Assembly: GCA_035221665.1 (NCBI GenBank)
Contig: CM069174.1
Location: forward strand, 3,162,001 to 3,226,000
Length of the DNA stretch: 64,000 nucleotides
DNA from: Okamejei kenojei
Lineage: Eukaryota
Reading direction: 5' to 3'
Shown here: one piece after another, positions 1-64,000 of the stretch
Position numbering within the stretch: position 1 is the stretch's first letter
Layout: every line of letters begins with the position of its first letter
The notes under the pieces: generated by a model
The model's input: the letters and a program-made list of their open reading frames with translations, nothing else
Database searches by the model: none
What the model was told of the DNA's origin: nothing
Made by a program: the position numbers and the translations under genes

Positions 1-37
1 TCGGGCCGAAACCCTTCTTCAAACTCAAGTCTATGTA

Positions 38-270
38 GTTCAGAGTTTATTTGAGGTTGTGGTGTTTAATAGCCTGATGGCTGTAGGGAAGAAGCTGTTC
101 CTGAACCTGGACGTTACAGTTTCCAGGCTCCTGTACCTTCTTCCTGATAGCAGGGGTGAGATGAGAGCGTGGCCAGGGTGGTGAGGGTCTCTGATGATGC
201 TGGCTGCCTTTTTGAGGCAGCGACTCCTGTAGATCCTTTCGATGGTGGGGAGGTCAGTACCTGCGATCCT
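38..270 (-). mobile_element. Rex1/Babar-type LINE 3' fragment
   Basis: Minus frame LPTIERIYRSRCLKKAASIIRDPHHPGH...SGRRYRS...RFRNSFFPTAIRLLN, typical of the Rex1-clade ORF C-terminus; related copies at ~40395-40640 and ~44500-44625. Confidence 0.75.
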
Positions 271-344
271 TCTTCTCGAGTCCACATCACAAGATTAGAT
301 ATTGTTCAGACAGAGCTGACCACATTTCTCGGCATCATCATTAC

Positions 345-620
345 CGTTCCTGCCTTCTCCCCATATCCCTTGCCTCCGCTGTCTTTAAGAGCCCTATCTA
401 GCTCTCTCTTGAAAGTATCCGGAGAACCGGCCTCCACCGCCCTCTGAGGCAGAGAATTCCACAGACTCATAACTCTCTGTGAGAAAAAGTGTTTCCTCAT
501 CTCCGTTCTAAATGGCTTACCCCCTATTCTTAAACAGTGGTTCTCTAGTGCTCGACTCCCCCAACATCGAGAACATGTTTCCTGCCTCTAGCGTGTCCAA
601 ACCCTTAATAATCTTAGAAT
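345..620 (-). mobile_element. CR1 LINE 3' fragment
   Basis: Minus frame RKHFFSQRVMSLWNSLPQRAVEAGS...FKRELD, the CR1 ORF2 C-terminal motif. Confidence 0.85.
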
Positions 621-1215
621 ATTAGAGTAGAATAGCAGTGCTAAGGCAATGGAACGTAGGGTCTGTGGGCGAGCACTCCATCTTGTGTTGGTGAGCTTAC
701 TAACAACATTGTTGCGGGCGCTCACTTTCGCCTCCGTCTTGAAGGTTAAGCCCCTGTCCCACTGTACGAGGTAATTCACGAGTTCTCCCGAGTTTTCCCC
801 TGGTTCGAACTCGGAGAATGTCCGTAGCGGGTCCGTAGGAGTTCGTGGATGTCTAGGTAGCGGCTCGTAATGCTAACGGTAGGTATAAAAAGCAACAATT
901 TTTTCATCACAAATATTTTTTTTACTCATGGACATTTTTTTGCAGGGATGAAAAAACTCACGAGTTTACCAGATGTCCCCGAGTACCTACCGTTAGCATT
1001 ACGAGCCGCTACGAGACACCCACGAACTCCTGCGAACATTCTCCGAGTTCGAATTGGGGGAAAACTCGGGAGAACTCGTGAATTACCTCGTACAGTGGGA
1101 CAGGGGCTTAAGACATCGGTCAAGGGTTACACCAAGGGTGACCGGATGCTCACAGTGCTCCAATATTTGTTCCAGACCAGTTCACCTGAAGTTGTCTCTT
1201 GGCCATCAGTGTAGA
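620..1215 (-). mobile_element. Vingi/Ingi-like (I-group) LINE fragment, interrupted by a MITE
   Basis: Joining across the MITE gives LEHCEHPVTLGVTLDRCLTFK...KVSARNNVVSKLTNTRWSARPQTLRSIALAL..YS, a post-RT region I recognise from Vingi/Ingi elements. Confidence 0.6.
749..1108. mobile_element. Non-autonomous DNA transposon (MITE), PIF/Harbinger-like
   Basis: ~135-bp imperfect terminal inverted repeats AGCCCCTGTCCCACTGTACGAGGTAATTCACGAGTTCTCCCGAG.../...CTCGTACAGTGGGACAGGGGCT, flanked by TTA/TAA. Confidence 0.8.
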
Positions 1216-2135
1216 TGTCGAAGGGGAAGGGAGCAAACACGCTCACTTGGGTGAGACCATTCTTCAGTACCAGGCCTTGTCCACCACCGTATGTTCCTTG
1301 TCTCTACAGTAAGATCACATGGCTCATCTCATTACGATTGGAAAAGCCGCAAGGCCGATGGAAGCAGTCTTTTGTCTGGGATGTGAAATTTGCCAAATTT
1401 ACACTTAAATCTGGCGTGTGCTGAAGCAACTTTAAACACCATCATAATTTGCAGTTAATTGATTTTCTCGGTCTTAAGAAGAAACTCAATGACCTTTGAA
1501 GTGCCGGCCTCCTCTCCTTCCTGCAGCAACAACCCCCACCTTATCCAAGGCCCACGACAAGTGTAAACTCAAACATATTTATTCACTCAGCTTGCTTGCA
1601 AGCAGGCTGGAACATTGCAATGCAGCCTCCATGCAGCCACTAACTTATGCAACCAAAGTATGCACCTAATCAACTAATTGCCTTCCCTTCAACAGCCTTC
1701 CTGATTTTTCAGTCGGCAGCCAGAATTAACAGGGTGTGTCGTGAGCCACATCTTGTTTCAGTCTGCAGAAATGTGCTTCCCACCAGAGCTCTGACCAGCA
1801 ATAACTTGAAGTCTTTTGATACTTATCCTTTGCAACCCCCTTTTAATTAGAAACCCATTATTTTCCAGAGTAGGGGGATTGTTTACGAGGCTGGAAAACA
1901 TGATTGGGAGGGGTTTCAACATGATGGCACGATCTGATATTTTCTCGTTAGTCACACGCACGCAGCCTGCTGCTTGCAACATTTTCCATGCACATTGGGA
2001 GGATTAGCTGTCTGCCTGGAAGACTGATTGGTAAAGTATTGATTGCGACGTGCAAAATGTGTATTGATGAATCAGCTTTGAGTGGGAGCAGTGGCCGGGG
2101 AAACGACGGGAAGCAAGAAGGATTGAGCAAGGCAG

Positions 2136-2311
2136 ACACACACACACACCCACTCACACCCACTCACACTCACTCACACACCCACTCACATACACACTCA
2201 CGCTCACTCACACCCACTCACACTCACTCACACACACACACACACACACCCACTCACACTCACTCACACACACACACACACACCCTCTCTCACACTCACA
2301 CTCACACTCAC
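2136..2311. repeat. Compound (CA)/(CACT) microsatellite
   Basis: Direct reading. Confidence 0.95.
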
Positions 2312-2488
2312 AGGAATCCTGCTTCAGCAGCTCTGACTTTACACCATCTTATGCCCACCATATGGGTGGCACGTTGGCGCAGGGGTAGAGTTGCCGCCTC
2401 ACAGCGCCAGAGACCCGGGTTCCATCCTGACCGTGCATGCTGTCTGTACAGAGTATGAATGTCCTTCCTCAAATTAGGAGCCCAACAG

Positions 2489-2800
2489 GGCGGTCACGGT
2501 GGCACAGCGGTAGAGTTGCTGCCTTACAGCGAATGCAGAGCTGGAGACCCGGGTTCAATCCTGACTACAGGTGGTAGTTCAATCCTGACTACAGGTGTTT
2601 GTACGTTCTCCCACTGACCGCGTGGTTTTCTCCGGGTGCTCCCACACTCCAAAGACGTACAGGTTTGTAGGTTAATTGGCTTGGTATGAATGTAAAATTG
2701 TCCCTAGTGTGCGTAGAATAGTGTTAGTGTGCTGGGCGGTGCGGACTCGGTGGGCCGAAGGGCCTGTTTCCGTGCTGTATCTCCAAACTAGACTAAACAT
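2489..2800 (+). mobile_element. tRNA-derived V-SINE (HE1-like), variant with an extra ~9 nt in the head
   Basis: GGTGGCACAGCGG A-box-like head, GGTTCAATCC B-box, central CGTTCTCCC...CTCCCACACTCCAAAGAC domain, tail TGGGCCGAAGGGCCTGTTTCC..GCTGTATCTC(AAACT)n. Confidence 0.85.
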
Positions 2801-3149
2801 CTCCAGCCTGCGATTCCTTGCATGGCGTATGGTCCCTTTCGGTAGTGGGATGCAAGGTGGAACCAAAGGGCTGCTGTCCATTGCTGGAGGGAAGAAACAA
2901 AAGGAACGGCGAGCCAGAAAATTCCACAGCACAATTTCACTGGGGAGGCCTTCAACTCCACCACCTATTGTGTGAAAACACCACCCGCAGCACTTACGCA
3001 AAAACAGAGTGTCTGGTCCATACATCACAGTGTTTGTGAGGTCTTATCCTTCAAATAGTACAGCAGATCCTTCAGCCCCCAATGTCCATACCAACCAAAC
3101 ATGATGCCAGGTTGGCATGATGCCAAGAACTAATCTTCTCCTCAGCCTG

Positions 3150-3610
3150 CACGTAGAGGGATACAGCGTGGAAACAGGCCCTTCAGCCCAACTTGCCCAT
3201 GCCAGGCAACACGTCCCATCTACACTGGTCCCACCTGCCCATGCTTGTCCCATATCCCTCTAAACCTGTCCTATACAGGTACTTGCCCAAATGTACATAT
3301 AATGGTACAGATAATGTACATGTTATATATACATCTCGTACATATAATGGTAGTCCCTGCCTCGACTACCTCTTCTGGCAGATCGTTCCATACACCCACC
3401 ACCGTTTGTGTGGTAAAAAAAAGTTGCCCCTCAGGTTCCTATTAAATCATTCCCCTCCTCACCTTCAACCTATGTCCTCTGGTTCTCGAATTCCCCTACT
3501 CTGGGCAAGAGACTCTGTGCGTCTACCCGATCTATCCCTCTCATGAGTTTATGCACTTCCATAAGATCACCCCTCATCCTCCTGCGCTCCAAGGAATACA
3601 GTTCTAGTCT
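3150..3610 (-). mobile_element. CR1 LINE 3' end (subfamily sharing its terminus with the SINE)
   Basis: Minus strand ends TGGGCTGAAGGGCCTGTTTCCACGCTGTAT; upstream CR1-like coding remnants. Confidence 0.75.
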
Positions 3611-3689
3611 GTGGCTGGGATTTGGACTGCACTGCCTGCAGACATGGTGGAGGCCGGTTCAGTTGTGCACTTCATGAGGGGACTTTAGA

Positions 3690-3985
3690 CATTTACACCT
3701 TGGAGAAACAGCGCGGCAACAGGCCCTTTGGCCCACTGAGTCCGTGTCGACCAGCGATCACCCCGCACATTAGCACTACCACACACACACACACGCACAC
3801 ACACACACACACACACACAGGATAATTTACAATTTACAGAAGCCAATTAACCTACAAACTTGCACGTCTTTGGAGTGTGGGAGGAAACCGGAGCACCCGG
3901 AGAAAACGTACAAACTCCGCACAGACAGCACCCGTAGTCAGGGTCGAACCCGGGTCTCTGGCGCTGTGAGGCAGCAACTCTCCGC
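3690..3985 (-). mobile_element. V-SINE (HE1-like)
   Basis: Reverse complement of the SINE consensus with an internal (CA)n expansion. Confidence 0.85.
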
Positions 3986-4624
3986 TTGGTAGAAAAGAGC
4001 TTGGGGACAAATTGGCCTGTTCGAACTTCATTAAGAATGTTTTTTCCCACGATGCCGTCCGTTTCTCGATAACTGTATGGAGAAGAAACATTTGCAAGGC
4101 TACAGTGGGAGGGATGTGACTTGTGAGTTACTCTTGGGAGAGAGGGAGCTGAATGAACCATTCTCTGACTCTCCCATCAGTTGCTCCCATTTTTGAAAGT
4201 GCATGAAATGCAACAATATCATGTCTGCGTCTCTGTGCACATCAGCACGTCCCTTCCTCTTTAATTCGCTAATAATACATACACTCTGCCATTAACAACA
4301 TCTTTTTTAAGCTCGGTAGCTTTGTGACACTATTTTGCATCATTGGTGAATGCGGCATGATGGGAAAATAAAAGGATGTCATCAGTGGTACATATTAGTG
4401 GTTGACAGTGTCTTTTACTGGCAGAGAACCAATATATTGTTGCAAAGGTTCCTGAGTTAGAATGATGAAAGATTAATGGGTTGAATATTCAGAGTAAATC
4501 ACTTATCTCCCTCAGACACTTCACATTCTCTTTGTTCTTTCCAGCCCTTTCGTTAGATACTTGGAGTAGAAATAGTTGGGCCATTTCCAGTTTGGTGCTC
4601 AATTCCTGTTGTTCACAGTTGTTA

Positions 4625-4932
4625 GTTTACTTTAGTTCAGTTTAGAGATACAGCGCGGAAACAGCCCCTCGGCACACCGAATCCACGCCAACCAGCGACC
4701 CCCGCGCACTAACACTATCCTCCACACACTGGAGCATTTTTTGTTTTACACATCCACCAAGCCAATCTGCGCGTCTTTGGAGTGTGGGAGGAAACCGAAG
4801 ATCTCGCAGAAAACCCACGCGGGTCATGGGGAGAACGTACAAACTCCGCACAGGCAGCACCCGTAGTCGGGATCGAACCCGGGTCTCTGGCGCTGCAAGG
4901 CAGCAACTCTACCGCTGCGCCCCCGTGGCCGC
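4625..4932 (-). mobile_element. V-SINE (HE1-like), near full length
   Basis: Reverse complement of head, V-domain and (AAACT)n tail. Confidence 0.85.
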
Positions 4933-5854
4933 CTGTCGATATCAATGATTTTGATGAGGGGATCAATTGTATTATATCCAAGTCTTCCGATGATGCAAAA
5001 CTAATTCATTCTCAGTGTGAAAATGCAGAAAAGCTTCAGGAGGATGTTAGCAGTCGCACTGAATGGCGAATGGTATGGCAGGTGAAAGATCATCCAGTTT
5101 GATAGAAAACAAAGGAAAGCAAATAATTTAAAAAAAATAACGAGATAGGTGTTGGTATTCAGAGCGATGTGGGTATCCGAGTTCACAAATTGCGGAAGGT
5201 TTATGTGTAGGTTCAGCAAGCAATTAGGAAGGCAACTGGCATACTGACCTTTATTGGCCTCTGTTGTAAGACGATCTGAATACAAGAATAGACATGTCTT
5301 GCTCCAATTATGTCGGGCTCATGTGAGACTGCCTTATAGAATATCGTGCAGAGATTGTGTAGGGCGGCGCAGCGGTAGAGTTGCTGCCTCACAGCGCCAG
5401 AGACCCGAGTCGATCCCAACTTCGGGTGCTGTCTGTACGGAGTTTGTACGTTCTCCCCGTGACCTGCGTGGGTTTTCACCGGCTGCTCCGGTGCAGGTTT
5501 GCAGGTTAAATGGGCTTCTGTTAATTGTAAATTTGTCCCTAATGTGCAGGATGGTACATTGGCCTTTTTTGAACAAGGATNGAAACATTGAGTGCAAGAA
5601 GAGAGGTGTTTTTTGCCTTCTCTCCAGTTTTGGTGTGATATACTGGGAACAATGACCAGGCACACCTGGGATGATGTGCCTGTTGTGCACAAGGATTAAT
5701 GAGGGCGGCACTGAATACTCCAGTTTGGAAAACTGTGAGGTGATCTCATCAACATGCTTCACGAAGATTTACAAGGATTGGACTGGAGGGTATCAGCTAT
5801 AAGGAGAGGTTGAGTAGGCTGGGACTCTATTCCTTGGAGCGCAGGAGAATGAGG

Positions 5855-6680
5855 GGTGACATTTCACAGAGTGCTGGAGTGACTCAGCGGGTCAGGCAGC
5901 ATCTGTGGAGAACATGGATAGGTGACAATTCAGGTTGGGACCATTCTTTAGACTGGAGGAGGGTGGCAACCCGAAACGTCACCTATCCATGTTTTCCACA
6001 GATGCTGCCTGACCCGCTGAGTTACTCCAGCACTCTGTGAAACGTCACCTATCCATGTTCCCCACAGATGCTGCCTATCCATGACTCGCTGAGTTACTCC
6101 AGCACTCTGTGAAACATCACCTATCCATGTTCTCCACAGATGCTGCCTGACCCGCTGAGTTACTCCAGCACTCTGTGAAACGTCACCTATCCATGTTCTC
6201 CACAGATGCTGCCTGACCCGCTGAGTTACTCCAGCACTCTGGGAAATGTTACCTATCCATGTTCTCCACAGATGCTGCCTGACCCGCTGAGTTACTCCAG
6301 CACTCTGTGAAACGTCACCTATCCATGTTCTCCACAGATGCTGCCTGACCCGCTGAGTTACTCCAGCACTCTGTGAAACGTCACCTATCCATGTTCCCCA
6401 CAGATGCTGCCTGACCCGCTGAGTTACTCCAGCACTCTGTGGAAACGTCACCTATCCATGTTCTCCACAGATGCTGCCTGACCCGCTGAGTTACTCCAGC
6501 ACTCTGTGAAACGTCACCTATCCATGTTCTCCACAGATGCTGCCTGACCCGCTGAGTTACTCCAGCACTCTGTGAAACGTCACCTATCCATGTTCTCCAC
6601 AGATGCTGCCTGACCCGCTGAGTTACTCCGGTACTTTGTGTTTTTAATTGTAAAACAGCATCTGCACTTCCTTGTGTTGA
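5855..6680. repeat. Penelope-like terminal repeat, head-to-head, with ~10 copies of a 66-bp tandem unit
   Basis: Unit GAAACGTCACCTATCCATGTTCTCCACAGATGCTGCCTGACCCGCTGAGTTACTCCAGCACTCTGT repeated ~5973-6630; inverted copy 5855-5950. Confidence 0.9.
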
Positions 6681-9600
6681 CATAATAATTTTGCTGTCTG
6701 CCTTTACCATAGAGACAGTGGCAGATTTCAGAAGTGAATGACATTTGTGCTTTTATTCTGCATTTATTTGTATTGCAATGAAAACAAATGATTTAATGAT
6801 CTGTCATCATTGTTTGGATAATAAGTTATGATTTATTGAGTTTGCAACAAATGAGAACTTCTTAGCAAACGCTGAAGGATTGAACTACACACAGGTACAC
6901 ACTGTACACATCCAGTTATTTACAGAATACCACGTAGTCTTTATCAAAGAACTTGAGAAACAAGGAACTGCAGGTGCTGGTTTACACAAACGGACACAAA
7001 GAGATGGACCAGGCTGATCGAGCCTTCCGCGACGTCGAAGCTGCCGACGTCCACAGCCTCTCCCGAGAGCTCTTGCGAGCTCTTGATGGTAAGTCCGCAG
7101 GCCGCGGTTGGAGCGATCCCAGGCAAGGGATCGACTCCGATGTTAAGTCCGCGCCTCGGGGGTGGGGCTCAAGTCAGTCGAGGAGGCCCCCAGCTCCATC
7201 GATGGTAGGCCGCAGAGCGACCGGAGTTGCGACCCGGAAAATTAATCGCATCTCCAGCAAGGTAAGAAACTGAAATAAGCTTCCCCCGACCCCCTCCCCC
7301 TCCCCCACATAAGATAAACCGGAGAACATTAACACAGACTTTAAAAATTAAAGAAAATACGAAAAAAAAAAACAGACTGTCGGCGGGGCAGCCAATCGTT
7401 CGCCGCCCCTGGTGGGAAACAGTTAGACAGGGACTGGATAGGACAGGTTTGGAGGGATGTGGGCCAAACGCGAGCAGTTGGCACTAGTGTAGATGGGCAA
7501 GTTGGTCAGTGTGGGGAAGTTGGGCCGGAGGGCCTGTTTTCACGCTGTATCACTCTATGACTCTGACACCGCACAGTGAAAGTCTCTTTGCATAGCTTAC
7601 ACATGCACCAGTCACCATATTTTGCACGTTCTGCCGTGAACTGAGTGGGTTTCTCCGGGTGCTCCGGTTTCCTGCCGCATCCCAAAGACGTGCGGGTGTG
7701 TCGGTTAGTTGTCCCCCTGCAAATTGCCCCCGAACGAGAAAGTGATAGGGGCTGGGGTGAAGGATCTGGGCGAAGGACTCCGAAACTAAAGTATGCTACC
7801 TCAGAGGGTGAGGGCTTATTTCCTTCGCTCCGATCCGAAACGTCGCTTATTTCCTTCGCTCCATAGATGCTGCCTCACCCGCTGAGTTTCTCCAGCATTT
7901 TTGTCCACCTTCGATTTTCCAGCATCTGCAGTCCCTTCTTAAACAATAAGTTTCTACCTCACCTGGAGTGAGTGCAAATTCCGCACAACGGCAGCGGAGG
8001 TCGGGTCACTGGTGCTGTGAAGCTGCGGTAGAAGTGAGCGCTTCCAGCATTTTTCCTTCTTTTTATTTCAGTTTTCCAGCATCTGCAAGATCTTGCTTCT
8101 CAAAAGCGAAAATATTCAAAGCACGAACCAACTCCATTGAACTAATAACCATCGATGGCTTGATAACATTTATGACAGAATGTTACTTCCTCCAAAAATT
8201 ACTCTAATGAGCTTCCATTTACACAACTTAATTAGCCCAACACAATTAATGACTCCTAACACAGCTTTCATAAAGAAACAACCATTGATTTTCTTTCAAG
8301 AAACATGATTACTCCTGATTTAACAAAACATGTTGTCCAAAAATGGGTTGGGTTTCAAATCATTATTGTTGAGCTTTTCTTTGTTGCGCGCAGCTGAGAT
8401 CCTGGACGAAAAACATTGCTGGGATCGCTCAGCCCCATTCTGTTTCGTTGCACTTGGTTTTAGTTTTGGGATACAGTGCGGAAACAGGCCCTTCAGCCCG
8501 CCGGGTCCGCGCTGACCAGCGATCCCCACGTTATATCCCACACACGCTCGGGACAATTTAACATTTACACCAAGCCAGTGAACCTACACACCTGTGCGTC
8601 TTTGGAGTGTGTGGGAGGAAACCGAAGATAGAATCATAGAAACATAGAAAATAGGTGAAGGAGGACGCCATTCAGCCCTTCGAGCCAGCACCGCCATTCA
8701 TTGTGATCATGGCTGATCGTCCCCTATCAATAACCCGTGCCTGCCTTCTCCCCACATCCCTTGATTCCACTAGCCCCTAGAGCTCTATCCAACTCGCTCT
8801 TAAATCCATCCACTGCCCTCTGTCGCAGGGAATTCCATAAATTCACAACTCTCTGGGTGAAAACGTTTTTTCTCACCTCAGTCTTAAATGGCCTCCCCTT
8901 TATTCTAAGTTTGTGGCCCCTGGTTCTGGACTCGCCCAACATTGGGAACATTTCGGAGGAAAACCCACGCGGGTCACGGGGAGAACGTGCAGACTCCGTA
9001 CAGACGGCACCCATAGTGGGGATGGAACCCGTGTCTCTGTCGCTCTAAGGCAGCAACCCAACCGCTGCGCCACCGTGGCCGCCATGTTGGATACAAATGG
9101 ACAAGCAATCTGTGTGAGAGCAAGTCGGATCATCCCAATGAAGAGTTCTGAAAGCAATGAGCTAGGAGTCAATGTAGAATGGACAGCTTTACTCCAAATA
9201 TCTCCCTCAAGACAAAGCTGCAGTTCTGGAGTGAACGTAGAGCAAGATTTAATTGCTTGTCAATTCATCAACACTTGATTTGGGTTGCTGTAGAGCCATG
9301 GTTTACCTCAATCTTTTTCTGGTCAGCTTGTTTGATGGTTAATTATTGGTGCTAAGACATGGCGAAGAAGTCCTTTGAAGATATTTTTTGCGCACCTTCT
9401 CCGACCCCCTAATTCCCCCCCAAAAAATCTCTAAGCTTGTCCACTGCTTTCATTTTAGACCTTAGACTTTAGAAAGAGATCCTTCTGCCCACCGAGACCG
9501 CGCTAACCAGCCATTCATCACTGGTACTATCCCACACACTGGGGACAATTTACATTTACCAAGCCAATTAACCTACAAATCGGTACGTATTTGGAGTGTG

Positions 9601-10059
9601 GGAGGAAACCGGAGATCTCGGAGCAAACCCACGCAGGTCAAGGGGAGAAGGTACAAACTCTGTACAGACAGCACCTGTAGTCGGGATCGAACCCGGGTCT
9701 CTGGCGTCGTGAGGCAGCAACTCTACCCACCGCGCCACGACATTAACCTCTGTTCATTCTTTTGCATTCTTCACCTGACAGAAGGCGGGGGGACACAAAA
9801 GTGCTGGATTGACTCAGCAGGTCAGGCGGCAACTCTGGAGAAGGTGCAGACCTGACGTTTCGGGTCGAGGCCAGACACGGGATCGGTTTCACGTTTTATC
9901 CATAAAGATGGCATCTCTGGGTGCGATGATTGTGTGCTCAAGTTGGGGCTAGAACTCAACCTCAGGGGTACGTTGCAGCAACCCACACCAGGCACATAAA
10001 CACCCCGTGCAAAACATCCTGTGGCCAAGCTGACTTTGGTTTGTGTATACAATAGAAGA

Positions 10060-10502
10060 ATAATGGAGCAGCTGGGCTTGTATACTCTGGAGTTTAGAAG
10101 GATGAGAGGGGATCTTATTGAAACATATAAGATTATTAAGGGTTTGGACATGCTAGAGGCAGGAAATATGTTCCCGATGTTGGGGGAGTCCAGAACCAGG
10201 GGCCACACAGTTTAAGAATAAGGAGTAAGCCATTTAGAACGGAGACGAGGAAACACTTTTTCACCCAGAGAGTTGTGAGTCTGTGGAATTCTCTGCCTCA
10301 GAGGGCGGTGGAGGCCCGGTTCTCTGGATGCTTTCAAGAGAGAGCTAGATAGGGCTCTTGAAGATAGCGGAGTCAGGGGATATGGGGAGAAGGCAGGAAC
10401 GGGGTACTGATTGGGGATGATCAGCTATGATTATATTAACTGACGGTGCTGGCTCGAGGGGCCAAATGGCCTACTCCTGCACCTATTGTCTATTGTCTAT
10501 TG
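10060..10502 (+). mobile_element. CR1 LINE 3' end
   Basis: EQLGLYTLEFRRMRGDLIETYKIIKGLD...; (CTATTGT)n tail. Confidence 0.9.
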
Positions 10503-11169
10503 ATAAAACCACTGGATCCCCTATGTACAATCTTGAGATGATTCATAAGTTCATAAATGATAGGAGCAGAATTAGGCCATTCGGCCCATCAAGTCTACTC
10601 TGCCATTCAATCGTGGCTGATCTATCTCTCCCTCCTAACCGCATTCTCCCGCCATCTCCCCATAACCCCTGACACCTTTGTCATCAATCGCTACCTTAAA
10701 AATATCCATTGACTTGGCCTCCACAGCCGTCTGTGGCAATGAATTGCACAGATTCACCACCCTTTGAAAGCTAAACGCTTTCCTCAATTTGGAAAGATAA
10801 ATTAAAATTCTCCATAAGCATTTGGCATGATGATATCTGTGGGAAACCTATCTCAATATATTTGTTAGTGCAGTCATGGACACCAGCACTTTAAAAACAT
10901 ATCGAGCAATGCAATAAAAAATTAATTTTTCTCACACAGTGAAAATTATACCCCAGAGGACGTTTAAATGCAAATTCAACTGTATTCATACCATTTTAAA
11001 ACCAGATTTAGAATGAAATGGTGTCATGTCAGGAACAGTGGAAAAGTCGGGGATAAGAACAAGTTTCTTATCCCAGAAAGCAGAGCAGAGACTAAGTTTC
11101 ATCACGAGACGATCACAGGCAAATACTCTGAATGCTTTGCCATGTGGCTACTGACAAAAGGGCAGTAAC

Positions 11170-11480
11170 AGCAGAGGGGCAAATCGGATCAACGAGTGGT
11201 CTCGCCGATGTACAGGGGGCCACATCAGGAACTGGGAATGCAGTAGATGAGGGTAGAGGAGTTCAACGTGAACCTGTGTCTCACCTAGAAGGGTGCTTGT
11301 GTGGACTCCAGAGAGGCGGTGCAAGGCAGGTCTTGTATCTCCTGCGGTCACAAGGGAAGGAACCTGGGGAAGGGGTTTTTCGGGTGGGAAGGGACGAGTA
11401 AAAGCAAGGAGTAGCGAAGGGGGGGCGGTCTCTGTGGAAGGTGGAAAGGTGTGACTGGTGGCGGGATATCACTGGAGGTG
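11170..11480 (-). mobile_element. Penelope-like element fragment
   Basis: Minus frame PGSFPCDRRRYKTC, homologous to the Cys-rich segment upstream of the GIY-YIG domain in copies at 21970-22200. Confidence 0.6.
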
Positions 11481-11484
11481 ACAG

Positions 11485-12825
11485 ATACCACCTGCTTCAA
11501 AGAAGACCATTATCATCCCGGCGCCGAAAAAAGCAAGACCTCATGCCTTAACGATTACTGTCCAGTGGCCTTGACGTCCGCCATCATGTAGTGCTTTGAG
11601 AGGCTGGTTATGGGACGCGTAAAATCCAGTCTACCCAGCGGCCTTGACCCATTGCGGTTCTACTACCGCAACAACAGGTCCACAGATGATGCCATCGCCC
11701 TGGTCCTACACATCCCTGGAACACCTGGAGAAGAGAGACACCTAAGTCAGACTACTATTCAAAGGTTTAAAGGTTCAAAGGGTCTTTATTAGTCACATAC
11801 ACCAATTGGTGTAGTGAAATGCGGATTGTCATTGCAGCACATAAAAAAAGAATACAACATAACAAGAATAAAGAAATTGAAACATAAAAACATCTCCCCA
11901 CAATGGTTCCCATTATGGGGGAAGGCACAAAGTCCAGTCCCATCGCCATGTCCACCCATAGTCGGGCCTATTGGGGCCTCCGCAGTCGCCGCTACGGGGC
12001 CCGATGTTCCAGGCCGTTCTCGCCGGGTGATGGTGCTCCGGCGTCGGGAGAATCCTCACAGCGGCTTGGGACACCTGGAACGGCCGCTTCCTTACCCGGA
12101 GACCGCGGCTTCCGAAGCCAACACGGCCGCGCCGGATGGAGCTCCACCCCTGGCGATCTCGGCGAGAGATCCCAGGCTCCCGATGTAAAGTACACGCCGC
12201 CGCCCGCGGCTGGCCGCTCCATAGACCCGCAGCTCCGTGATGTTTCATCGGCGGTTCCAGCGCGGCGACCCGGACAAGGCATCGCCCGCCCCGCGATAGC
12301 GCTCCAGCGCTGTGCCGCAGCCGAAGCCGAGGCTCTGGCCGGTCCCCTCAGGAAACGCCGCTCCAGGCCCCGCTGGTAGACCGCGAGGACGGGTCGAAGA
12401 TGCAGCTCGGAGTAAAGCCGCCTCTCCGACCAGGTAGGGACCCTTAAAAGCAGTTCCCCCCCACCCCACCCCCCACATAAAAAAGACCAGACCGCCAAAA
12501 ACACTTGATGGACAGCTGCAGGCTGGGCAGCCATACCCGTACAGGACGGCGCCCCCTTCATAGACTGCAGCACTGCTTTTAACGCCATGATACCATTCAA
12601 GCTCATCACCAAACTCATGGGACTTGGAGTCAACACTCATCTCTGCAACTGGATCCTCGACTTCCTGACCAACAGACCCCAATAGGGGACGATAATCCTC
12701 AACACTGGTGCTCTGCAGGGCTGTGTTCTCAGCCCCATTCTTTACTCCTTGTACACCCACGACTATGCAGCCATGTTGAAATCAAATTCATTGTTCAAAT
12801 TCGCAGGCGACACCATCATTGTGGA
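11485..12825 (+). mobile_element. Rex1-type RT fragment interrupted by an ~800-bp GC-rich insert (11762-12558, - strand)
   Basis: Degenerate RT motifs ([22 protein letters not shown], then GCVLSPILYSLYTHD) resume after the insert; TTCA on both sides. Confidence 0.7.
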
Positions 12826-12979
12826 CATAATAGAGCGGGCCTTTTTTTTGCCAGGGGTCAGCATTTGGTGCTTCAACCGTGCGAGAGCCTGTGGACTTCA
12901 ACTTCGTGGAGCTCGCAGTCCCTGGTAAGCGACCGAGTTCGGGAGCTCCAAACAGCGGGAGTTTCGTCCGCCCCGATGC

Positions 12980-13279
12980 TTAGAATAAAGGGGAGGCCAT
13001 TTAAGACTGAGGTGAGAAACAACTTTTTCACCCAGAGAGTTGTGAATTTGTGGAATTCCCTGCCACAGAGGGCAGTGGAGGCCAAGTCACTGGATGGATT
13101 TAAGTCAGAGTTAGATAGAGCTCTAGGGGCTAGTGTAGTCAAGGGATATCATCGGGAGAAGGCAGGCACGGGTTATTGATAGGGGACGATCAGCCATCAT
13201 CACAGTGAATGGCGGTGCTGGCTCGAAGGGCCGAATGGCCTCCTCCTGCACCTATTTTCTATGTTTATATGTTTCTATG
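12980..13279 (+). mobile_element. CR1 LINE 3' end
   Basis: LRIKGRPFKTEVRNNFFTQRVVNLWNSLPQ; (TTCTATGT)n-like tail. Confidence 0.9.
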
Positions 13280-13715
13280 ATGCAGGAGCATATACTGCCC
13301 CGACCTGGGAGCTCGATTGCCAGCTGCGGATGATTCGAATCCCCCGACCGCAGGAGGAAAGGAGGAAAGAAGTTAAGACATTATCGCCTTCCATCACAGT
13401 GGGGAATGTGGAGGGGCCAATGTGGTGGATGTTTATGTCAGATTTGTACGTAGTCGGGTGTCTTGTTGCTTTTTTGGTATGACTGCATGGCAAACCAAAT
13501 TCCTCGTATGTTGCAAAACATACTTGGCTAATTAATTACCATTATAATTATGATTATGAAATAGGTCAATTAATCAACAAACATTTTTGACAAAGAATAA
13601 TTGCAAACATTTTTTGAAGGGAAGATAAGGGAATTTACTTGAACCGGTTGATTTCTGTAAAAAAACTGATTGAAGATGCACCTTCTGTTTTTCCTGTCTT
13701 TATATTATGTGTATA

Positions 13716-15086
13716 CAGTGGCTTGCAAAAGTTTTCATACCCCTTGAACTTTTCCACATTTTGTCACGTTACAACCACAAACGTAAATGTATTTTATTGG
13801 GATTTTATGTGATAGACCAACAGAAAGTGGCGCATAATTGTGATGTGGAAGGAAAATGATACATGGTTTTCAAATTGTTTTACAAATAAAAAACTGAAAA
13901 GTGTGGTGCGCAAAGGTATTCAGCCCCCTTTACTCTGATACCCCTAAATAAAATCCAGTGCAACCAATTGCCTTCAGAAGTCACCTAATTAGTAAATAGA
14001 GTCCACTTGTGTGTAATCTAATCTCAGTATAAATACAGCTGTTCTGTGAAGGACTCAGGGGTTTGTTAGAGAACATTAGTGAACAAACAGCATCATGAAG
14101 CCCAAGGAACACACCAGACAGGTCAGGGATAAAGTTGTGGAGAAGTTTAAAGCAGGGTTAGTTTATAAAAAAATATCCCAAGTTTTGAACATCTCACGGA
14201 GCACTGTGAAGCTGGATCCACATCATCCGAAAATGGAAAGAGTATGGCACAACTGCAAACCTACCAAAACATGGCCATCCACCTAAACTGACAGGCCGGG
14301 CAAGGAGAGCATTGATCAGAGAAGCAGCCAAGAGGCCCATGGTAACTCTGGAGGAGCTGCAGAGATCCACAGCTCAGGTGGGAGAATCTGTCCACAGGAC
14401 AACTATTAGTCGTGCACTCCACAAATCGGGCCTTTATGGAAGAGTGGCAAGAAGAAAGCCATTGTTGAAAAAAAGCCATAAGAAGTCCCGTTTGCAGTTT
14501 GCCACAAGCCATGTGGGGGACACAGCAAACATATGGAGGAAGGTGCTCTGGTCTGATGAGACCAAAATTGAAGTTTTTGGCCTAAATGTAAAACGCTATG
14601 TGTGGCGGAAAACTAACACTGCACATCACCCTGAACACACCATCCCCACTGTGAAACATGGTGGTGGCAGCATCATGCTGTGGGGATGCTTTTCTTCAGC
14701 AGGGACAGGGAAGCTGGTCAGTTTGATGGGAAGATGGATGGAGCCAAATACAGGGCAATCTTGGAAGAAAACCTGTTAGAGTCTGCAAAAGACTTGAGTC
14801 TGGGGCGGAGGTTCACCTTCCAGCAGGACAACAACCCTAAACATACAGCCAGAGCTACAATGGAATGGTTTAGATCAAAGCATATTCGTGTGTTAGAATG
14901 GCCCAGTCAAAGTCCAGAACTAAATCCAATTGAGAATCTCTGGCAAGACTTGAAAATTGCTGTTCACAGACGCTCTCCATCCAATTTTGCAAAGAAGAAT
15001 GGGCAAAAATTTCAGTCTCTAGATGTGCAAAGCTGGTAGAGACATACCCCAAAAGACTTGCAGCTGTAATTGCAGTGAAAGGTGGT
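13716..15086 (+). mobile_element. Tc1-family DNA transposon, frameshifted DD34E transposase, right end lost
   Basis: TA|CAGTGGCTTGCAAAAG left end; inner direct repeat at ~13909-13930; ORF pieces 14095 (MKPKEHTRQVRDKVV), 14312 ([19 protein letters not shown]), 14680 (QQDNNPKH...SPELNPIE, 34 residues between D and E); fused to a SINE at ~15086. Confidence 0.92.
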
Positions 15087-15288
15087 GACCTGCGTGGGTT
15101 TTCTCCAGGAGCTCCGGTTTCCTCCCACACTCCAAAGACGTACAGGTTTGTAGATTAATTGGCTTGGAGTGTAAATTGTCTCTAGTGTGTGTAGGATAGT
15201 GTTAGTGTGCGGGGATCGCAGGTTGGCACGGACTCGGTGGGCCGAAGGGCCTGTTTCCGCGCTGTATTCCTAAACTACACTAAACTAT
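15086..15288 (+). mobile_element. V-SINE 3' portion
   Basis: GTGACCTGCGTGGGTTTTCTCC...GGGCCTGTTTCCGCGCTGTAT tail. Confidence 0.85.
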
Positions 15289-15601
15289 TGTGAATTCGTC
15301 TTTGATAGTTTACTTTTAAAAGAAAGTATGTGACGATAATATTTTTTCTTTGTCTTTGATCTTATATTATTTCTTCTTAATATGTAATTACTTCTAATAA
15401 AAATATTTTACAAAAAAAAAAAAAAAAATGTCTGCATTGTCATTTATGTGATCAGATCTTAAAATGATCTGTGTTGATGGATGTCACTGGTCCCAAAGAA
15501 CTATTTGTATACGAAATAGGTAATACTCTTGATTTCCTGAAGAAACATCCAAAATAAATTAACTGGTTCTAAAGCAAAATGCTGGGAATCTGAAATTAAA
15601 G

Positions 15602-15890
15602 CGGGGTGGTACGGTGGCGCAGCGGTAGAGTTGCTGCCTCACAGCGCCAGAGACCCGGGTTCCATCCTGACTACGGGTGCTGTCTGTGTGGAGTTTGTAC
15701 GTCCCCCCCCCGTGACCCTCATGGGTTTTGCTCCGGTTTCCTCCCATACTCCAAACAACCACAGGTTTGGAGGTTAATTGGCTTTGGTAAAATTGTCTCT
15801 AGTGTGTGTAGGATAGTGCGAGCGTACGGGGTGATCGCTGGTCGGCACCGACTCGGTGGGCCGAAGGGCCTGTTTCCGCGCTGTATTCAG
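15602..15890 (+). mobile_element. V-SINE (HE1-like)
   Basis: Matches the SINE consensus from head to tail. Confidence 0.85.
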
Positions 15891-16339
15891 GTGATGAATT
15901 GGTTGTTCAGCTGCATTAATTTCCAATTGCTTATGATACGTTACTAAACACTACTCCAGCTGAAGTACAGAATATGCTTTTTATGTAAACTAATTTGAAA
16001 TGTTTCTTGGAGAGATTATCAAGTACTCTATACATGCAAGCCTTCATCCACCTGAAATAATTTCCATCTGTTCTTATATTTTGTTATTTTGCAAACGATT
16101 TTCTCTCGCCTCAGCTATATGGGTCACCTAAAATTCCGAGAGCAACTCTGAAGTGGGACCTATGGGCTCTCAATTTTCTCTTGAGATTTGCCCCGAGGCT
16201 ACTCTGATTGGCTCTTGTAATAGGAAACATCGTATTATTTATATGCAGGGTCGCAACAAATGTTTGGTGCGACTGGTATAGTAAGTTACTGGAGTGGGGT
16301 TTGTCTTCATCCAAATCAAGTGCTTTGCCTGCATTTATA

Positions 16340-16660
16340 AGGTCATAAGGATTGGAACAGAATTGGGCCATTCAGCCCATCGAGTCTACTCCGCCATTCA
16401 ATCATGGCTGATCTATCTCTCCCTCCTAACCCCATTCTCCTGCCTTCTCCCCATAACCCCTGACACCCGCACTAATCAAGAATCTATCTATCTCTGCCTT
16501 AAAAACATCCATTGACTTGGCCTCCACAGCCGTCTGTGGCAATGAATTCCACAGATTCACCACCCTCTGACTAAAGAAATTCCTCCTTATCTCCTTCCTA
16601 CAGGAACCCCCTTTAATTCTGAGGCTGTGACCTCTGGTCCTAGACTCTCCCAAGAGTGGA
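16340..16660 (-). mobile_element. CR1 LINE 3' end
   Basis: Minus frame RNFFSQRVVNLWNSLPQTAVEAKS. Confidence 0.85.
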
Positions 16661-17019
16661 AATGGTCCTGACCTCCCATCTACCTCATTGGAGACCCTCA
16701 GACTATATTTAATCGGACTTTACTGGACTTTATCTTGCGTGAAGCATTATTCTCTTCATCCTGTATCTGCACACTGCGGACGGCTCGATTGTAATCATAT
16801 ACTGTCTTTCCACTGACCGGATACCACGCAACAAAAAATGCTTTTCACTGTACCTCAGCACACGTGACAACAAACGGAACTGAACTAGGTTCTGATGTCC
16901 GTGAATGAATTGTTTTGCGAATACCTAGCTTATGTTTTCCCACAGAGCAGCCTGCAAAAAAATGCAAATTCAACACAACATTGCAAAGCAAAATGGTCTT
17001 GTATTTTTTTATCAAAAAA

Positions 17020-17320
17020 TTAATATAATTATTAAAAATAATATTTACAATGCAATAAAACGAACCCACCACCATAATACAAGACCAACAAATATCCTAA
17101 ATAAACTATTATACAACTATGTTACACTCCTTGTCCAGGATATATTCCACCCCCCGTGGTGCCCAGCGGTCCCGGAAATCCCCGTGTGTGCCCGTGGACA
17201 GCGCGTGTTCCCTCTCTCACCCCACCCGGGCGCGGACGTAACCCCGGAAAAGGGGGCAGGCAGCCGGCTCACCGCCTGGCGCCGTGACTCGCGGATGGCC
17301 AGCTTGGCTGCCATCTTGTT
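17020..17320 (-). mobile_element. Tx1/L1-type LINE 3' fragment
   Basis: Minus frames AKLAIRESRRQAV...RDRWAPRGVEYILDKECNIVV* followed by an AT-rich 3' region. Confidence 0.55.
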
Positions 17321-17758
17321 GGATGGGAGGGAATGCAGTTCTTGAATTTTAGAGCGCTGAACACTGAGCACATAACACAGCTTTAGATTGTGCAACTTGG
17401 TGCATGCTACGCGCAAACGCTGGGCATGCAGCAGCAGGACCATTCAGTGCAATGTACATTCGACATCGCTGCGCTGCACTGATGCGTAAACTTGCATTCA
17501 AGAAACGGCATGGGTTGTCAGACAGGAGAGCAGGTCCTAAGGGAAGGAAGCAGAACCACTCAAGTGTGAAAAGAAAGATGCCTTATTGGCATTACTGTTG
17601 AAGCGCCCATAGCAGAAGACAGCTATGGATTTATGTCTGAAGATATCATGAAACGGGGATGACCCATGAGAAGTTTTACGCAGCAATATGTGCGTAAATT
17701 CTAAATTAGCCGGAAATGTGAACGAAAGTGCATTCAAATATGCAACATCTTTTATAGA

Positions 17759-18180
17759 CACAGAGTGCTGGAGTAACTCAGCGGGTCAGGCAGCATCTGT
17801 GGAGAACATGGATAGGTGACGTTTCACAGAGTGCTGGAGTAACTCAGCGGGTCAGGCAGCATCTGTGGAGAACATGGATAGGTGACGTTTCACAGAGTGC
17901 TGGAGTAACTCAGCGGGTCAGGCAGCATCTGTGGAGAACATGGATAGGTGACGTTTCACAGAGTGCTGGAGTAACTCAGCGGGTCAGGCAGCATCTGTGG
18001 AGAACATGGATAGGTGACGTTTCACAGAGTGCTGGAGTAACTCAGCGGGTCAGGCAGCATCTGTGGAGAACATGGATAGGTGACGTTTCACAGAGTGCTG
18101 GAGTAACTCAGCGGGTCAGGCAGCATCTGTGGAAAAAAAGGATAGGTGATGTTTTGGATCAGGACCCTTCTTCAGACTGA
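17759..18180 (-). repeat. 66-bp tandem array (6 units) ending in a degenerate hammerhead-bearing Penelope terminus
   Basis: CACAGAGTGC starts at 17759, 17825, 17891, 17957, 18023, 18089; GACCCTTCTTCAG at ~18163-18176. Confidence 0.92.
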
Positions 18181-18787
18181 ACGTAGGGGGTGGGGGGTAG
18201 GAGGGGGGGGGGGGGAAGAACTGGAGGTAAGAAATGACCAGGACCAATCAATGTTGTCAACTGTGGTAGAGAGTAAATGACTAGGGTGGAGGAAGGGAGC
18301 AAGGTGGTAAAAGCAAAGGACATTCAAAGCAAGGACATCACCCTGAACCTTTGTAAAACATTGGTTTGGCTGCATCTACCCATTTCTGGGCGCCACACTT
18401 TCGAAATAATGTCAAAGCTTTGCAGAAGGGATTTAGCAAAACGACTGTGCAAATGGACTGAAGAAGCTGCCATTTGGAATGGAGGGGCTGACAGAGGGAT
18501 CTGATAAAGCTATTCAAAACCATAAAAAGCGGAGAGGGAGATGAGATCGTAAGAAACCTTTTTCCTTCAGTGGAGGGGTTGAGACCAGGGGAACAGAGAA
18601 TGATGGTGATTGGCCAAAAAAAACTGAAGTGAGATGAAGAAAGATATTTTCATCTCACGAATGGGTGGCACATTCTCCCCGAGACCGCGTGGGATTTCAA
18701 CGGGTGCTTCACAGCAGTAGAGAGCCAGGTTGCATGACGGGTGCTGTCTGTATGGAGTTTCTACCTTATCCCTCATGGGATTTATCC

Positions 18788-19191
18788 AGTCAGGTCAGGT
18801 CGGGGGGGGGAGTTCCCCCCGCCACGGGTACCATGTAATCCCGTGCTACCCGCTCCATGGTCGGATAGTTGGTGACTAAACCGTCTCCCCCACCTGGTTT
18901 GCCAGGTGAGGAGGGGGCTGTGGACCCCCAGCAGGACCAAAACTAGACCAGTCAAATGGCAGATGAGCCCCTAGCGAGCCAACGGCCATCCACACTTCAG
19001 TAGAAGTTGCGATCACTGTCGTACATGGCATAGTAAGGAATTATGATAAATCGCACATGTACCAACATCCTATACTTCCAGCGGTGGAAGTCGGCAGCAA
19101 CTGGAGGACAGAGATGTGTGGTGCGTCCGTCACCGTTCCCGTCGGAAACCAGCACCACTGTGTTAATGTTTTCAACGATGATGATGTTGAT
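18788..19191 (+). mobile_element. Unclassified ~400-bp retroposon with (GAT)n tail, inserted into a V-SINE
   Basis: SINE sequence on both sides; imperfect TSD GGATTTATCC / GGTTTTCTCC; GATGATGATGTTGAT tail. Confidence 0.6.
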
Positions 19192-20484
19192 GGTTTTCTC
19201 CGGGCGCTCCGGTTTCCTCCCACACTCCAAAGACGTGCGGGTTTGTAGGTTAGTTGGCTTCGGTAGGATTGTAGATTGTCCCCTAGTGTGTGTGTGTGTG
19301 TGTGTGTGTGTGGGATAGTGCTCGTGTGATCGCCGGTCGACGTGGACACGATGGCCGAAGGGCTAATCTCTAAAGTCTAAAGTAAAGAATGGTTCAGGTC
19401 ACGTTTGGTGGGAATGGTGATGGAGGCGGGAGAGCAGCAGTTCGTTAGTGAAATTAGATCAATTTGTGGGATTCAACAAAAGTATTTGAAAGAGAAAAAA
19501 AATTCCAGAGCTAGTTAGAGAAAGAGGGGTAGTAGGACTGGCTGGATAGCCAGTACAGCATCAGCGGACTGAATGGCCTCCTTCCTTGCCATAACTTCTG
19601 TGATTTTATAAGTAGCTTAATATATGCAGAGTGATGGACTATCCTTGAGTTCCAGAAGCTGGTAAGACATGGCTGGATAGAGAACTCTTAGAAATCTTAA
19701 GGTATGTGGTCTTCTCTGTAATTAGTTAGAGATAAAAGCTTTGCATGTAAATTCAGTTTGAAGTAGTGCGCTTTGCCACAAAAATTTTAAATGCAAACTT
19801 CTCAATTTTGCTCTTCAACCTCCTTAAGCACGGAGGACATGTATTTATTTTTACCAACTGATACCCAGAATACAAAAAAAAAGAGTCTAATGGGGAACAT
19901 TATGAAGAAGATGTTGACAGCAAGAACATTGCTCTTTTATCTTTGATCCGGATTTGAATCTTGCTAAGCGAGATCAAAGGCTACCCTCTCTTGAAGGGCT
20001 GATAAAAAGGTCTTAAATGAAGCTGAAATGGGCCAATTTGAATCAATTGCCCAGTAGATATGGATAGACAACACGAAGCTGGCCTTCCAATCAGCACAAT
20101 TGCCATTAGTTTATTAATCTCGATGGGAGAGTTATTAATAGCGCAGGAGGATGTATAATTCACGTTCGCCAAACACCAGCATCTTTCCAAGAATGGAGCT
20201 GAGCCTCAGGGTTGCAGCGTTGAAGAAACAAGTCGCACATTGATTATGACTTGTACTCGTGACTTGCTACTTCCCTGCAGGAAATGGCCACTCCAATCAC
20301 TCGAGGGCAGCACGGGGGCGCAGCGGTAGAGTTGCTGCCTCACAGCGCCAGAGACCCGGGTTCCATCCTGACCACGGGTGCAGTCTCTATAGAGTTTGTA
20401 TTGTGATCCGTGTGGGTTTTCTCCGGGTGATCCTCCCACGCTCCGGGTTTGTAGGTTAATTGGCTTCTGTAAAACTGCCCTGAT

Positions 20485-20820
20485 GGTGTTGCAGTCACAG
20501 TCACAGAGGCCGACGTCAGAACATCCTTCAGGGTGGTGAACCCTCGGAAAGCGCTTGGACCAGATGGTATACCCGGTCGAGCTCTCAAAACCTGTGCAGA
20601 CCAACTGGCTGGAGTTTTTGCGGACATTTTCAACCTCCCACTACTAAGGTCTGAGGTTTCCACCTGCTTTAAGGGGGTATCAATAATACCAGTGCCCAAG
20701 AAGAGTAAGGTAAGGCCTCAATGACTGTCGACCGGTGGCACTAACGTCTGTGGTGATGAAGTGCTTTGAGAGGTTGGTTATGGCGCAAATCAACTCCTAC
20801 CTCAACAAGAACCTGGCTCT
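20485..20820 (+). mobile_element. Rex1-type RT fragment
   Basis: VNPRKALGPDGIPGRALKTCADQLAGVFADIFNL...IIPVPKK. Confidence 0.85.
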
Positions 20821-21519
20821 CAATCAGGGCCGGATTTAGATGAAGAGAGGCCCTAAGCTGTTCCACTTGTGAGCCCCCCCCCAAATTCCCCACACCCACG
20901 ACTAGAGGAAGATGGAAGAGTCCACCAGATTGACACAGATTTGCAGCCGAGCGTGGCCAATGAGATAAGGGGCTGGAAAGCTGCGCGTTATTTATTTATT
21001 GCCAGTGCTAGTGTCGAGTCATCGGCTTAAAACACTACTATTCTGAAATGGAGGGCAAGGAAAATTACTGAAGGGTTGTTCAGAGACTACAGTGGGTTGT
21101 GACAGCATATGTAAGAAAGGCCTATGACAGAGTCGCAAATATTATACACCCTTGCAGGGCTCTCACTTAATTTTTTGTTCTCTGTTGCCAGCGGGGCAAC
21201 CGTGGCAGGTTTTTAAGTTGCCAAATGACAGTTTAGGTGGTCAGTTAAAACGGCTTGCATGACACGTGCGATAATGTGCTCGGACGAAGTGCGTAGTTAC
21301 CAGTCGGAATTGTGGTCAATGAAGCATTCACATATTATTTCTGCTCCAAATAAAGTCACAAACTAAACATATTCACCAATCAAGACATGATATATACCAC
21401 AATGACATGCAGCAAAATTATAATACAGTATCTCAACTCTTTTTACACGTTGCAATTAATGCAATTTCTATTATCTCTTTCCACTTCCAATCAAAAATAT
21501 GGTTATTCAGTGTATAATC

Positions 21520-22365
21520 AACCTCGGTGAGATCAAGCGCAGGCTTGGCGATCGCTTCGCACAACACCTCCACTCAGTTCGCAATAACCAACCTGATCTC
21601 CCGGTGGCTCAACACTTCAACTCCCCTTCCCATTCCGAATCCGACCTTTCTGTCCTGGGCCTCCTCCATGGCCAGAGTGAGGCCCACCGCATATTGGAGG
21701 AGCAGCACCTCATATTTGCTTGGGTAGTTTACACCCCAGCGGTATGAACATTGACATCTCCAATTTCAGGTAGTCCTTGCTTTCTCCCTCCTTCCCCTCC
21801 CCTTCCCAGCTCTCCCACAGCCCACTGTCTCCGCCTCTTCCTTTCTTTTTCGTGTGTGTCCCCCCCCCCCGACATCAATCTGAAGAAGGGTCTCAACCCG
21901 AGACGTCGCCTATTCCTTTGCTCCATAAATGCTGCCTTACCCGCTGATTTTCTCCAGCCTTTTTGTCTACCAATGGGATCCCACCGCTGGCCACATCTTC
22001 CCATCTCCTGCCCTGTTGGCTTTCTGCAGAGACCGCTCCCTCCGTAACTCCCTGGTCAATTTGTCCCTTCCCACCCAAACCACCCCCTCTCCTGGCACTT
22101 TCCCTTGCAACCGCAGGAGATGCTACACTTGTCACTTTACCTCCCCCCTTGACTCCATTCAAGGACCCAAGCAGTATTTCCAGGTGCGGCAGAGGTTCAC
22201 CATGGCCAGAGTGAGGCCCACCGTAAATTGGAGGAGCAGCACCTCATGTTTCGCTTGGGCAGTTTACGCCCCAGCGATATGAACATTGACCTCCAATTTC
22301 AGGTAGTCCTTGCTTTCCCCTCCCCTTCCCAGCTCTCCCTGAGCCCACTGTCTCTGCCTCTTCCT
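21520..22365 (+). mobile_element. Penelope-like element fragments (GIY-YIG region and terminal repeat, tandem)
   Basis: GEIKRRLGDRFAQHLHSVRNNQPDLPVAQHFNSPSH; PGTFPCNRRRCYTC; degenerate hammerhead at 21880-21907. Confidence 0.85.
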
Positions 22366-22736
22366 GGGCATGCATATCTCTGAAGATCTTTCATGAACCC
22401 AGCACACTGATGCAATTATAAAGAAAGCACATCAAAACCTTTGAACAGAGACGGACTGAGCGTGCCCTTTATGTGCGCACACTACTATGTTTACAGCTAA
22501 CAGCATCAATTTATTCAAAATATAGACCATTTAAAAGGTGAAGGAAAATAAAACGATGAGGAAACTAATGCAGTTTAGCTCATGCTGAGCCAGGCATTTT
22601 CACCAGGAAGGCAGAGAATGGACAATAGTTACCCACTAAATGTCCATCTCAGTTATTGACAGCAAAGTGCTCACTCTGTCTTGGAATAGCATTGCGACTG
22701 CAAGCAGCCCTATCAAAAATAAACACACAAACAGTA

Positions 22737-23040
22737 GGCGGCACGGGGGCGCAGCGGTAGAGTTGCTGCCTCACGGCGCCAGAGACCCGGATTCCATCCC
22801 GGCTACGGGAGCTGTCTGTATAGAGTTCGCACATTGTCCCCGTGACCTGCGTGCGTTTTCTCCGAGATCTTCAGTTTCCTCCCACATGTACAGGTTTGTA
22901 GGTTAATTGGCTTGGTGTAAATGTAAACTGTCCCTAGTGTTTTTTAGGATAGTGTTAGTGTGCGGGGATCGCTGGTCGGTGCGGACTCGGTGGGCCGAAG
23001 GGCCTGTTTCCACGCTGCATCATCTAAACTAAACTAAACC
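22737..23040 (+). mobile_element. V-SINE (HE1-like)
   Basis: Consensus match with (AAACT)n tail. Confidence 0.85.
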
Positions 23041-23427
23041 CGATCACTGTGGTTGTCATCTTTCCTTTACTGATGCATTTTTAATACTTTGCATCCCGCT
23101 GCAAGCCGTTGGAGATGCAGCCTTCTCCAGAGAAGGACTAGAGTTCTCAACTCCCATCTCAATGTCCTCGTACAGATATTAATGTTAAAGTACGAGCAAG
23201 GAAACAATGATGTATTATTTAGGCTTCATAGACTTGTCTACTTCAAGGAGACCCACTTAAAACGAGCCAAGGGTTTTGTTTGACAACATTTTAAATCAAG
23301 AAGGATTTGTTCGGGTATTTTTTGTCAAGCTGAGAGTAAGTGTCTCTGATCTGGCCACTGGATTGAGAATACTTTTGCGTGCCGATCCTCCTGACCTTTG
23401 CCCTTCGGCACTCGTCAAACAAATGAC

Positions 23428-23727
23428 GGCACGGTGGCGCAGCGGTAGAGTCGCTGCCTCACAGCGCCAGAAACCCGGGTTCCATCCTGACTACGGGCGC
23501 TGTCTGTACGGAGTTTGCACGTTCTCCCCGTGACCTGCGTGGGTTTTCTCCGAGATCTTTGGTTTCCCCTCACACTCCAAAGACGTGTAGGTTTGTAGGT
23601 TAATAGGCTTGGTGTAAATGTAAAATTGTCCCTGGTGTGTGTAGGGTAGTGTTAGTGTGCGGGGATCGCTGGGCGGTGCGGACTCGGTGGGCCGAAGGGC
23701 CTGTTTCCATCTAAACTAAACTAAACC
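23428..23727 (+). mobile_element. V-SINE (HE1-like)
   Basis: Consensus match with (AAACT)n tail. Confidence 0.85.
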
Positions 23728-25624
23728 AGATCACTGTTGTTGTCATCTTTTCTTTGCTGATGCATTTTATAAGAAAAGGGATTGAAGACTAAGTCAAAGT
23801 CAAGGAGGGTCATTGACATGAAATGTTAACTCTGATTCTCCTCCACAGATGCTGCCTGGCCTGCTGAGTATTTCCAGCATCTGCAGTTGTTTGCTTCAAT
23901 AATTTTGTCCTTGACCGCAATGTTTCTTTTTTTTCCGGTTGTACTGCTGTCAATGTTTTCATATTTTGTCACCTTAATATGACAAAATCCCTCTGTTTCT
24001 GCAAACTTTCTTCATTGTAGCAAATATTATTATTTTTGAACTGAAAATATAACCAAACGAGCTCGCAGCTCCACTGTGGTCATGGACGATCACTTGTCTT
24101 TTCTATTGTAGCTCATAGACTTGATAACATAAAACGCTCTCATGACTTTGTTCCTCAGGCTGCATTATATTTGGCTGCAAGTCTCGTGCAGAATTCATAC
24201 GCCTGTCGACAGGGTTGGATATTTCCACTAGGATGATAGTTCCCTTGGTCGGGATGTCTGGGACCAGGGACCACAGTCTCAAGATATTCAGGACTGAGAT
24301 GAGACCATCGTCCACAGGTCATTTGAGCAGAATTAGGCCATTCGGCCCACCGAGTCTATCTTTCCCTCTCAACCCCATTCTCCTGCCTTCTTCCTGTAGC
24401 CTTTGACACCCGTACTAATCAAGAATGTGTCAACCCCCCTCTTAAAAATACCCACTGACTTGGCCTCCACCGCCGTCTGTGGCAATGAATTCTACAGATT
24501 CACCACCCTCTGGGTAAAGAAATTCCTCCTAATTTTCCTAAAGATAGGTCCTTTAATTCTGAGGCTGTGGCCTCTGGTCCTAGACTCTCCCACTCGTGGA
24601 AACATCCTCTCCACATCCACTCTATCCAGGCCTTTCACTATTCTGTAAGTTTCAATGAGGTCCCCCCTCATCATTTCTAAACTTCGGTGAGTACAGGCCC
24701 AGTGCCGACAAACGCTCGTCATATGTTAACCCACTCATTCCCGGGATCGTTCTAGACGATGAGGAGAGTGAGAAGGAACCCTCCTTGTGCGGGAAGCTGC
24801 AGAGAGGAGGATGGGGGGAGTCGGCAACGGCGGCGGGCTAGGGGCCCGGTGAGAGGAACCGGGGAGGGGGGGTCTGACCTTCCCCGCGCTCGAGGTTAGC
24901 TGCAGGAGGCGCCCGTCCCCCAGGGAACGAGTGCTGGCGGGGGCCGGGCGAGGAGAGGGACAACGGACTGGAGGCGACGGCTGCAACGGGCCTTCGTGGC
25001 CAATTGTAGCTGGGGACTGGGAAATGGCCCCAAACCCTGGCCACTCTTGTATACAGACTCAGTGGGCATGTTCTACATAGAAACATAGAAAATAGGTGCA
25101 GGAGGAGGCCATTTGGCCCTTTGAGCCAGAACCACCATTCAATGTGATCATGGCTGATCATCCCCTATCAATAACCCATGCCTGCCTTCTCCCCATATCC
25201 CTTGACTCCGCTATCTCTATCTAACTCTCTTTTAAATTCATCCAGTGAATCGGCCTCCAATGCCCTCTGTGGCAGGGAATTCCACAGATTCACAACTCTC
25301 TGGGTGAAAAACGTTTTTTCTCATCTCAGTTTTAAATGGCCTCCCCTTTGTTCTTGAACTCTGGCCCCTGCGTCTGCACCCTCCCAACATTGGGAACATT
25401 TTTCCTGCCAGTCCTTTTTTTTCTGTGCATTCTGTGGTGACCGTTGGATTGTGCTTTTTTCCCCTGATAGTCTTCTTGGGCTGGATGCAAAAACTATATT
25501 TCACTGTACCCTGGTACATGTGGCAGTAAAGAAACCAGTGGGTAATGTGGGTTACATTGTGGCTGTGGGCACTTTTGCAAAGGGTTGTAGGAGGGTGGAA
25601 GATATCAGATGCAATTCCAGGACT

Positions 25625-26100
25625 GGTTTATTAACAAGGTTAATTCCCGGGATAGCGGGACTGTCATATGCTGAGAGAATGGAGCGGCTGGGCTTGTACA
25701 CCCTGGAGTTTAGAAGGATGAGAGGGAATCTCATTGAAACATATAAGATTATTAAGGGTTTGGACACACTAGAGGCAGGAAACATGTTCCCGATGTTGGG
25801 GGAGTCCAGAACCAGGGGCCACACAGTTTAAGAATAAGGGGTAAGTCATTTAGAACGGAGATGAGGAAACACTTTTTCTCACAGAGAGTTGTGAGTCTGT
25901 GGAATTCTCTGCCTCAGAAGGCAGTGGTGGCCAATGCTTTCAAGAGAGAGTTAGATAGAGCTCTTAAAGATAGCGGAGTCAAGGGATATTGGGAGAAGGC
26001 AGGAACGGGGTACTGATTGTGGATGATCAGCCATGATCACATTGAATGGCGGTGCTGGCTCGAAGGGCCGAATGGCCTCCTCCTGCACCTGTTGTCTATT
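25625..26100 (+). mobile_element. CR1 LINE 3' end
   Basis: TRLIPGIAGLSYAERMERLGLYTLEFRRMRGNLIETYKIIKG. Confidence 0.9.
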
Positions 26101-26129
26101 GGCCAATAATCCACATGCCAGCAGGCAAT

Positions 26130-26660
26130 GTGGGCATTGTTGTGGACATCCAGGCCAGGACAGCGTCAGTTACTGGGTGGATGGCCTTGATGCCCCCAGG
26201 GAAACGCCTAGGTGAGCAGTCATTCACGATGTGTGGGATGGTCTGGTCTGGATGTCCGCAGTCACAAGCAGGGCTGTCTGTCATCCCCCACTTACGCAGG
26301 TGATGGGCTGTTCTTGCATGGAGGGTGCGGATTCTGTTCAGCGTTAGCCATTGCCTGCGATGGAGGTCAAAACCCGGTGGTTTCACTGTAGGGTCTGTGA
26401 TGACCTCTCCGTTGTAGGTGTTGGCATCTTTCCAGGCTCTGTGCCACTCAGTCTCGGAGTCAAAGTTTCCCAGAGATTTGACGGAAGACCAGAAGGGTTT
26501 GCGGGACTTCAGGCACATGTTGGGCAGATTGTTCAAGTCAGCGTGGATGGGAAGGTCAGGGTTGGCCTCGATGATGCACCAATGATCATTTGGCTGGTTT
26601 GGTTCTTGCTGTGGTCTAGTGATCTCCCAACCATGGAATCTCCTGAAGAGAATGAGGCAT
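26130..26660 (-). mobile_element. Vingi/Ingi-like LINE C-terminal fragment with zinc knuckle
   Basis: Open minus frame DLPIHADL...LKSRKPFW...PPGFDLHRRQWLTLNRIRT...WGMTDSPACDCGHPDQTIPHIVNDC...GGIKAIH...AVLAW. Confidence 0.7.
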
Positions 26661-26707
26661 GCGTGACTTGTTTTTATAAAGGGGTTGATGATCGCCCCCC
26701 CCCCCCC

Positions 26708-26710
<3 letters not shown>

Positions 26711-26774
<64 letters not shown>
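26711..26774. repeat. (CA)n microsatellite
   Basis: Direct reading. Confidence 0.98.
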
Positions 26775-26779
<5 letters not shown>

Positions 26780-27089
26780 AAAAACCCTGCTGTCATCTCG
26801 TGGAGTTAATGCACTGACAATGCAGTGTCTTTTTTATTCCACATTTGAATTAAAAACACTAGCTGCACCCTCACCTAACCCCCCCCCCCACCCCTACCCC
26901 CCCCCCCCACCCCTACCCCCCCCCCCCCCCCCCCTCGATTGTTTCGTTCAAAGTCAACCTCTCCATCCTTTGCAAGAGTCCAGTTGCAATGAGCATTCCG
27001 TGTGAGCAGGCAGGTGGGATTGAATATTGGACAAAGATCGGTGGAGGAGATCAAATGGTGCATGTCAGCCTGCATCTCAGTAGATAGCC

Positions 27090-27603
27090 ACTCCAGTTAG
27101 CCTCCCTCCCTCCTTCCCGACGCACACACACACACACACACATCACAGCGAGCCGCCGGGAAGAGCTCGCTCGTTGCTCTCTGCTCCGGCTCCCACAGTC
27201 AAGCGGCTGCTGATGATCCTGTGCCGAGGCGGACGTGGGGACGAGCTCTGCTTAGCCCTGGCTGATGAGTGCGAGGAGCCTGCCATTCATCTGAAGCGGC
27301 AGATGCTCGAATAGGGGACCTGCGAGTGAATCCTGTGTATATATATATATCTCTCCCCACACACGCACACATACACACACGCACAGCAGAGCAGAGCCGT
27401 GAGACTGCGAGGAGCTGCAAGCGCTCTCCTCTCTCCTCTTCTCTCTCCTCATCCCTCATCCTCCTCTCTCCCCTTCCTATCTCCCCCATCCTCTCCTCCT
27501 CCCCTCTCCCATCCTCTCCTCTCCTCCTCTCTCCCCCATCCTCTCTCCTCACCTGCTCCGCGCTCATTCCTCTCCGGTCTCTCTCCCCGGAGGCTGCGAC
27601 CCG
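27090..27603 (+). promoter_or_regulatory. Probable promoter / 5' UTR of the ASIC gene
   Basis: TE-free, CpG-containing region directly upstream of the ATG, with (CA)n, (TA)n and a long CT-rich tract (27424-27552); transcription start cannot be placed from sequence. Confidence 0.45.
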
Positions 27604-28161
27604 ATGGATTTGAAAGGGGAGCCCGAAGATGCGGAGAGGACGCCGCCTTGCAGCGTGCAGGCTTTCGCCGGCAGCTCCACTCTGCACGGAATCAGTCACA
27701 TCTTCACCTACGGGCGCCTGTCGTTCAGGCGCGTCGTGTGGACGCTGGCTTTCCTGGGCTCCCTGTCCTTCCTCGCCCACGTCTTCGTGCAGAGGGTGAG
27801 ATACTACCTGGAGTACCCGCATGTCACCAAGCTGGACGAGATCAGCGCCTACAACCTGACCTTCCCGGCCGTCACCATCTGCAACCTCAACGAGTTCCGC
27901 TTCAGCAAGATCACCAAGAACGACCTGTACCACGCCGGCGAGCTGCTGGCGCTGCTCAACAACAAGTTCGAGATCCCCGACCCCTACGTGGCGGAGAAGC
28001 ACGTCCTGGATGTCCTGGTGGAGAAGGCCAACTTCGGCAACTTCAAGCCCAAGCCCTTCAACATGAGGGAGTTCTACGACCGGGCTGGCCATGAGATGAA
28101 GGACATGCTCCTGGACTGCAAGTACCGAGGCAAAGAATGCACCCACCAGCAGTTCCATGTC
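27604..28161 (+). CDS. asic1: Acid-sensing ion channel (DEG/ENaC family), first coding exon, 186 codons; ASIC1/ASIC1c-like 'a'-type N-terminus
   Basis: [10 protein letters not shown] (HG gating motif), TM1 [72 protein letters not shown]; strong GC3 bias; phase-0 donor GTC|GTGAGT at 28161/28162. Family assignment is firm; the paralogue is uncertain. Confidence 0.93.
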
Positions 28162-29380
28162 GTGAGTACCGCCCGCCAGGCCATGAAACTTTCCCTCGCG
28201 TCCTTGTGGGCTGGGCTCAGAGCAAAGTTGCTCGGATTGTGTTTGTGGGGCGTGCTCTTGTTTGGAGGCCCCACTCCAGTTTTGTCTGAGGCGTTTTTGG
28301 GGGGTGGGGGGATATGTATGTCCCAAACATTGCCTTGTTGCTGATTTTGACCCCTCCCCATATTCCTCCTCCGCTGGTGTTGTAAGGAGCAGTGTGTATT
28401 GTGTGTTGTTGTTGTGTCTCTGGCCTTGCCTCTCTCTCTGTGTCACGGCGACCATTATGTAGCACATGCTGGACTTGCACGGTTTGGGGGAAGGGGTGGC
28501 TGAGCCTTCGGTTTGTGAGGAGAGTGGGCAAAAAAAGTCATTAAAAAAAAACCACACAAACAGTGTTCAAACTGAAATAGAAGCCAAATGTCCATCTCGG
28601 GCCAGGCTCGGGGTTGTTGGGAAAATGCCTGTGTTAACGGGATTAGGAGGCCTACCAGTCCCTCCCATCACAGCCAGGGCTGCATGAGGAGCAGCCGAGA
28701 ACACATTTCAACAGAGCATGCAGCTAAAAGTGAAAGCTTACTGACAGCAGTGGCTACAATGTTACACATCTACATGCAACCTTCCAAGACATGGAAGTGC
28801 AGTAGCATGGATAACCATCAGCAAAGCTCCAATCAGCTTGTACAAGGATTGGGGGTGGGGTTGAGAGATTTGCAGATTACAATACAGTGAATTCCCACTG
28901 GAACATGGGAGGGAGGAACTAGGGTGAGTCCAGCATTGAGGCCAAGGTGTGCTGTACATTCTTGAATCAAGCCTTCTCCGTAAACAGGTCTCTCATTTGC
29001 GGAGATAACAAGATATCTTACTTTGTTTAAAACTGACATTGTACGTGTGTGCGTGTAAACACGGGTGACTGCTGTCATACATGTGGCTTGTTGGTACTGC
29101 TGTGATTCACCCCACTAAAGCAGCTTTTCCACCCAGGCTGGTGACCTCAGTAAGGGATTGACGAGAGCTTTCTGACATGTGCAATGAAGAGCTGAGGATG
29201 GTTTCAGAGGGTTAACTGTCAGGAGTAAATCATGTGCTTCTCAGTAAGATGTTCAGGGACAGCCACCTTGCTTTATCTGCATGTGTTACTTCAATGAGAT
29301 CTGTTTAGAAGTCGACGACAAACTTTGACGCAGACTTTCTTTCTGCACCTCCAACAGAGGGCCTTGATGTGCCAAAATGT

Positions 29381-29562
29381 TTAAGAAGGAACTGCAGATG
29401 CTGGAAAATCCAAGGTAGACAAAAATGCTGGAGAAACTCAGCGGGTGAGGCAGCATCTATGGAGCGAAGGAAATAGGCAACACTTCTTCAGACCCGAAAC
29501 GTCGCCTATTTCCTTCGCTCCATAGATGCTGCCTCACCCGCTGAGTTTCTCCAGCATTTTTG
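29381..29562. mobile_element. Head-to-head Penelope-like terminal repeats (palindrome)
   Basis: AAAAATGCTGGAGAAACTCAGCGGGTGAGGCAGCATCTATGGAGCGAAGGAAATAGGC and its reverse complement around a collapsed hammerhead centre. Confidence 0.85.
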
Positions 29563-31686
29563 GCAGCCTTGATGTGCCAGATCTAATTCCCTGTCTGCTA
29601 TTGACCGGCCTTAAATCACTTTGACCTCGGAAAGTGAGAGCTATTAATTTACCAATAGTTCTTCGTGTAATTCCTCTTGAAATAATAAACCCTTGCCAGG
29701 GACAAACATACAAGTCCAAGAATCTTTTCCGCTATTCGATATCCAGAGCTTTGCTCTCCAGGCAGACACGACTGCAGTTTGCTGGATGAGGTGGGTGGCT
29801 TTGTCCTTGCGTTCCAAAGTAAAGCTGGACATAGTCCCACAGCCTGCCAGAGGGAAACAATAAAATCTCAAAGCAGAATCAGCGATTTGTTTTATATATC
29901 CCCCACCCTTCCAGTATACTTTATTCGTAACATTTGCGGATATTTAATCAAAATATCACCATTCACAATGCATCAGTCCATTTTGCTTAAACGAGTTACA
30001 TTATATCACCAGCTAGACAAAAATGCTGGAGAAACTCTGCGGGTGAGGCAGCATCTATGGAGCAAAGGATTCCTTCGCTCCAGAGATGTTGCCTCACCCG
30101 CTGAGTTTCTCCAGCATTTTTGTCTACCTTCGATTTTTCCAGCATCCGCCGTTCCTTCTCCTACATTATACCAGCATGTCACCCACTTTTCATCCACATG
30201 CATTCCCAGAACGGGAAGTCCAATGGACCACGAATTTAAGTTGGACGTTGCCTCCCTCCATCTGAGGGATGTGCTTGATGTAAGGGGGCTGCTTACGACT
30301 CAATCTTCATGACGCACACCTCTACAGTACTGGAGACATTGTTCCATGAGGTCGGGTTGGTGGGGGTGGAAAGGGGAAGTGAAAGGGCTGTCTCATTTGA
30401 TCGCCACAACCTGGCTCGCTGAGCGTTAATGAGAGTGCTCCTTTGCAACGGACGGCGTGAACGGCGAGCGGTGGGGGGGGGGGCTGAGGGCACTTGGACA
30501 CATGCTCAGGAACGGGTCCGGCATTGTCATCTGACTTTATTACAGACGGACCACCGTCGTGGAGGGGGCCTCATCAGGGGGTCTCGTGACGAGCGGAGGA
30601 GGCTTGGGTTTGGGATGGCCAGCATTTCGATTCACGATCCAGCAGTGATACTCAGAGACACCGCCACAGTGGTGGACGTCTTGGAACTTTTTCGTCATAG
30701 GGAAAGTCAATTTCTCAACCATTTTGGAGATTTTTCTTTAACCAGAGCCATTGAAGGATCAAGTGGAAAAAAAGGCAGATATATAGAGTTTGAATGCAGA
30801 GCAATTGTGATCTTGTTGGATGTGCAACACCCTGAAGAGGTCCCCCCCTGCTCCTGCTGTTGTGTCCATAGGTTTTCCCTGTGTTCCAAAGAACATAGAT
30901 TGTCTGCCGTACGTCCTCATCGTTGGGAAGTCTACCCACTGAAAACCCAATGAGGTGACTCAGCAGGAAAAGGGACAATCCCAGTCTCGATTCCCCTTGT
31001 CTAGTGACTCTCCGCCGGTGCGAGGGCGGAATTGGCAAGGTTTGTCATCCCTGATCATCGTCACTGCTCGAGCTGTGCCGCAAGTGGGCGCATGGATATG
31101 GGCTGGAGCCGGCGAGCTGCTGCATGTCCTGCTGCCATCGGGCCTTGCAGATGCAGCAGAGGTGGACATGGTGGTGTCTGTAATGGAGGGACTTAGTGAA
31201 TCACTAAATGAAATAAAGTGCCTCCATACCTTTTGCTGGTTCAAAAACGACATCACAGTCAAAGGGAAATTCTGGCTGCTGTGATTATGTTTTCAGAAAT
31301 TCGTTACTTCAGCTACCAGATTTGAAATGAAATACAGAATGTGACTGAAAGCACAATACATCTGTAATTACTGAAGAATTGCCCAGTGATTGATTGTTAC
31401 AAAGGGATGACATTGAGATTAAAAGTCAGATTTTTAAAAAACTTGTAAACTCATGAGGGACAGTTAACTTGGAGAAACCAAGGCTGTGCTTAATAACGTC
31501 AACAAACTGGTCCAGGGTAGAACTAGCAGAGAGATTCTGCTGCTTGAACCACTTTTTTGGTGTTCCTCTCATTGCAAGACACACATTTTGCCCAAAGACA
31601 GTGTCTGACCCTGGCCTGACCCAATCTACACCACAATTACCCTTTGCTGTGTGTTCCCTTTGAACTATACTCTATTGCACTTCACT

Positions 31687-31828
31687 TCTTCCTCCTGCGT
31701 ATGGCGTGCACAGCCTAAAGTTGTCGGACAACTTGTTCTATTTGATCTTATTTGATGGCGCACGCCGGGTTGATTGCATTCGTTGAAACAGGGCGGACCA
31801 CGTGAAGGTCGCAATCTTCCAACCCCCG
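31687..31828 (-). mobile_element. ~140-bp non-autonomous retroposon with a 5' HDV-like ribozyme (copy 1)
   Basis: TSD GCACTTCACT (31677-31686, 31829-31838); purine (AAG/AGG) tail; homologous to the copies at 46737 and 58243. Confidence 0.88.
31772..31827 (-). ncRNA. HDV-like ribozyme motif (copy 1)
   Basis: GGGGGUUGG AA GAUUGCG ACC UUCACGU GGU CCGCCCU G UUUCAA CGAA UGCAAUC; P2, P3 and J4/2 intact, P1 with an extra base. Confidence 0.72.
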
Positions 31829-32619
31829 GCACTTCACTGTGTCAGCCTGAACGATTGTTGAGATGTTCATGTGGCGGTGGGGAACATGGTTTCTGCTGGT
31901 GTTAACTCAATTGCATAAGTGGCCTGGACTTGATGTCAAAGGCTCTGCAAGTCATGCTGCAAATGTTTTAAATTAGCAAGGAGTTATGGCAACTGGTAAT
32001 AGGTTATCGACAGAGATGTCGTTTCGAGATTGAAGACGAGATTGGAGATGGGTTGGGCAACATCCTCATATTTTTGTAACGTCTCCTGTCTTGTCATGAG
32101 AGATAACTTCAAAAAAATCTATACTTTTATCGTCGCAAACTGGTTTAGTTTTACAGTGACTAGGGGACGGAGATGAACAATAGCGCGTGCATCACCGTGC
32201 TGGGGGGTTGAGCTTTCTGACCGCGCGTTCTATTATTTTTAACAACAGAGAGAGACAAACACAGCTTCTGGTAGAAAGCAACCTATTTAAGCAAAACGTT
32301 ATTTTAGGTTCCAGTCTTTTTTTAAAACCTCATGCGGGGATAAGTGCGCAAGGTGGCAGGAAACAAGTCGCGTTTGAAATGTCACACTTATTTTCCTTCT
32401 CCCAACCAGTTTGCCCCTTCTTCTTTGATGAGACCTCTGCAGAGAGTCACTGCGCGAGCTGCAATGACTGGCTGTCTCCTCAGACTGCTGGGTTCAGCTC
32501 CCAGCTGCGGACACCAGGAGGTGCTGCTGCCGTGGTATCGCTGATCCCTCTGGTGCTTCAAAGCACACTGTCTCCTTTAACATATCTCCTGGTCCAGCCA
32601 TCAGACACCACTCCAATCC

Positions 32620-33200
32620 AGTGATGTGATAGGAGCAGCATTAGGCCATTCAGCCCATCACGTCTCCGCCATTCAATCATGGCTGATCTATCTCTCCCTC
32701 CGAACCCCATTCTCCTGCCTTCTCCCCGTAACCTCTGACACCCATGTAACCATATAACCATATAACCATTTAACAATTACAGCACGGAAACAGGCCATCT
32801 CGGCCCTTCTAGTCGGTGCCGAACACTTACTCTCACCTAGTCCCATCTACCTGCACTCAGACCATAACCCTCCATTCCTTTCCCGTCCATATACCTATCC
32901 AATTTATTTTTAAATGATAAAATCGAACCTGCCTCCACCACTTCCACTGGAAGCTCATTCCACACAGCCACCACTCTCTGAGTAAAGAAGTTCCCCCTTA
33001 TGTTACCCCTAAACTCGTACTAATCAAGAATCTATCTATCTCTGCCTCAAAAATATCCACTGACTTGGCCTCCACAGCCTTCTGTGGCAATGAATTCCAC
33101 AGATTCACCGCCCTCTGACTGAAGAAATTCCTCCTCATCTCCTTCCTAAAAGAATGTCCTTTAATTCTGAGGTTACGACCTCTAGTCCCAGACTCTCCCA
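32620..33200 (-). mobile_element. Nested CR1 3' ends (two subfamilies)
   Basis: A CR1 end with an (ATATGGTT)n tail at ~32745-33010 lies inside another CR1 end (RNFFSQRAVNLWNSLPQ). Confidence 0.75.
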
Positions 33201-33418
33201 CTAGACTCCCCCACGGGGGGAACAACATTGCATTCTGCAAACTCAAATGAAATGATCCGTGCTTAATTGCCACAGAAGCATCTTCCAGGATACAATCTTT
33301 ATTAAACAGAGGATAAATGTTTAAGAAGGAGCTGCAGATGCTGGAGAAATCGAAGGTAGACAAAAATGCTGGTGAAACTCAGCGGGTGAAGCAGCATCTA
33401 TGGAGGGAAGGAATAGGT

Positions 33419-33446
33419 GACGTTTCGGGTCGAGACCCTTCTTCAG
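33419..33446 (-). ncRNA. Minimal type I hammerhead ribozyme motif in a Penelope-like terminal repeat
   Basis: Minus strand CUGAAGA A GGGU CUCG ACCC GAAAC GUC. Confidence 0.75.
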
Positions 33447-34359
33447 ACTGATGTGGGGGTGGGGGGGGGAAGAAATGGGCGGAGACAGTAGGCTGTGGGA
33501 GAGGATAAAACAGGATAAAGGAATGTTGCGGGCTAGCTGATGGCACCAGACATGTTTGACTGATTTAATAATATACAATGGAAAATGGTGGGTTATCTGG
33601 CTTATTCTGTGGTGAAATGTATTCAAATATGTACTTTTGCGATAAGTTTCTGAAAAGTAGATTGGAAATAATTTACTTTTTTAAGAAACACTGTAAAGAT
33701 TGGAATACAGTTGTAATGCTTGCTTAACATTGTAATTGGCTCATACATCACAAGAGACTTCTTGTTACTGCCCATGAATCACAGCCAGGGCAGTCTTGAA
33801 AAACATAATATTGTTAATTTATCAAGCAAACAGACTCCATTAATTTAAAGACGGCAAGAACAAACTTTCACAATCCCTGACAATGTCTGCAGTTATCAAT
33901 ATTCCACGTACGTGACACCGAGAAGGGGCAGCGACTTGTATCTTATGGTTTGGTTGCGGTGAGCAGTCAAAGCCAAGAGTGTCTTATTGTCCTGTGTCCC
34001 AGATAGAACAATGTTATTCTTACTTGCAGCAGCACAATGCTATATGTAAACACAGTACTCTGTAAACAATATGATAAACGAGAAAAAAGTTCAACGTGTG
34101 TGTGTGTGTGTGTGTATATACACATACTCACCCATACATACATATATCTAATGTAGATAGAAGATAGACACAAAGTGCTGGAGTAACTCAGTGGGACAGG
34201 CAGCATCTCTGGAGGGAAGGAATGAGTGACATTTCGGTTCGGGACTTCTTCAGAAGAGCCTTTGGGTCTCGACCCACGCCTTCTCACCAGAGATGCTGCC
34301 TGTCCCGCCGAGTTACTCCAGCATTTTGTGTCTATCTTCAGTTTAAACCAGCATCTGCA

Positions 34360-34558
34360 NNNNNNNNNNNNNNNNNNNNNNNNNNNNNNNNNNNNNNNNN
34401 NNNNNNNNNNNNNNNNNNNNNNNNNNNNNNNNNNNNNNNNNNNNNNNNNNNNNNNNNNNNNNNNNNNNNNNNNNNNNNNNNNNNNNNNNNNNNNNNNNNN
34501 NNNNNNNNNNNNNNNNNNNNNNNNNNNNNNNNNNNNNNNNNNNNNNNNNNNNNNNNNN
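34360..34558. other. N-run (gap or masked sequence)
   Basis: Direct reading. Confidence 0.99.
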
Positions 34559-34904
34559 AAAAATGCTGCAAAAGTCCTGATGTTGTCAAACAGCAACTGT
34601 TATTTTATGTTAGAATGCAATTTGTTTCATAAAGCAATTTTTGTATGTCACCTTTGTAACCCTGTCTGTTAAGTCTGAGAATTCTAGATGCGATTGAATC
34701 AAATATTAAGGAAGGTGGATGATAGCATTTACAAAAACGTCATTGTAATCGAAACATTCAGAATGACTCTGGCATATTTTTCTGAGTCACCAAAAATCTT
34801 TCCACACTGGTGATGGAGTGAGCTGCCAGCGTGCCTTCTCACAGGAAGCCTGGAGTTAGCCCTGCCCTTACTGACTTGTACAGAGGAGCAGGGATCAATT
34901 CCCT

Positions 34905-35335
34905 TGGCCTCCCCCCTCGACTCCATCCAAGGACCCCGACTGAGGCAGAGGTTCACTTGCACCTCCTCCAACCTCGTCCGCCTTAACCTACCTGATCTCC
35001 CGGTTGCTCAGCACTTTAACACTCCCTCACATTCCCACACCGACCTTTCTGTCCTGGGCCTCCTTCATTGTCAGAGTGAGGCCCAGCGCAAATGGGGGGA
35101 ACAGCACCTCATGACTCCTCTAACTTCAAATAGCCCTTGCTTTCCCTCTCTCTCCATCCCCTCCCACTTCCCAGTTCTCCCACCAGTCTTACTGTCTCTG
35201 CCTACCTTCTATCTTTGTCCCGCCCCCACCCCTGACATCAGTCTGAAGAAGGGTCTCGACCCGAAACGTCGCCCATTCCTTCTCTCCAGAGATGCTGATT
35301 GACCAGCTGAGTTACTCCAGTAATTTGTGTGTCTG
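34905..35335 (+). mobile_element. Penelope-like 3' fragment with terminal repeat
   Basis: RQRFTCTSSNL...PDLPVAQHFNTPSHSHTDLSVLGLLHCQSE, then hammerhead and terminal repeat. Confidence 0.85.
35243..35270 (+). ncRNA. Minimal type I hammerhead ribozyme motif
   Basis: CUGAAGA A GGGU CUCG ACCC GAAAC GUC. Confidence 0.75.
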
Positions 35336-35961
35336 CAGGGATCAAGTGTTGCATTATGATGAACGTAGCTTCAGACCTGGAGCTGTGTTGGTCAATGTGA
35401 ATGAAACTATTGCAGATGCTGGTATAAACTGAAGATCGTGTCTATCTTTGGGCAATATGAGCCTGTGCAATGTTGGTAGGTCAGTTAGTCATAACTTTTT
35501 TTTCAGAAGGTGCAGTTTTGCCCTTGCACGTTTCCTGACGGTTTTAAAATGCAAAGCCAGTTGTGACCTCAAGAAGCAACATTTGGGTGGTGGGTGTATG
35601 GAACGAGCTGCCGGAGCAGGTAGTTGAGGCTGGGACTATCCCAACGTTTAAGAAACAGTTGGACAGGTACATGGATAGGACTGGTTTGGAGGGATAAGGA
35701 CCAAATGCAGGCATGTGGGACTAGTGTAGCTGGGGCATGTTGACCGGTGTGGGCAAGTTGGGCTGAAGGGCCTGTTTCCACACTGTATCACTCTATGACT
35801 TTATTTGCTGAGTTTGAGATTCATTAACTGAGGAGGTTGCTTCAATGGATTCATTTTTAATTTGCTTCTTTTGTCTTGGTTATTGAGCGTGGCCTCAAGT
35901 ATCATTTAATAATTATGTTTGTACGATTGCTTTTGTCAGACCTTTGTGCAAACATTTGTTC

Positions 35962-36375
35962 CTGGTCGTTGTCCTGGCAATCCCTCGAGGTCGAGGATGA
36001 TGGTCTACGTTCTGTTGTTTTTACGGACCGTCAGGTGGCTTATGATTCCAATCCTGGCTTTGACAGTTCTTCGGCATTTGGGACAGGTAATTCCAGACGG
36101 CAGATCGGGCTTTGGTTGTTTCCGTTTTCTTCTCTTTTCTTCTAACTCTGCGCATCTCTTGGCTTCGAAGGTTGCTGTACCCTCTTGGATGATGCTTTGC
36201 CAGAGTTTCCTGTCCTTGGCATCGGTCTCCCAATTGTCGATGTCGATTTCACGTTTCTTCACGCTGGCTTTTAAGGCGGCTTTGAATCTCTTCTTTTGTC
36301 CGCCTCTTTTACGTTTGCCTTCTTTAAGCTGGGAGTAGAAGGTTCACTTTGGCAGACGCTCGTCTTCCACATACT
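35962..36375 (-). mobile_element. RTE-clade LINE 3' end
   Basis: Minus frame IDIDNWETDAKDRKLWQSIIQEG...CPKCRRTVKARIGIISH, then a short 3' UTR with CCTCGA/TCGAGG hairpin. Confidence 0.8.
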
Positions 36376-36599
36376 CTCGCAGTGTGGATAATGGATATTG
36401 CCCATGTAAACATGTCATGTTGCACCTACACCCTCCCACCAGTGGCGCCACTCTGGCATCTCAGCTTTGTGCCCCCCTCTTGGGCCCTTAGACAGGACAA
36501 CAGAGGAAATTCATCTTCATATTTCATATTTCCTTGTACCATAGAAGGAGGCCATTTGGCCCAACGAAACTATGCCAGCTGACTGGAAATCTTCCTCAT

Positions 36600-37450
36600 T
36601 AGAACAGAGAACATAAAACAGTATAGCATGGTAAAGGGCCCTTTGGCCCACAATGTCCGTGCTGTACATGATGCCAGGTTGCACTGATCTCCTCTGCCAG
36701 TATATGATCCAGATCCCTCCATTCCCTGCATATCCACGTGCCCATCTAAAAGCCTCTTAAACGCCACTATCGTATCTGCCTCCCCCACCACCCCTGGCAG
36801 CGCGTTCCAGGCACCCACCACCCTCTGTGTAAAAAAACCTGCCCCCCACATCTCCTTTAACCTTTCCCCCTCTCACCTTAAAGCTGCGCTCTCTACTGTT
36901 GGACATCTCCACCCTGGGGAAAAGGTTCTGACTGTCTACCCTATCTATGCCTCTCATAATGTTACACACTTCTATCAGGTCTCCCCTCAACCTCTGACGT
37001 TCCAGAGAAAACAATCCAAGTCTGTCCAACCTCTCCCTGTAGCTGAAACCCTCTAATCCCGGCAGCGTTCTGGTAAAGCTCCTCTGCACCCTCCCCAAAG
37101 CCCCCACATCCTTCCTGTAATGGGGGCGACCAGAACCGCACGCAATGCTCCAAATGTGGCCTGACCAGAGTCCTATAGAGCTGAATCGTGACTTCCTGAC
37201 TCTTATATTCAATGGCACTGGCAATGAAGGCAAGCATACCAATACGCCTTCTTTACCACCCTATCTACTTGTGCTGCCACCTTCAGTGAGCTGTGAACTT
37301 GAACTCCAAGGACCCTCTGCACATCAGTGCTGTTAAGAGTCTTGCCATTAACTGTAGACCCTCTCCTTACATTCAACCTCCCAAAGTGCTACACCTCACA
37401 CTTGCTCGGATTAAACTCTATCTGCCATTTCTCCGCCCATTTCTGCAGCC
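36600..37450 (-). mobile_element. CR1 LINE 3' region (~850 bp)
   Basis: LYRTLVRPHLEHCVRFWSP; LGRVQRSFTRTLPGLEGFSYRERLDRLGLFSLERQRLRGDLIEV; FFTQRVVGAWNALP. Confidence 0.92.
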
Positions 37451-37544
37451 CATTCCTCAGCAAACTTCACCTACGCCTAGAGAAGAAACCAAGATCCCCG
37501 TCAAGGCAAAATCGGTAAATTAAAAAAAAATGCTGGGATTTTAA

Positions 37545-37797
37545 GGATGCTGGAGTAACTCAGTGGGACAGGCAGCATCTCTGGAGAGAAGGAATGGGTG
37601 ACCCATTCGGTTGAGACCTTTCTTCAGACTGAAATGCCCATAAGGGTCTCAACCCGAAACGTCCATTAGTCTGACGAAGGGTCTTGACCCGAAACGTCAC
37701 CCATTCCTTCTCTCCAGAGATGCTGCCTGTCCCGCTAAGTTACTCCAGCATTTTGTGTATATCTTTGGTTTAAACTGTCTGCAGTTCCTTCCTACAC
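37545..37797. mobile_element. Head-to-head Penelope-like terminal repeats
   Basis: Inverted arms with one degenerate minus-strand hammerhead, one partial and one intact plus-strand hammerhead. Confidence 0.85.
37671..37698 (+). ncRNA. Minimal type I hammerhead ribozyme motif
   Basis: CUGACGA A GGGU CUUG ACCC GAAAC GUC; differences from other copies fall at the free N7 position and the loop. Confidence 0.75.
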
Positions 37798-37837
37798 AAC
37801 TAAATCGCATTGCTGTGTTCTGATACAGCTATACATT

Positions 37838-38372
37838 TAACCTAATTTGAAGAAGGACATTCTTGCTATTGAACGAGTGCAGCGTAGGTTTACAAGGTTA
37901 ATTCCCGGGATGGCGGGACTGTCATATGCTGAGTGAATGGAGCAGCTGGGCTTGTACACTCTGGAGTTTAGAAGGATGAGAGGATATCTCATTGAAACAT
38001 ATAAAATTGTTAAGGGCTTGGACACGCTGGAGGCAGGAAACATGTTCCCGATGTTGGGGGAGTCCAGAACCAGGGGCCACATTTTAACAATAAGGAGTAA
38101 GCCATTTAGAACGGAGACGAGGAAACACTTTTTCTCACAGAGAGTGGTGAGTCTGTGGAATTCTCTGTCTCGGAGGGCAGTGGAGGCAGGTTCTCTGGAT
38201 GCTTTCAAGAGAGAGCTAGATGGGGCTCTTAAAAATATCGGAGTCAGGGGATATGGGGAGAAGGCAGGAACGGGGTACTGATTGGGGATGATCAGCCATG
38301 ATCACATTGTATGGCGGTGCTGGTTCAAAGGGCCAAATGGCCTCCTCCTGCACCTGTTGTCTATTGTCTATT
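37838..38372 (+). mobile_element. CR1 LINE 3' end
   Basis: ORF 37937-38281 ...KHFFSQRVVSLWNSL...; (CTATTGT)n tail. Confidence 0.92.
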
Positions 38373-38386
38373 ATCTCAGTCTAGAT

Positions 38387-38600
38387 CAGGAGTTCCCAAC
38401 CTTTTTCGTCCCGTTTACCCCGGGCAACTTTAATAGCACATAACAATGTTATTTCACTTATTTATGAACTAATGAAGAACAGATACCGGTATACCGGAGC
38501 CAAACACAGTCAGTCAATGAGAAAAAAATATGTACAAATCCAGAATCAACTAATTCACCCTCTGGGTAGGCGAAATTGACCCCCTGGTTCGGAACCCTTG
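38387..38600. mobile_element. Non-autonomous hAT (Charlie-like) element
   Basis: TIRs CAGGAGTTCCCAACC / GGTTCGGAACCCTTG; 8-bp flanks GTCTAGAT / GTCTAAAC. Confidence 0.75.
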
Positions 38601-41089
38601 GTCTAAACCATGTGTCTCATGCCTTAATAGTATGGCGGAACTTGTGAAAGACTCAAGCGATTTATTGTTAATATATTGTCTGAAATAAATAAGAATGGGC
38701 TACATTCTGCGCTGACATTTTCTTTGTTGTCCTTTTGACCTGCTGTAATGGCGTGTTGTGTTGTCCAACGGGTGCATGAGAAAACATACAGCTTTTAGCA
38801 AGGAAAAACAATTTAAACTTATTTGGAGGCAACTGCTCAGATTATTAAAAAAACTTGCATCCTCATCGGAAACATTCTCTGGTGTCCTTCAGTCGCAGGT
38901 AGTTGAGCTCTCTTTCCAATTGCGTTTCTTTGCCCGTTTAAAATGTTGCTTAAATCTCCTTTGAAGGCATTTGGAGATGATTTAGAGACTGTAATTGCTG
39001 ACTGTGGAATCCAGGCTATTTGAAATTCCATTAAGGAACGAGGGAAGAAAAATCACACTGAATGTTTTAAAATGGATGATTACTTATTTTATGACAGCCA
39101 ATTGGATATTTAAGATATATGTGATTTCATAGGTTAAAAGGTGTTTTTTGAATCTTCAAGAGGTGGGTTCAGACCTGAGAATGAAGGAACTTAGGGGTCA
39201 TGTTTTAAGTGTTTTAATATTTTTTCGAGTAACTGGTAGGTGATTAGCGTAGATTATGGAGAGGTGCACTGTGTGTGCAGGTGGAGTTGGTGTACATAAA
39301 TCATTCTCAGCCCCTCCTGTTACCAAGACTGCTGTGCTGGTATACGCAGGTAGTTGTCTCCTTGAAGGAACTGTTCTATTTCTGCTCCACCTTGCAGTCC
39401 ACACCCTAATGATCAGCAGTGGTGTCACCCGAGGGACATGTGTGTAAACTACTTGCCAATTAGCTCTTGTTTCGGAGTGTTCATTAGCCGTGAGACGGAG
39501 GTTTTGGTGTTGGGTGGCCCTTTACAAATTGGGCCAAAGGGAAATGTAATTTCTTTTCTGCATGCTGTTTTCCAACAGCTGTGCCTGATTGATCTCGATG
39601 CCCGCATATAATGGCCATCCACGGTTGCCAGGTGATGCCATGAATACGAACACTTCCTCTCCCAGCCTGCACTGTTGGAGATATATTTGTGGTAAATTCT
39701 CAATAGCTGCCTCCTTGCACGAGAACAGGAGGGACCAGATGAACCTGTTTGTTCACCCACTGCGATAGAACTTGCAATGCGGCTTTTGGGGACCTTGTTA
39801 CATGGCTCCTAACTGCTCTTAAAAGGATTGCGGCATTCGTGAGCGTTGGTTGAAAAACAGGGCTGTCTGGTTTCGAAGATAGGCCCAAAATGCTGGAGTA
39901 ACTCAGCGGGACAGGCAGCATCTCTGGAGAGAAGGAATGGGCGACATTTCGGGTCGAGACCCTTCTACTTTCCTTCTGTGGCCCCACGTCCTCTCTTAAC
40001 AATAGCGGTCGGGATATGGGGAGAAGGCAGGAACGGGGTACTGATTGGGGATGATCAGTCATGATCACATTGAATGGCGGTGCTGGCTCGAAGGGCCAAA
40101 TGGCCTACTCCTGCACCTATTGTCTATTGTCTATTGTCCTTTCAGGAATTGCTCACCAGCATTTAGGTTGGGGTTTATTATTATCATGTGTCAGAGTATT
40201 GAGTATAGAGGTTGGGAGGTGTGTTAGTTGTAGGCCAAAGCCCAGACGAAGGCAACTGTGATTTCAGCAAAGCATTTGTAGGATCAGGCTGTGTCTTCAG
40301 TGCGAGCGGAGCAAGCTGTGAGTGTGCAGTAGGCTGGCTGACTGAATAAAGAGCATCAAGAGTTTCTGACATATATATATATATATATACACACACAAAA
40401 AGAACAAAACAATAATAGTAGCAAGAAACAAAACCAATGCCCCCAAGTCTATGGAGGTTATTTGGAGGTTGTAGTGTTTAATAGCCTGATGGTTGTGGGG
40501 AAGGAGCTGTTCCTGAACCTGGACGTTACAGTTTTCAGGCTCCTGTACCTTCTTCCCGATGGCAAGGGTGGAATGAGAGCGTGGCCAGGGTGGTGTGGGT
40601 CTCTGATGATGCTGGCTGCCTTGTTGAGACAGCGACTCCTATTACAAGTGGAGTCGCTGTCTCAAATCTTAGTTTATTGTAACACATTTATTTTTTTTAA
40701 CTTTGTAATAATTCTATACAACATATTATTGCTATAGTTATTATTATGTGACTACTAATTATATCGTTCTTGTTCTTGTGTGGGATGTGGGCTGGACAGT
40801 CGCCTCCCACTTTAATTTTGGTTCCTACCAGCAATTGTATTTGGGACTTACTTTGTGTGGCGCAGGAAGTGCCCTGGAGGACGTGTTGAGTTACCTGCTA
40901 CTGTGATTACCTGTGATTAAAGAACAGCAATGAACCCAATTGTGGCCTGATCATTCCCCACTGCCCAGAGAGACTGGAATGATTCAACTGCAAAAAACCT
41001 AGGGCTACACAAGTTTAGCTGACGTTGTTCAGCATCCGTGAAAACTGGTTCTACCGTGGGTAAACCAGGTGTTTGCCAGGCCACTTTTT

Positions 41090-41368
41090 TAGTTTGCGTT
41101 TAGTTTGGAGATCCTGTGCGGAAACAGGCCCTTCGGCCCACCAAGTCCGCACTGACCAGCGATCCCCGCGCACCAGAATTTACAATTTTACCAAGCCAAT
41201 TAACCTGCAAGCTTGCATGTCTTTGTAGTGTGGGAGGTAACCGGAGCACCCGGAGAAAACCCACGGGGAGAACGTACAAACTCCGTACAGACAGCACCCG
41301 TGGTCAGGATGGAACCCGGATCCCTGGCGCTGTGAGGCAGCAGCTCTCCCGCTGCGCCCCCGTGCAGC
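41090..41368 (-). mobile_element. V-SINE (HE1-like)
   Basis: Reverse complement of the consensus. Confidence 0.85.
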
Positions 41369-41804
41369 CCTGTGGTTACAAATCTCACCAATGATGTATT
41401 TTGGACATTGCAAAGAGGTCACATAACTGGTTGAGCTCAAACCGTAGCATACAGTGACCCTTGTTGTTTTTGTATTCTGGCTTCACACAGCCACACGCAA
41501 AGGTGGCCATAAGGATGAGGACCATGATGGGGCTTAGCTGCTCCTCCTTTCTCTGGAGACGGTATTTCAGGCTTTCTGCAACAATGCAAGAAAGCATTCA
41601 ACGTTTATCGCAACGCAACTGTCGGCACGTACAACATGGTGCTGCCAATCTGCAGAATACTGTAAAGTACTTTAGGTTAAAACTTCGAGCTGCGTGCAAG
41701 ACTGTGCCATGCGCTGTACATAAAATGTAATATGTCAGTATATATTTGGCACCTTGGTGCCGTATTCCTGTGGTTAAATTTAAAAAAAAGACTGTGCCAT
41801 CCGT

Positions 41805-42090
41805 GGGCGTCACGGGGGCGCAGCGGTAGAGTTGCTGCCTCACAGCGCCAGAGACCCGGGCTCCATCCCGACCACTGGTCCGGCCTGCGCAGAGTTGGCA
41901 CGTTCGCCCCGTGGACTGCGTGGGTTTTCTCCGGGTGCTCCGGTTTCCTGCCACACTCCAAAGACGTACGGGTTTGTAGGTTAATTGGCTTCTGTAAAAT
42001 TGTGTGTCAGAGAGAACCAGTGTATGGGGTGATCGCTGGTCGGTGCTGACTCGGAGGGCCGAAGAGCCTGTTTCCGCGCTGTATCTAAAT
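41805..42090 (+). mobile_element. V-SINE (HE1-like)
   Basis: Consensus match. Confidence 0.85.
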
Positions 42091-43044
42091 TCCCACTTTT
42101 GCGTGTTTACATTGCCTTGACATCTCACAGAGTCGCTTCCACTAGCAGAAGCTGCACACAGACAATTCAGTGATGTGGACATTGCTGATGCCTCTGTGAA
42201 GGTGCGAGCAGCGATCGTATGGTGATCTGCCAGCATAACACTGACTTAAACGCAGAAGGATAATTGGGCCAATGTTATCGCCCTCATGCCTCTTACAAAT
42301 TGGCACGATCGTCTTTTTTTTAAAGTAGCTTCACTTATCACATAAGCTACCGAGATGCGGGGAGTTTGGATCAACAGCGTTGAATGTAAACTAGTCTGCG
42401 CTCCAAATTTAGAGTTGTTAGCAGCGCTGGCAACTATTGAAAGCAAAATATCACTGTAGACCTTCTAATAACACAAGGATTTTGGCGACGACTTGTTCTA
42501 TTTTACTTCAGCGGCCTGAATTCACATTCAGGGCAAAGCAACTGCATAATTTAAATGACTTTCTGACACACTCTCTTTATTCTCTGCAAATGGAAGCATA
42601 ATCTGAATATAAATTCGCAGCAGTGGCCATCTATCAGTGAAATGCAAAGTAGGAATGCAGTGGTCAGGTTCAATGGTGCCAGAATTTGCATAAGCAGAGA
42701 TTGGTTTATGTTATGGAACAAAAATCCTCAAGTGTTAGTTGGTTAACTCATTTCAATGCATATATCTGTTGATTTAGCAAATGTCCTGTGACAGCTTATG
42801 GGCACCTCATTGCCAATTCAGTGTGATCACGATGGGAGCATTCGACCGGGCTAATTTGTCCCACCATGTGGGGATCCCGCCACTGGAATCTGTGTTTGTG
42901 GGCCTTTTAAGATGGGGAAAAATACATTTGTGAGTACCAGGTCAGGTCCTAACGAGCAGCCACAATAATCAAAGACTTGTTCCCATTAAAGCCATTCCTT
43001 GTTCTCCCCGCTCCGGTTGGACAGAAGATGCAGAAGGGTTTACA

Positions 43045-43432
43045 CTTTAGAGATACGGCCCGGAAACAGGCCCTTCGGCCCACCGAGTCCGCGCCGACCA
43101 GCGATCACTGGCATTATTCTACACGCACTCGGGACAATGTGGGGCAGCACAGTGGCGCAGGCTTGTCCCTAATGCGTGTGGGATAGTGCAAGTGTGCGGG
43201 GATCGCTGGTCGGTGCGGACTCGGTGGGCCGAAGGGCCTGTTTCCGCGCTGTATCTCTCAACTAAGCTAAACTTACAATTTTACTGAGGCCATTTGATCT
43301 ACAAACCTGCACGTCTTTGGAGTGTGGGAGAAAACCGGAGCACCCGGAGAAAACCCACGCGGGTCACGGGGAGAACGTGCAAACTCTGTACAGACAGCGC
43401 CCGTAGTCGGGATGGAACCCGGATCTCTGGCG
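43045..43432. mobile_element. Nested V-SINEs in opposite orientation
   Basis: Minus-strand SINE interrupted by an internally deleted plus-strand SINE (~43140-43272). Confidence 0.7.
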
Positions 43433-44880
43433 CGGGGGGGGGGGGGGGGGGGGATGCAATGAGGGGCACTGTTGCCATGTTTCCACTGGCCATTCTTTTA
43501 TTCATTAATGTGCCAACTAGAATGTATATATGTCTGTCAGTATGGCGATTTCTATGGCAAACTAAACAAATCACAACGCCCAGCTGTGAAGTGACTGCAG
43601 TTTAACGTGAAGTAGTTTGATGAGGTGCAAGTTAAACCAGCTCATTGGCAGGATTGTGCATTTTATTTCCCCCCCGCCTGCGAATCGGTCTTCAAATCAG
43701 GGGGATTGCTAGCTTTTCCAATATGTCAGCAGCTCCTTGATGCAAGAGCGACCCTTTGCTTCATTGCTATTTAATGCCATTGGTGTGCGAGCTCTAAGGG
43801 CATCTACACCCCACCTCAGGCAAATATCCAGGAAGGAACTGCAGATGCTGGTTTAAACTGAAGAGAGACACAAAGTGCTGGAGCCACTCAGCAGGCAAAT
43901 ATCATCAGCTTGAAAACCTGCCTCTCTGCTCAGACGTGAGTCCAGGTGCCTGATAGATGTTACATGTGAGAAGGTCCTGTTATCTCTGGAGAAACTATGC
44001 TCTTTGAGAGATGCAAAGTATTCTCTATCCTGGCACATTGCACTGGAAGCGGGCAGCAAATGAGTGGCTTTTCAATTAGCAAATGCTTAAGATTAGTTGA
44101 GTTTATTGTCACGCGTACTGAGGTATAGTGAAAAGCTTTTGTCGCGTGCTATCCAGTCAGCAGAAAGACTATGCATGATACACACTCTATTACGATCGAG
44201 CCGCCCAAAGTGTGCAGATACAGGCTGCAAGGAATAACATTTAGTGCAAGATAACATGCAAGTCAAGTCCAATTGAAGATAGTCCGAGGGTCACCAATGA
44301 GGTTGATGGGAGGTCAGGACCGCTCTCTAGTTGGTGAGAGGACGGTTCAGTTGTCTGGTAACAGCCGGGAAGAAACTGTCCCTGGATCTGGAGGTAGCCA
44401 AAAACGCTGGAGAAACTCAGCGGGTGAGGCAGCATCTATGGAGCGAAGGAAATAGGCAACGTTTCCGGTCGAAACTCTTCTTCAGATCTTGAATCTGGAA
44501 GCGTGTGTTTTCACACTTCTGTACCTCTTGCCCGATGGGAGAGGGGAGAAGAGGGAGTGGCCGGGGTGAGACTGGTCCGTGATGATGCTGCTGGCCTTGC
44601 CGAGGCAGCGTGAGGTGTAGATGGAGACGATGGACTCCAATCTTTCAATCCTTTACCACATACTGCCAGGTGAATGTTGGATAACTGAGGAGATGGGTGC
44701 AGGAAAACGTGGGCCTTTATGTAACATACTGAATTCAACCAGTGTCCACAAGGAAGTTGGTATGGTCTTGGAGACCAAACCTCCAGAAAGGTGAAGCCAG
44801 AAATCTTAAGCCTGAAAGATTGAGTGAGTGGAAGATTCGTGAATATGGACCACGGGGGGAAATTTGTGCCTTATGGAAAC

Positions 44881-45279
44881 CAAAGATCCTATAGCGGAGC
44901 AAGTAGCCCACTCCTTCTAAATGCAATGGGCTGACGTGTAGTACGCAACGGAGTGGAATGTGGGCCTTTTTTTCATCCATTTCAGTAACCCGACCCGACC
45001 TGACCCGACACACGCAGTATAATCAACGTTGCGGGGGAACAGTTTGTGTTAATAAATTACAATTCTGAAAATAAGGAGAAGATTTTTCCCAATTAACTTT
45101 TATTTTTACGAGGATGTTTCCGTAACCGGCTTCCGTGTCCGCACTATTATCCTATGGGTCTTTGGTGCGGAGACGGAAGCCGGTGACGGAAATGGGGCCG
45201 AAAATTACCCATGAATTACCCATGGCCGTACTACGTATTTTTCGTCGAGTGGCCTATCTTGCTCGCTGTAGGATCTTTG
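44881..45279. mobile_element. Non-autonomous DNA transposon, CAAAG...CTTTG ends, 8-bp TSD (P- or hAT-like)
   Basis: ~33-bp TIR CAAAGATCCTATAGCGGAGCAAG / CTTGCTCGCTGTAGGATCTTTG; perfect TSD ATGGAAAC at 44873-44880 and 45280-45287. Confidence 0.88.
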
Positions 45280-46274
45280 ATGGAAACTGGCATGGCAAGA
45301 AAGAAGAGTTCTTTGAAGGCAAGGATTTTGAAAACTTAATTGGTGGGATCTGCAGCAGGCCAACAAGGCCAGCATGTAATGCCCGCCCCAAACAGCTCTT
45401 GAGAAATTGCTGTCCTTTATTCATATGATCATAAGTGATAGGAGCAGAATTAGGCCATTCGACCCATCAAGTCTACTCCACCTTGGAGAAATCCCACGCA
45501 GTCACAGGGAGAACGTACTAACTCCGTACAGACAAGCACCCGTAGTCAGGATCAAACCCGAGCCTCTGGCGCTGCGCCACCGTGCCGCCCGTCTACACTA
45601 GTCATAGAGTCTTACAGCATGGAAACAGGCCCTTCGGCCCAACTTGCCCACGCCGACCAACATGTCCCATCTGCACTAGTCATGGAATGATACAGCGAGG
45701 AAGCAGGCCCTTCGGCCCATGTTGCCCAGGCCAACCAACATACCCCATCTACAGTACACTAGTCCCACCTGCAAGCCTGTGGCCCATATCCCTCATATCA
45801 GGTAAGTGACATTTCATCAGAATGCCATCTTCATCTGGTTGCGAATGTCTGGGTAGATAGGCGTTTGTTCCTTTCAGACGAGTATTTGTGGATTTCAAGG
45901 AAATTTCTGTGAAGATTCCCGGGGAAATTTGGCTTCATTTATTTACATGCGAATGCACTGGCCTGCGGTAAGATTTTTCCTGCATTATTTATTTTTGCAT
46001 ATTTTTCCTCCTTTGATGGCAGTTTCCTTAGAAGCTGTGGTGGAGTTAGTCATGCCAGCTCCTATCAGATCCACCCTGTTTAATCGTATGCGACACGTTT
46101 GAAATTCAAATCAATTCTTAAGATGCTTGAAAGCCCCATACCCATTATAACCTAGTGAAACAGTAACTGGTTACATCGCAGCAAATCTACACCCTGGCAT
46201 TACCAGTTTGCCAGACACAAAATGCTGGAGCAGCTCAGCGGGACAGGCAGCATCTCTGGAGAGAAGGAATGGGT

Positions 46275-46302
46275 GACGTTTCGGGTCGAGACCCTTCTTC
46301 AG
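46275..46302 (-). ncRNA. Minimal type I hammerhead ribozyme motif
   Basis: Minus strand CUGAAGA A GGGU CUCG ACCC GAAAC GUC within a Penelope-like terminal repeat (46213-46305). Confidence 0.75.
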
Positions 46303-46736
46303 ACTCTTCAGGCAAATGATCAGTTTGCTACCCTACCACAATTTAAAATTTTTGCATGTTATTTTTTAATTTTCTTTGCTGGTACATTAATATTCACAAA
46401 GAGGAGAACAACACTAATGGCACTCCGAATGTAACCGTGTTGAGAAGATGATACCACGCCCTCGTCTCCACAGGCACGATAAATTCAGGCTTCACTCCAT
46501 GAGCAGCTTCCAGCTATTTTCCTATCCTGTCGAGCCTCGTGACGGAAAGAGCAATTCTTCAAAACATTATGTTAAACTGCTTGTGTGGAAGTTAGCGAGT
46601 ATGTCGAAGTTGTGTTGGTAACTCATAGAAACATAGAAACAGAGAAAATAGGTGCAGGAGGAGGCCATTCGTGCCTTCGAGCCTGCACTGCCATTCATTG
46701 TGATCATGGCTGATCGTCCCCAATCAATAACCCGTG

Positions 46737-46790
46737 GGGGTGGACGATTGCAACCTTCACGTGGGCCGCCCTGTTTCGACTCATGCAATC
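46737..46790 (+). ncRNA. HDV-like ribozyme motif (copy 2)
   Basis: GGGGUGG AC GAUUGCA ACC UUCACGU GGG CCGCCCU G UUUCGA CUCA UGCAAUC; P1 with G1-U wobble, 7-bp P2. Confidence 0.75.
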
Positions 46791-46875
46791 AACTCGACGT
46801 GCACAAATGGAAGATCAAATAGAACAAGTTGTCCAACAACTTTAGGCTGTGCACGCCGCACGAAAGAAGAAGTAG
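46737..46875 (+). mobile_element. 139-bp non-autonomous retroposon with a 5' HDV-like ribozyme (copy 2)
   Basis: TSD AATAACCCGTG (46726-46736, 46876-46886); tail GAAAGAAGAAGTAG. Confidence 0.9.
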
Positions 46876-47389
46876 AATAACCCGTGCCTGCCTTCTCCCC
46901 ATATCCCTTGACTCCACTAGCCCCTAGAGCTCTATCCATTAAATCCACCCAGTGATTTGGCCTCCACTGACCTCAAGGCAGTGAATTCCACAAATTCACA
47001 ACTCTCTGGGTGAAAAAGTTTTTTCTCACCTCAGTCTTAAATGACCTCCCCTTTATTCTAAGACTGTGGTCCCTGGTCATTTTTCCTGCATCTAGCTTGT
47101 CCAGTCCTTTTATAATTTTATATGTTTCTATAAAATCCCCCACTCATCCTTCTAAACTCCAGTGAACACAAGCCTAGTCTTTTCAAATACAAGCCAAGTC
47201 TTTCCAAACAGTGAGATAACATTTCTGAGGCAGTTCAGTTGCACCTTCTTTGATTTTCCGTCTCCTCCCAGCCCAGAATGGATTATTCCGAGTAAACCCA
47301 TCCTTAGAAACGATTAATACATTAGCAAGGCTTCATTTTGATGACGTTATGAGAGGGATGGGCAACGCTTGTAATGGTAGTAATGCTGG

Positions 47390-47840
47390 TAGAGATATGC
47401 GTGGAAACAGGCCCTTCAGCCCACCGAGTCCGTGCCGACACTAGCACTATCCTACACACTTGAGGCAGTTTACTAATGTTGTCCAAGCCAATTAACCTAC
47501 CAACCTGTACGTTCTTGGAGTGTGGTAGGAAACCGGAGCGCCCGGAGAAAACCCACGCAGGTCACAATAGACAATAGGTGCAGGAGTAACCCATTCGGCC
47601 CTTCGAGCCAGCACCACCATTCCTGCTTTCTCCCCATATCCCCTGACTCAGCTATCTTTAACAGCCCTATCTAGCTCTCTCTTGAAAGTATCCAGAGAAC
47701 CGGCCTCCACCGCCCTCTGAGGCAGAGAATTCCACGGGGAGAACGTACAAACTCCATACAGACAGAACCCGTAGTCAGGATGGAACCCGGGTCTCCGGCG
47801 CTGTCAGCGAGCAACTCTACCGCTGCGCCACCGTGCCACC
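47390..47840 (-). mobile_element. V-SINE interrupted by a CR1 3' fragment (~47567-47735)
   Basis: SINE halves join at ...GCAGGTCAC / CACGGGGAGAACG... Confidence 0.8.
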
Positions 47841-48383
47841 CTGAAGTCTGGAGTGAGCCTATAGATTATATCGCATGTCCGATTCAAACACTGACTGATG
47901 TGTGGTGTATGATGGGCCCTGCACTGGTAGGAAGATAGGAAGCTCGTTTGGAGTCAGGGCTGCATATAATAGATGATGAGATGAGATATTTGTGGGCTTG
48001 TGGCCAGATACACTCGATTACCCAAGCGCTGCACATCATCAGTAAAGAAACTTGCAAAGTTATCATCTGTCTTATTCAACGATCTGTGGAGAAGGTGCAG
48101 TGAAGAATGTTGCCAAGTTTATGTTTTTTTTAAAGATTAACTCATGTAGCTCTTTATAAAGTTGGAAGAACAGGTGAGTTTCAGAGACTCCTGTCGTGCC
48201 CAGCTATTGCAGGGGGGGAAATGGTTAATTTACCTGATGTGTCGAATAGAAATGTTAAATAGTTTGGGCAGACTTCTTAAGCATGACCAACAGAAATGGC
48301 CCAAGTCTTTCCCTCCATTAGCTTCAGGCTATTCAGCCCCTCGATCCAGCTCCACCATTCACGTACCACGATCGGTATCCTAA

Positions 48384-48885
48384 AGGGGCTGTCCCAGTTG
48401 GGCGACCTAATTGCCGAGTTTAGAAGAGTTTGAAAAAATGACATGTTGAAGACCTCCGTCGACTATGTAGAAGACTAGCTCCGACTAACTTCGGGAAAAT
48501 TGGACACCGAATAGTGGAGACGACCTCCTTCGATCTCCTTCCACCTCCTTCGACTATGTTGAAGACTATCTACGACTACCTTCGACTACCCTCGACTACC
48601 TACGACTAACATGCCGACCTACTATGACCTACTACGACTAAACCTACGAGTAAAAAAAGTATTGATTTTTTCCATGGCGACCTTTTTTCACTCGCGGGCA
48701 TTTTTTAACATGTTGAAAAAAACGCCGCGACCTAGCTGAGGCCTCGAGTACGCGGAGACCACTCTCGAGCATGCAGGAGAGTTACGAAGACCTCCTATGA
48801 CCTCGTGTTGACCATGCTGCGAGTATGAGTCGAGGGCAAACTGGCCAGAACCCGCAGATTAGGTCGCCCAAGTGGGACATGCCCT
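48384..48885. mobile_element. PIF/Harbinger-like MITE with internal CTACGAC-type repeats
   Basis: TIRs AGGGGCTGTCCCAGTTGGGCGACCTAAT / ATTAGGTCGCCCAAGTGGGACATGCCCT; TAA on both sides. Confidence 0.82.
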
Positions 48886-48999
48886 TAACTCCATATCGCT
48901 TGATACTTATGCCTACCTATATCACAAATCGTGAGTTGACACTTATGGTTTTCAAGATTTGAAGTAATGTCCTGGGAATTTCTCCATATTAAAAAAAAC

Positions 49000-49690
49000 T
49001 TCAGTCACTGAAAGTAAGCATGCAGGTACAGCAGGCAGTGAAGCAAGCTAATGGCATGCTGGCCTTGATTGCAAGAGGATTTGAGTTTAGGAGCAAGGAG
49101 GTCCTACTGCAGTTGTACAGGGCCCTGGTGAGACCACACCTGGAGTATTGTGTGCAATTTTGGTCTCCTAATAAGAGGGAGGACATTATTGCTATTGAGG
49201 GAATAGGTTTACCAGGTTAATTCCCGGGATGGCGGGACTGACATATTTTAAAGAATGGGTCGACTGGGCTTGTATTCACTGGAATTTAGAAGGATGAGAG
49301 GGGATCCTATAGAAACATATACAGAAATATACTTAAAGGTTTGTACAGGCTAGATGCAGGAAAAATGTTCCCGATGTTAGGGGAGTCCAGAACCAGGGTT
49401 CATAGGTTAAGAATAAGGGTAGGCCGTTTAGGACTGAGATGAGGAAAAACGTCTTCACCCAGAGAGTTGTGAATCTGTGGAATTCTCTGCCACAGAAGGC
49501 AGTGGAGGCCGATTCACTGGATGTTTTCAAGAGAGAGTTACATTTAGCTCTTACGGCGAAAGAAATCAAGGAATATGGGGAGAAATCAGGAACGGGGTAC
49601 TGATTGTGGATGAATCAGCCATGATCACATTGAATGGTGGTGCTGGCTCAAGGACGAATGGCCTACTCCTGCACCTATGTTTCTATTGAT
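49000..49690 (+). mobile_element. CR1 LINE 3' region
   Basis: QVQQAVKQANGMLALIARGFEFRSKEVLLQLYRALVRPHLEYCVQFWSP. Confidence 0.92.
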
Positions 49691-50244
49691 TATGAAACAG
49701 GTATATTCTTTTGTTTTTTATTGTGAAGGGTGTGTTGTACCATCCTAAAGCAACCAGAGAGCAGTGCTGAACTACTATCTACCTCATTGGTGACCCTCGG
49801 ACTATCCTTGATCGGACTTTACTGGCTTTACCTTGCACTAAACGTTATGCCCTTATCCTGTACCTGTACACGGTGAATGACTGGACTGTGATCATGTATT
49901 GTCTTTCCGCTGACTGGTTAGCACGCAACAAAAGCTTTTCACTGTACCCCGGTACACGTGACAATAAACTCAACTGAATTGAACATAGAAAAGTACAGCT
50001 CAAGACTTGGCCCTTCGGCCCACAATATCCATTCCATACATCATGCCAAGAATAACTCTTATCTTGTCGTTTAGTTTTGTTCAGAGATACGGCGTAGTGA
50101 CATGCGTCCACATCAGTCAATTATCTTGCTGCTTCCAGGAATCCCACCTACTGCAATTCCAATCCGAATTCTCAATCAGAATTGCCCCGTATTAAGTGGA
50201 ACCATTCGAAATGCCAGCTGGGCATCGCCTGACTCTCGTTAGAG

Positions 50245-50565
50245 GTTTGGTTTCGAGATACAGCATGGAAACAGGACCTTCGGCCATCGGGTCCAGGCCG
50301 ACCATCGATCACCCGCTCACACACCTGTTCTGTGTTATCCCACTTTCCCATCCACTCCCTGCACACGAGGGGGCAATTTACAGAGGGGCCGATTAACCTA
50401 CACACCCGCACGTCTTTGCAGTGTGGGAGGAAACCGGAGCTCCCGGAGAAAACCCACGCAGGTCACGGGGAGAAAGTGCAAACTCCGTACAGACAGGACC
50501 CGTGGTCGGAATCGAACCCGGGACTCTGACGCTGAGAGGCAGCAACTCCACCGCTGCGCCACGGT
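50245..50565 (-). mobile_element. V-SINE (divergent subfamily)
   Basis: SINE head and V-domain with a different 3' body. Confidence 0.75.
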
Positions 50566-50633
50566 CCAAGCGTTGACTTGATTTCTGCCCTCATTCCCAT
50601 CTTGTGGGTTCTGCTGGGAACAACTGCTTCTTA

Positions 50634-50940
50634 AAGGCCTGTCCCACTGTACAAGGCAATTCAAGAGTTCTCCCGAGTTTTCCCCTGATTCGAACTCGGA
50701 GAATGTCCTTAGCGGGTCCATAGGAGTTCATGGATGTTTCGTAGCAGCTCGTACGAGTAAAACGTTTTTTCACAGTGTTGAAAAAAAGTCATGATGTCCC
50801 CGAGTACCTACCGTGAGCATTACGAGCCGCTACGGGACCTCCACGAACTCCTACGGAGCCACTACGGACATTCTCCGAATTCACATCCGAGGAAAACTCG
50901 GGAGAGCTCTTGAATTACCTCGTACAGTGGGACAGGCCCT
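50634..50940. mobile_element. PIF/Harbinger-like MITE (same family as 749-1108)
   Basis: TIRs AAGGCCTGTCCCACTGTACAAGGCAATTCAAGAG / CTCTTGAATTACCTCGTACAGTGGGACAGGCCCT. Confidence 0.82.
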
Positions 50941-51579
50941 TACTCTCTTACTCCACAGGACAAGGCGGTGAGGTGTGAGGACTGAGCAGCTCTGGGCTTT
51001 GAACTCACGATGTTGTCAGGTCAAGCAATTAAATTGCATGTTGGCTCACATCCCACTGCATAAAAGAATGTGTCAGCCGTTTCGCATTCTTAATAATGAA
51101 GGGTCAGCTCATCCAGAATCCATGATACAGAAAGGCCTTCACACGCAGCTGTGTTTGGACGATGTACACTGTCCCAGACTGGCACACAATGACTTGGCCG
51201 CATGGCCAACATGAGCAGAACTCCACCAAACTGACTTCAATTTGAAACCTAATCATTGTCACCTCGCCTTCTCGTTTATGACTATTACTAACAAAGGCAG
51301 CTCCTGCACGCTGCATATTTCAGCTTTTAATTCCCCAAAGTGCAAGTTGTGCAAAATTAATACCTGTCACTTGGCAGAAGCATCAGACGCCAGGAACCGA
51401 TCGCGTTTCGAGTGCGCTGCCCTGTGACATCCTCGTTTAATGAGCACAGCAGCCATTTGGAGCATTTTCAATCCTCCTTTGACTTGGGTTGACCAATTCT
51501 CTGCTTCAAAAAAGTGAAGGCTTTCTTTAATCACTCCATGCCCACGGCCTTTTGAGACTGACGAAGATGAGGATTGAAG

Positions 51580-52012
51580 ATTCTCCACAGATGCTGCCTG
51601 ACCCGCTGAGTTACTCCAGCACTCTGTGAAACGTCACCTATCCATGTTCTCCACAGATGCTGCCTGACCCGCTGAGTTACTCCAGCACTCTGTGAAACGT
51701 CACCTATCCATGTTCTCCACAGATGCTGCCTGACCCGCTGAGTTACTCCAGCACTCTGTGAAACGTCACCTATCCTTGTTCCCCACAGATGCTGCCTGAC
51801 CATTACTCCAGCACTCTGTGAAACGTCACCTATCCATGTTCTCCACAGTTGCTGCCTGACCCGCTGAGTTACTCCAGCACTCTGTGAAACGTCACCTATC
51901 CATGTTCCCCACAGATGCTGCCTGACCCGCTCAGTTACTCCAGCACTCTGTGAAACGTCACCTATCCATGTTCTCCACAGATGCTGCCTGACCTGCTGAG
52001 TTACTCCAGCAT
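51580..52012 (+). repeat. 66-bp tandem array (~6.5 units)
   Basis: Same unit as 5973-6630. Confidence 0.92.
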
Positions 52013-52479
52013 TTTGAGTGCATCTTTGCACCGTTCTGCCGTTGTACATTTTAGTCACATTGTATCTATCAAAGTTGTGCCAGGCGTTGAGGCAGGCGTG
52101 GAATCCCTCATGTCAACGCCGTACATAAGACAGACTTGGTCTAAATGTGTAGAAGCAAAGAACTGCAGATGCTGGTTTATATCAGAGATAGACACAAAGT
52201 GTCATGCATGCATTAGTGCGCCAATTCTCTGCATAAGTACTGTATAAGTATACACTGTATTAATTTGGGCTTGAATTTTCTAGTATTAACCCCGGTGGCC
52301 TACCTGAATATTTTTTATTTTCGTTTCCACTAATAAAATCCCACATCGCCCATGCAGGATTTATATTTTCATTCACTTTCCTTTAAGAATGCCAACAGGT
52401 CTTTCCAAATGCTCCCATCGGCCATCTAAAGCCTATGTCAGTGGTGCTGCTTCATGGAATGATGAGGTTTAGCTCATCC

Positions 52480-52765
52480 GTTTCGTTTAGAGAAACAGGC
52501 CCTTCGGCCCACCGGGCCGGCGCCGACCAGCGACCCCCGCACACTAACACTACCCTACACACACTAGGGACAATTTAACATTTATACCAAGCCAATTAAC
52601 CTACAAACCTGTGCGTCTTTGGACGAAACGGAAGATCCCGGGGAAAACTCACGCAGGTCACGGGGAGAAGGTACAAACTCCGTACAGGCAGCGCCCGTAG
52701 TCGGGATGGAACCCGGGTCTCCGGCGCTGTGAGGATGCGAGTCACCACTGCGCCCCCGTGCCGAG
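52480..52765 (-). mobile_element. V-SINE (HE1-like)
   Basis: Reverse complement of the consensus. Confidence 0.8.
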
Positions 52766-53374
52766 CAACTTGACAAAGGTTGGCAGTGTAAAGGAAAATT
52801 ACGATTTTGTCAAATAAATAATTCCAGTAAAAACCTCAACCAGTCTGCAGTTGTGATTCTTACTGATTTCAAATTGGTTGTGCTTCATAAAGATTGAATG
52901 CTAATGCATCTTCTGAGTCACTGAACCCACTGACTATTGTTTAATGTCAATAAAAAACAAATAAAAACAGCCCTTCACTAAAATTTAAAAAAAGCAGGAA
53001 ATGTAAGTGTAAAGTGGATACACTTTGGAAATGACACAGTGGTTGGATGTAGTCCTTGGGGGTGCCCAGAATAGGCAGGTGTGGGGTTCAGTTTTGGTTC
53101 AAAGCTGAGACAACCTCAGCCAATGTTCCTGCTTCTGATCGTGAAGGGTCTCGACCCGAAACGTCACCTATTCCTTCTCTCCGGAGAAGCTGCCTGGCCC
53201 GCTGAGTAACTCCAGCATTTTGTGTCTGTTTTCCTGCTTATGATCACCGTTCATGCCCAAGACATTAGTCATCAACGATGAGATTCCCCATGGATAAATA
53301 GCCTGCTCATCTGAGTAGATCCATGTGGAAAATGCCCAGTTGGAACGTATAGGAATGCTATCCTACCTGGCGGA

Positions 53375-53830
53375 AACAAGGAACGGTAGATGCTGGAGAT
53401 AGACACAAAATACTGGAGTAACTGAGCAGGTCAGGCAGTGTCTGTCGAGAGAAGGAATAGGTAACGTTTCAGGTCGAGACCCTTCACCAGACCCTTTGTA
53501 GATGCTGGGCCAGATTTCTTTCCGATGCTGCCTGACCCGCTGAGTTACTCCAGCACTCTGTGAAACGTCACCTATCCATGTTCTCCACAGATGCTGCCTG
53601 ACCCGCTGAGTTACTCCAGCACTCTGTGAAACGTCACCTATCCATGTTCTCCACAGATGCTGCCTGACCCGCTGAGTTACTCCAGCACTCTGTGAAACGT
53701 CACCTATCCATGTTCTCCACAGATGCTGCCTGACCCGCTGAGTTACTCCAGCACTCTGTGAAACGTCACCTATCCATGTTCTCCAAAGATGCTGCCTGAC
53801 CCGCTGAGTTACTCCAGCACTCTGTGTCTT
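53375..53830. repeat. Inverted Penelope-like terminus plus 66-bp tandem array (~4.5 units, 53524-53826)
   Basis: Same unit; minus-strand variant hammerhead at 53463-53490. Confidence 0.9.
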
Positions 53831-54029
53831 ACATGGAATCATCGCTTGAAAGAAGGGGAGACGACTGGAGAACATAAGAAGATAGTTGTTACTTCAGTTG
53901 TAACGTTGCATTTGTACAATATTGTTCATTACCTCACTGGCATGGTAAATTATACCATGTGCAACGTGGAAGCAAGAAGAATTGAAGATAGGCAGATAGA
54001 CACAAAATGCTGGAGTAACTCAGCCATTT

Positions 54030-54580
54030 TGACCAAGTGCAGACTGGGCGATCGTTTCGCGGAATACTTTCGCTCAGCCCGCCAAAAACCAACCTGATCT
54101 CCCGGTTGCTGGACTTTAATTCTCCTTCCCATTCCCACACAGGCCTTTCTGTCCTAGGCCTCCTTCATTGTCAGAGTGAGGCTAAACACAAAATGGAGGA
54201 ACAGCATCTCATATTTCGCTTGGGCAGCTTACGGCCCAGTGGTATGAATATTGATTTCTCTAACTTCAAGTAACCCCGGCAATCCCTCTCTCTCTCCATC
54301 CCTCCCCCACCCAAGTCGCACCAGCTTCTCGTTCACACCCAGCACACAGCTAACAATGGCCTGTTTCCTTTATCATCGTTACTTTTTTGCATATCTTTCA
54401 TCCATTTGTTTTATATCTCTTAACAACCCACGTCTCGAAATTCTCATTTCCCTTTCCCCCGACTCTCAGTCTGAAGAAAGATCTTCGGTCCAGAGATGCT
54501 GCCGGTCCCAGCTGAGTTACTCCAGCATTTTGTGTCTATCTTCGGTTCAAAGCAGCATCAGCAGTTCCTTCCTGCACAAT
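54030..54580 (+). mobile_element. Penelope-like 3' fragment
   Basis: TKCRLGDRFAEY...FNSPSHSHTGLSVLGLLHCQSEAKHKMEEQHLIFRLGSLRPSGMNIDFSNFK*. Confidence 0.85.
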
Positions 54581-55199
54581 AGGAATTGAAGCTGTCGACG
54601 CCAAAGAAATGCTGGAAATTAGATTCAGGACTCAAAACGTCGACCAGGGCGGGCTGCATTTACTTGTAAGAGCGGCTCACATTGTAACTTGGTCATAATA
54701 CAAAATGCAAATGAGTGCCATTTCTTGTCAGTATGAGTTTAAGAAGCTCGTGCCGTTCAGAAGCATTAACTTGCATCGGTGTCTCTTGGCTTCTGTCGAC
54801 TCAGAGAGTGTTTGTTGTATGACTGTACGCACAAAGAGTGCTTACCCTGAACTCGTCATTTGTGATGAGCGTTTAAATGTGCACCAACATTAATTGATGC
54901 TTCTAAACTGGAGTGATTGAGCAGAACTGTTGCTCGCAGCCAGTGTGGGTGGCAATGCTGGGATGTCTGGTCGGACATGGCAATAGTTGATGATCATTGC
55001 AGTGACTAGTTTACTGTCTGCAGCTGCCTTCACAGAAAGCAATACGTGCGTTCGATACCTCATGTTTTCAACAGGTGGATGGTGCCTTGCGATCTAACAA
55101 ACTACCCGAGCCAACAAACGATTATAATGCACAGTGGGCGGGAAAAAAAACTATGTCAATGCTGGAAATTTGTAATAAAACTCAAAGATGCTGGAAAAT

Positions 55200-55570
55200 T
55201 CTTCTGGGATTGGACAGGCTAGATGCAGGAAAAATGTTCCCGATGTTGGGGAGTCCAGAAACAGGGATCACACACAGTTTAAGAATAAGGGGTTGGCCAG
55301 TTAGGACTGACATGAGGAAAAACCTTTTCACCCAGAGAGTTGTGAATCTGTGGAATTCTCTGCCACAGAAGGCAGTGGAGGCTAATTCTCTGGATGTTTT
55401 CAAGAGAGAGTTAGACTTAGCTCTCAGGGCTAACAGAATCAAGGGATATGGGGAGAAGACAGGAACAGGGTACTGATTGTGGATGATCAGCCATGATCAT
55501 ATTTAATGGCGGTGCTGGCTCGAAGGGCTGAAAGGCCTACTCCTGCACCTATTATCCATGTTTCTAAATA
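55200..55570 (+). mobile_element. CR1 LINE 3' end
   Basis: GLDRLDAGKMFPMLG...KNLFTQRVVNLWNSLPQ. Confidence 0.9.
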
Positions 55571-56930
55571 CTTGGGAGTATCTGTGGAGAGAGAAAAACA
55601 GAGCCAATGTTACAGCTTGATGACTTTTGATCACAAATGGCCAGGATACAGAGTGATACAGTGTGGATACAGGCCCTTCAGCCCAACTTGCCCATGATGA
55701 CCAACATGTCCCATCTACGCTAGTCTCACCTGCCTGAGTTTAGCCCATATCCCTTCAAACCTGTCCTATCCATGTACCTGTCCAACTGTTTATTTTTGTT
55801 TTCCTTTATTCTTATCCCCCCCTTCTGGGAATTAAGGGACAGAAGTTTAGGGGTAACGTGTTCTTTACTCTGGTGGCTGTGTGGAATGAGCTTCCAGCAG
55901 AGGTGGTGGAGGCAGGATCGATTTTAACATTTAAAAGTAACGTGAAGGAATGGAGGGGTATGGTCTGAGTGCAGGTAGATGGGACTAGGGGAAAACAAAT
56001 GGTCGGCACGGACTGTGCTGTAATTGTTATATGGTTATATGGTTATATGGTTCTGTTTCCACCTCCTCTGGACCACACATTTGCAATTAACAATCCTTCA
56101 TTACCCACCCTTAATCAGACATTGATTGTGGATGATCAGCCATGATCACATTGAATGGCGGTGCTGGCTTGAAGGGCCGAATGGCCAACTCCTGCACCTA
56201 TTGTCTATTGACATCACCACCAAATTGTGTTATTCAGTCTCACTCGATTGTAGACATTTGTTTTGTTCTTTCCACCGCCTCCCATTCCCGACAAATTTAA
56301 GCACGTTTCCTAATGTTGGTGAAAGGCCATGGTCATTAAAAATTAACTCTGTGTTTCTCTCCACAGATGCTGCCTGACCTTCTGAGGATGTGCAGCATCT
56401 TCTGCTTTAATAGCCGTCTGGTTCTTTATCACCATGTGTGCAGATGTATTGAAATTATATTTTGCGCACTGTAATGCCATGCCTACGCTCAACCCCCAGT
56501 TAGTACAAAGTGGGTAGAAATAGTCCACTGAGACCGCATGCAAGAGGCGCCAGGCTTTGGGGCGATTTTGGAAGTCCAGTCCGGTCCGCTCGCTCGGCCT
56601 CCTGGAGCGGGGCCTGATCCAGGCAAGCCCCAGGCTGCTGCAGGGCCTACAGTCTCCGTCCGTCCGGGCCTACAGACGCCTCCATCGGCATCGTCCAGCG
56701 AACCATCGTCCCTCTCCTCGCCCCCCCTGCCAACTTCAGCCTTCGTGCCCCGGTGGGGAGGGCATCTGCAGCCGGCCTTGAGAGCGCAGAAGGAAAGACC
56801 CACGATTCACTCTCTTACCTCTCCTTAGGCTGTGAACGTTGCAAATGCCCCTTTTAGTCCAAAATGGCAGCCTCACGTTTATCTCTCACCCTATCGCCCT
56901 CACACAATCCTGTCCAAAGTAAACACGTTC

Positions 56931-57268
56931 CGCAGCACGGTGGCGCAGAGTAGAGTTGCTGCCTTACAGCGCTTGCAGCTCCAGGGACGCCGGTTCGATC
57001 CCGACCACGGCTGCTGTCCGTACGGAATTTGTACGTTCTCCCCGTGACATATGTGGGTTTTCTCCGAGATCTTCGACTTTCTCCCACACTCCAAAGACGT
57101 GCAGGTTTGTAGGTTAATTGGCTTGCATTGGTATACTCGGTATAGGTGTAAATTGTCCCGTAGTGTGTGTAGGATAGTGTTAGTGTGTGGGGATCGCTGG
57201 TCGGCACGGACTCGGTGGGCCGAAGGGCCTGTTTGCGCGCTGTATCTCTAAACTAAACTAAACTAAAC
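56931..57268 (+). mobile_element. V-SINE, variant with an extra ~9 nt in the head
   Basis: GCCTTACAGCGCTTGCAGCTCC head as at 2489; GGTTCGATCCC B-box; (AAACT)n tail. Confidence 0.85.
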
Positions 57269-57324
57269 GTTCGACGTTCTGCAGGTTTTTAGAAGCACCT
57301 CAGCCCATATTTCCACCATGGCGC

Positions 57325-57648
57325 CCCAGCACCCACCCCTCTCCCACCCCCACACCCGCCCCCACCCCCACCCCCAACACACCCCACCTCACCCCCAACC
57401 CACCCCACCCCTCTCCCACCCCACCCCCACACCCGCCCCCACCCCCACCCCCAACACACCCCCACCTCACCCCCAACCCACCCCACCCCTCACCCACCCC
57501 CACCCCCACCCCCACCCCTCTCCCACCCCCACACCCCGCCCCCACCCCCCCCCCCACCCCCAACACACCCCCACCTCACCCCCAACCCACCCCACCCCTC
57601 TCCCACCCCCACCCCACCCCACCCCTCTCCCACCCCCACCCCACCCCA
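57325..57648. repeat. C-rich imperfect minisatellite
   Basis: Recurrent CCCCAACACACCCC(C)ACCTCACCCCCAACCCACCCCACCCCTC blocks. Confidence 0.9.
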
Positions 57649-58205
57649 TCGCTAAACCTGTGCAGGTGTGCCTCTTGCAGTACCCACAGTACCCACTGAC
57701 CTTGCCGGCAGAGCTGTCTAGTTTAAGCAATCGCGGCGCTGGCATTGCCTCTGTTACCCGTGCAAACCAGCCAACGACAAGCTGCCAACCATTTATAAAA
57801 CGAAAGCTGTTTATGGAGTGTCGTAGATCAAAATGAGTCTGCGTTGCCAAAGCGACTGCAAATGTGATGGCCTCTTGTGGCGTATTCTGGCTGGTGAAAG
57901 GTCTCCGTGGTGCTGTCTGAGTTATACACGTTGTATTTCTCGTCTGACGCTTGGGCGGAAACTGTGCAAAGTTTCATAAGCGCTCCCATAACGCGGTGGT
58001 AAAATGTTATCAAATTCAAATCTGATGGTGCCCCCCGGACACCATCAAATAGTTTCTTGTTTGTGGAAATTGTGCTGTGGGCTGCAGCGATCCCGGAGCG
58101 TAATAACTGCATGACAACTTCATGTTGCAGCCACTGCATGACTGCCCAGGTAAAGAAACATCGCTCCATCCATCTCAAACAGAGGGACGTGCAGAGGCAG
58201 TGAGT

Positions 58206-58233
58206 CTGAAGAAGGGTCCCGACCCGAAATGTC
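58206..58233 (+). ncRNA. Hammerhead motif variant
   Basis: CUGAAGA A GGGU CCCG ACCC GAAAU GUC; helix III palindrome altered. Confidence 0.55.
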
Positions 58234-58242
58234 ACAATAGAC

Positions 58243-58383
58243 TTCCTCGTCTTCTTTTGTGGGCGTGCACAGCCTAAAGTTGTTGGACAACTTGTTCTAT
58301 TTGATCTTCTGTTTGTGCACGTCGAGTTGATTGCATTAGTCGAAACAGGGCGGACCACGTGAAGGTTGCAATCTCCTGCCCCA
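58243..58383 (-). mobile_element. ~140-bp non-autonomous retroposon with a 5' HDV-like ribozyme (copy 3)
   Basis: TSD TCACAATAGAC (58232-58242, 58384-58394); degenerate (AAG)n tail. Confidence 0.9.
58329..58382 (-). ncRNA. HDV-like ribozyme motif (copy 3)
   Basis: GGGGCAG GA GAUUGCA ACC UUCACGU GGU CCGCCCU G UUUCGA CUAA UGCAAUC; only one P1 mismatch. Confidence 0.8.
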
Positions 58384-58612
58384 TCACAATAGACAGTAGA
58401 CAATAGGTGCAGGACTCGGCCATTTGGCCCTTCAAGCCAGCACCGCCATTCAATGTGATCATGGCTGATCATCCCCAATCAGTACCCCGTTCCTGCCTTC
58501 TCCCCATATCCCCTGACTCCGCTATCTCCAAGAGCCCTATCTAGCTCTCTCTTGAAAGTATCCAGAGAACCGGCCTCCACCGCCCTCTGAGGCAGAGAAT
58601 TCCACAGACTCA
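58384..58612 (-). mobile_element. CR1 LINE 3' end
   Basis: Reverse complement of the CR1 3' UTR with (CTATTGT)n tail. Confidence 0.88.
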
Positions 58613-58822
58613 TTCCTTAGCCACCTATTCCTTTTCTCCAAAGATGCTGTACAGAGATAGCGTCACTTTGTGTCTGTATCTGGGGGTAGCACTTTTGTGG
58701 GATGGTTTTAAGAGTCCTTAACGGGAGTCTTCTTTCCCGAAAGGACACGAGAGAACTGCTCGGTGCGTATTGGTATCCGGCAGTTTTGTGCTTACTTTCA
58801 GTGACACCATTATTTTGCTTTA

Positions 58823-59871
58823 TGGGCCTGTCCCACTTAGGCGATTATTCTGCAGGCGACTGTCAGAGTGGAACACACACACACACATCGCTTCCTTCAC
58901 CGCCCATTATGCAGGCTGGGGACAGGGCAAGCGGGGAGGAGCGCTGTCTGAGTGAAATTCACACGGAGCAAAGCCAATGTGATACAGACACACACCACGA
59001 TGAACAGGAAGGTTGGCGCTGGTTCTGTCCAGAACCAGGGGGCACACACAGTTTAAGAATAAGGGGTAAGCCATTTAGAACAGAGACGAGGAAACACTTT
59101 TTCTAACAGAGAGTTGTGAGTCTGGAATTCTCTGCCTCAGAGGGTGGAGGCCGGTTCTCTGGATACTATCAAGAGAGAGCAAGATAGGGCTCTTAAAGAT
59201 AGCGGAGTCAGGGGATATGGGGAGAAGGCAGGAACAGAGTACTGATTGGGGATGATGAGCCATGATCACATTGAATGGCGGTGCTGGCTCGAAGGCCCGA
59301 ATGGCCTACTCCTGCACCTATTGCCTATTGTCTATTGTCTATTGTCTTATTTAGATTGTGAAAGCACAGTGTACGATGAGTCCTTTAAAAGAGGGGGTGG
59401 GGGAGAAGGGGGGAGACGGGGTGGTGAGAAGGAGTGGAGACAACTTTTAAGAAGCCAGAGATACACGGCTGTGAAGCTCGGTGGACATTTAACAATACCG
59501 GTCGGTTATCCTTGGTTCTGAAAACTAGTACTTCTTACATTTTTTTTACCCAAGGAGCCAATGAAGTTCACCGGTCAGCGCCAGCTACAACCTACGAGAA
59601 CCTTTGGACAGTCTACGACATCCTGGCAACCCACTACCATTGCATCTACGGCACGAGAATTCTCGCTGCTCTCCGTGGCGGCTTTATTCTGGTCGCCGCT
59701 AATTTTTCAACGTGTTGGAAAATTCACGGCGACCATAATGAGGCCGCGACTAGTTCCCAGAATGCGGGAACTCCTCACTGAAGGCGACTCCCCTGCAACC
59801 GCCCGCGAACATGTGGCGACTCCATAGTCATCTGCAGTCACCTAAAAAGGCGCCTAAGTGGGACAGGTCAA
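58823..59871. mobile_element. Larger PIF/Harbinger-like non-autonomous element containing a CR1 insertion (~59028-59350)
   Basis: TIRs GGGCCTGTCCCACTTAGGCG / CGCCTAAGTGGGACAGG. Confidence 0.7.
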
Positions 59872-60224
59872 TTAAGCTGAATTCAAGTTAATGAGATCTC
59901 GCACTCTCTGAGTTTGCACCTCAGATCCCAGGACTAGAACCATCACTGCTGGCAACTGCAGTCAGTCCCGATATACTCCAGAGACGTACAGGATTGTCGG
60001 TTAATTGGCTTTGGGAAAAAAACTGTAACATTGTCCCTAGTGTGTGTAGCATAGTGTTAATGTACCGGGTCGACGCTGGTCGGCGCAGGCCGATGGGCCG
60101 CTGTATCTCTAAAGTAAAGTAAAGAAGATTAGAAAACAAAGCAATTGAGGCCTAAAGTGGTAGCGTGGTGTCCACACACACACACACACACACACCTCAC
60201 AGAATCTAATAGATGAGGTTGGAG

Positions 60225-60755
60225 GAGGTCCAGGTGCGACAGACGTTCACCTGCACCTCCTCCAACCTCATCTATTGCATCTGTTGCTCTAGATGTCAGC
60301 TGATCTATATCGGTGAGACCAAGCGTAGGCTTGGCGATCGTTTCGCCGAACACCTCCGCTCGGTCCGCAATAACCAACCTGGTCTCCCGGTGGCTCAGCA
60401 CTTCAACTCCCCCTCCCATTCCCAATCCAATCTTTCTGTCCTGGGCCTCCTCCACGGCCAGAGTGAGTCCCACCGTAAATTGGAGGAGCAGCACCTCATA
60501 TTCCGCTTGGGCAGTTTACACCCCAGCGGTATGAACATTGACTTCTCTAATTTCAGGTAGTCCTTACTTTCTCCTCCCCTTCTCAACTCTCCCTCTGCCC
60601 ACTGGCTCCTCCTCTTCCCTTCTTCTTCCCGCCCCCCCCACCCTCACATCACTCTGAAGAAGGGTCTCGACCCGAAACCTATTGCCTATTTTCCCTTCGC
60701 TCCATAGATGCTGCCTCACCCGCTGAGTTTCTCCAGCATTTTTGTCTTCCATCTA
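60225..60755 (+). mobile_element. Penelope-like element 3' end with an open GIY-YIG endonuclease frame and terminal repeat
   Basis: FTCTSSNLIYCICCSRCQLIYIGETKRRLGDRFAEHLRSV...VAQHF...EQHLIFRLGSLHPSGMN* (stop 60560); hammerhead remnant at 60654-60678. Confidence 0.92.
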
Positions 60756-61059
60756 ATTTTGTTACATGTTTGAGTTTCACTGCTGAATATCTTATGTTGT
60801 GGAACTGGAGTTGTGAGTTAATTTGCAAGGAGGATGAGAAGAAAATTGTATATTTGTGTGCAGTGAGGAGAAAGGGACTCATTTTAATTGTAAATGAACC
60901 TGTGCGGTGGTGGGGTGATGCTGGAGTGGAGATTCATTAATAAGCAGCGGTTTATTGTTTGCTTGTTTATTGTTTATTTATTTGCACCATGTTTTAAAGG
61001 AAGACAAACGATCAATTTATAATGCCATACAGTGCTGGGAGGGAAGGGAAGCCCAGAGT

Positions 61060-61975
61060 TTTATACAAAGTCCGCTCCCATCTGAAAATGAGCGTTAATG
61101 GCAAATCACGGGGTAGGAGAAATAAAAAAGACAATAATAAACAATAATACAGTTTAAGAATGAAAATTAAAAATATGAAATTAAAAATATGAAAATAAAT
61201 AAAATAATAAGGTATAGTATGAGATAAGAGTCAACAGAAGTAGTTTGAGCTCATAAATAGCATTACAAAAAGCTGGAGGTCAGAACTCAGGACATGATGA
61301 GAAACTTTTTAAGCTCAATCTTAAAGGTGGCTAAGGAGGTGTGAGACTTTAATGGCAGAGGCAGGGTATTCCAAAATTTAGGACCTTTAAAAGTAATGCA
61401 ATGTTGGTGTTTGGATGTTCGACAAAACGGAAGATGAAGATCATTTCTTCTTCTGGTTGGGCAATGGTGAAAAAAGGGTGAAAAGATCGTGAGGAGAAAC
61501 AGGCAAATCATGTTTACATTTAAGATATTTGAAAATAAAAATACATATTTGGAATGCATTCAGTTTATCTGCAGACAAAATTGAGTTCTTCTTGAAGAGA
61601 GGGGCAGAAGGTTCTTGTGAATTGGAATGAAAAATTAATCTCATAAATTTCTTCTGTATGATGAGTAGCTTAGAAAGATAGGAAGGATAGGTAGAACCCC
61701 AAACAATATCACAATAATTGAAATAAGGAAAAATCAAACTGTAATAGATTGTTAGATGGGAAGACGGGTGAATAAATGCACAAACCTTTCTCAGAATACC
61801 AAGCATTTTCATTGATCTTCTACAGACAATATTGATATGTTCTTTCCAAGTTAAATTTTGATCAATGGCTGCTCCTAAAAATGTTGTATATGTTACTTCA
61901 GGAATTTCATGTCCATTGATAAAAAATTTAGATTTGTCTTTGGGAAAATGTTTTATTTTTATTGCAGAAGATCAT
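61060..61975 (-). mobile_element. Crack/L2-group LINE 3' region
   Basis: LGILRKV...IYYSLIFPYFNYCDIVWGSTYPSYLSKLLIIQKKFMRLI...SAPLFKK...FKGPKFWNTLP; AT-rich 3' UTR. Confidence 0.75.
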
Positions 61976-62209
61976 GTAATTGCATTTTTTGATCAGGCAT
62001 CAATCTTCACAGAGACGCATGGATAGAAGTTCATTTAAGCTGCCAGCAATTGGGTACACATGTGGTTACGCGCCATTTGGGACATTTGTCAGCCTGAAAA
62101 TAACCTTTGTGTTTGTTGTTAAGTCTCTGTGCATCGAGGGAACACACAGAGTTAATTTATTGGAGTGGACCTGATGGGAAGTAATGAAGAAAGATGCAGG
62201 CGGTGTGTG

Positions 62210-62691
62210 NNNNNNNNNNNNNNNNNNNNNNNNNNNNNNNNNNNNNNNNNNNNNNNNNNNNNNNNNNNNNNNNNNNNNNNNNNNNNNNNNNNNNNNNNNN
62301 NNNNNNNNNNNNNNNNNNNNNNNNNNNNNNNNNNNNNNNNNNNNNNNNNNNNNNNNNNNNNNNNNNNNNNNNNNNNNNNNNNNNNNNNNNNNNNNNAAGG
62401 GAGCGAGAGAGGGAGAGAAAGAGGGGGTAGAGAGAGAGGGGGAGAGGGAGGGAGAGAGAGAGAAAGAGAGAGCGATAAAGAGGGNNNNNNNNNNNNNNNN
62501 NNNNNNNNNNNNNNNNNNNNNNNNNNNNNNNNNNNNNNNNNNNNNNNNNNNNNNNNNNNNNNNNNNNNNNNNNNNNNNNNNNNNNNNNNNNNNNNNNNNN
62601 NNNNNNNNNNNNNNNNNNNNNNNNNNNNNNNNNNNNNNNNNNNNNNNNNNNNNNNNNNNNNNNNNNNNNNNNNNNNNNNNNNNNNNNNNNN
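62210..62691. other. Two N-runs (62210-62396, 62485-62691) around a GA-rich microsatellite
   Basis: Direct reading. Confidence 0.99.
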
Positions 62692-63034
62692 ACATACTCT
62701 GAAAGCCCGGATCCAAGCAATGTCGTTTGGGATAGATTGGGTCGGTGCACAAGCAAAGAAGTAGATTTTTGTCTTTGCTGCTGGGCTGGAAATCCGGCCA
62801 AGGAGATGATCATTGTACAAGCTGCTCCAGATTCATTCCCGCCTCCCACGGGATGTCGAGGTTGCCAAGACCTGTCACCGGCCTTGAGAAGGTGGCACTG
62901 AGCTCACCCTTTACACCACTGCAGCCCTTCTGGTGAAGGTGATCCCGTCATGCGGTTGGGCGTGGAGCTCCAGGGTTCAAAGCCAACACCTTGTCCACGT
63001 TCCCCCAACACGCCCCGTGCCCACTGACGTGTTA

Positions 63035-63422
63035 CACTTTAGACTTTAGAGCTACAGCACGGAAACAGGCCCTTCAGCCCACCGAGTCCGCCCCGACCAG
63101 CGATCACCAGCACTATCGTACACACTAGTTTAGTTTAGAGATGCAACGCGAAAACAGGCCCTTCGGCCCACTGAGTCCGCGCCGACCAGCGATCCCCGCA
63201 CACTAACACTATCCCACACACACTAGGGACAATTTACTATTTTACCGAGCCAATTAACCTACAAGCCTGCACGTCTTTGGAGTGTGGGAGGAAACCGGAG
63301 CACCCGGAGAAAACCCACGCAGGTCACGGGGAGAACGTGCAAACTCCACACAGACAGCACCCGTTGTCGGGATGGAACCCGGGTCTCCGGCGCTGTGCGG
63401 CAGCGACTCTACCGCTGCGCGA
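63035..63422 (-). mobile_element. V-SINE plus a second SINE tail in tandem
   Basis: Two consecutive SINE 3' ends and one head on the minus strand. Confidence 0.82.
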
Positions 63423-63426
63423 CATA

Positions 63427-63652
63427 AGGGCCTGTCCCACTTTCACAAACTAATTCACAACCTTTTTTACTCGTGGACATTTTTCATCATGTTGAAAAAA
63501 CGCCCCGGCCTACTTGATGCCACAAGCACCTACGACTTGCATCATGACCTACCTACGACCTACCTATGACCTCCAACGCCCTTGTGACGACCATGCTGCG
63601 AGTATGAGCCAAGGACAAACTCGGCAGAGGTCGTGAAAGTGGGACAGCCCCT
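63427..63652. mobile_element. PIF/Harbinger-like MITE
   Basis: TIRs AGGGCCTGTCCCACTTTCAC / GTGAAAGTGGGACAGCCCCT; internal CTACGAC repeats shared with 48384-48885. Confidence 0.8.
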
Positions 63653-64000
63653 TTAGGCTGCCAACCAATTGAGCAACTTTTCCATTTAATAAATCTAGCC
63701 CCTGTTTTCGAATCCCTCCATGGCCTTGGCTTCCTATCTCCATAATCACCTCTCCTCCTAGTAAAACGCCTCTCTGCTTCTCAGCTGCCCCACATGAGTT
63801 TCATGTACCTTGTGTTTTTATGGCTGTTGCCAGGTGAATTTCCCTCCTGGGATGAATAAAGTTCTATCGTATCGTATCGTGACTTAGTTGCTCGCCTCTG
63901 GTGCCAAGTGTTTCACTGTCTGGACCCTAAGCTGTGGAATTCCTTTCTCTGCTGTTCCAACATGCTCATTAACACTACCTCTCTGAGCAGTTTGCTCATC

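Follow-up and report, generated by a model that had tools for sequence, protein, structure and literature searches.

A sense copy of an abundant ribozyme-headed LINE derivative in a probable ASIC1 intron of a skate, and the likely neutral decay of its core

Introduction

Does a ribozyme-like insertion in an intron of a neural gene cut the transcript of its host, and has selection weakened it? The question is raised by a 64,000-nucleotide stretch of the genome of the skate Okamejei kenojei (GenBank assembly GCA_035221665.1, contig CM069174.1, positions 3,162,001 to 3,226,000 of the forward strand; G000:C44:3162001-3226000), referred to here as the window, which holds three copies of a short element whose 5' end is predicted to form an HDV-like ribozyme. 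An earlier note on the window had suggested that copy 2, which runs in the direction of an ASIC gene, could cut ASIC pre-mRNA and that selection may favour attenuated sense copies. The reading that we consider very probable is that copy 2 is one insertion, in a putative ASIC1 intron, of an abundant 139-bp bipartite Vingi-like LINE derivative with a predicted HDV-like head, and that its core mutations are likely neutral decay.

Copy 2 starts at the predicted cleavage site

The insertion was delimited by its target site duplications (TSDs) and by versions of the site that lack the element.

46726..46736 (+), left TSD of copy 2, AATAACCCGTG, 11 bp; its final G is position -1 of the predicted ribozyme
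46737..46875, element body of copy 2, 139 bp; G1 is 46737
46876..46886 (+), right TSD of copy 2, read from the sequence
about 46625..47186 (no strand assigned), host repeat that received copy 2, older and high-copy

Contigs of the host repeat from four public runs skip 46726-46875 and join 46725 to 46876, the 11 letters fitting on either side, and the fetched introns hold 60 empty-site-like matches with no more than three changes per 31 letters. From these joints and matches it follows that G46736 is target DNA and that the element starts exactly at G1. The earlier placement of the end of the left TSD at 46736 and of G1 at 46737 is borne out by both the sequence and the empty-site contigs. The site itself shows that copy 2 inserted into an older repeat and is flanked by a TSD of 11 bp. 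Tandem arrays of a 66-bp unit from a common repeat also occur in the window, in both orientations (5941-6769, 17693-18220, 51458-52147 and 53392-53955).

The head is predicted to fold as a minimal HDV-like ribozyme

The 5' end of copy 2 can be drawn as a double pseudoknot with the following parts.

46737..46790 (+), predicted 54-nt minimal HDV-like ribozyme without P4, from the sequence, pair counts and lesion scoring
46737-43 with 46766-72, P1
46746-52 with 46784-90, P2
46753-55 with 46763-65, P3, with an A17.G29 mismatch at 46765
46756-62, L3
46758 with 46773, P1.1
46780, predicted catalytic C; 46782, site of A46C

In the numbering of the family head, P1 comprises 1-7/30-36 with a G1.U36 wobble, P2 10-16/48-54, P3 17-19/27-29 and P1.1 22/37, and J4/2 reads C44-N-A-A ahead of P2'. 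When 19 distinct heads were scored for this nested double pseudoknot with its G1.U pair, 96% of cells were paired, compared with 24-44% in slid controls, the structure having been derived from the very sequences scored. HDV-like ribozymes have a catalytic C followed by N-A-A in J4/2. The modal J4/2 of the family is C44-N45-A46-A47, with A46 present in 4,991 of 5,074 exact-core copies; copy 2 retains C44 and has A46C. The catalytic cytosine is named C57/C75 in PMC9901934. The P4 helix is absent from the family head, in which just 5-6 nt separate G37 and C44, and this fits the minimal subtype.

The covariation score of the family heads was reached by 79 of 500 shuffles, with one two-sided pair and with rows partly picked for changes at 17/29. 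Rfam gave no gathering hit across the window and no ribozyme family up to E=10 in loci L001 and L010. The HDV-like fold rests on perfect pairing and the motif match, and self-cleavage is predicted. A single one-mismatch match to a Vingi-2_Gav-type ribozyme motif was seen at locus L287 (G000:C2:142816791-142816817, -), where the surroundings resemble ORF1 of another LINE and P1 appears broken.

The short element is derived from a Vingi-like LINE

Both parts of copy 2 have counterparts in a longer element, a fragment of which also lies in the window.

46737..46815 (+), 5' part of copy 2, homologous to the first ~72-79 nt of the parent Vingi-like LINE (L244, L224, L230)
46816..46875 (+), 3' part of copy 2: a ~14-nt linker, the last ~44 nt of the parent LINE (ORF end and 3' UTR) and a (GAA)n-type tail
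26142..26479 (-), 3' fragment of the parent Vingi-like LINE, upstream of the ASIC1 exon; 87% to L059

Locus L059, which shares just the 3' 37 nt with the short element, pointed to a LINE whose 3' part gave 767 candidates and whose RT-proximal part gave 46. The same head, nested short copies aside, was found on 7 of the 25 loci examined from the RT-proximal search, and L244, a parent LINE copy of about 3.1 kb, has its start at this same G1. Over its first 72-79 nt the short element matches L244, L224 and L230 at 85-95%, and the last 37-44 nt are common to the short element and the LINE 3' end. This comparison shows the short element to be an internal deletion derivative in which a linker of ~14 nt joins the first ~79 nt of the parent LINE to its last ~44 nt. 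The shared 3' end suggests that it is mobilised in trans by the LINE protein.

The coding parts of the parent LINE, whose copies are degenerate, are APE-like, RT and CCHH-like. RVT_1 was matched at E=9e-29, Exo_endo_phos and zf-RVT were weak and below cut-off, and no match to RNase H was found in four fragments of L230. This architecture, a single ORF with APE and RT and without RNase H, points to a Vingi-like LINE.

The exact core pattern occurs 5,074 times genome-wide, so that there are at least that many copies. Since the pattern is present in only 6 of 17 head-bearing copies of a four-gene set described below, total copy number is estimated at roughly 14,000-30,000. Locus L182 turned out to be a 5'-truncated LINE copy. 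At L236 and L239, short elements are inserted inside copies of their own parent LINE, and the head is inverted at L246, L228 and L232. One copy, in the NRXN-like gene on C43 (L247-L265), is an even shorter derivative, which has lost the middle ~35 nt but keeps the head, tail and TSD.

The exact junction at G1 is a family trait

TSDs of 7-14 bp flanked 77 of 90 full-length copies, a set that includes copy 2 and two duplicated pairs, and the other 13 had no detectable TSD. With a TSD caller that favours the longest match, the offset from TSD to G1 in these 77 copies was 0 in 57, +1 in 12, +2 in 7 and +4 in one. The exact junction at G1 is a trait of the family, parent LINE included. For R2 and its SIDEs, too, it is established that junctions fall at the cleavage site, now and then with bases added (PMC3774820). 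The base preceding G1 was T in 45 of the 90 full-length copies (29 of the 57 at zero offset), which suggests a target or junction preference.

The earlier note had described the junction of copy 2 as the one expected if the inserted RNA was a 3' cleavage product. That view stands insofar as a start at the predicted cleavage site is expected for a ribozyme-processed template, but the trait is family-wide and shared with the parent LINE, and so is no peculiarity of copy 2. By analogy with R2 SIDEs and L1Tc, source copies would be co-transcribed and their RNA cut at G1, and the LINE protein, acting in trans, would reverse-transcribe the cut RNA starting at the GAA tail. Such a sequence of events would account for the finding that the majority of insertions start at G1, or with 1-2 extra bases before it. 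The junction records the making of the source RNA and says nothing on cleavage in ASIC1.

A sharp 5' end could also arise if transcription began at a promoter inside the head, instead of or in addition to self-cleavage, and the Pr77 head of L1Tc is both promoter and ribozyme (PMC4035085). We regard this as unlikely, because the first base is G1 of a double pseudoknot that is fully paired and has a G1.U wobble and because R2, L1Tc and SIDER heads are cleaved at +1 (PMC4035085, PMC3774820).

Copy 2 probably lies in sense within a long ASIC1 intron

The host gene was modelled from exon homology, and the other two copies were placed relative to it.

27604..28161 (+), ASIC1a-like first coding exon; donor GTGAGT at 28162
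31688..31825 (-), copy 1, antisense, of an older subfamily; P1 mismatch and P2 G.U
58250..58382 (-), copy 3, antisense; P1 A6.C31 mismatch

Among solved structures, the best match of the exon at 27604-28161 was ASIC1 (E 1.7e-82, compared with 1.4e-68 for ASIC2). Further along C44, ASC-family exons lie on the + strand at 3588274 and 3645097 (alternative first exons) and then from 3680900 onward. Across 604 kb, exon 2 is matched only at C44:3680900, where the join is in frame. Given exon 1 on the + strand and this lone in-frame match, copy 2 would be sense and intronic, within an ASIC1 intron of ~490 kb, 18.6 kb 3' of the first coding exon and about 472 kb ahead of exon 2. The earlier claim that copy 2 lies in sense within an ASIC intron, unlike copies 1 and 3 on the minus strand, holds at the level of exon homology.

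ASIC1 apparently has three alternative first coding exons, including those at C44:3588274 and 3645097 (+), over 455 kb preceding exon 2. At C31:26447279-26523774 (+), ASC first-exon matches lie opposite in strand to the ASIC2 body and ~0.9 Mb away from it, possibly in a misoriented segment.

The core changes of copy 2 resemble ordinary decay

Copy 2 departs from the family core at U29G (46765, P3) and A46C (46782, J4/2). In contigs from four public runs, none of which spanned the locus of copy 2 itself, T accounts for 94-98% of the depth at 46765 and A for >99% at 46782. One or both substitutions could be errors of assembly or consensus; T>G after GG is a short-read error motif, which the change at 46765 resembles. 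However, U29 variants recur on several subfamily backgrounds, and in other runs as well 46765 varies more than 46782, which makes such an error very unlikely.

Copy 2 had been singled out as the only copy with P3 and J4/2 substitutions. This is literally true among the three copies of the window, but copies 1 and 3 each have a P1 mismatch, and copy 2 is therefore not the sole damaged copy. Compared with the modal copy, it differs at 5 of 133 sites, and the probability that two or more of these fall within the 46 structural sites is 0.57. One of the five differences is a shared variant (11 of 59 loci), and the four private changes are all from A/T to G/C.

U29 was changed in 339 of 5,074 copies (64 C, 29 G and 7 A among the first 100 rows, by eye), and A46 in 83 (43 G, 23 C and 17 T). 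The U29 and A46 double variant was found in two copies, copy 2 among them, compared with about 0.5 expected if the changes were independent. Changes at 17 and 29 were compared for linkage: copies altered at 29 may more often be altered at its partner A17 as well (6/30 versus 1/29, p=0.10), and half of the linked changes were non-compensatory. Genome-wide, position 29 (window 46765) varies about four times as much as A46, mainly to C or G. Propagation of U29G as one subfamily was ruled out, the change being found on both CTAA and CGAA backgrounds, and a regional AT-to-GC bias behind U29 changes was unsupported (W>S versus S>W 60:19 compared with 52:23, p=0.37; flank GC p=0.38).

On folding, the upstream flank of copy 2 pairs with its own P1 5' strand, at G1-G4. 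The effect of A46C on activity is judged from HDV ribozymes; the accessible text of PMC13635239 held nothing on the J4/2 adenines. P3 is highly sensitive to single mutations in the CPEB3 and HDV ribozymes (PMC9901934). Given this sensitivity and the predicted pairing of the flank with G1-G4, copy 2 is likely slow or dead as a ribozyme. After insertion it would have gained its private changes, with the P3 mismatch, the J4/2 change and the flank pairing leaving it in that state and with no special role in ASIC1. Its two core mutations are likely ordinary neutral decay and not tuning that protects ASIC1.

Relation to known ribozyme-headed elements

Ribozyme-headed deletion derivatives are already a known kind. 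Drosophila R2 SIDEs, like the skate element, consist of an HDV-like ribozyme and a LINE 3' end only, with junctions at the cleavage site and occasional non-templated bases (PMC3774820, PMC3414825). They are confined to 28S rDNA and have an RLE-type partner, whereas the skate element is dispersed, with 7-14 bp TSDs and a putative APE-type partner. NARTc, RIME and SIDER of the L1Tc/ingi clade are likewise internal-deletion derivatives with an HDV-like head (PMC4035085). The activity of heads in this clade depends on the upstream flank, and SIDER2 has been proposed to affect host mRNAs (PMC4035085). These heads have P4, in contrast to the 54-nt skate head, which lacks it and occurs in a vertebrate. 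Minimal HDV-like and theta ribozymes also lack P4, but nearly 99% of them come from phages (PMC10879173), whereas here such a structure is predicted to head a vertebrate retroposon.

Vingi-1_EE resembles the skate element as a bipartite deletion derivative of a single-ORF APE and RT LINE without RNase H (Kojima 2018, PMC5786205), and the 5' end of Vingi-2_Gav in the supplement of that study has the same L3 loop, TTCACGT, when compared by eye. According to the same source, bipartite non-autonomous LINEs were reported only for RTE, Ingi, Vingi and R2; Vingi is missing from its list of ribozyme-bearing clades, and its main text contains no skate or shark family. In the literature covered, which lay outside subscription journals and Repbase, no vertebrate deletion derivative of Vingi type was found described with an HDV-like head that lacks P4.

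The mammalian CPEB3 ribozyme has an HDV-like fold and a sense position in an intron of a neural gene (PMC10274809), both of which copy 2 is predicted to share. Conservation across mammals sets CPEB3 apart, as does its distance of 9.9 kb to the next exon, which matches its half-life, whereas copy 2 is young, one of thousands, privately damaged and 472 kb before exon 2. The intact core of the CPEB3 type is lacking in copy 2, which has private lesions in P3 and J4/2. Copy 2 itself, a probable decaying passenger, is of little weight, and the family matters more.

Integrity and orientation in long neural genes

Copies were counted over a total of 1.52 Mb, made up of ASIC1 (568 kb), ASIC2 (449 of about 465 kb) and portions of two genes resembling neurexins (188 and 320 kb). 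A profile search of the four genes gave 17 head-bearing copies, and one degraded copy that shares flanks with another was left out. Three headless 3' pieces (one sense LINE end and two antisense; one is the split tail of a counted copy) were not counted.

Of the 4 sense copies, 2 had an intact core, with no broken pair or key base, as had 3 of the 12 antisense ones (Fisher p=0.55); the bias in core integrity that the earlier note had envisaged between orientations was not seen in these four long genes. Two sense copies have damage in P3, namely copy 2 and one in the C9 neurexin, and in each of them U29 is the altered base. Within ASIC1, all five antisense copies are lesioned, one of them lacking C44. 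A young sense copy in the same intron, at C44:3629177 (+, L142), 16 kb before the third alternative first exon, has zero core changes. This copy would be a better candidate than copy 2 for any cleavage of ASIC1 pre-mRNA.

These data bear on the proposal that copy 2 cut ASIC1 pre-mRNA and that selection favoured attenuating mutations. Copy 2 is indeed in sense and has two core lesions, and the 472 kb to exon 2 would give even a slow ribozyme time to cut. Splicing can suffer from a fast ribozyme in an intron but not from a slow one (Fong 2009, cited in PMC10274809). However, selection for attenuated sense copies is contradicted by the modal core of the sense copy at C44:3629177, by antisense copies that are damaged equally often, one even without its catalytic C, and by lesions in copy 2 that are placed as by chance. 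We therefore consider it highly improbable and retain neutral decay as the explanation of the core changes.

The counted copies comprised 4 sense and 12 antisense (p=0.077; 95% CI of the sense share 7-52%), or 4:13 with the duplicate included (p=0.049). Nine other repeat queries, which overlap one another and whose own sense strand was unset, totalled 1364:1405 (~49:51) in the first 1.40 Mb of the same introns. Regions were added once the early counts (3:12) were known, and the last copy added was sense. Within long genes the element may occur less often in sense than in antisense, which at p=0.077 is a lead only. Since the count leans antisense, sense copies may not be fully neutral.

Such a lean could arise if active sense insertions were purged whole from long introns, leaving an antisense excess, with the surviving sense copies in tolerant or self-inhibiting contexts. 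This is compatible with neutral decay of copy 2, and the impairment of splicing by fast intronic ribozymes makes it plausible. The 4:12 count in the four genes, the even split of other repeats in the same introns and the lack of a poly(A) signal or strong splice motif on the sense strand of the element speak for it. The p value and its interval, the addition of regions after the first counts, with a sense copy last, and the overlap of the control queries speak against it, as does one RT cluster (FADDTTVVG type) with no tested ribozyme that is also skewed, at 2 sense to 13 antisense (p=0.007). We hold purging to be possible, although tentatively and with the balance against it. Somewhat more doubtful is the wider proposition that more than ten thousand natural ribozyme insertions have been filtered by orientation, those in sense in long introns being purged about threefold for severing nascent pre-mRNA while other short repeats are not. 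If the skew is real, it would represent purging of sense insertions and not attenuated survivors.

What merits testing in the original idea is whether active sense insertions are purged. With thousands of near-identical insertions in both orientations, it can be tested whether co-transcriptional intronic self-cleavage harms host genes in vivo. Purging, if true, would provide evolutionary evidence on the scale of a genome for a fitness cost of intronic self-cleavage, and retained sense cases like CPEB3 would be expected to be rare. In ASIC2, the copies at C31:25186013 and 25277817 have common flanks and the second is heavily degraded, which suggests a local duplication or an assembly error.

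Follow-up and report, generated by a model that had tools for sequence, protein, structure and literature searches.

We found that a non-coding retroposon of Okamejei kenojei, present as three copies in the analyzed stretch of 64,000 nt (the window), consists of the first ~80 nt and the last ~45 nt of a resident LINE, and this bipartite, LINE-derived identity, judged from the alignment of both ends, is close to certain. Its 54-nt head is predicted to fit a minimal HDV-like ribozyme fold without P4. The family comprises at least 11,470 copies and its size is estimated at about 19,000-25,000. We consider it probable that the element is transcribed by read-through, cleaves itself before G1, pairs its two ends and is then inserted by TPRT with a Vingi-type protein.

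Three Inserts in the Window

The three inserts that the initial annotation had reported were found at their positions, all with exact TSDs of 10-11 bp and AAG-type tails (Table 1). They had been described as lacking a tRNA-like head, and this holds: ARAGORN recognized no tRNA and the copies contain no B box, while the single loose A-box-like match, located in copy 3, takes in the flanking T. A small-RNA head with internal Pol III boxes, as in a classical SINE, is absent from the element, and an Rfam search of the window gave zero matches at the gathering cut-off and no small-RNA match. HDV-F-prausnitzii (RF02682; alignments viewed at E≤10) aligned over its full length with positions 58329-58382, though weakly, reaching 15.7 bits (E 0.98) where the cut-off is 44, so the element stays below the Rfam cut-off for an HDV-like ribozyme.

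None of the three window copies keeps the full fold. Copy 3 had been called the most intact, a ranking that needs qualification: no window copy is intact, and an A6·C31 mismatch sits in P1 of copy 3. In copy 2, P3 is broken and A46 has changed to C, and copy 1 has an additional U within P1.

Table 1. Location of the inserts, their predicted structural elements, and the partner LINE fragment in the window.
Feature	Position	Strand	Remarks
Copy 1	31687-31828	-	Older-subfamily type; P1 with an extra U; 10-bp TSD
Copy 1 TSDs	31829-31838 and 31677-31686		10 bp, exact
Copy 2	46737-46875	+	Young-subfamily type; P3 and J4/2 lesions; 11-bp TSD
Copy 2 TSDs	46726-46736 and 46876-46886		11 bp, exact
Copy 3	58243-58383	-	10-bp TSD, AAG-type tail; G1 = 58382
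Copy 3 upstream TSD	58384-58393	-	10 bp, exact; single extra T at 58383
Copy 3 downstream TSD	58232-58241	-	10 bp, exact
Predicted 54-nt minimal HDV-like ribozyme	58329-58382	-	G1 = 58382; predicted cut 5' of G1
P1 of copy 3	58382-58376 with 58353-58347	-	
P2 of copy 3	58373-58367 with 58335-58329	-	
P3 of copy 3	58366-58364 with 58356-58354	-	
L3 of copy 3	58363-58357	-	
P1.1 of copy 3	C 58361 with G 58346	-	
Six-nt remnant replacing P4	58340-58345	-	UUCG loop, closed by one U-A pair at most
J4/2 C-U-A-A	58336-58339	-	Predicted catalytic cytosine = C at 58339
5' arm of 8-bp end-to-end stem	58314-58321	-	From LINE 5' UTR
Family-specific junction of LINE 5' and 3' parts	58291-58303	-	~13 nt, partly local duplication; absent from LINE
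7-bp hairpin across junction	58277-58293	-	5' arm absent from LINE
LINE-derived 3' end	58242-58290	-	Last ORF codons, TAG stop 58276-58274, stem 3' arm 58271-58264, AAG-type tail
Partner LINE fragment	26129-26620	-	5'-truncated, 3'-interrupted; C-terminal zinc-knuckle region

Two further coding regions were seen in the window, namely a Tc1/mariner-type transposase fragment (PF01498) at 14210-14779 (+) and a large exon of an acid-sensing/amiloride-sensitive sodium channel gene (PF00858) at 27403-28344 (+). No later exon motif of the sodium channel gene was found within the window, and the three copies may for that reason lie in a long intron of this gene, copy 2 (with its broken core) in sense and copies 1 and 3 in antisense.

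The Partner LINE and Its Deletion Derivatives

A genome search with the ORF fragment at 26129-26620 gave 4,545 candidates; 150 were scored and 30 loci were fetched. The LINE 3' end matches the tail of the element in 25 of these 30 loci (E<0.05), and the shared 3' end of ~45 nt includes the stop codon of the LINE ORF. On the other side, the near-full-length LINE copies L108, L111, and L112 begin with the head of the element (nt 1-74 at 86-94%), and L134, framed by TSD-like repeats, is ~3.05 kb long. Pieces of L133 and L134 match APE and RT families and, weakly, zf-RVT, and no RNase H was found in these pieces or in the intact relatives. The latter encode single ORFs of ~1,000 aa on contigs of ~3.2 kb. 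Since the genomic LINE copies are broken, the single ORF is deduced from intact relatives such as P0001, which is 75% identical to the partner LINE over the RT part. A compact single ORF with APE and RT and without RNase H is the plan described for Vingi (PMC13708176); the domain plan of the partner LINE follows this description and points to a Vingi-type LINE. No named Vingi or Ingi reference protein was present among the 120 listed protein relatives.

The 5' end of the element comes from this LINE, its 3' end and tail come from the same LINE, and the coding middle is deleted. The LINE partner that had been postulated is accordingly identified as a resident, Vingi-type LINE of ~3.05 kb with which the element shares both ends. 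The concept of a stand-alone ‘ribozyme SINE’ had to be given up at the same time: because head and tail are the LINE's own ends, the element is to be seen as a SIDE/NARTc-type derivative. The 3' ends of the 30 best LINE copies are 4.7% diverged (a selected set, biased low), in a range that overlaps the age of the short family.

The LINE-type 5' UTR motif has 78 occurrences in the genome. Thirty such loci consisted of 21 short head-plus-tail loci, four that continue into the ORF, and five 5'-inverted LINE copies. All 21 short loci reach an AAG tail within 110 nt, and at least three other junctions occur among them. As the junctions differ among head-plus-tail loci, such derivatives have arisen repeatedly, with the whole head kept. 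These rarer head-plus-tail derivatives of the partner LINE, with their three or more junctions, are found among loci L237-L266.

We also observed frequent 5'-inverted LINE copies (L060, L072, L114, L115, L117, L119, L246, L259, L262; L458, L466, L470, L473), in which the inverted piece reaches G1 or nearby. This piece is only ~72-75 nt long in four of six viewed copies. The inversion pattern resembles twin-priming. An inversion hot spot at nt ~74 was considered; it is partly a short-query artefact, since several inverted pieces extend past nt 100.

Copy Number, 5' Ends, and Subfamilies

Forty scored genome matches to copy 3 have an identity of 91-100%. Exact patterns gave 9,208 heads and 11,470 junctions in the genome (reversed controls, 0), and two cross-counts, both based on samples within the initial 14 Mb of contig C1, correspond to ~18,800 (44/90) and 24,600 (14/30) copies. 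Two copies were present in twenty spread 10-kb stretches of the genome. The counts include copy pairs with identical flanks (L278/L280, L305/L306, L333/L335, L334/L336), located 85-300 kb apart on contig C1, which represent segmental duplications or assembly repeats.

The 5' ends were analyzed in the first 90 of 100 listed junction matches, for which the 5' end was no selection criterion. Alignment starts at G1 in 78 of these 90 copies and within 5 nt of it in 87, the three truncated copies starting at positions 17, 36, and 59; the 5' ends are thus concentrated at G1, as the initial annotation had required, and not scattered. TSDs were found in 77 of the 90 copies and are mostly 9-14 bp long. 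Together with the 11,470 exact junctions, they show that the family has been amplified in its own right, with TSD and tail. The TSD ends at G1 (offset 0) in 32 copies, at +1/+2 (shared G) in 21, and at -1/-2 in 14. An extra G is a signature of copying capped RNA, and single extra 5' bases are a G in only two of eight cases. The base at -1 is a T in 49/87 copies (background 28%, p 4e-8), and because of this enrichment an RNA start one base before G1 is possible.

Three subfamilies can be distinguished, with divergences of 8.4% (n=8), 5.8% (n=30), and 4.1% (n=49). The oldest of them (8.4%) mostly has the U5-A pair of the LINE, and the other two have U5·G.

The Predicted Ribozyme in the Element Head

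The elements of an HDV-like fold are present in the order in which they had been claimed, and an HDV descriptor matches copies 3 and 1. It misses copy 2, whose P3 is broken, and gave 0 matches when the window was shuffled 40 times with dinucleotides preserved. The descriptor contains the loop and junction motifs of the HDV fold, in which the G1 pair, the L3 motif, and C-N-R-A in J4/2 make up the core. All three core features occur in the element, and the motif definitions agree with the Rfam consensus lines. Of 24 parsed heads, 22 have a 6-nt linker at the place of P4. Pseudoknots are outside the model of ViennaRNA, which rated the stability of four sequences as ordinary (z -0.60, -0.19, +1.09, and +0.08) and folds the head of copy 3 alone as another hairpin.

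Among 87 sampled copies, 34 (39%) retain the complete set of 18 pairs together with the core bases. The putative catalytic C and the core are the majority state in every subfamily, and subfamily-level changes within nt 1-54 are confined to the tolerated positions 8, 32, and 45, the first located in J1/2, the second turning U-A to U·G, and the third being the N of C-N-A-A.

The first strand of P1 had been given as GGGGCGG, with the deviating copies explained as CpG-decay products of a perfectly paired CGG. Neither part of this reading is borne out. The P1 of the family is GGGGUGG/CCGCCCU, in which U5 forms a wobble with G: among 87 unbiased copies, 84 have T at position 5 and none has C. Decay of a CpG should yield similar numbers of TGG and CAG, and we rejected this ancestry, since the first 100 listed heads contain 98 TGG, one CGG, one TAG, and no CAG. 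CGG heads number 396 (4% of 9,208); because they are spread across all subfamilies (29 viewed), they are recurrent changes and not the ancestor. The parent LINE has a U5-A pair and the family a U5·G wobble, so P1 passed from U-A to U·G. C5 and A6 of copy 3 are private changes that leave a P1 mismatch. As a separate observation, the 396 listed T-to-C changed heads are apparently clustered near contig ends, perhaps as a result of GC-biased conversion.

Covariation Across Five Vingi-Like Families

Copies from one master cannot show covariation, and other LINE families were therefore examined. With a distant APE query, three additional Vingi-like families came to light in 30 loci, with exact head counts of 22, 13, and 14. 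The other four Vingi-like families have about 30-45% protein identity to P0001, and their 3' ends differ in sequence. Families 2-4 each start at G1 of their own HDV-like fold, which has a long P4 region; this region measures 16-44 nt in the other families compared to 6 nt in the element. The five family heads have the fold and the core bases in common and share little other sequence. An Rfam search (18.7 kb) returned no ribozyme match at E≤1 for the heads of families 1-4.

The HDV descriptor was loosened once family 2 had been seen. It then matched seven of 20 fetched elements, the remaining ones being mutated or truncated, with 0 matches in 3.6 Mb of shuffled sequence and 0 in a 200-kb genome sample (in which it missed two degenerate copies). 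A metagenome search for relatives gave two loci, neither of which matches the HDV descriptor, and a search of viral sequences gave none. The 5' UTR of a distant metagenome relative (L267:400-510) contains element-like P2 arms and a P3/L3-like hairpin, with no clear P1.

The covariation in P1-P3 that had been called for was found. With family heads parsed by hand-set anchors and majority states compared over five families, the CPEB3-like family (described below) being the fifth, 90/90 pairs hold and two-sided changes occur at 14 of 18 positions; partner shuffles gave a mean of 63.4 and a maximum of 77, and 90 was reached in 0 of 20,000. P1.1 covaries as well, from C-G to U-A across families, which completes a double pseudoknot of P1, P2, P3, and P1.1 with covariation. 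Since all 90 pairs hold with two-sided changes, the fold is under selection in the LINE clade, and cleavage by the fold may be inferred from the family. Families 2 and 3 and the CPEB3-like family also yielded one short head-plus-tail copy each (L424, L417, L471), with a TSD-like repeat in L424.

Probable Pairing Between the 5' and 3' Parts

The 3' half had been described as a 10-bp stem enclosing a hairpin. The inner hairpin arose at the junction and has no LINE counterpart. The enclosing stem has 8 bp in copy 3, and the 10-bp version as written is found in no single window copy. Because its arms come from the LINE's 5' UTR and its 3' end, it would correspond to an end-to-end pairing in the 3-kb RNA.

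For the five families, the 30 nt after P2 were compared with the last 40 nt, windows that were chosen after the data had been seen. The longest Watson-Crick end-to-end stems are 8, 6, 8, 7, and 8 bp, and the 20 cross-family pairs have stems of 3-7 bp (mean 4.7; rank test p 0.0008). Single-shuffle p-values range from 0.009 to 0.12 and combine to about 1e-4. The stems of families 3 and 5 are based on one 3' end each, and two stems overlap palindromes; the stem of the element family does so. By duplex energy, families 3 and 4 alone stand out (z -2.4 and -3.9), while the element family is weak (z -0.9) and its head side pairs better with a non-cognate tail. Overall, 5'-3' end pairing in Vingi RNA is likely on the basis of these comparisons.

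Possible Link to the CPEB3 Ribozyme

Of 59 scored candidates in the genome, 42 match the CPEB3 ribozyme model (RF00622), 30 of them above the cut-off and the best at 66.8 bits. No match was found in 14 control genomes, a set that may hold no animal. Twenty RF00622 loci were viewed: L461 continues into same-strand Vingi-like coding sequence, L456 and L459 have the 5' region in common with L461, and six of the 20 are inverted and adjoin Vingi-like coding sequence. At least three Vingi-like head subtypes above the RF00622 cut-off were observed among L456-L475 (e.g., G000:C14:40547617-40547690).

Repbase Vingi-2_Gav is shown over its first ~73 nt in the supplement of PMC5786205. Compared by eye, this 5' end closely follows the RF00622 consensus, and the head of a sister family resembles it; no remark on the likeness was found in the accessible part of PMC5786205. 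The element itself has the L3 sequence of CPEB3 and the single Watson-Crick P1.1 pair, but differs in its P2 and P3 sequences, lacks P4, and gives no RF00622 match. In mammals the CPEB3 ribozyme (RF00622) occurs once, within an intron; the element has ~20,000 copies. The near match of the sister heads to the CPEB3 model suggests where the CPEB3 ribozyme probably originated. In the literature we found no Vingi origin for CPEB3 and no paper pairing CPEB3 with Vingi, and the accessible part of PMC8233481 yielded nothing on origin or retrotransposition.

Mode of Amplification

Element copies start at G1, share their ends with the LINE, and carry TSDs (mostly 9-14 bp) and AAG tails, and the fold of the head covaries across LINE families. 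In the mechanism that we favor, a host promoter would drive read-through transcription of a copy. The ribozyme would cut 5' of G1 and remain attached, giving the RNA a compact 5' end without a cap, the 5' UTR remnant would pair with the 3' end via the short stem and thereby offer both ends to the LINE protein, and the APE/RT protein would nick the DNA and reverse-transcribe from the AAG tail. With a length of ~135 nt, nearly all copies would be full length and the whole ribozyme would be re-created each time. That nearly every copy is complete could explain why the short form is more than a hundredfold commoner than full-length LINE heads. Mobilization in trans by the LINE protein is inferred from the shared ends.

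An alternative that we rate as unlikely, yet worth keeping in mind, is a dual head like Pr77 of L1Tc/NARTc, in which most transcription would start from an internal Pol II promoter, leaving the ribozyme only to trim read-through RNA; if so, the element would not be promoter-independent. In L1Tc, ribozyme and internal promoter lie in one 77-nt stretch (PMC3383444), Pr77 acting as both (PMC3383444; PMC4035085), and Ingi and Vingi are described as sister clades (PMC5786205; PMC13708176). An internal promoter predicts 5' ends at G1 equally well, and ~20,000 dispersed copies would be reached more easily with a promoter of their own. Against a dual head speaks the finding that the five families conserve fold and core bases but little else in their heads; the rarity of an extra G at the 5' ends is a weak argument in the same direction.

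It is considerably less probable that the head is kept as a structural 5' module (for exonuclease protection or protein binding) and has no useful cleavage rate after the loss of P4 and the gain of the U·G wobble. The shrinkage of P4 relative to the other families, the weak Rfam score, and the lack of an energy signal would fit such a module, and the R2 ribozyme fold is reported to protect 5' ends too (PMC13708176). However, the autonomous LINE carries the identical 6-nt linker, P4-less HDV-like ribozymes cleave efficiently (PMC10879173), and the catalytic C and core prevail in all subfamilies. A classical Pol III SINE whose small-RNA head looks HDV-like by chance is hardly credible: size, copy number, TSDs, and LINE-derived tail are all SINE-like, but there is no tRNA, B box, or Rfam small-RNA match in the element, the descriptor found nothing in 3.6 Mb of shuffled sequence, and the reading is refuted by the head being the LINE's own 5' end.

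Relation to Known Systems and Significance

For NARTc, RIME, and R2 SIDEs, the basic mechanism has been described before. In trypanosomatids, NARTc (L1Tc), RIME (Ingi), and the SIDERs are likewise short and non-coding, with two ends of an Ingi-group LINE and an HDV-like cut at +1 (PMC4035085; PMC3383444). Compared to these, the element has an animal host, a Vingi-type partner without RNase H, a length of ~135 nt, and ~20,000 copies, and its head is a predicted ribozyme of 54 nt without P4. R2 SIDEs and R2/R1 SIDEs of Drosophila resemble the element in that only the ribozyme and the 3' end are kept, with several independent origins, and cleavage by the R2 SIDE ribozyme has been demonstrated (PMC3414825). 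R2 SIDEs are 28S-specific, rare, and about 500 nt long, whereas the element is genome-wide and very abundant (PMC3414825 for R2 SIDEs). Derivatives of Vingi-1_EE in hedgehog also arose by internal deletion of a Vingi LINE with the 5' end kept, and bipartite non-autonomous LINEs are known from RTE, Ingi, Vingi, and R2 (PMC5786205).

The predicted fold is similar to drz-Mtgn-1 and the theta ribozymes, which have no P4, a catalytic C in J4/2, and a cut at G1 (PMC10879173). About 99% of these minimal ribozymes came from gut phages, often beside tRNAs (PMC10879173), while the heads described here belong to an animal retroposon. HDV-like ribozymes have been described in metazoan LINEs and SINEs (PMC6765202, PMC8256844). 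In the literature we found no report of the element family or of Vingi ribozymes, although Repbase, Dfam, or patents may hold one, and none of a P4-less form at such copy number in an animal or of a 5'-3' stem in Vingi.

We give slightly better than even credence to a broader proposal, in which the Vingi clade consists of ribozyme-headed RNAs with pairing ends, the element is their minimal cis unit and, among P4-less HDV-like ribozymes of animals, the most abundant, and the CPEB3 ribozyme goes back to a Vingi 5' end that was domesticated, not to a host invention. With sister Vingi heads well above the RF00622 cut-off, the origin of the CPEB3 ribozyme becomes directly testable. The repeated natural deletions show which ~135 nt are sufficient in cis, a likely 5'-3' stem included, and this is relevant to templates for Vingi-based gene writing (PMC13708176). 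Should the head cleave, introns and intergenic DNA of the genome would contain minimal self-cutting RNAs by the thousands, a ribozyme form known mainly from phages would head a vertebrate-type retroposon, and Vingi would join the ribozyme-bearing LINE clades.
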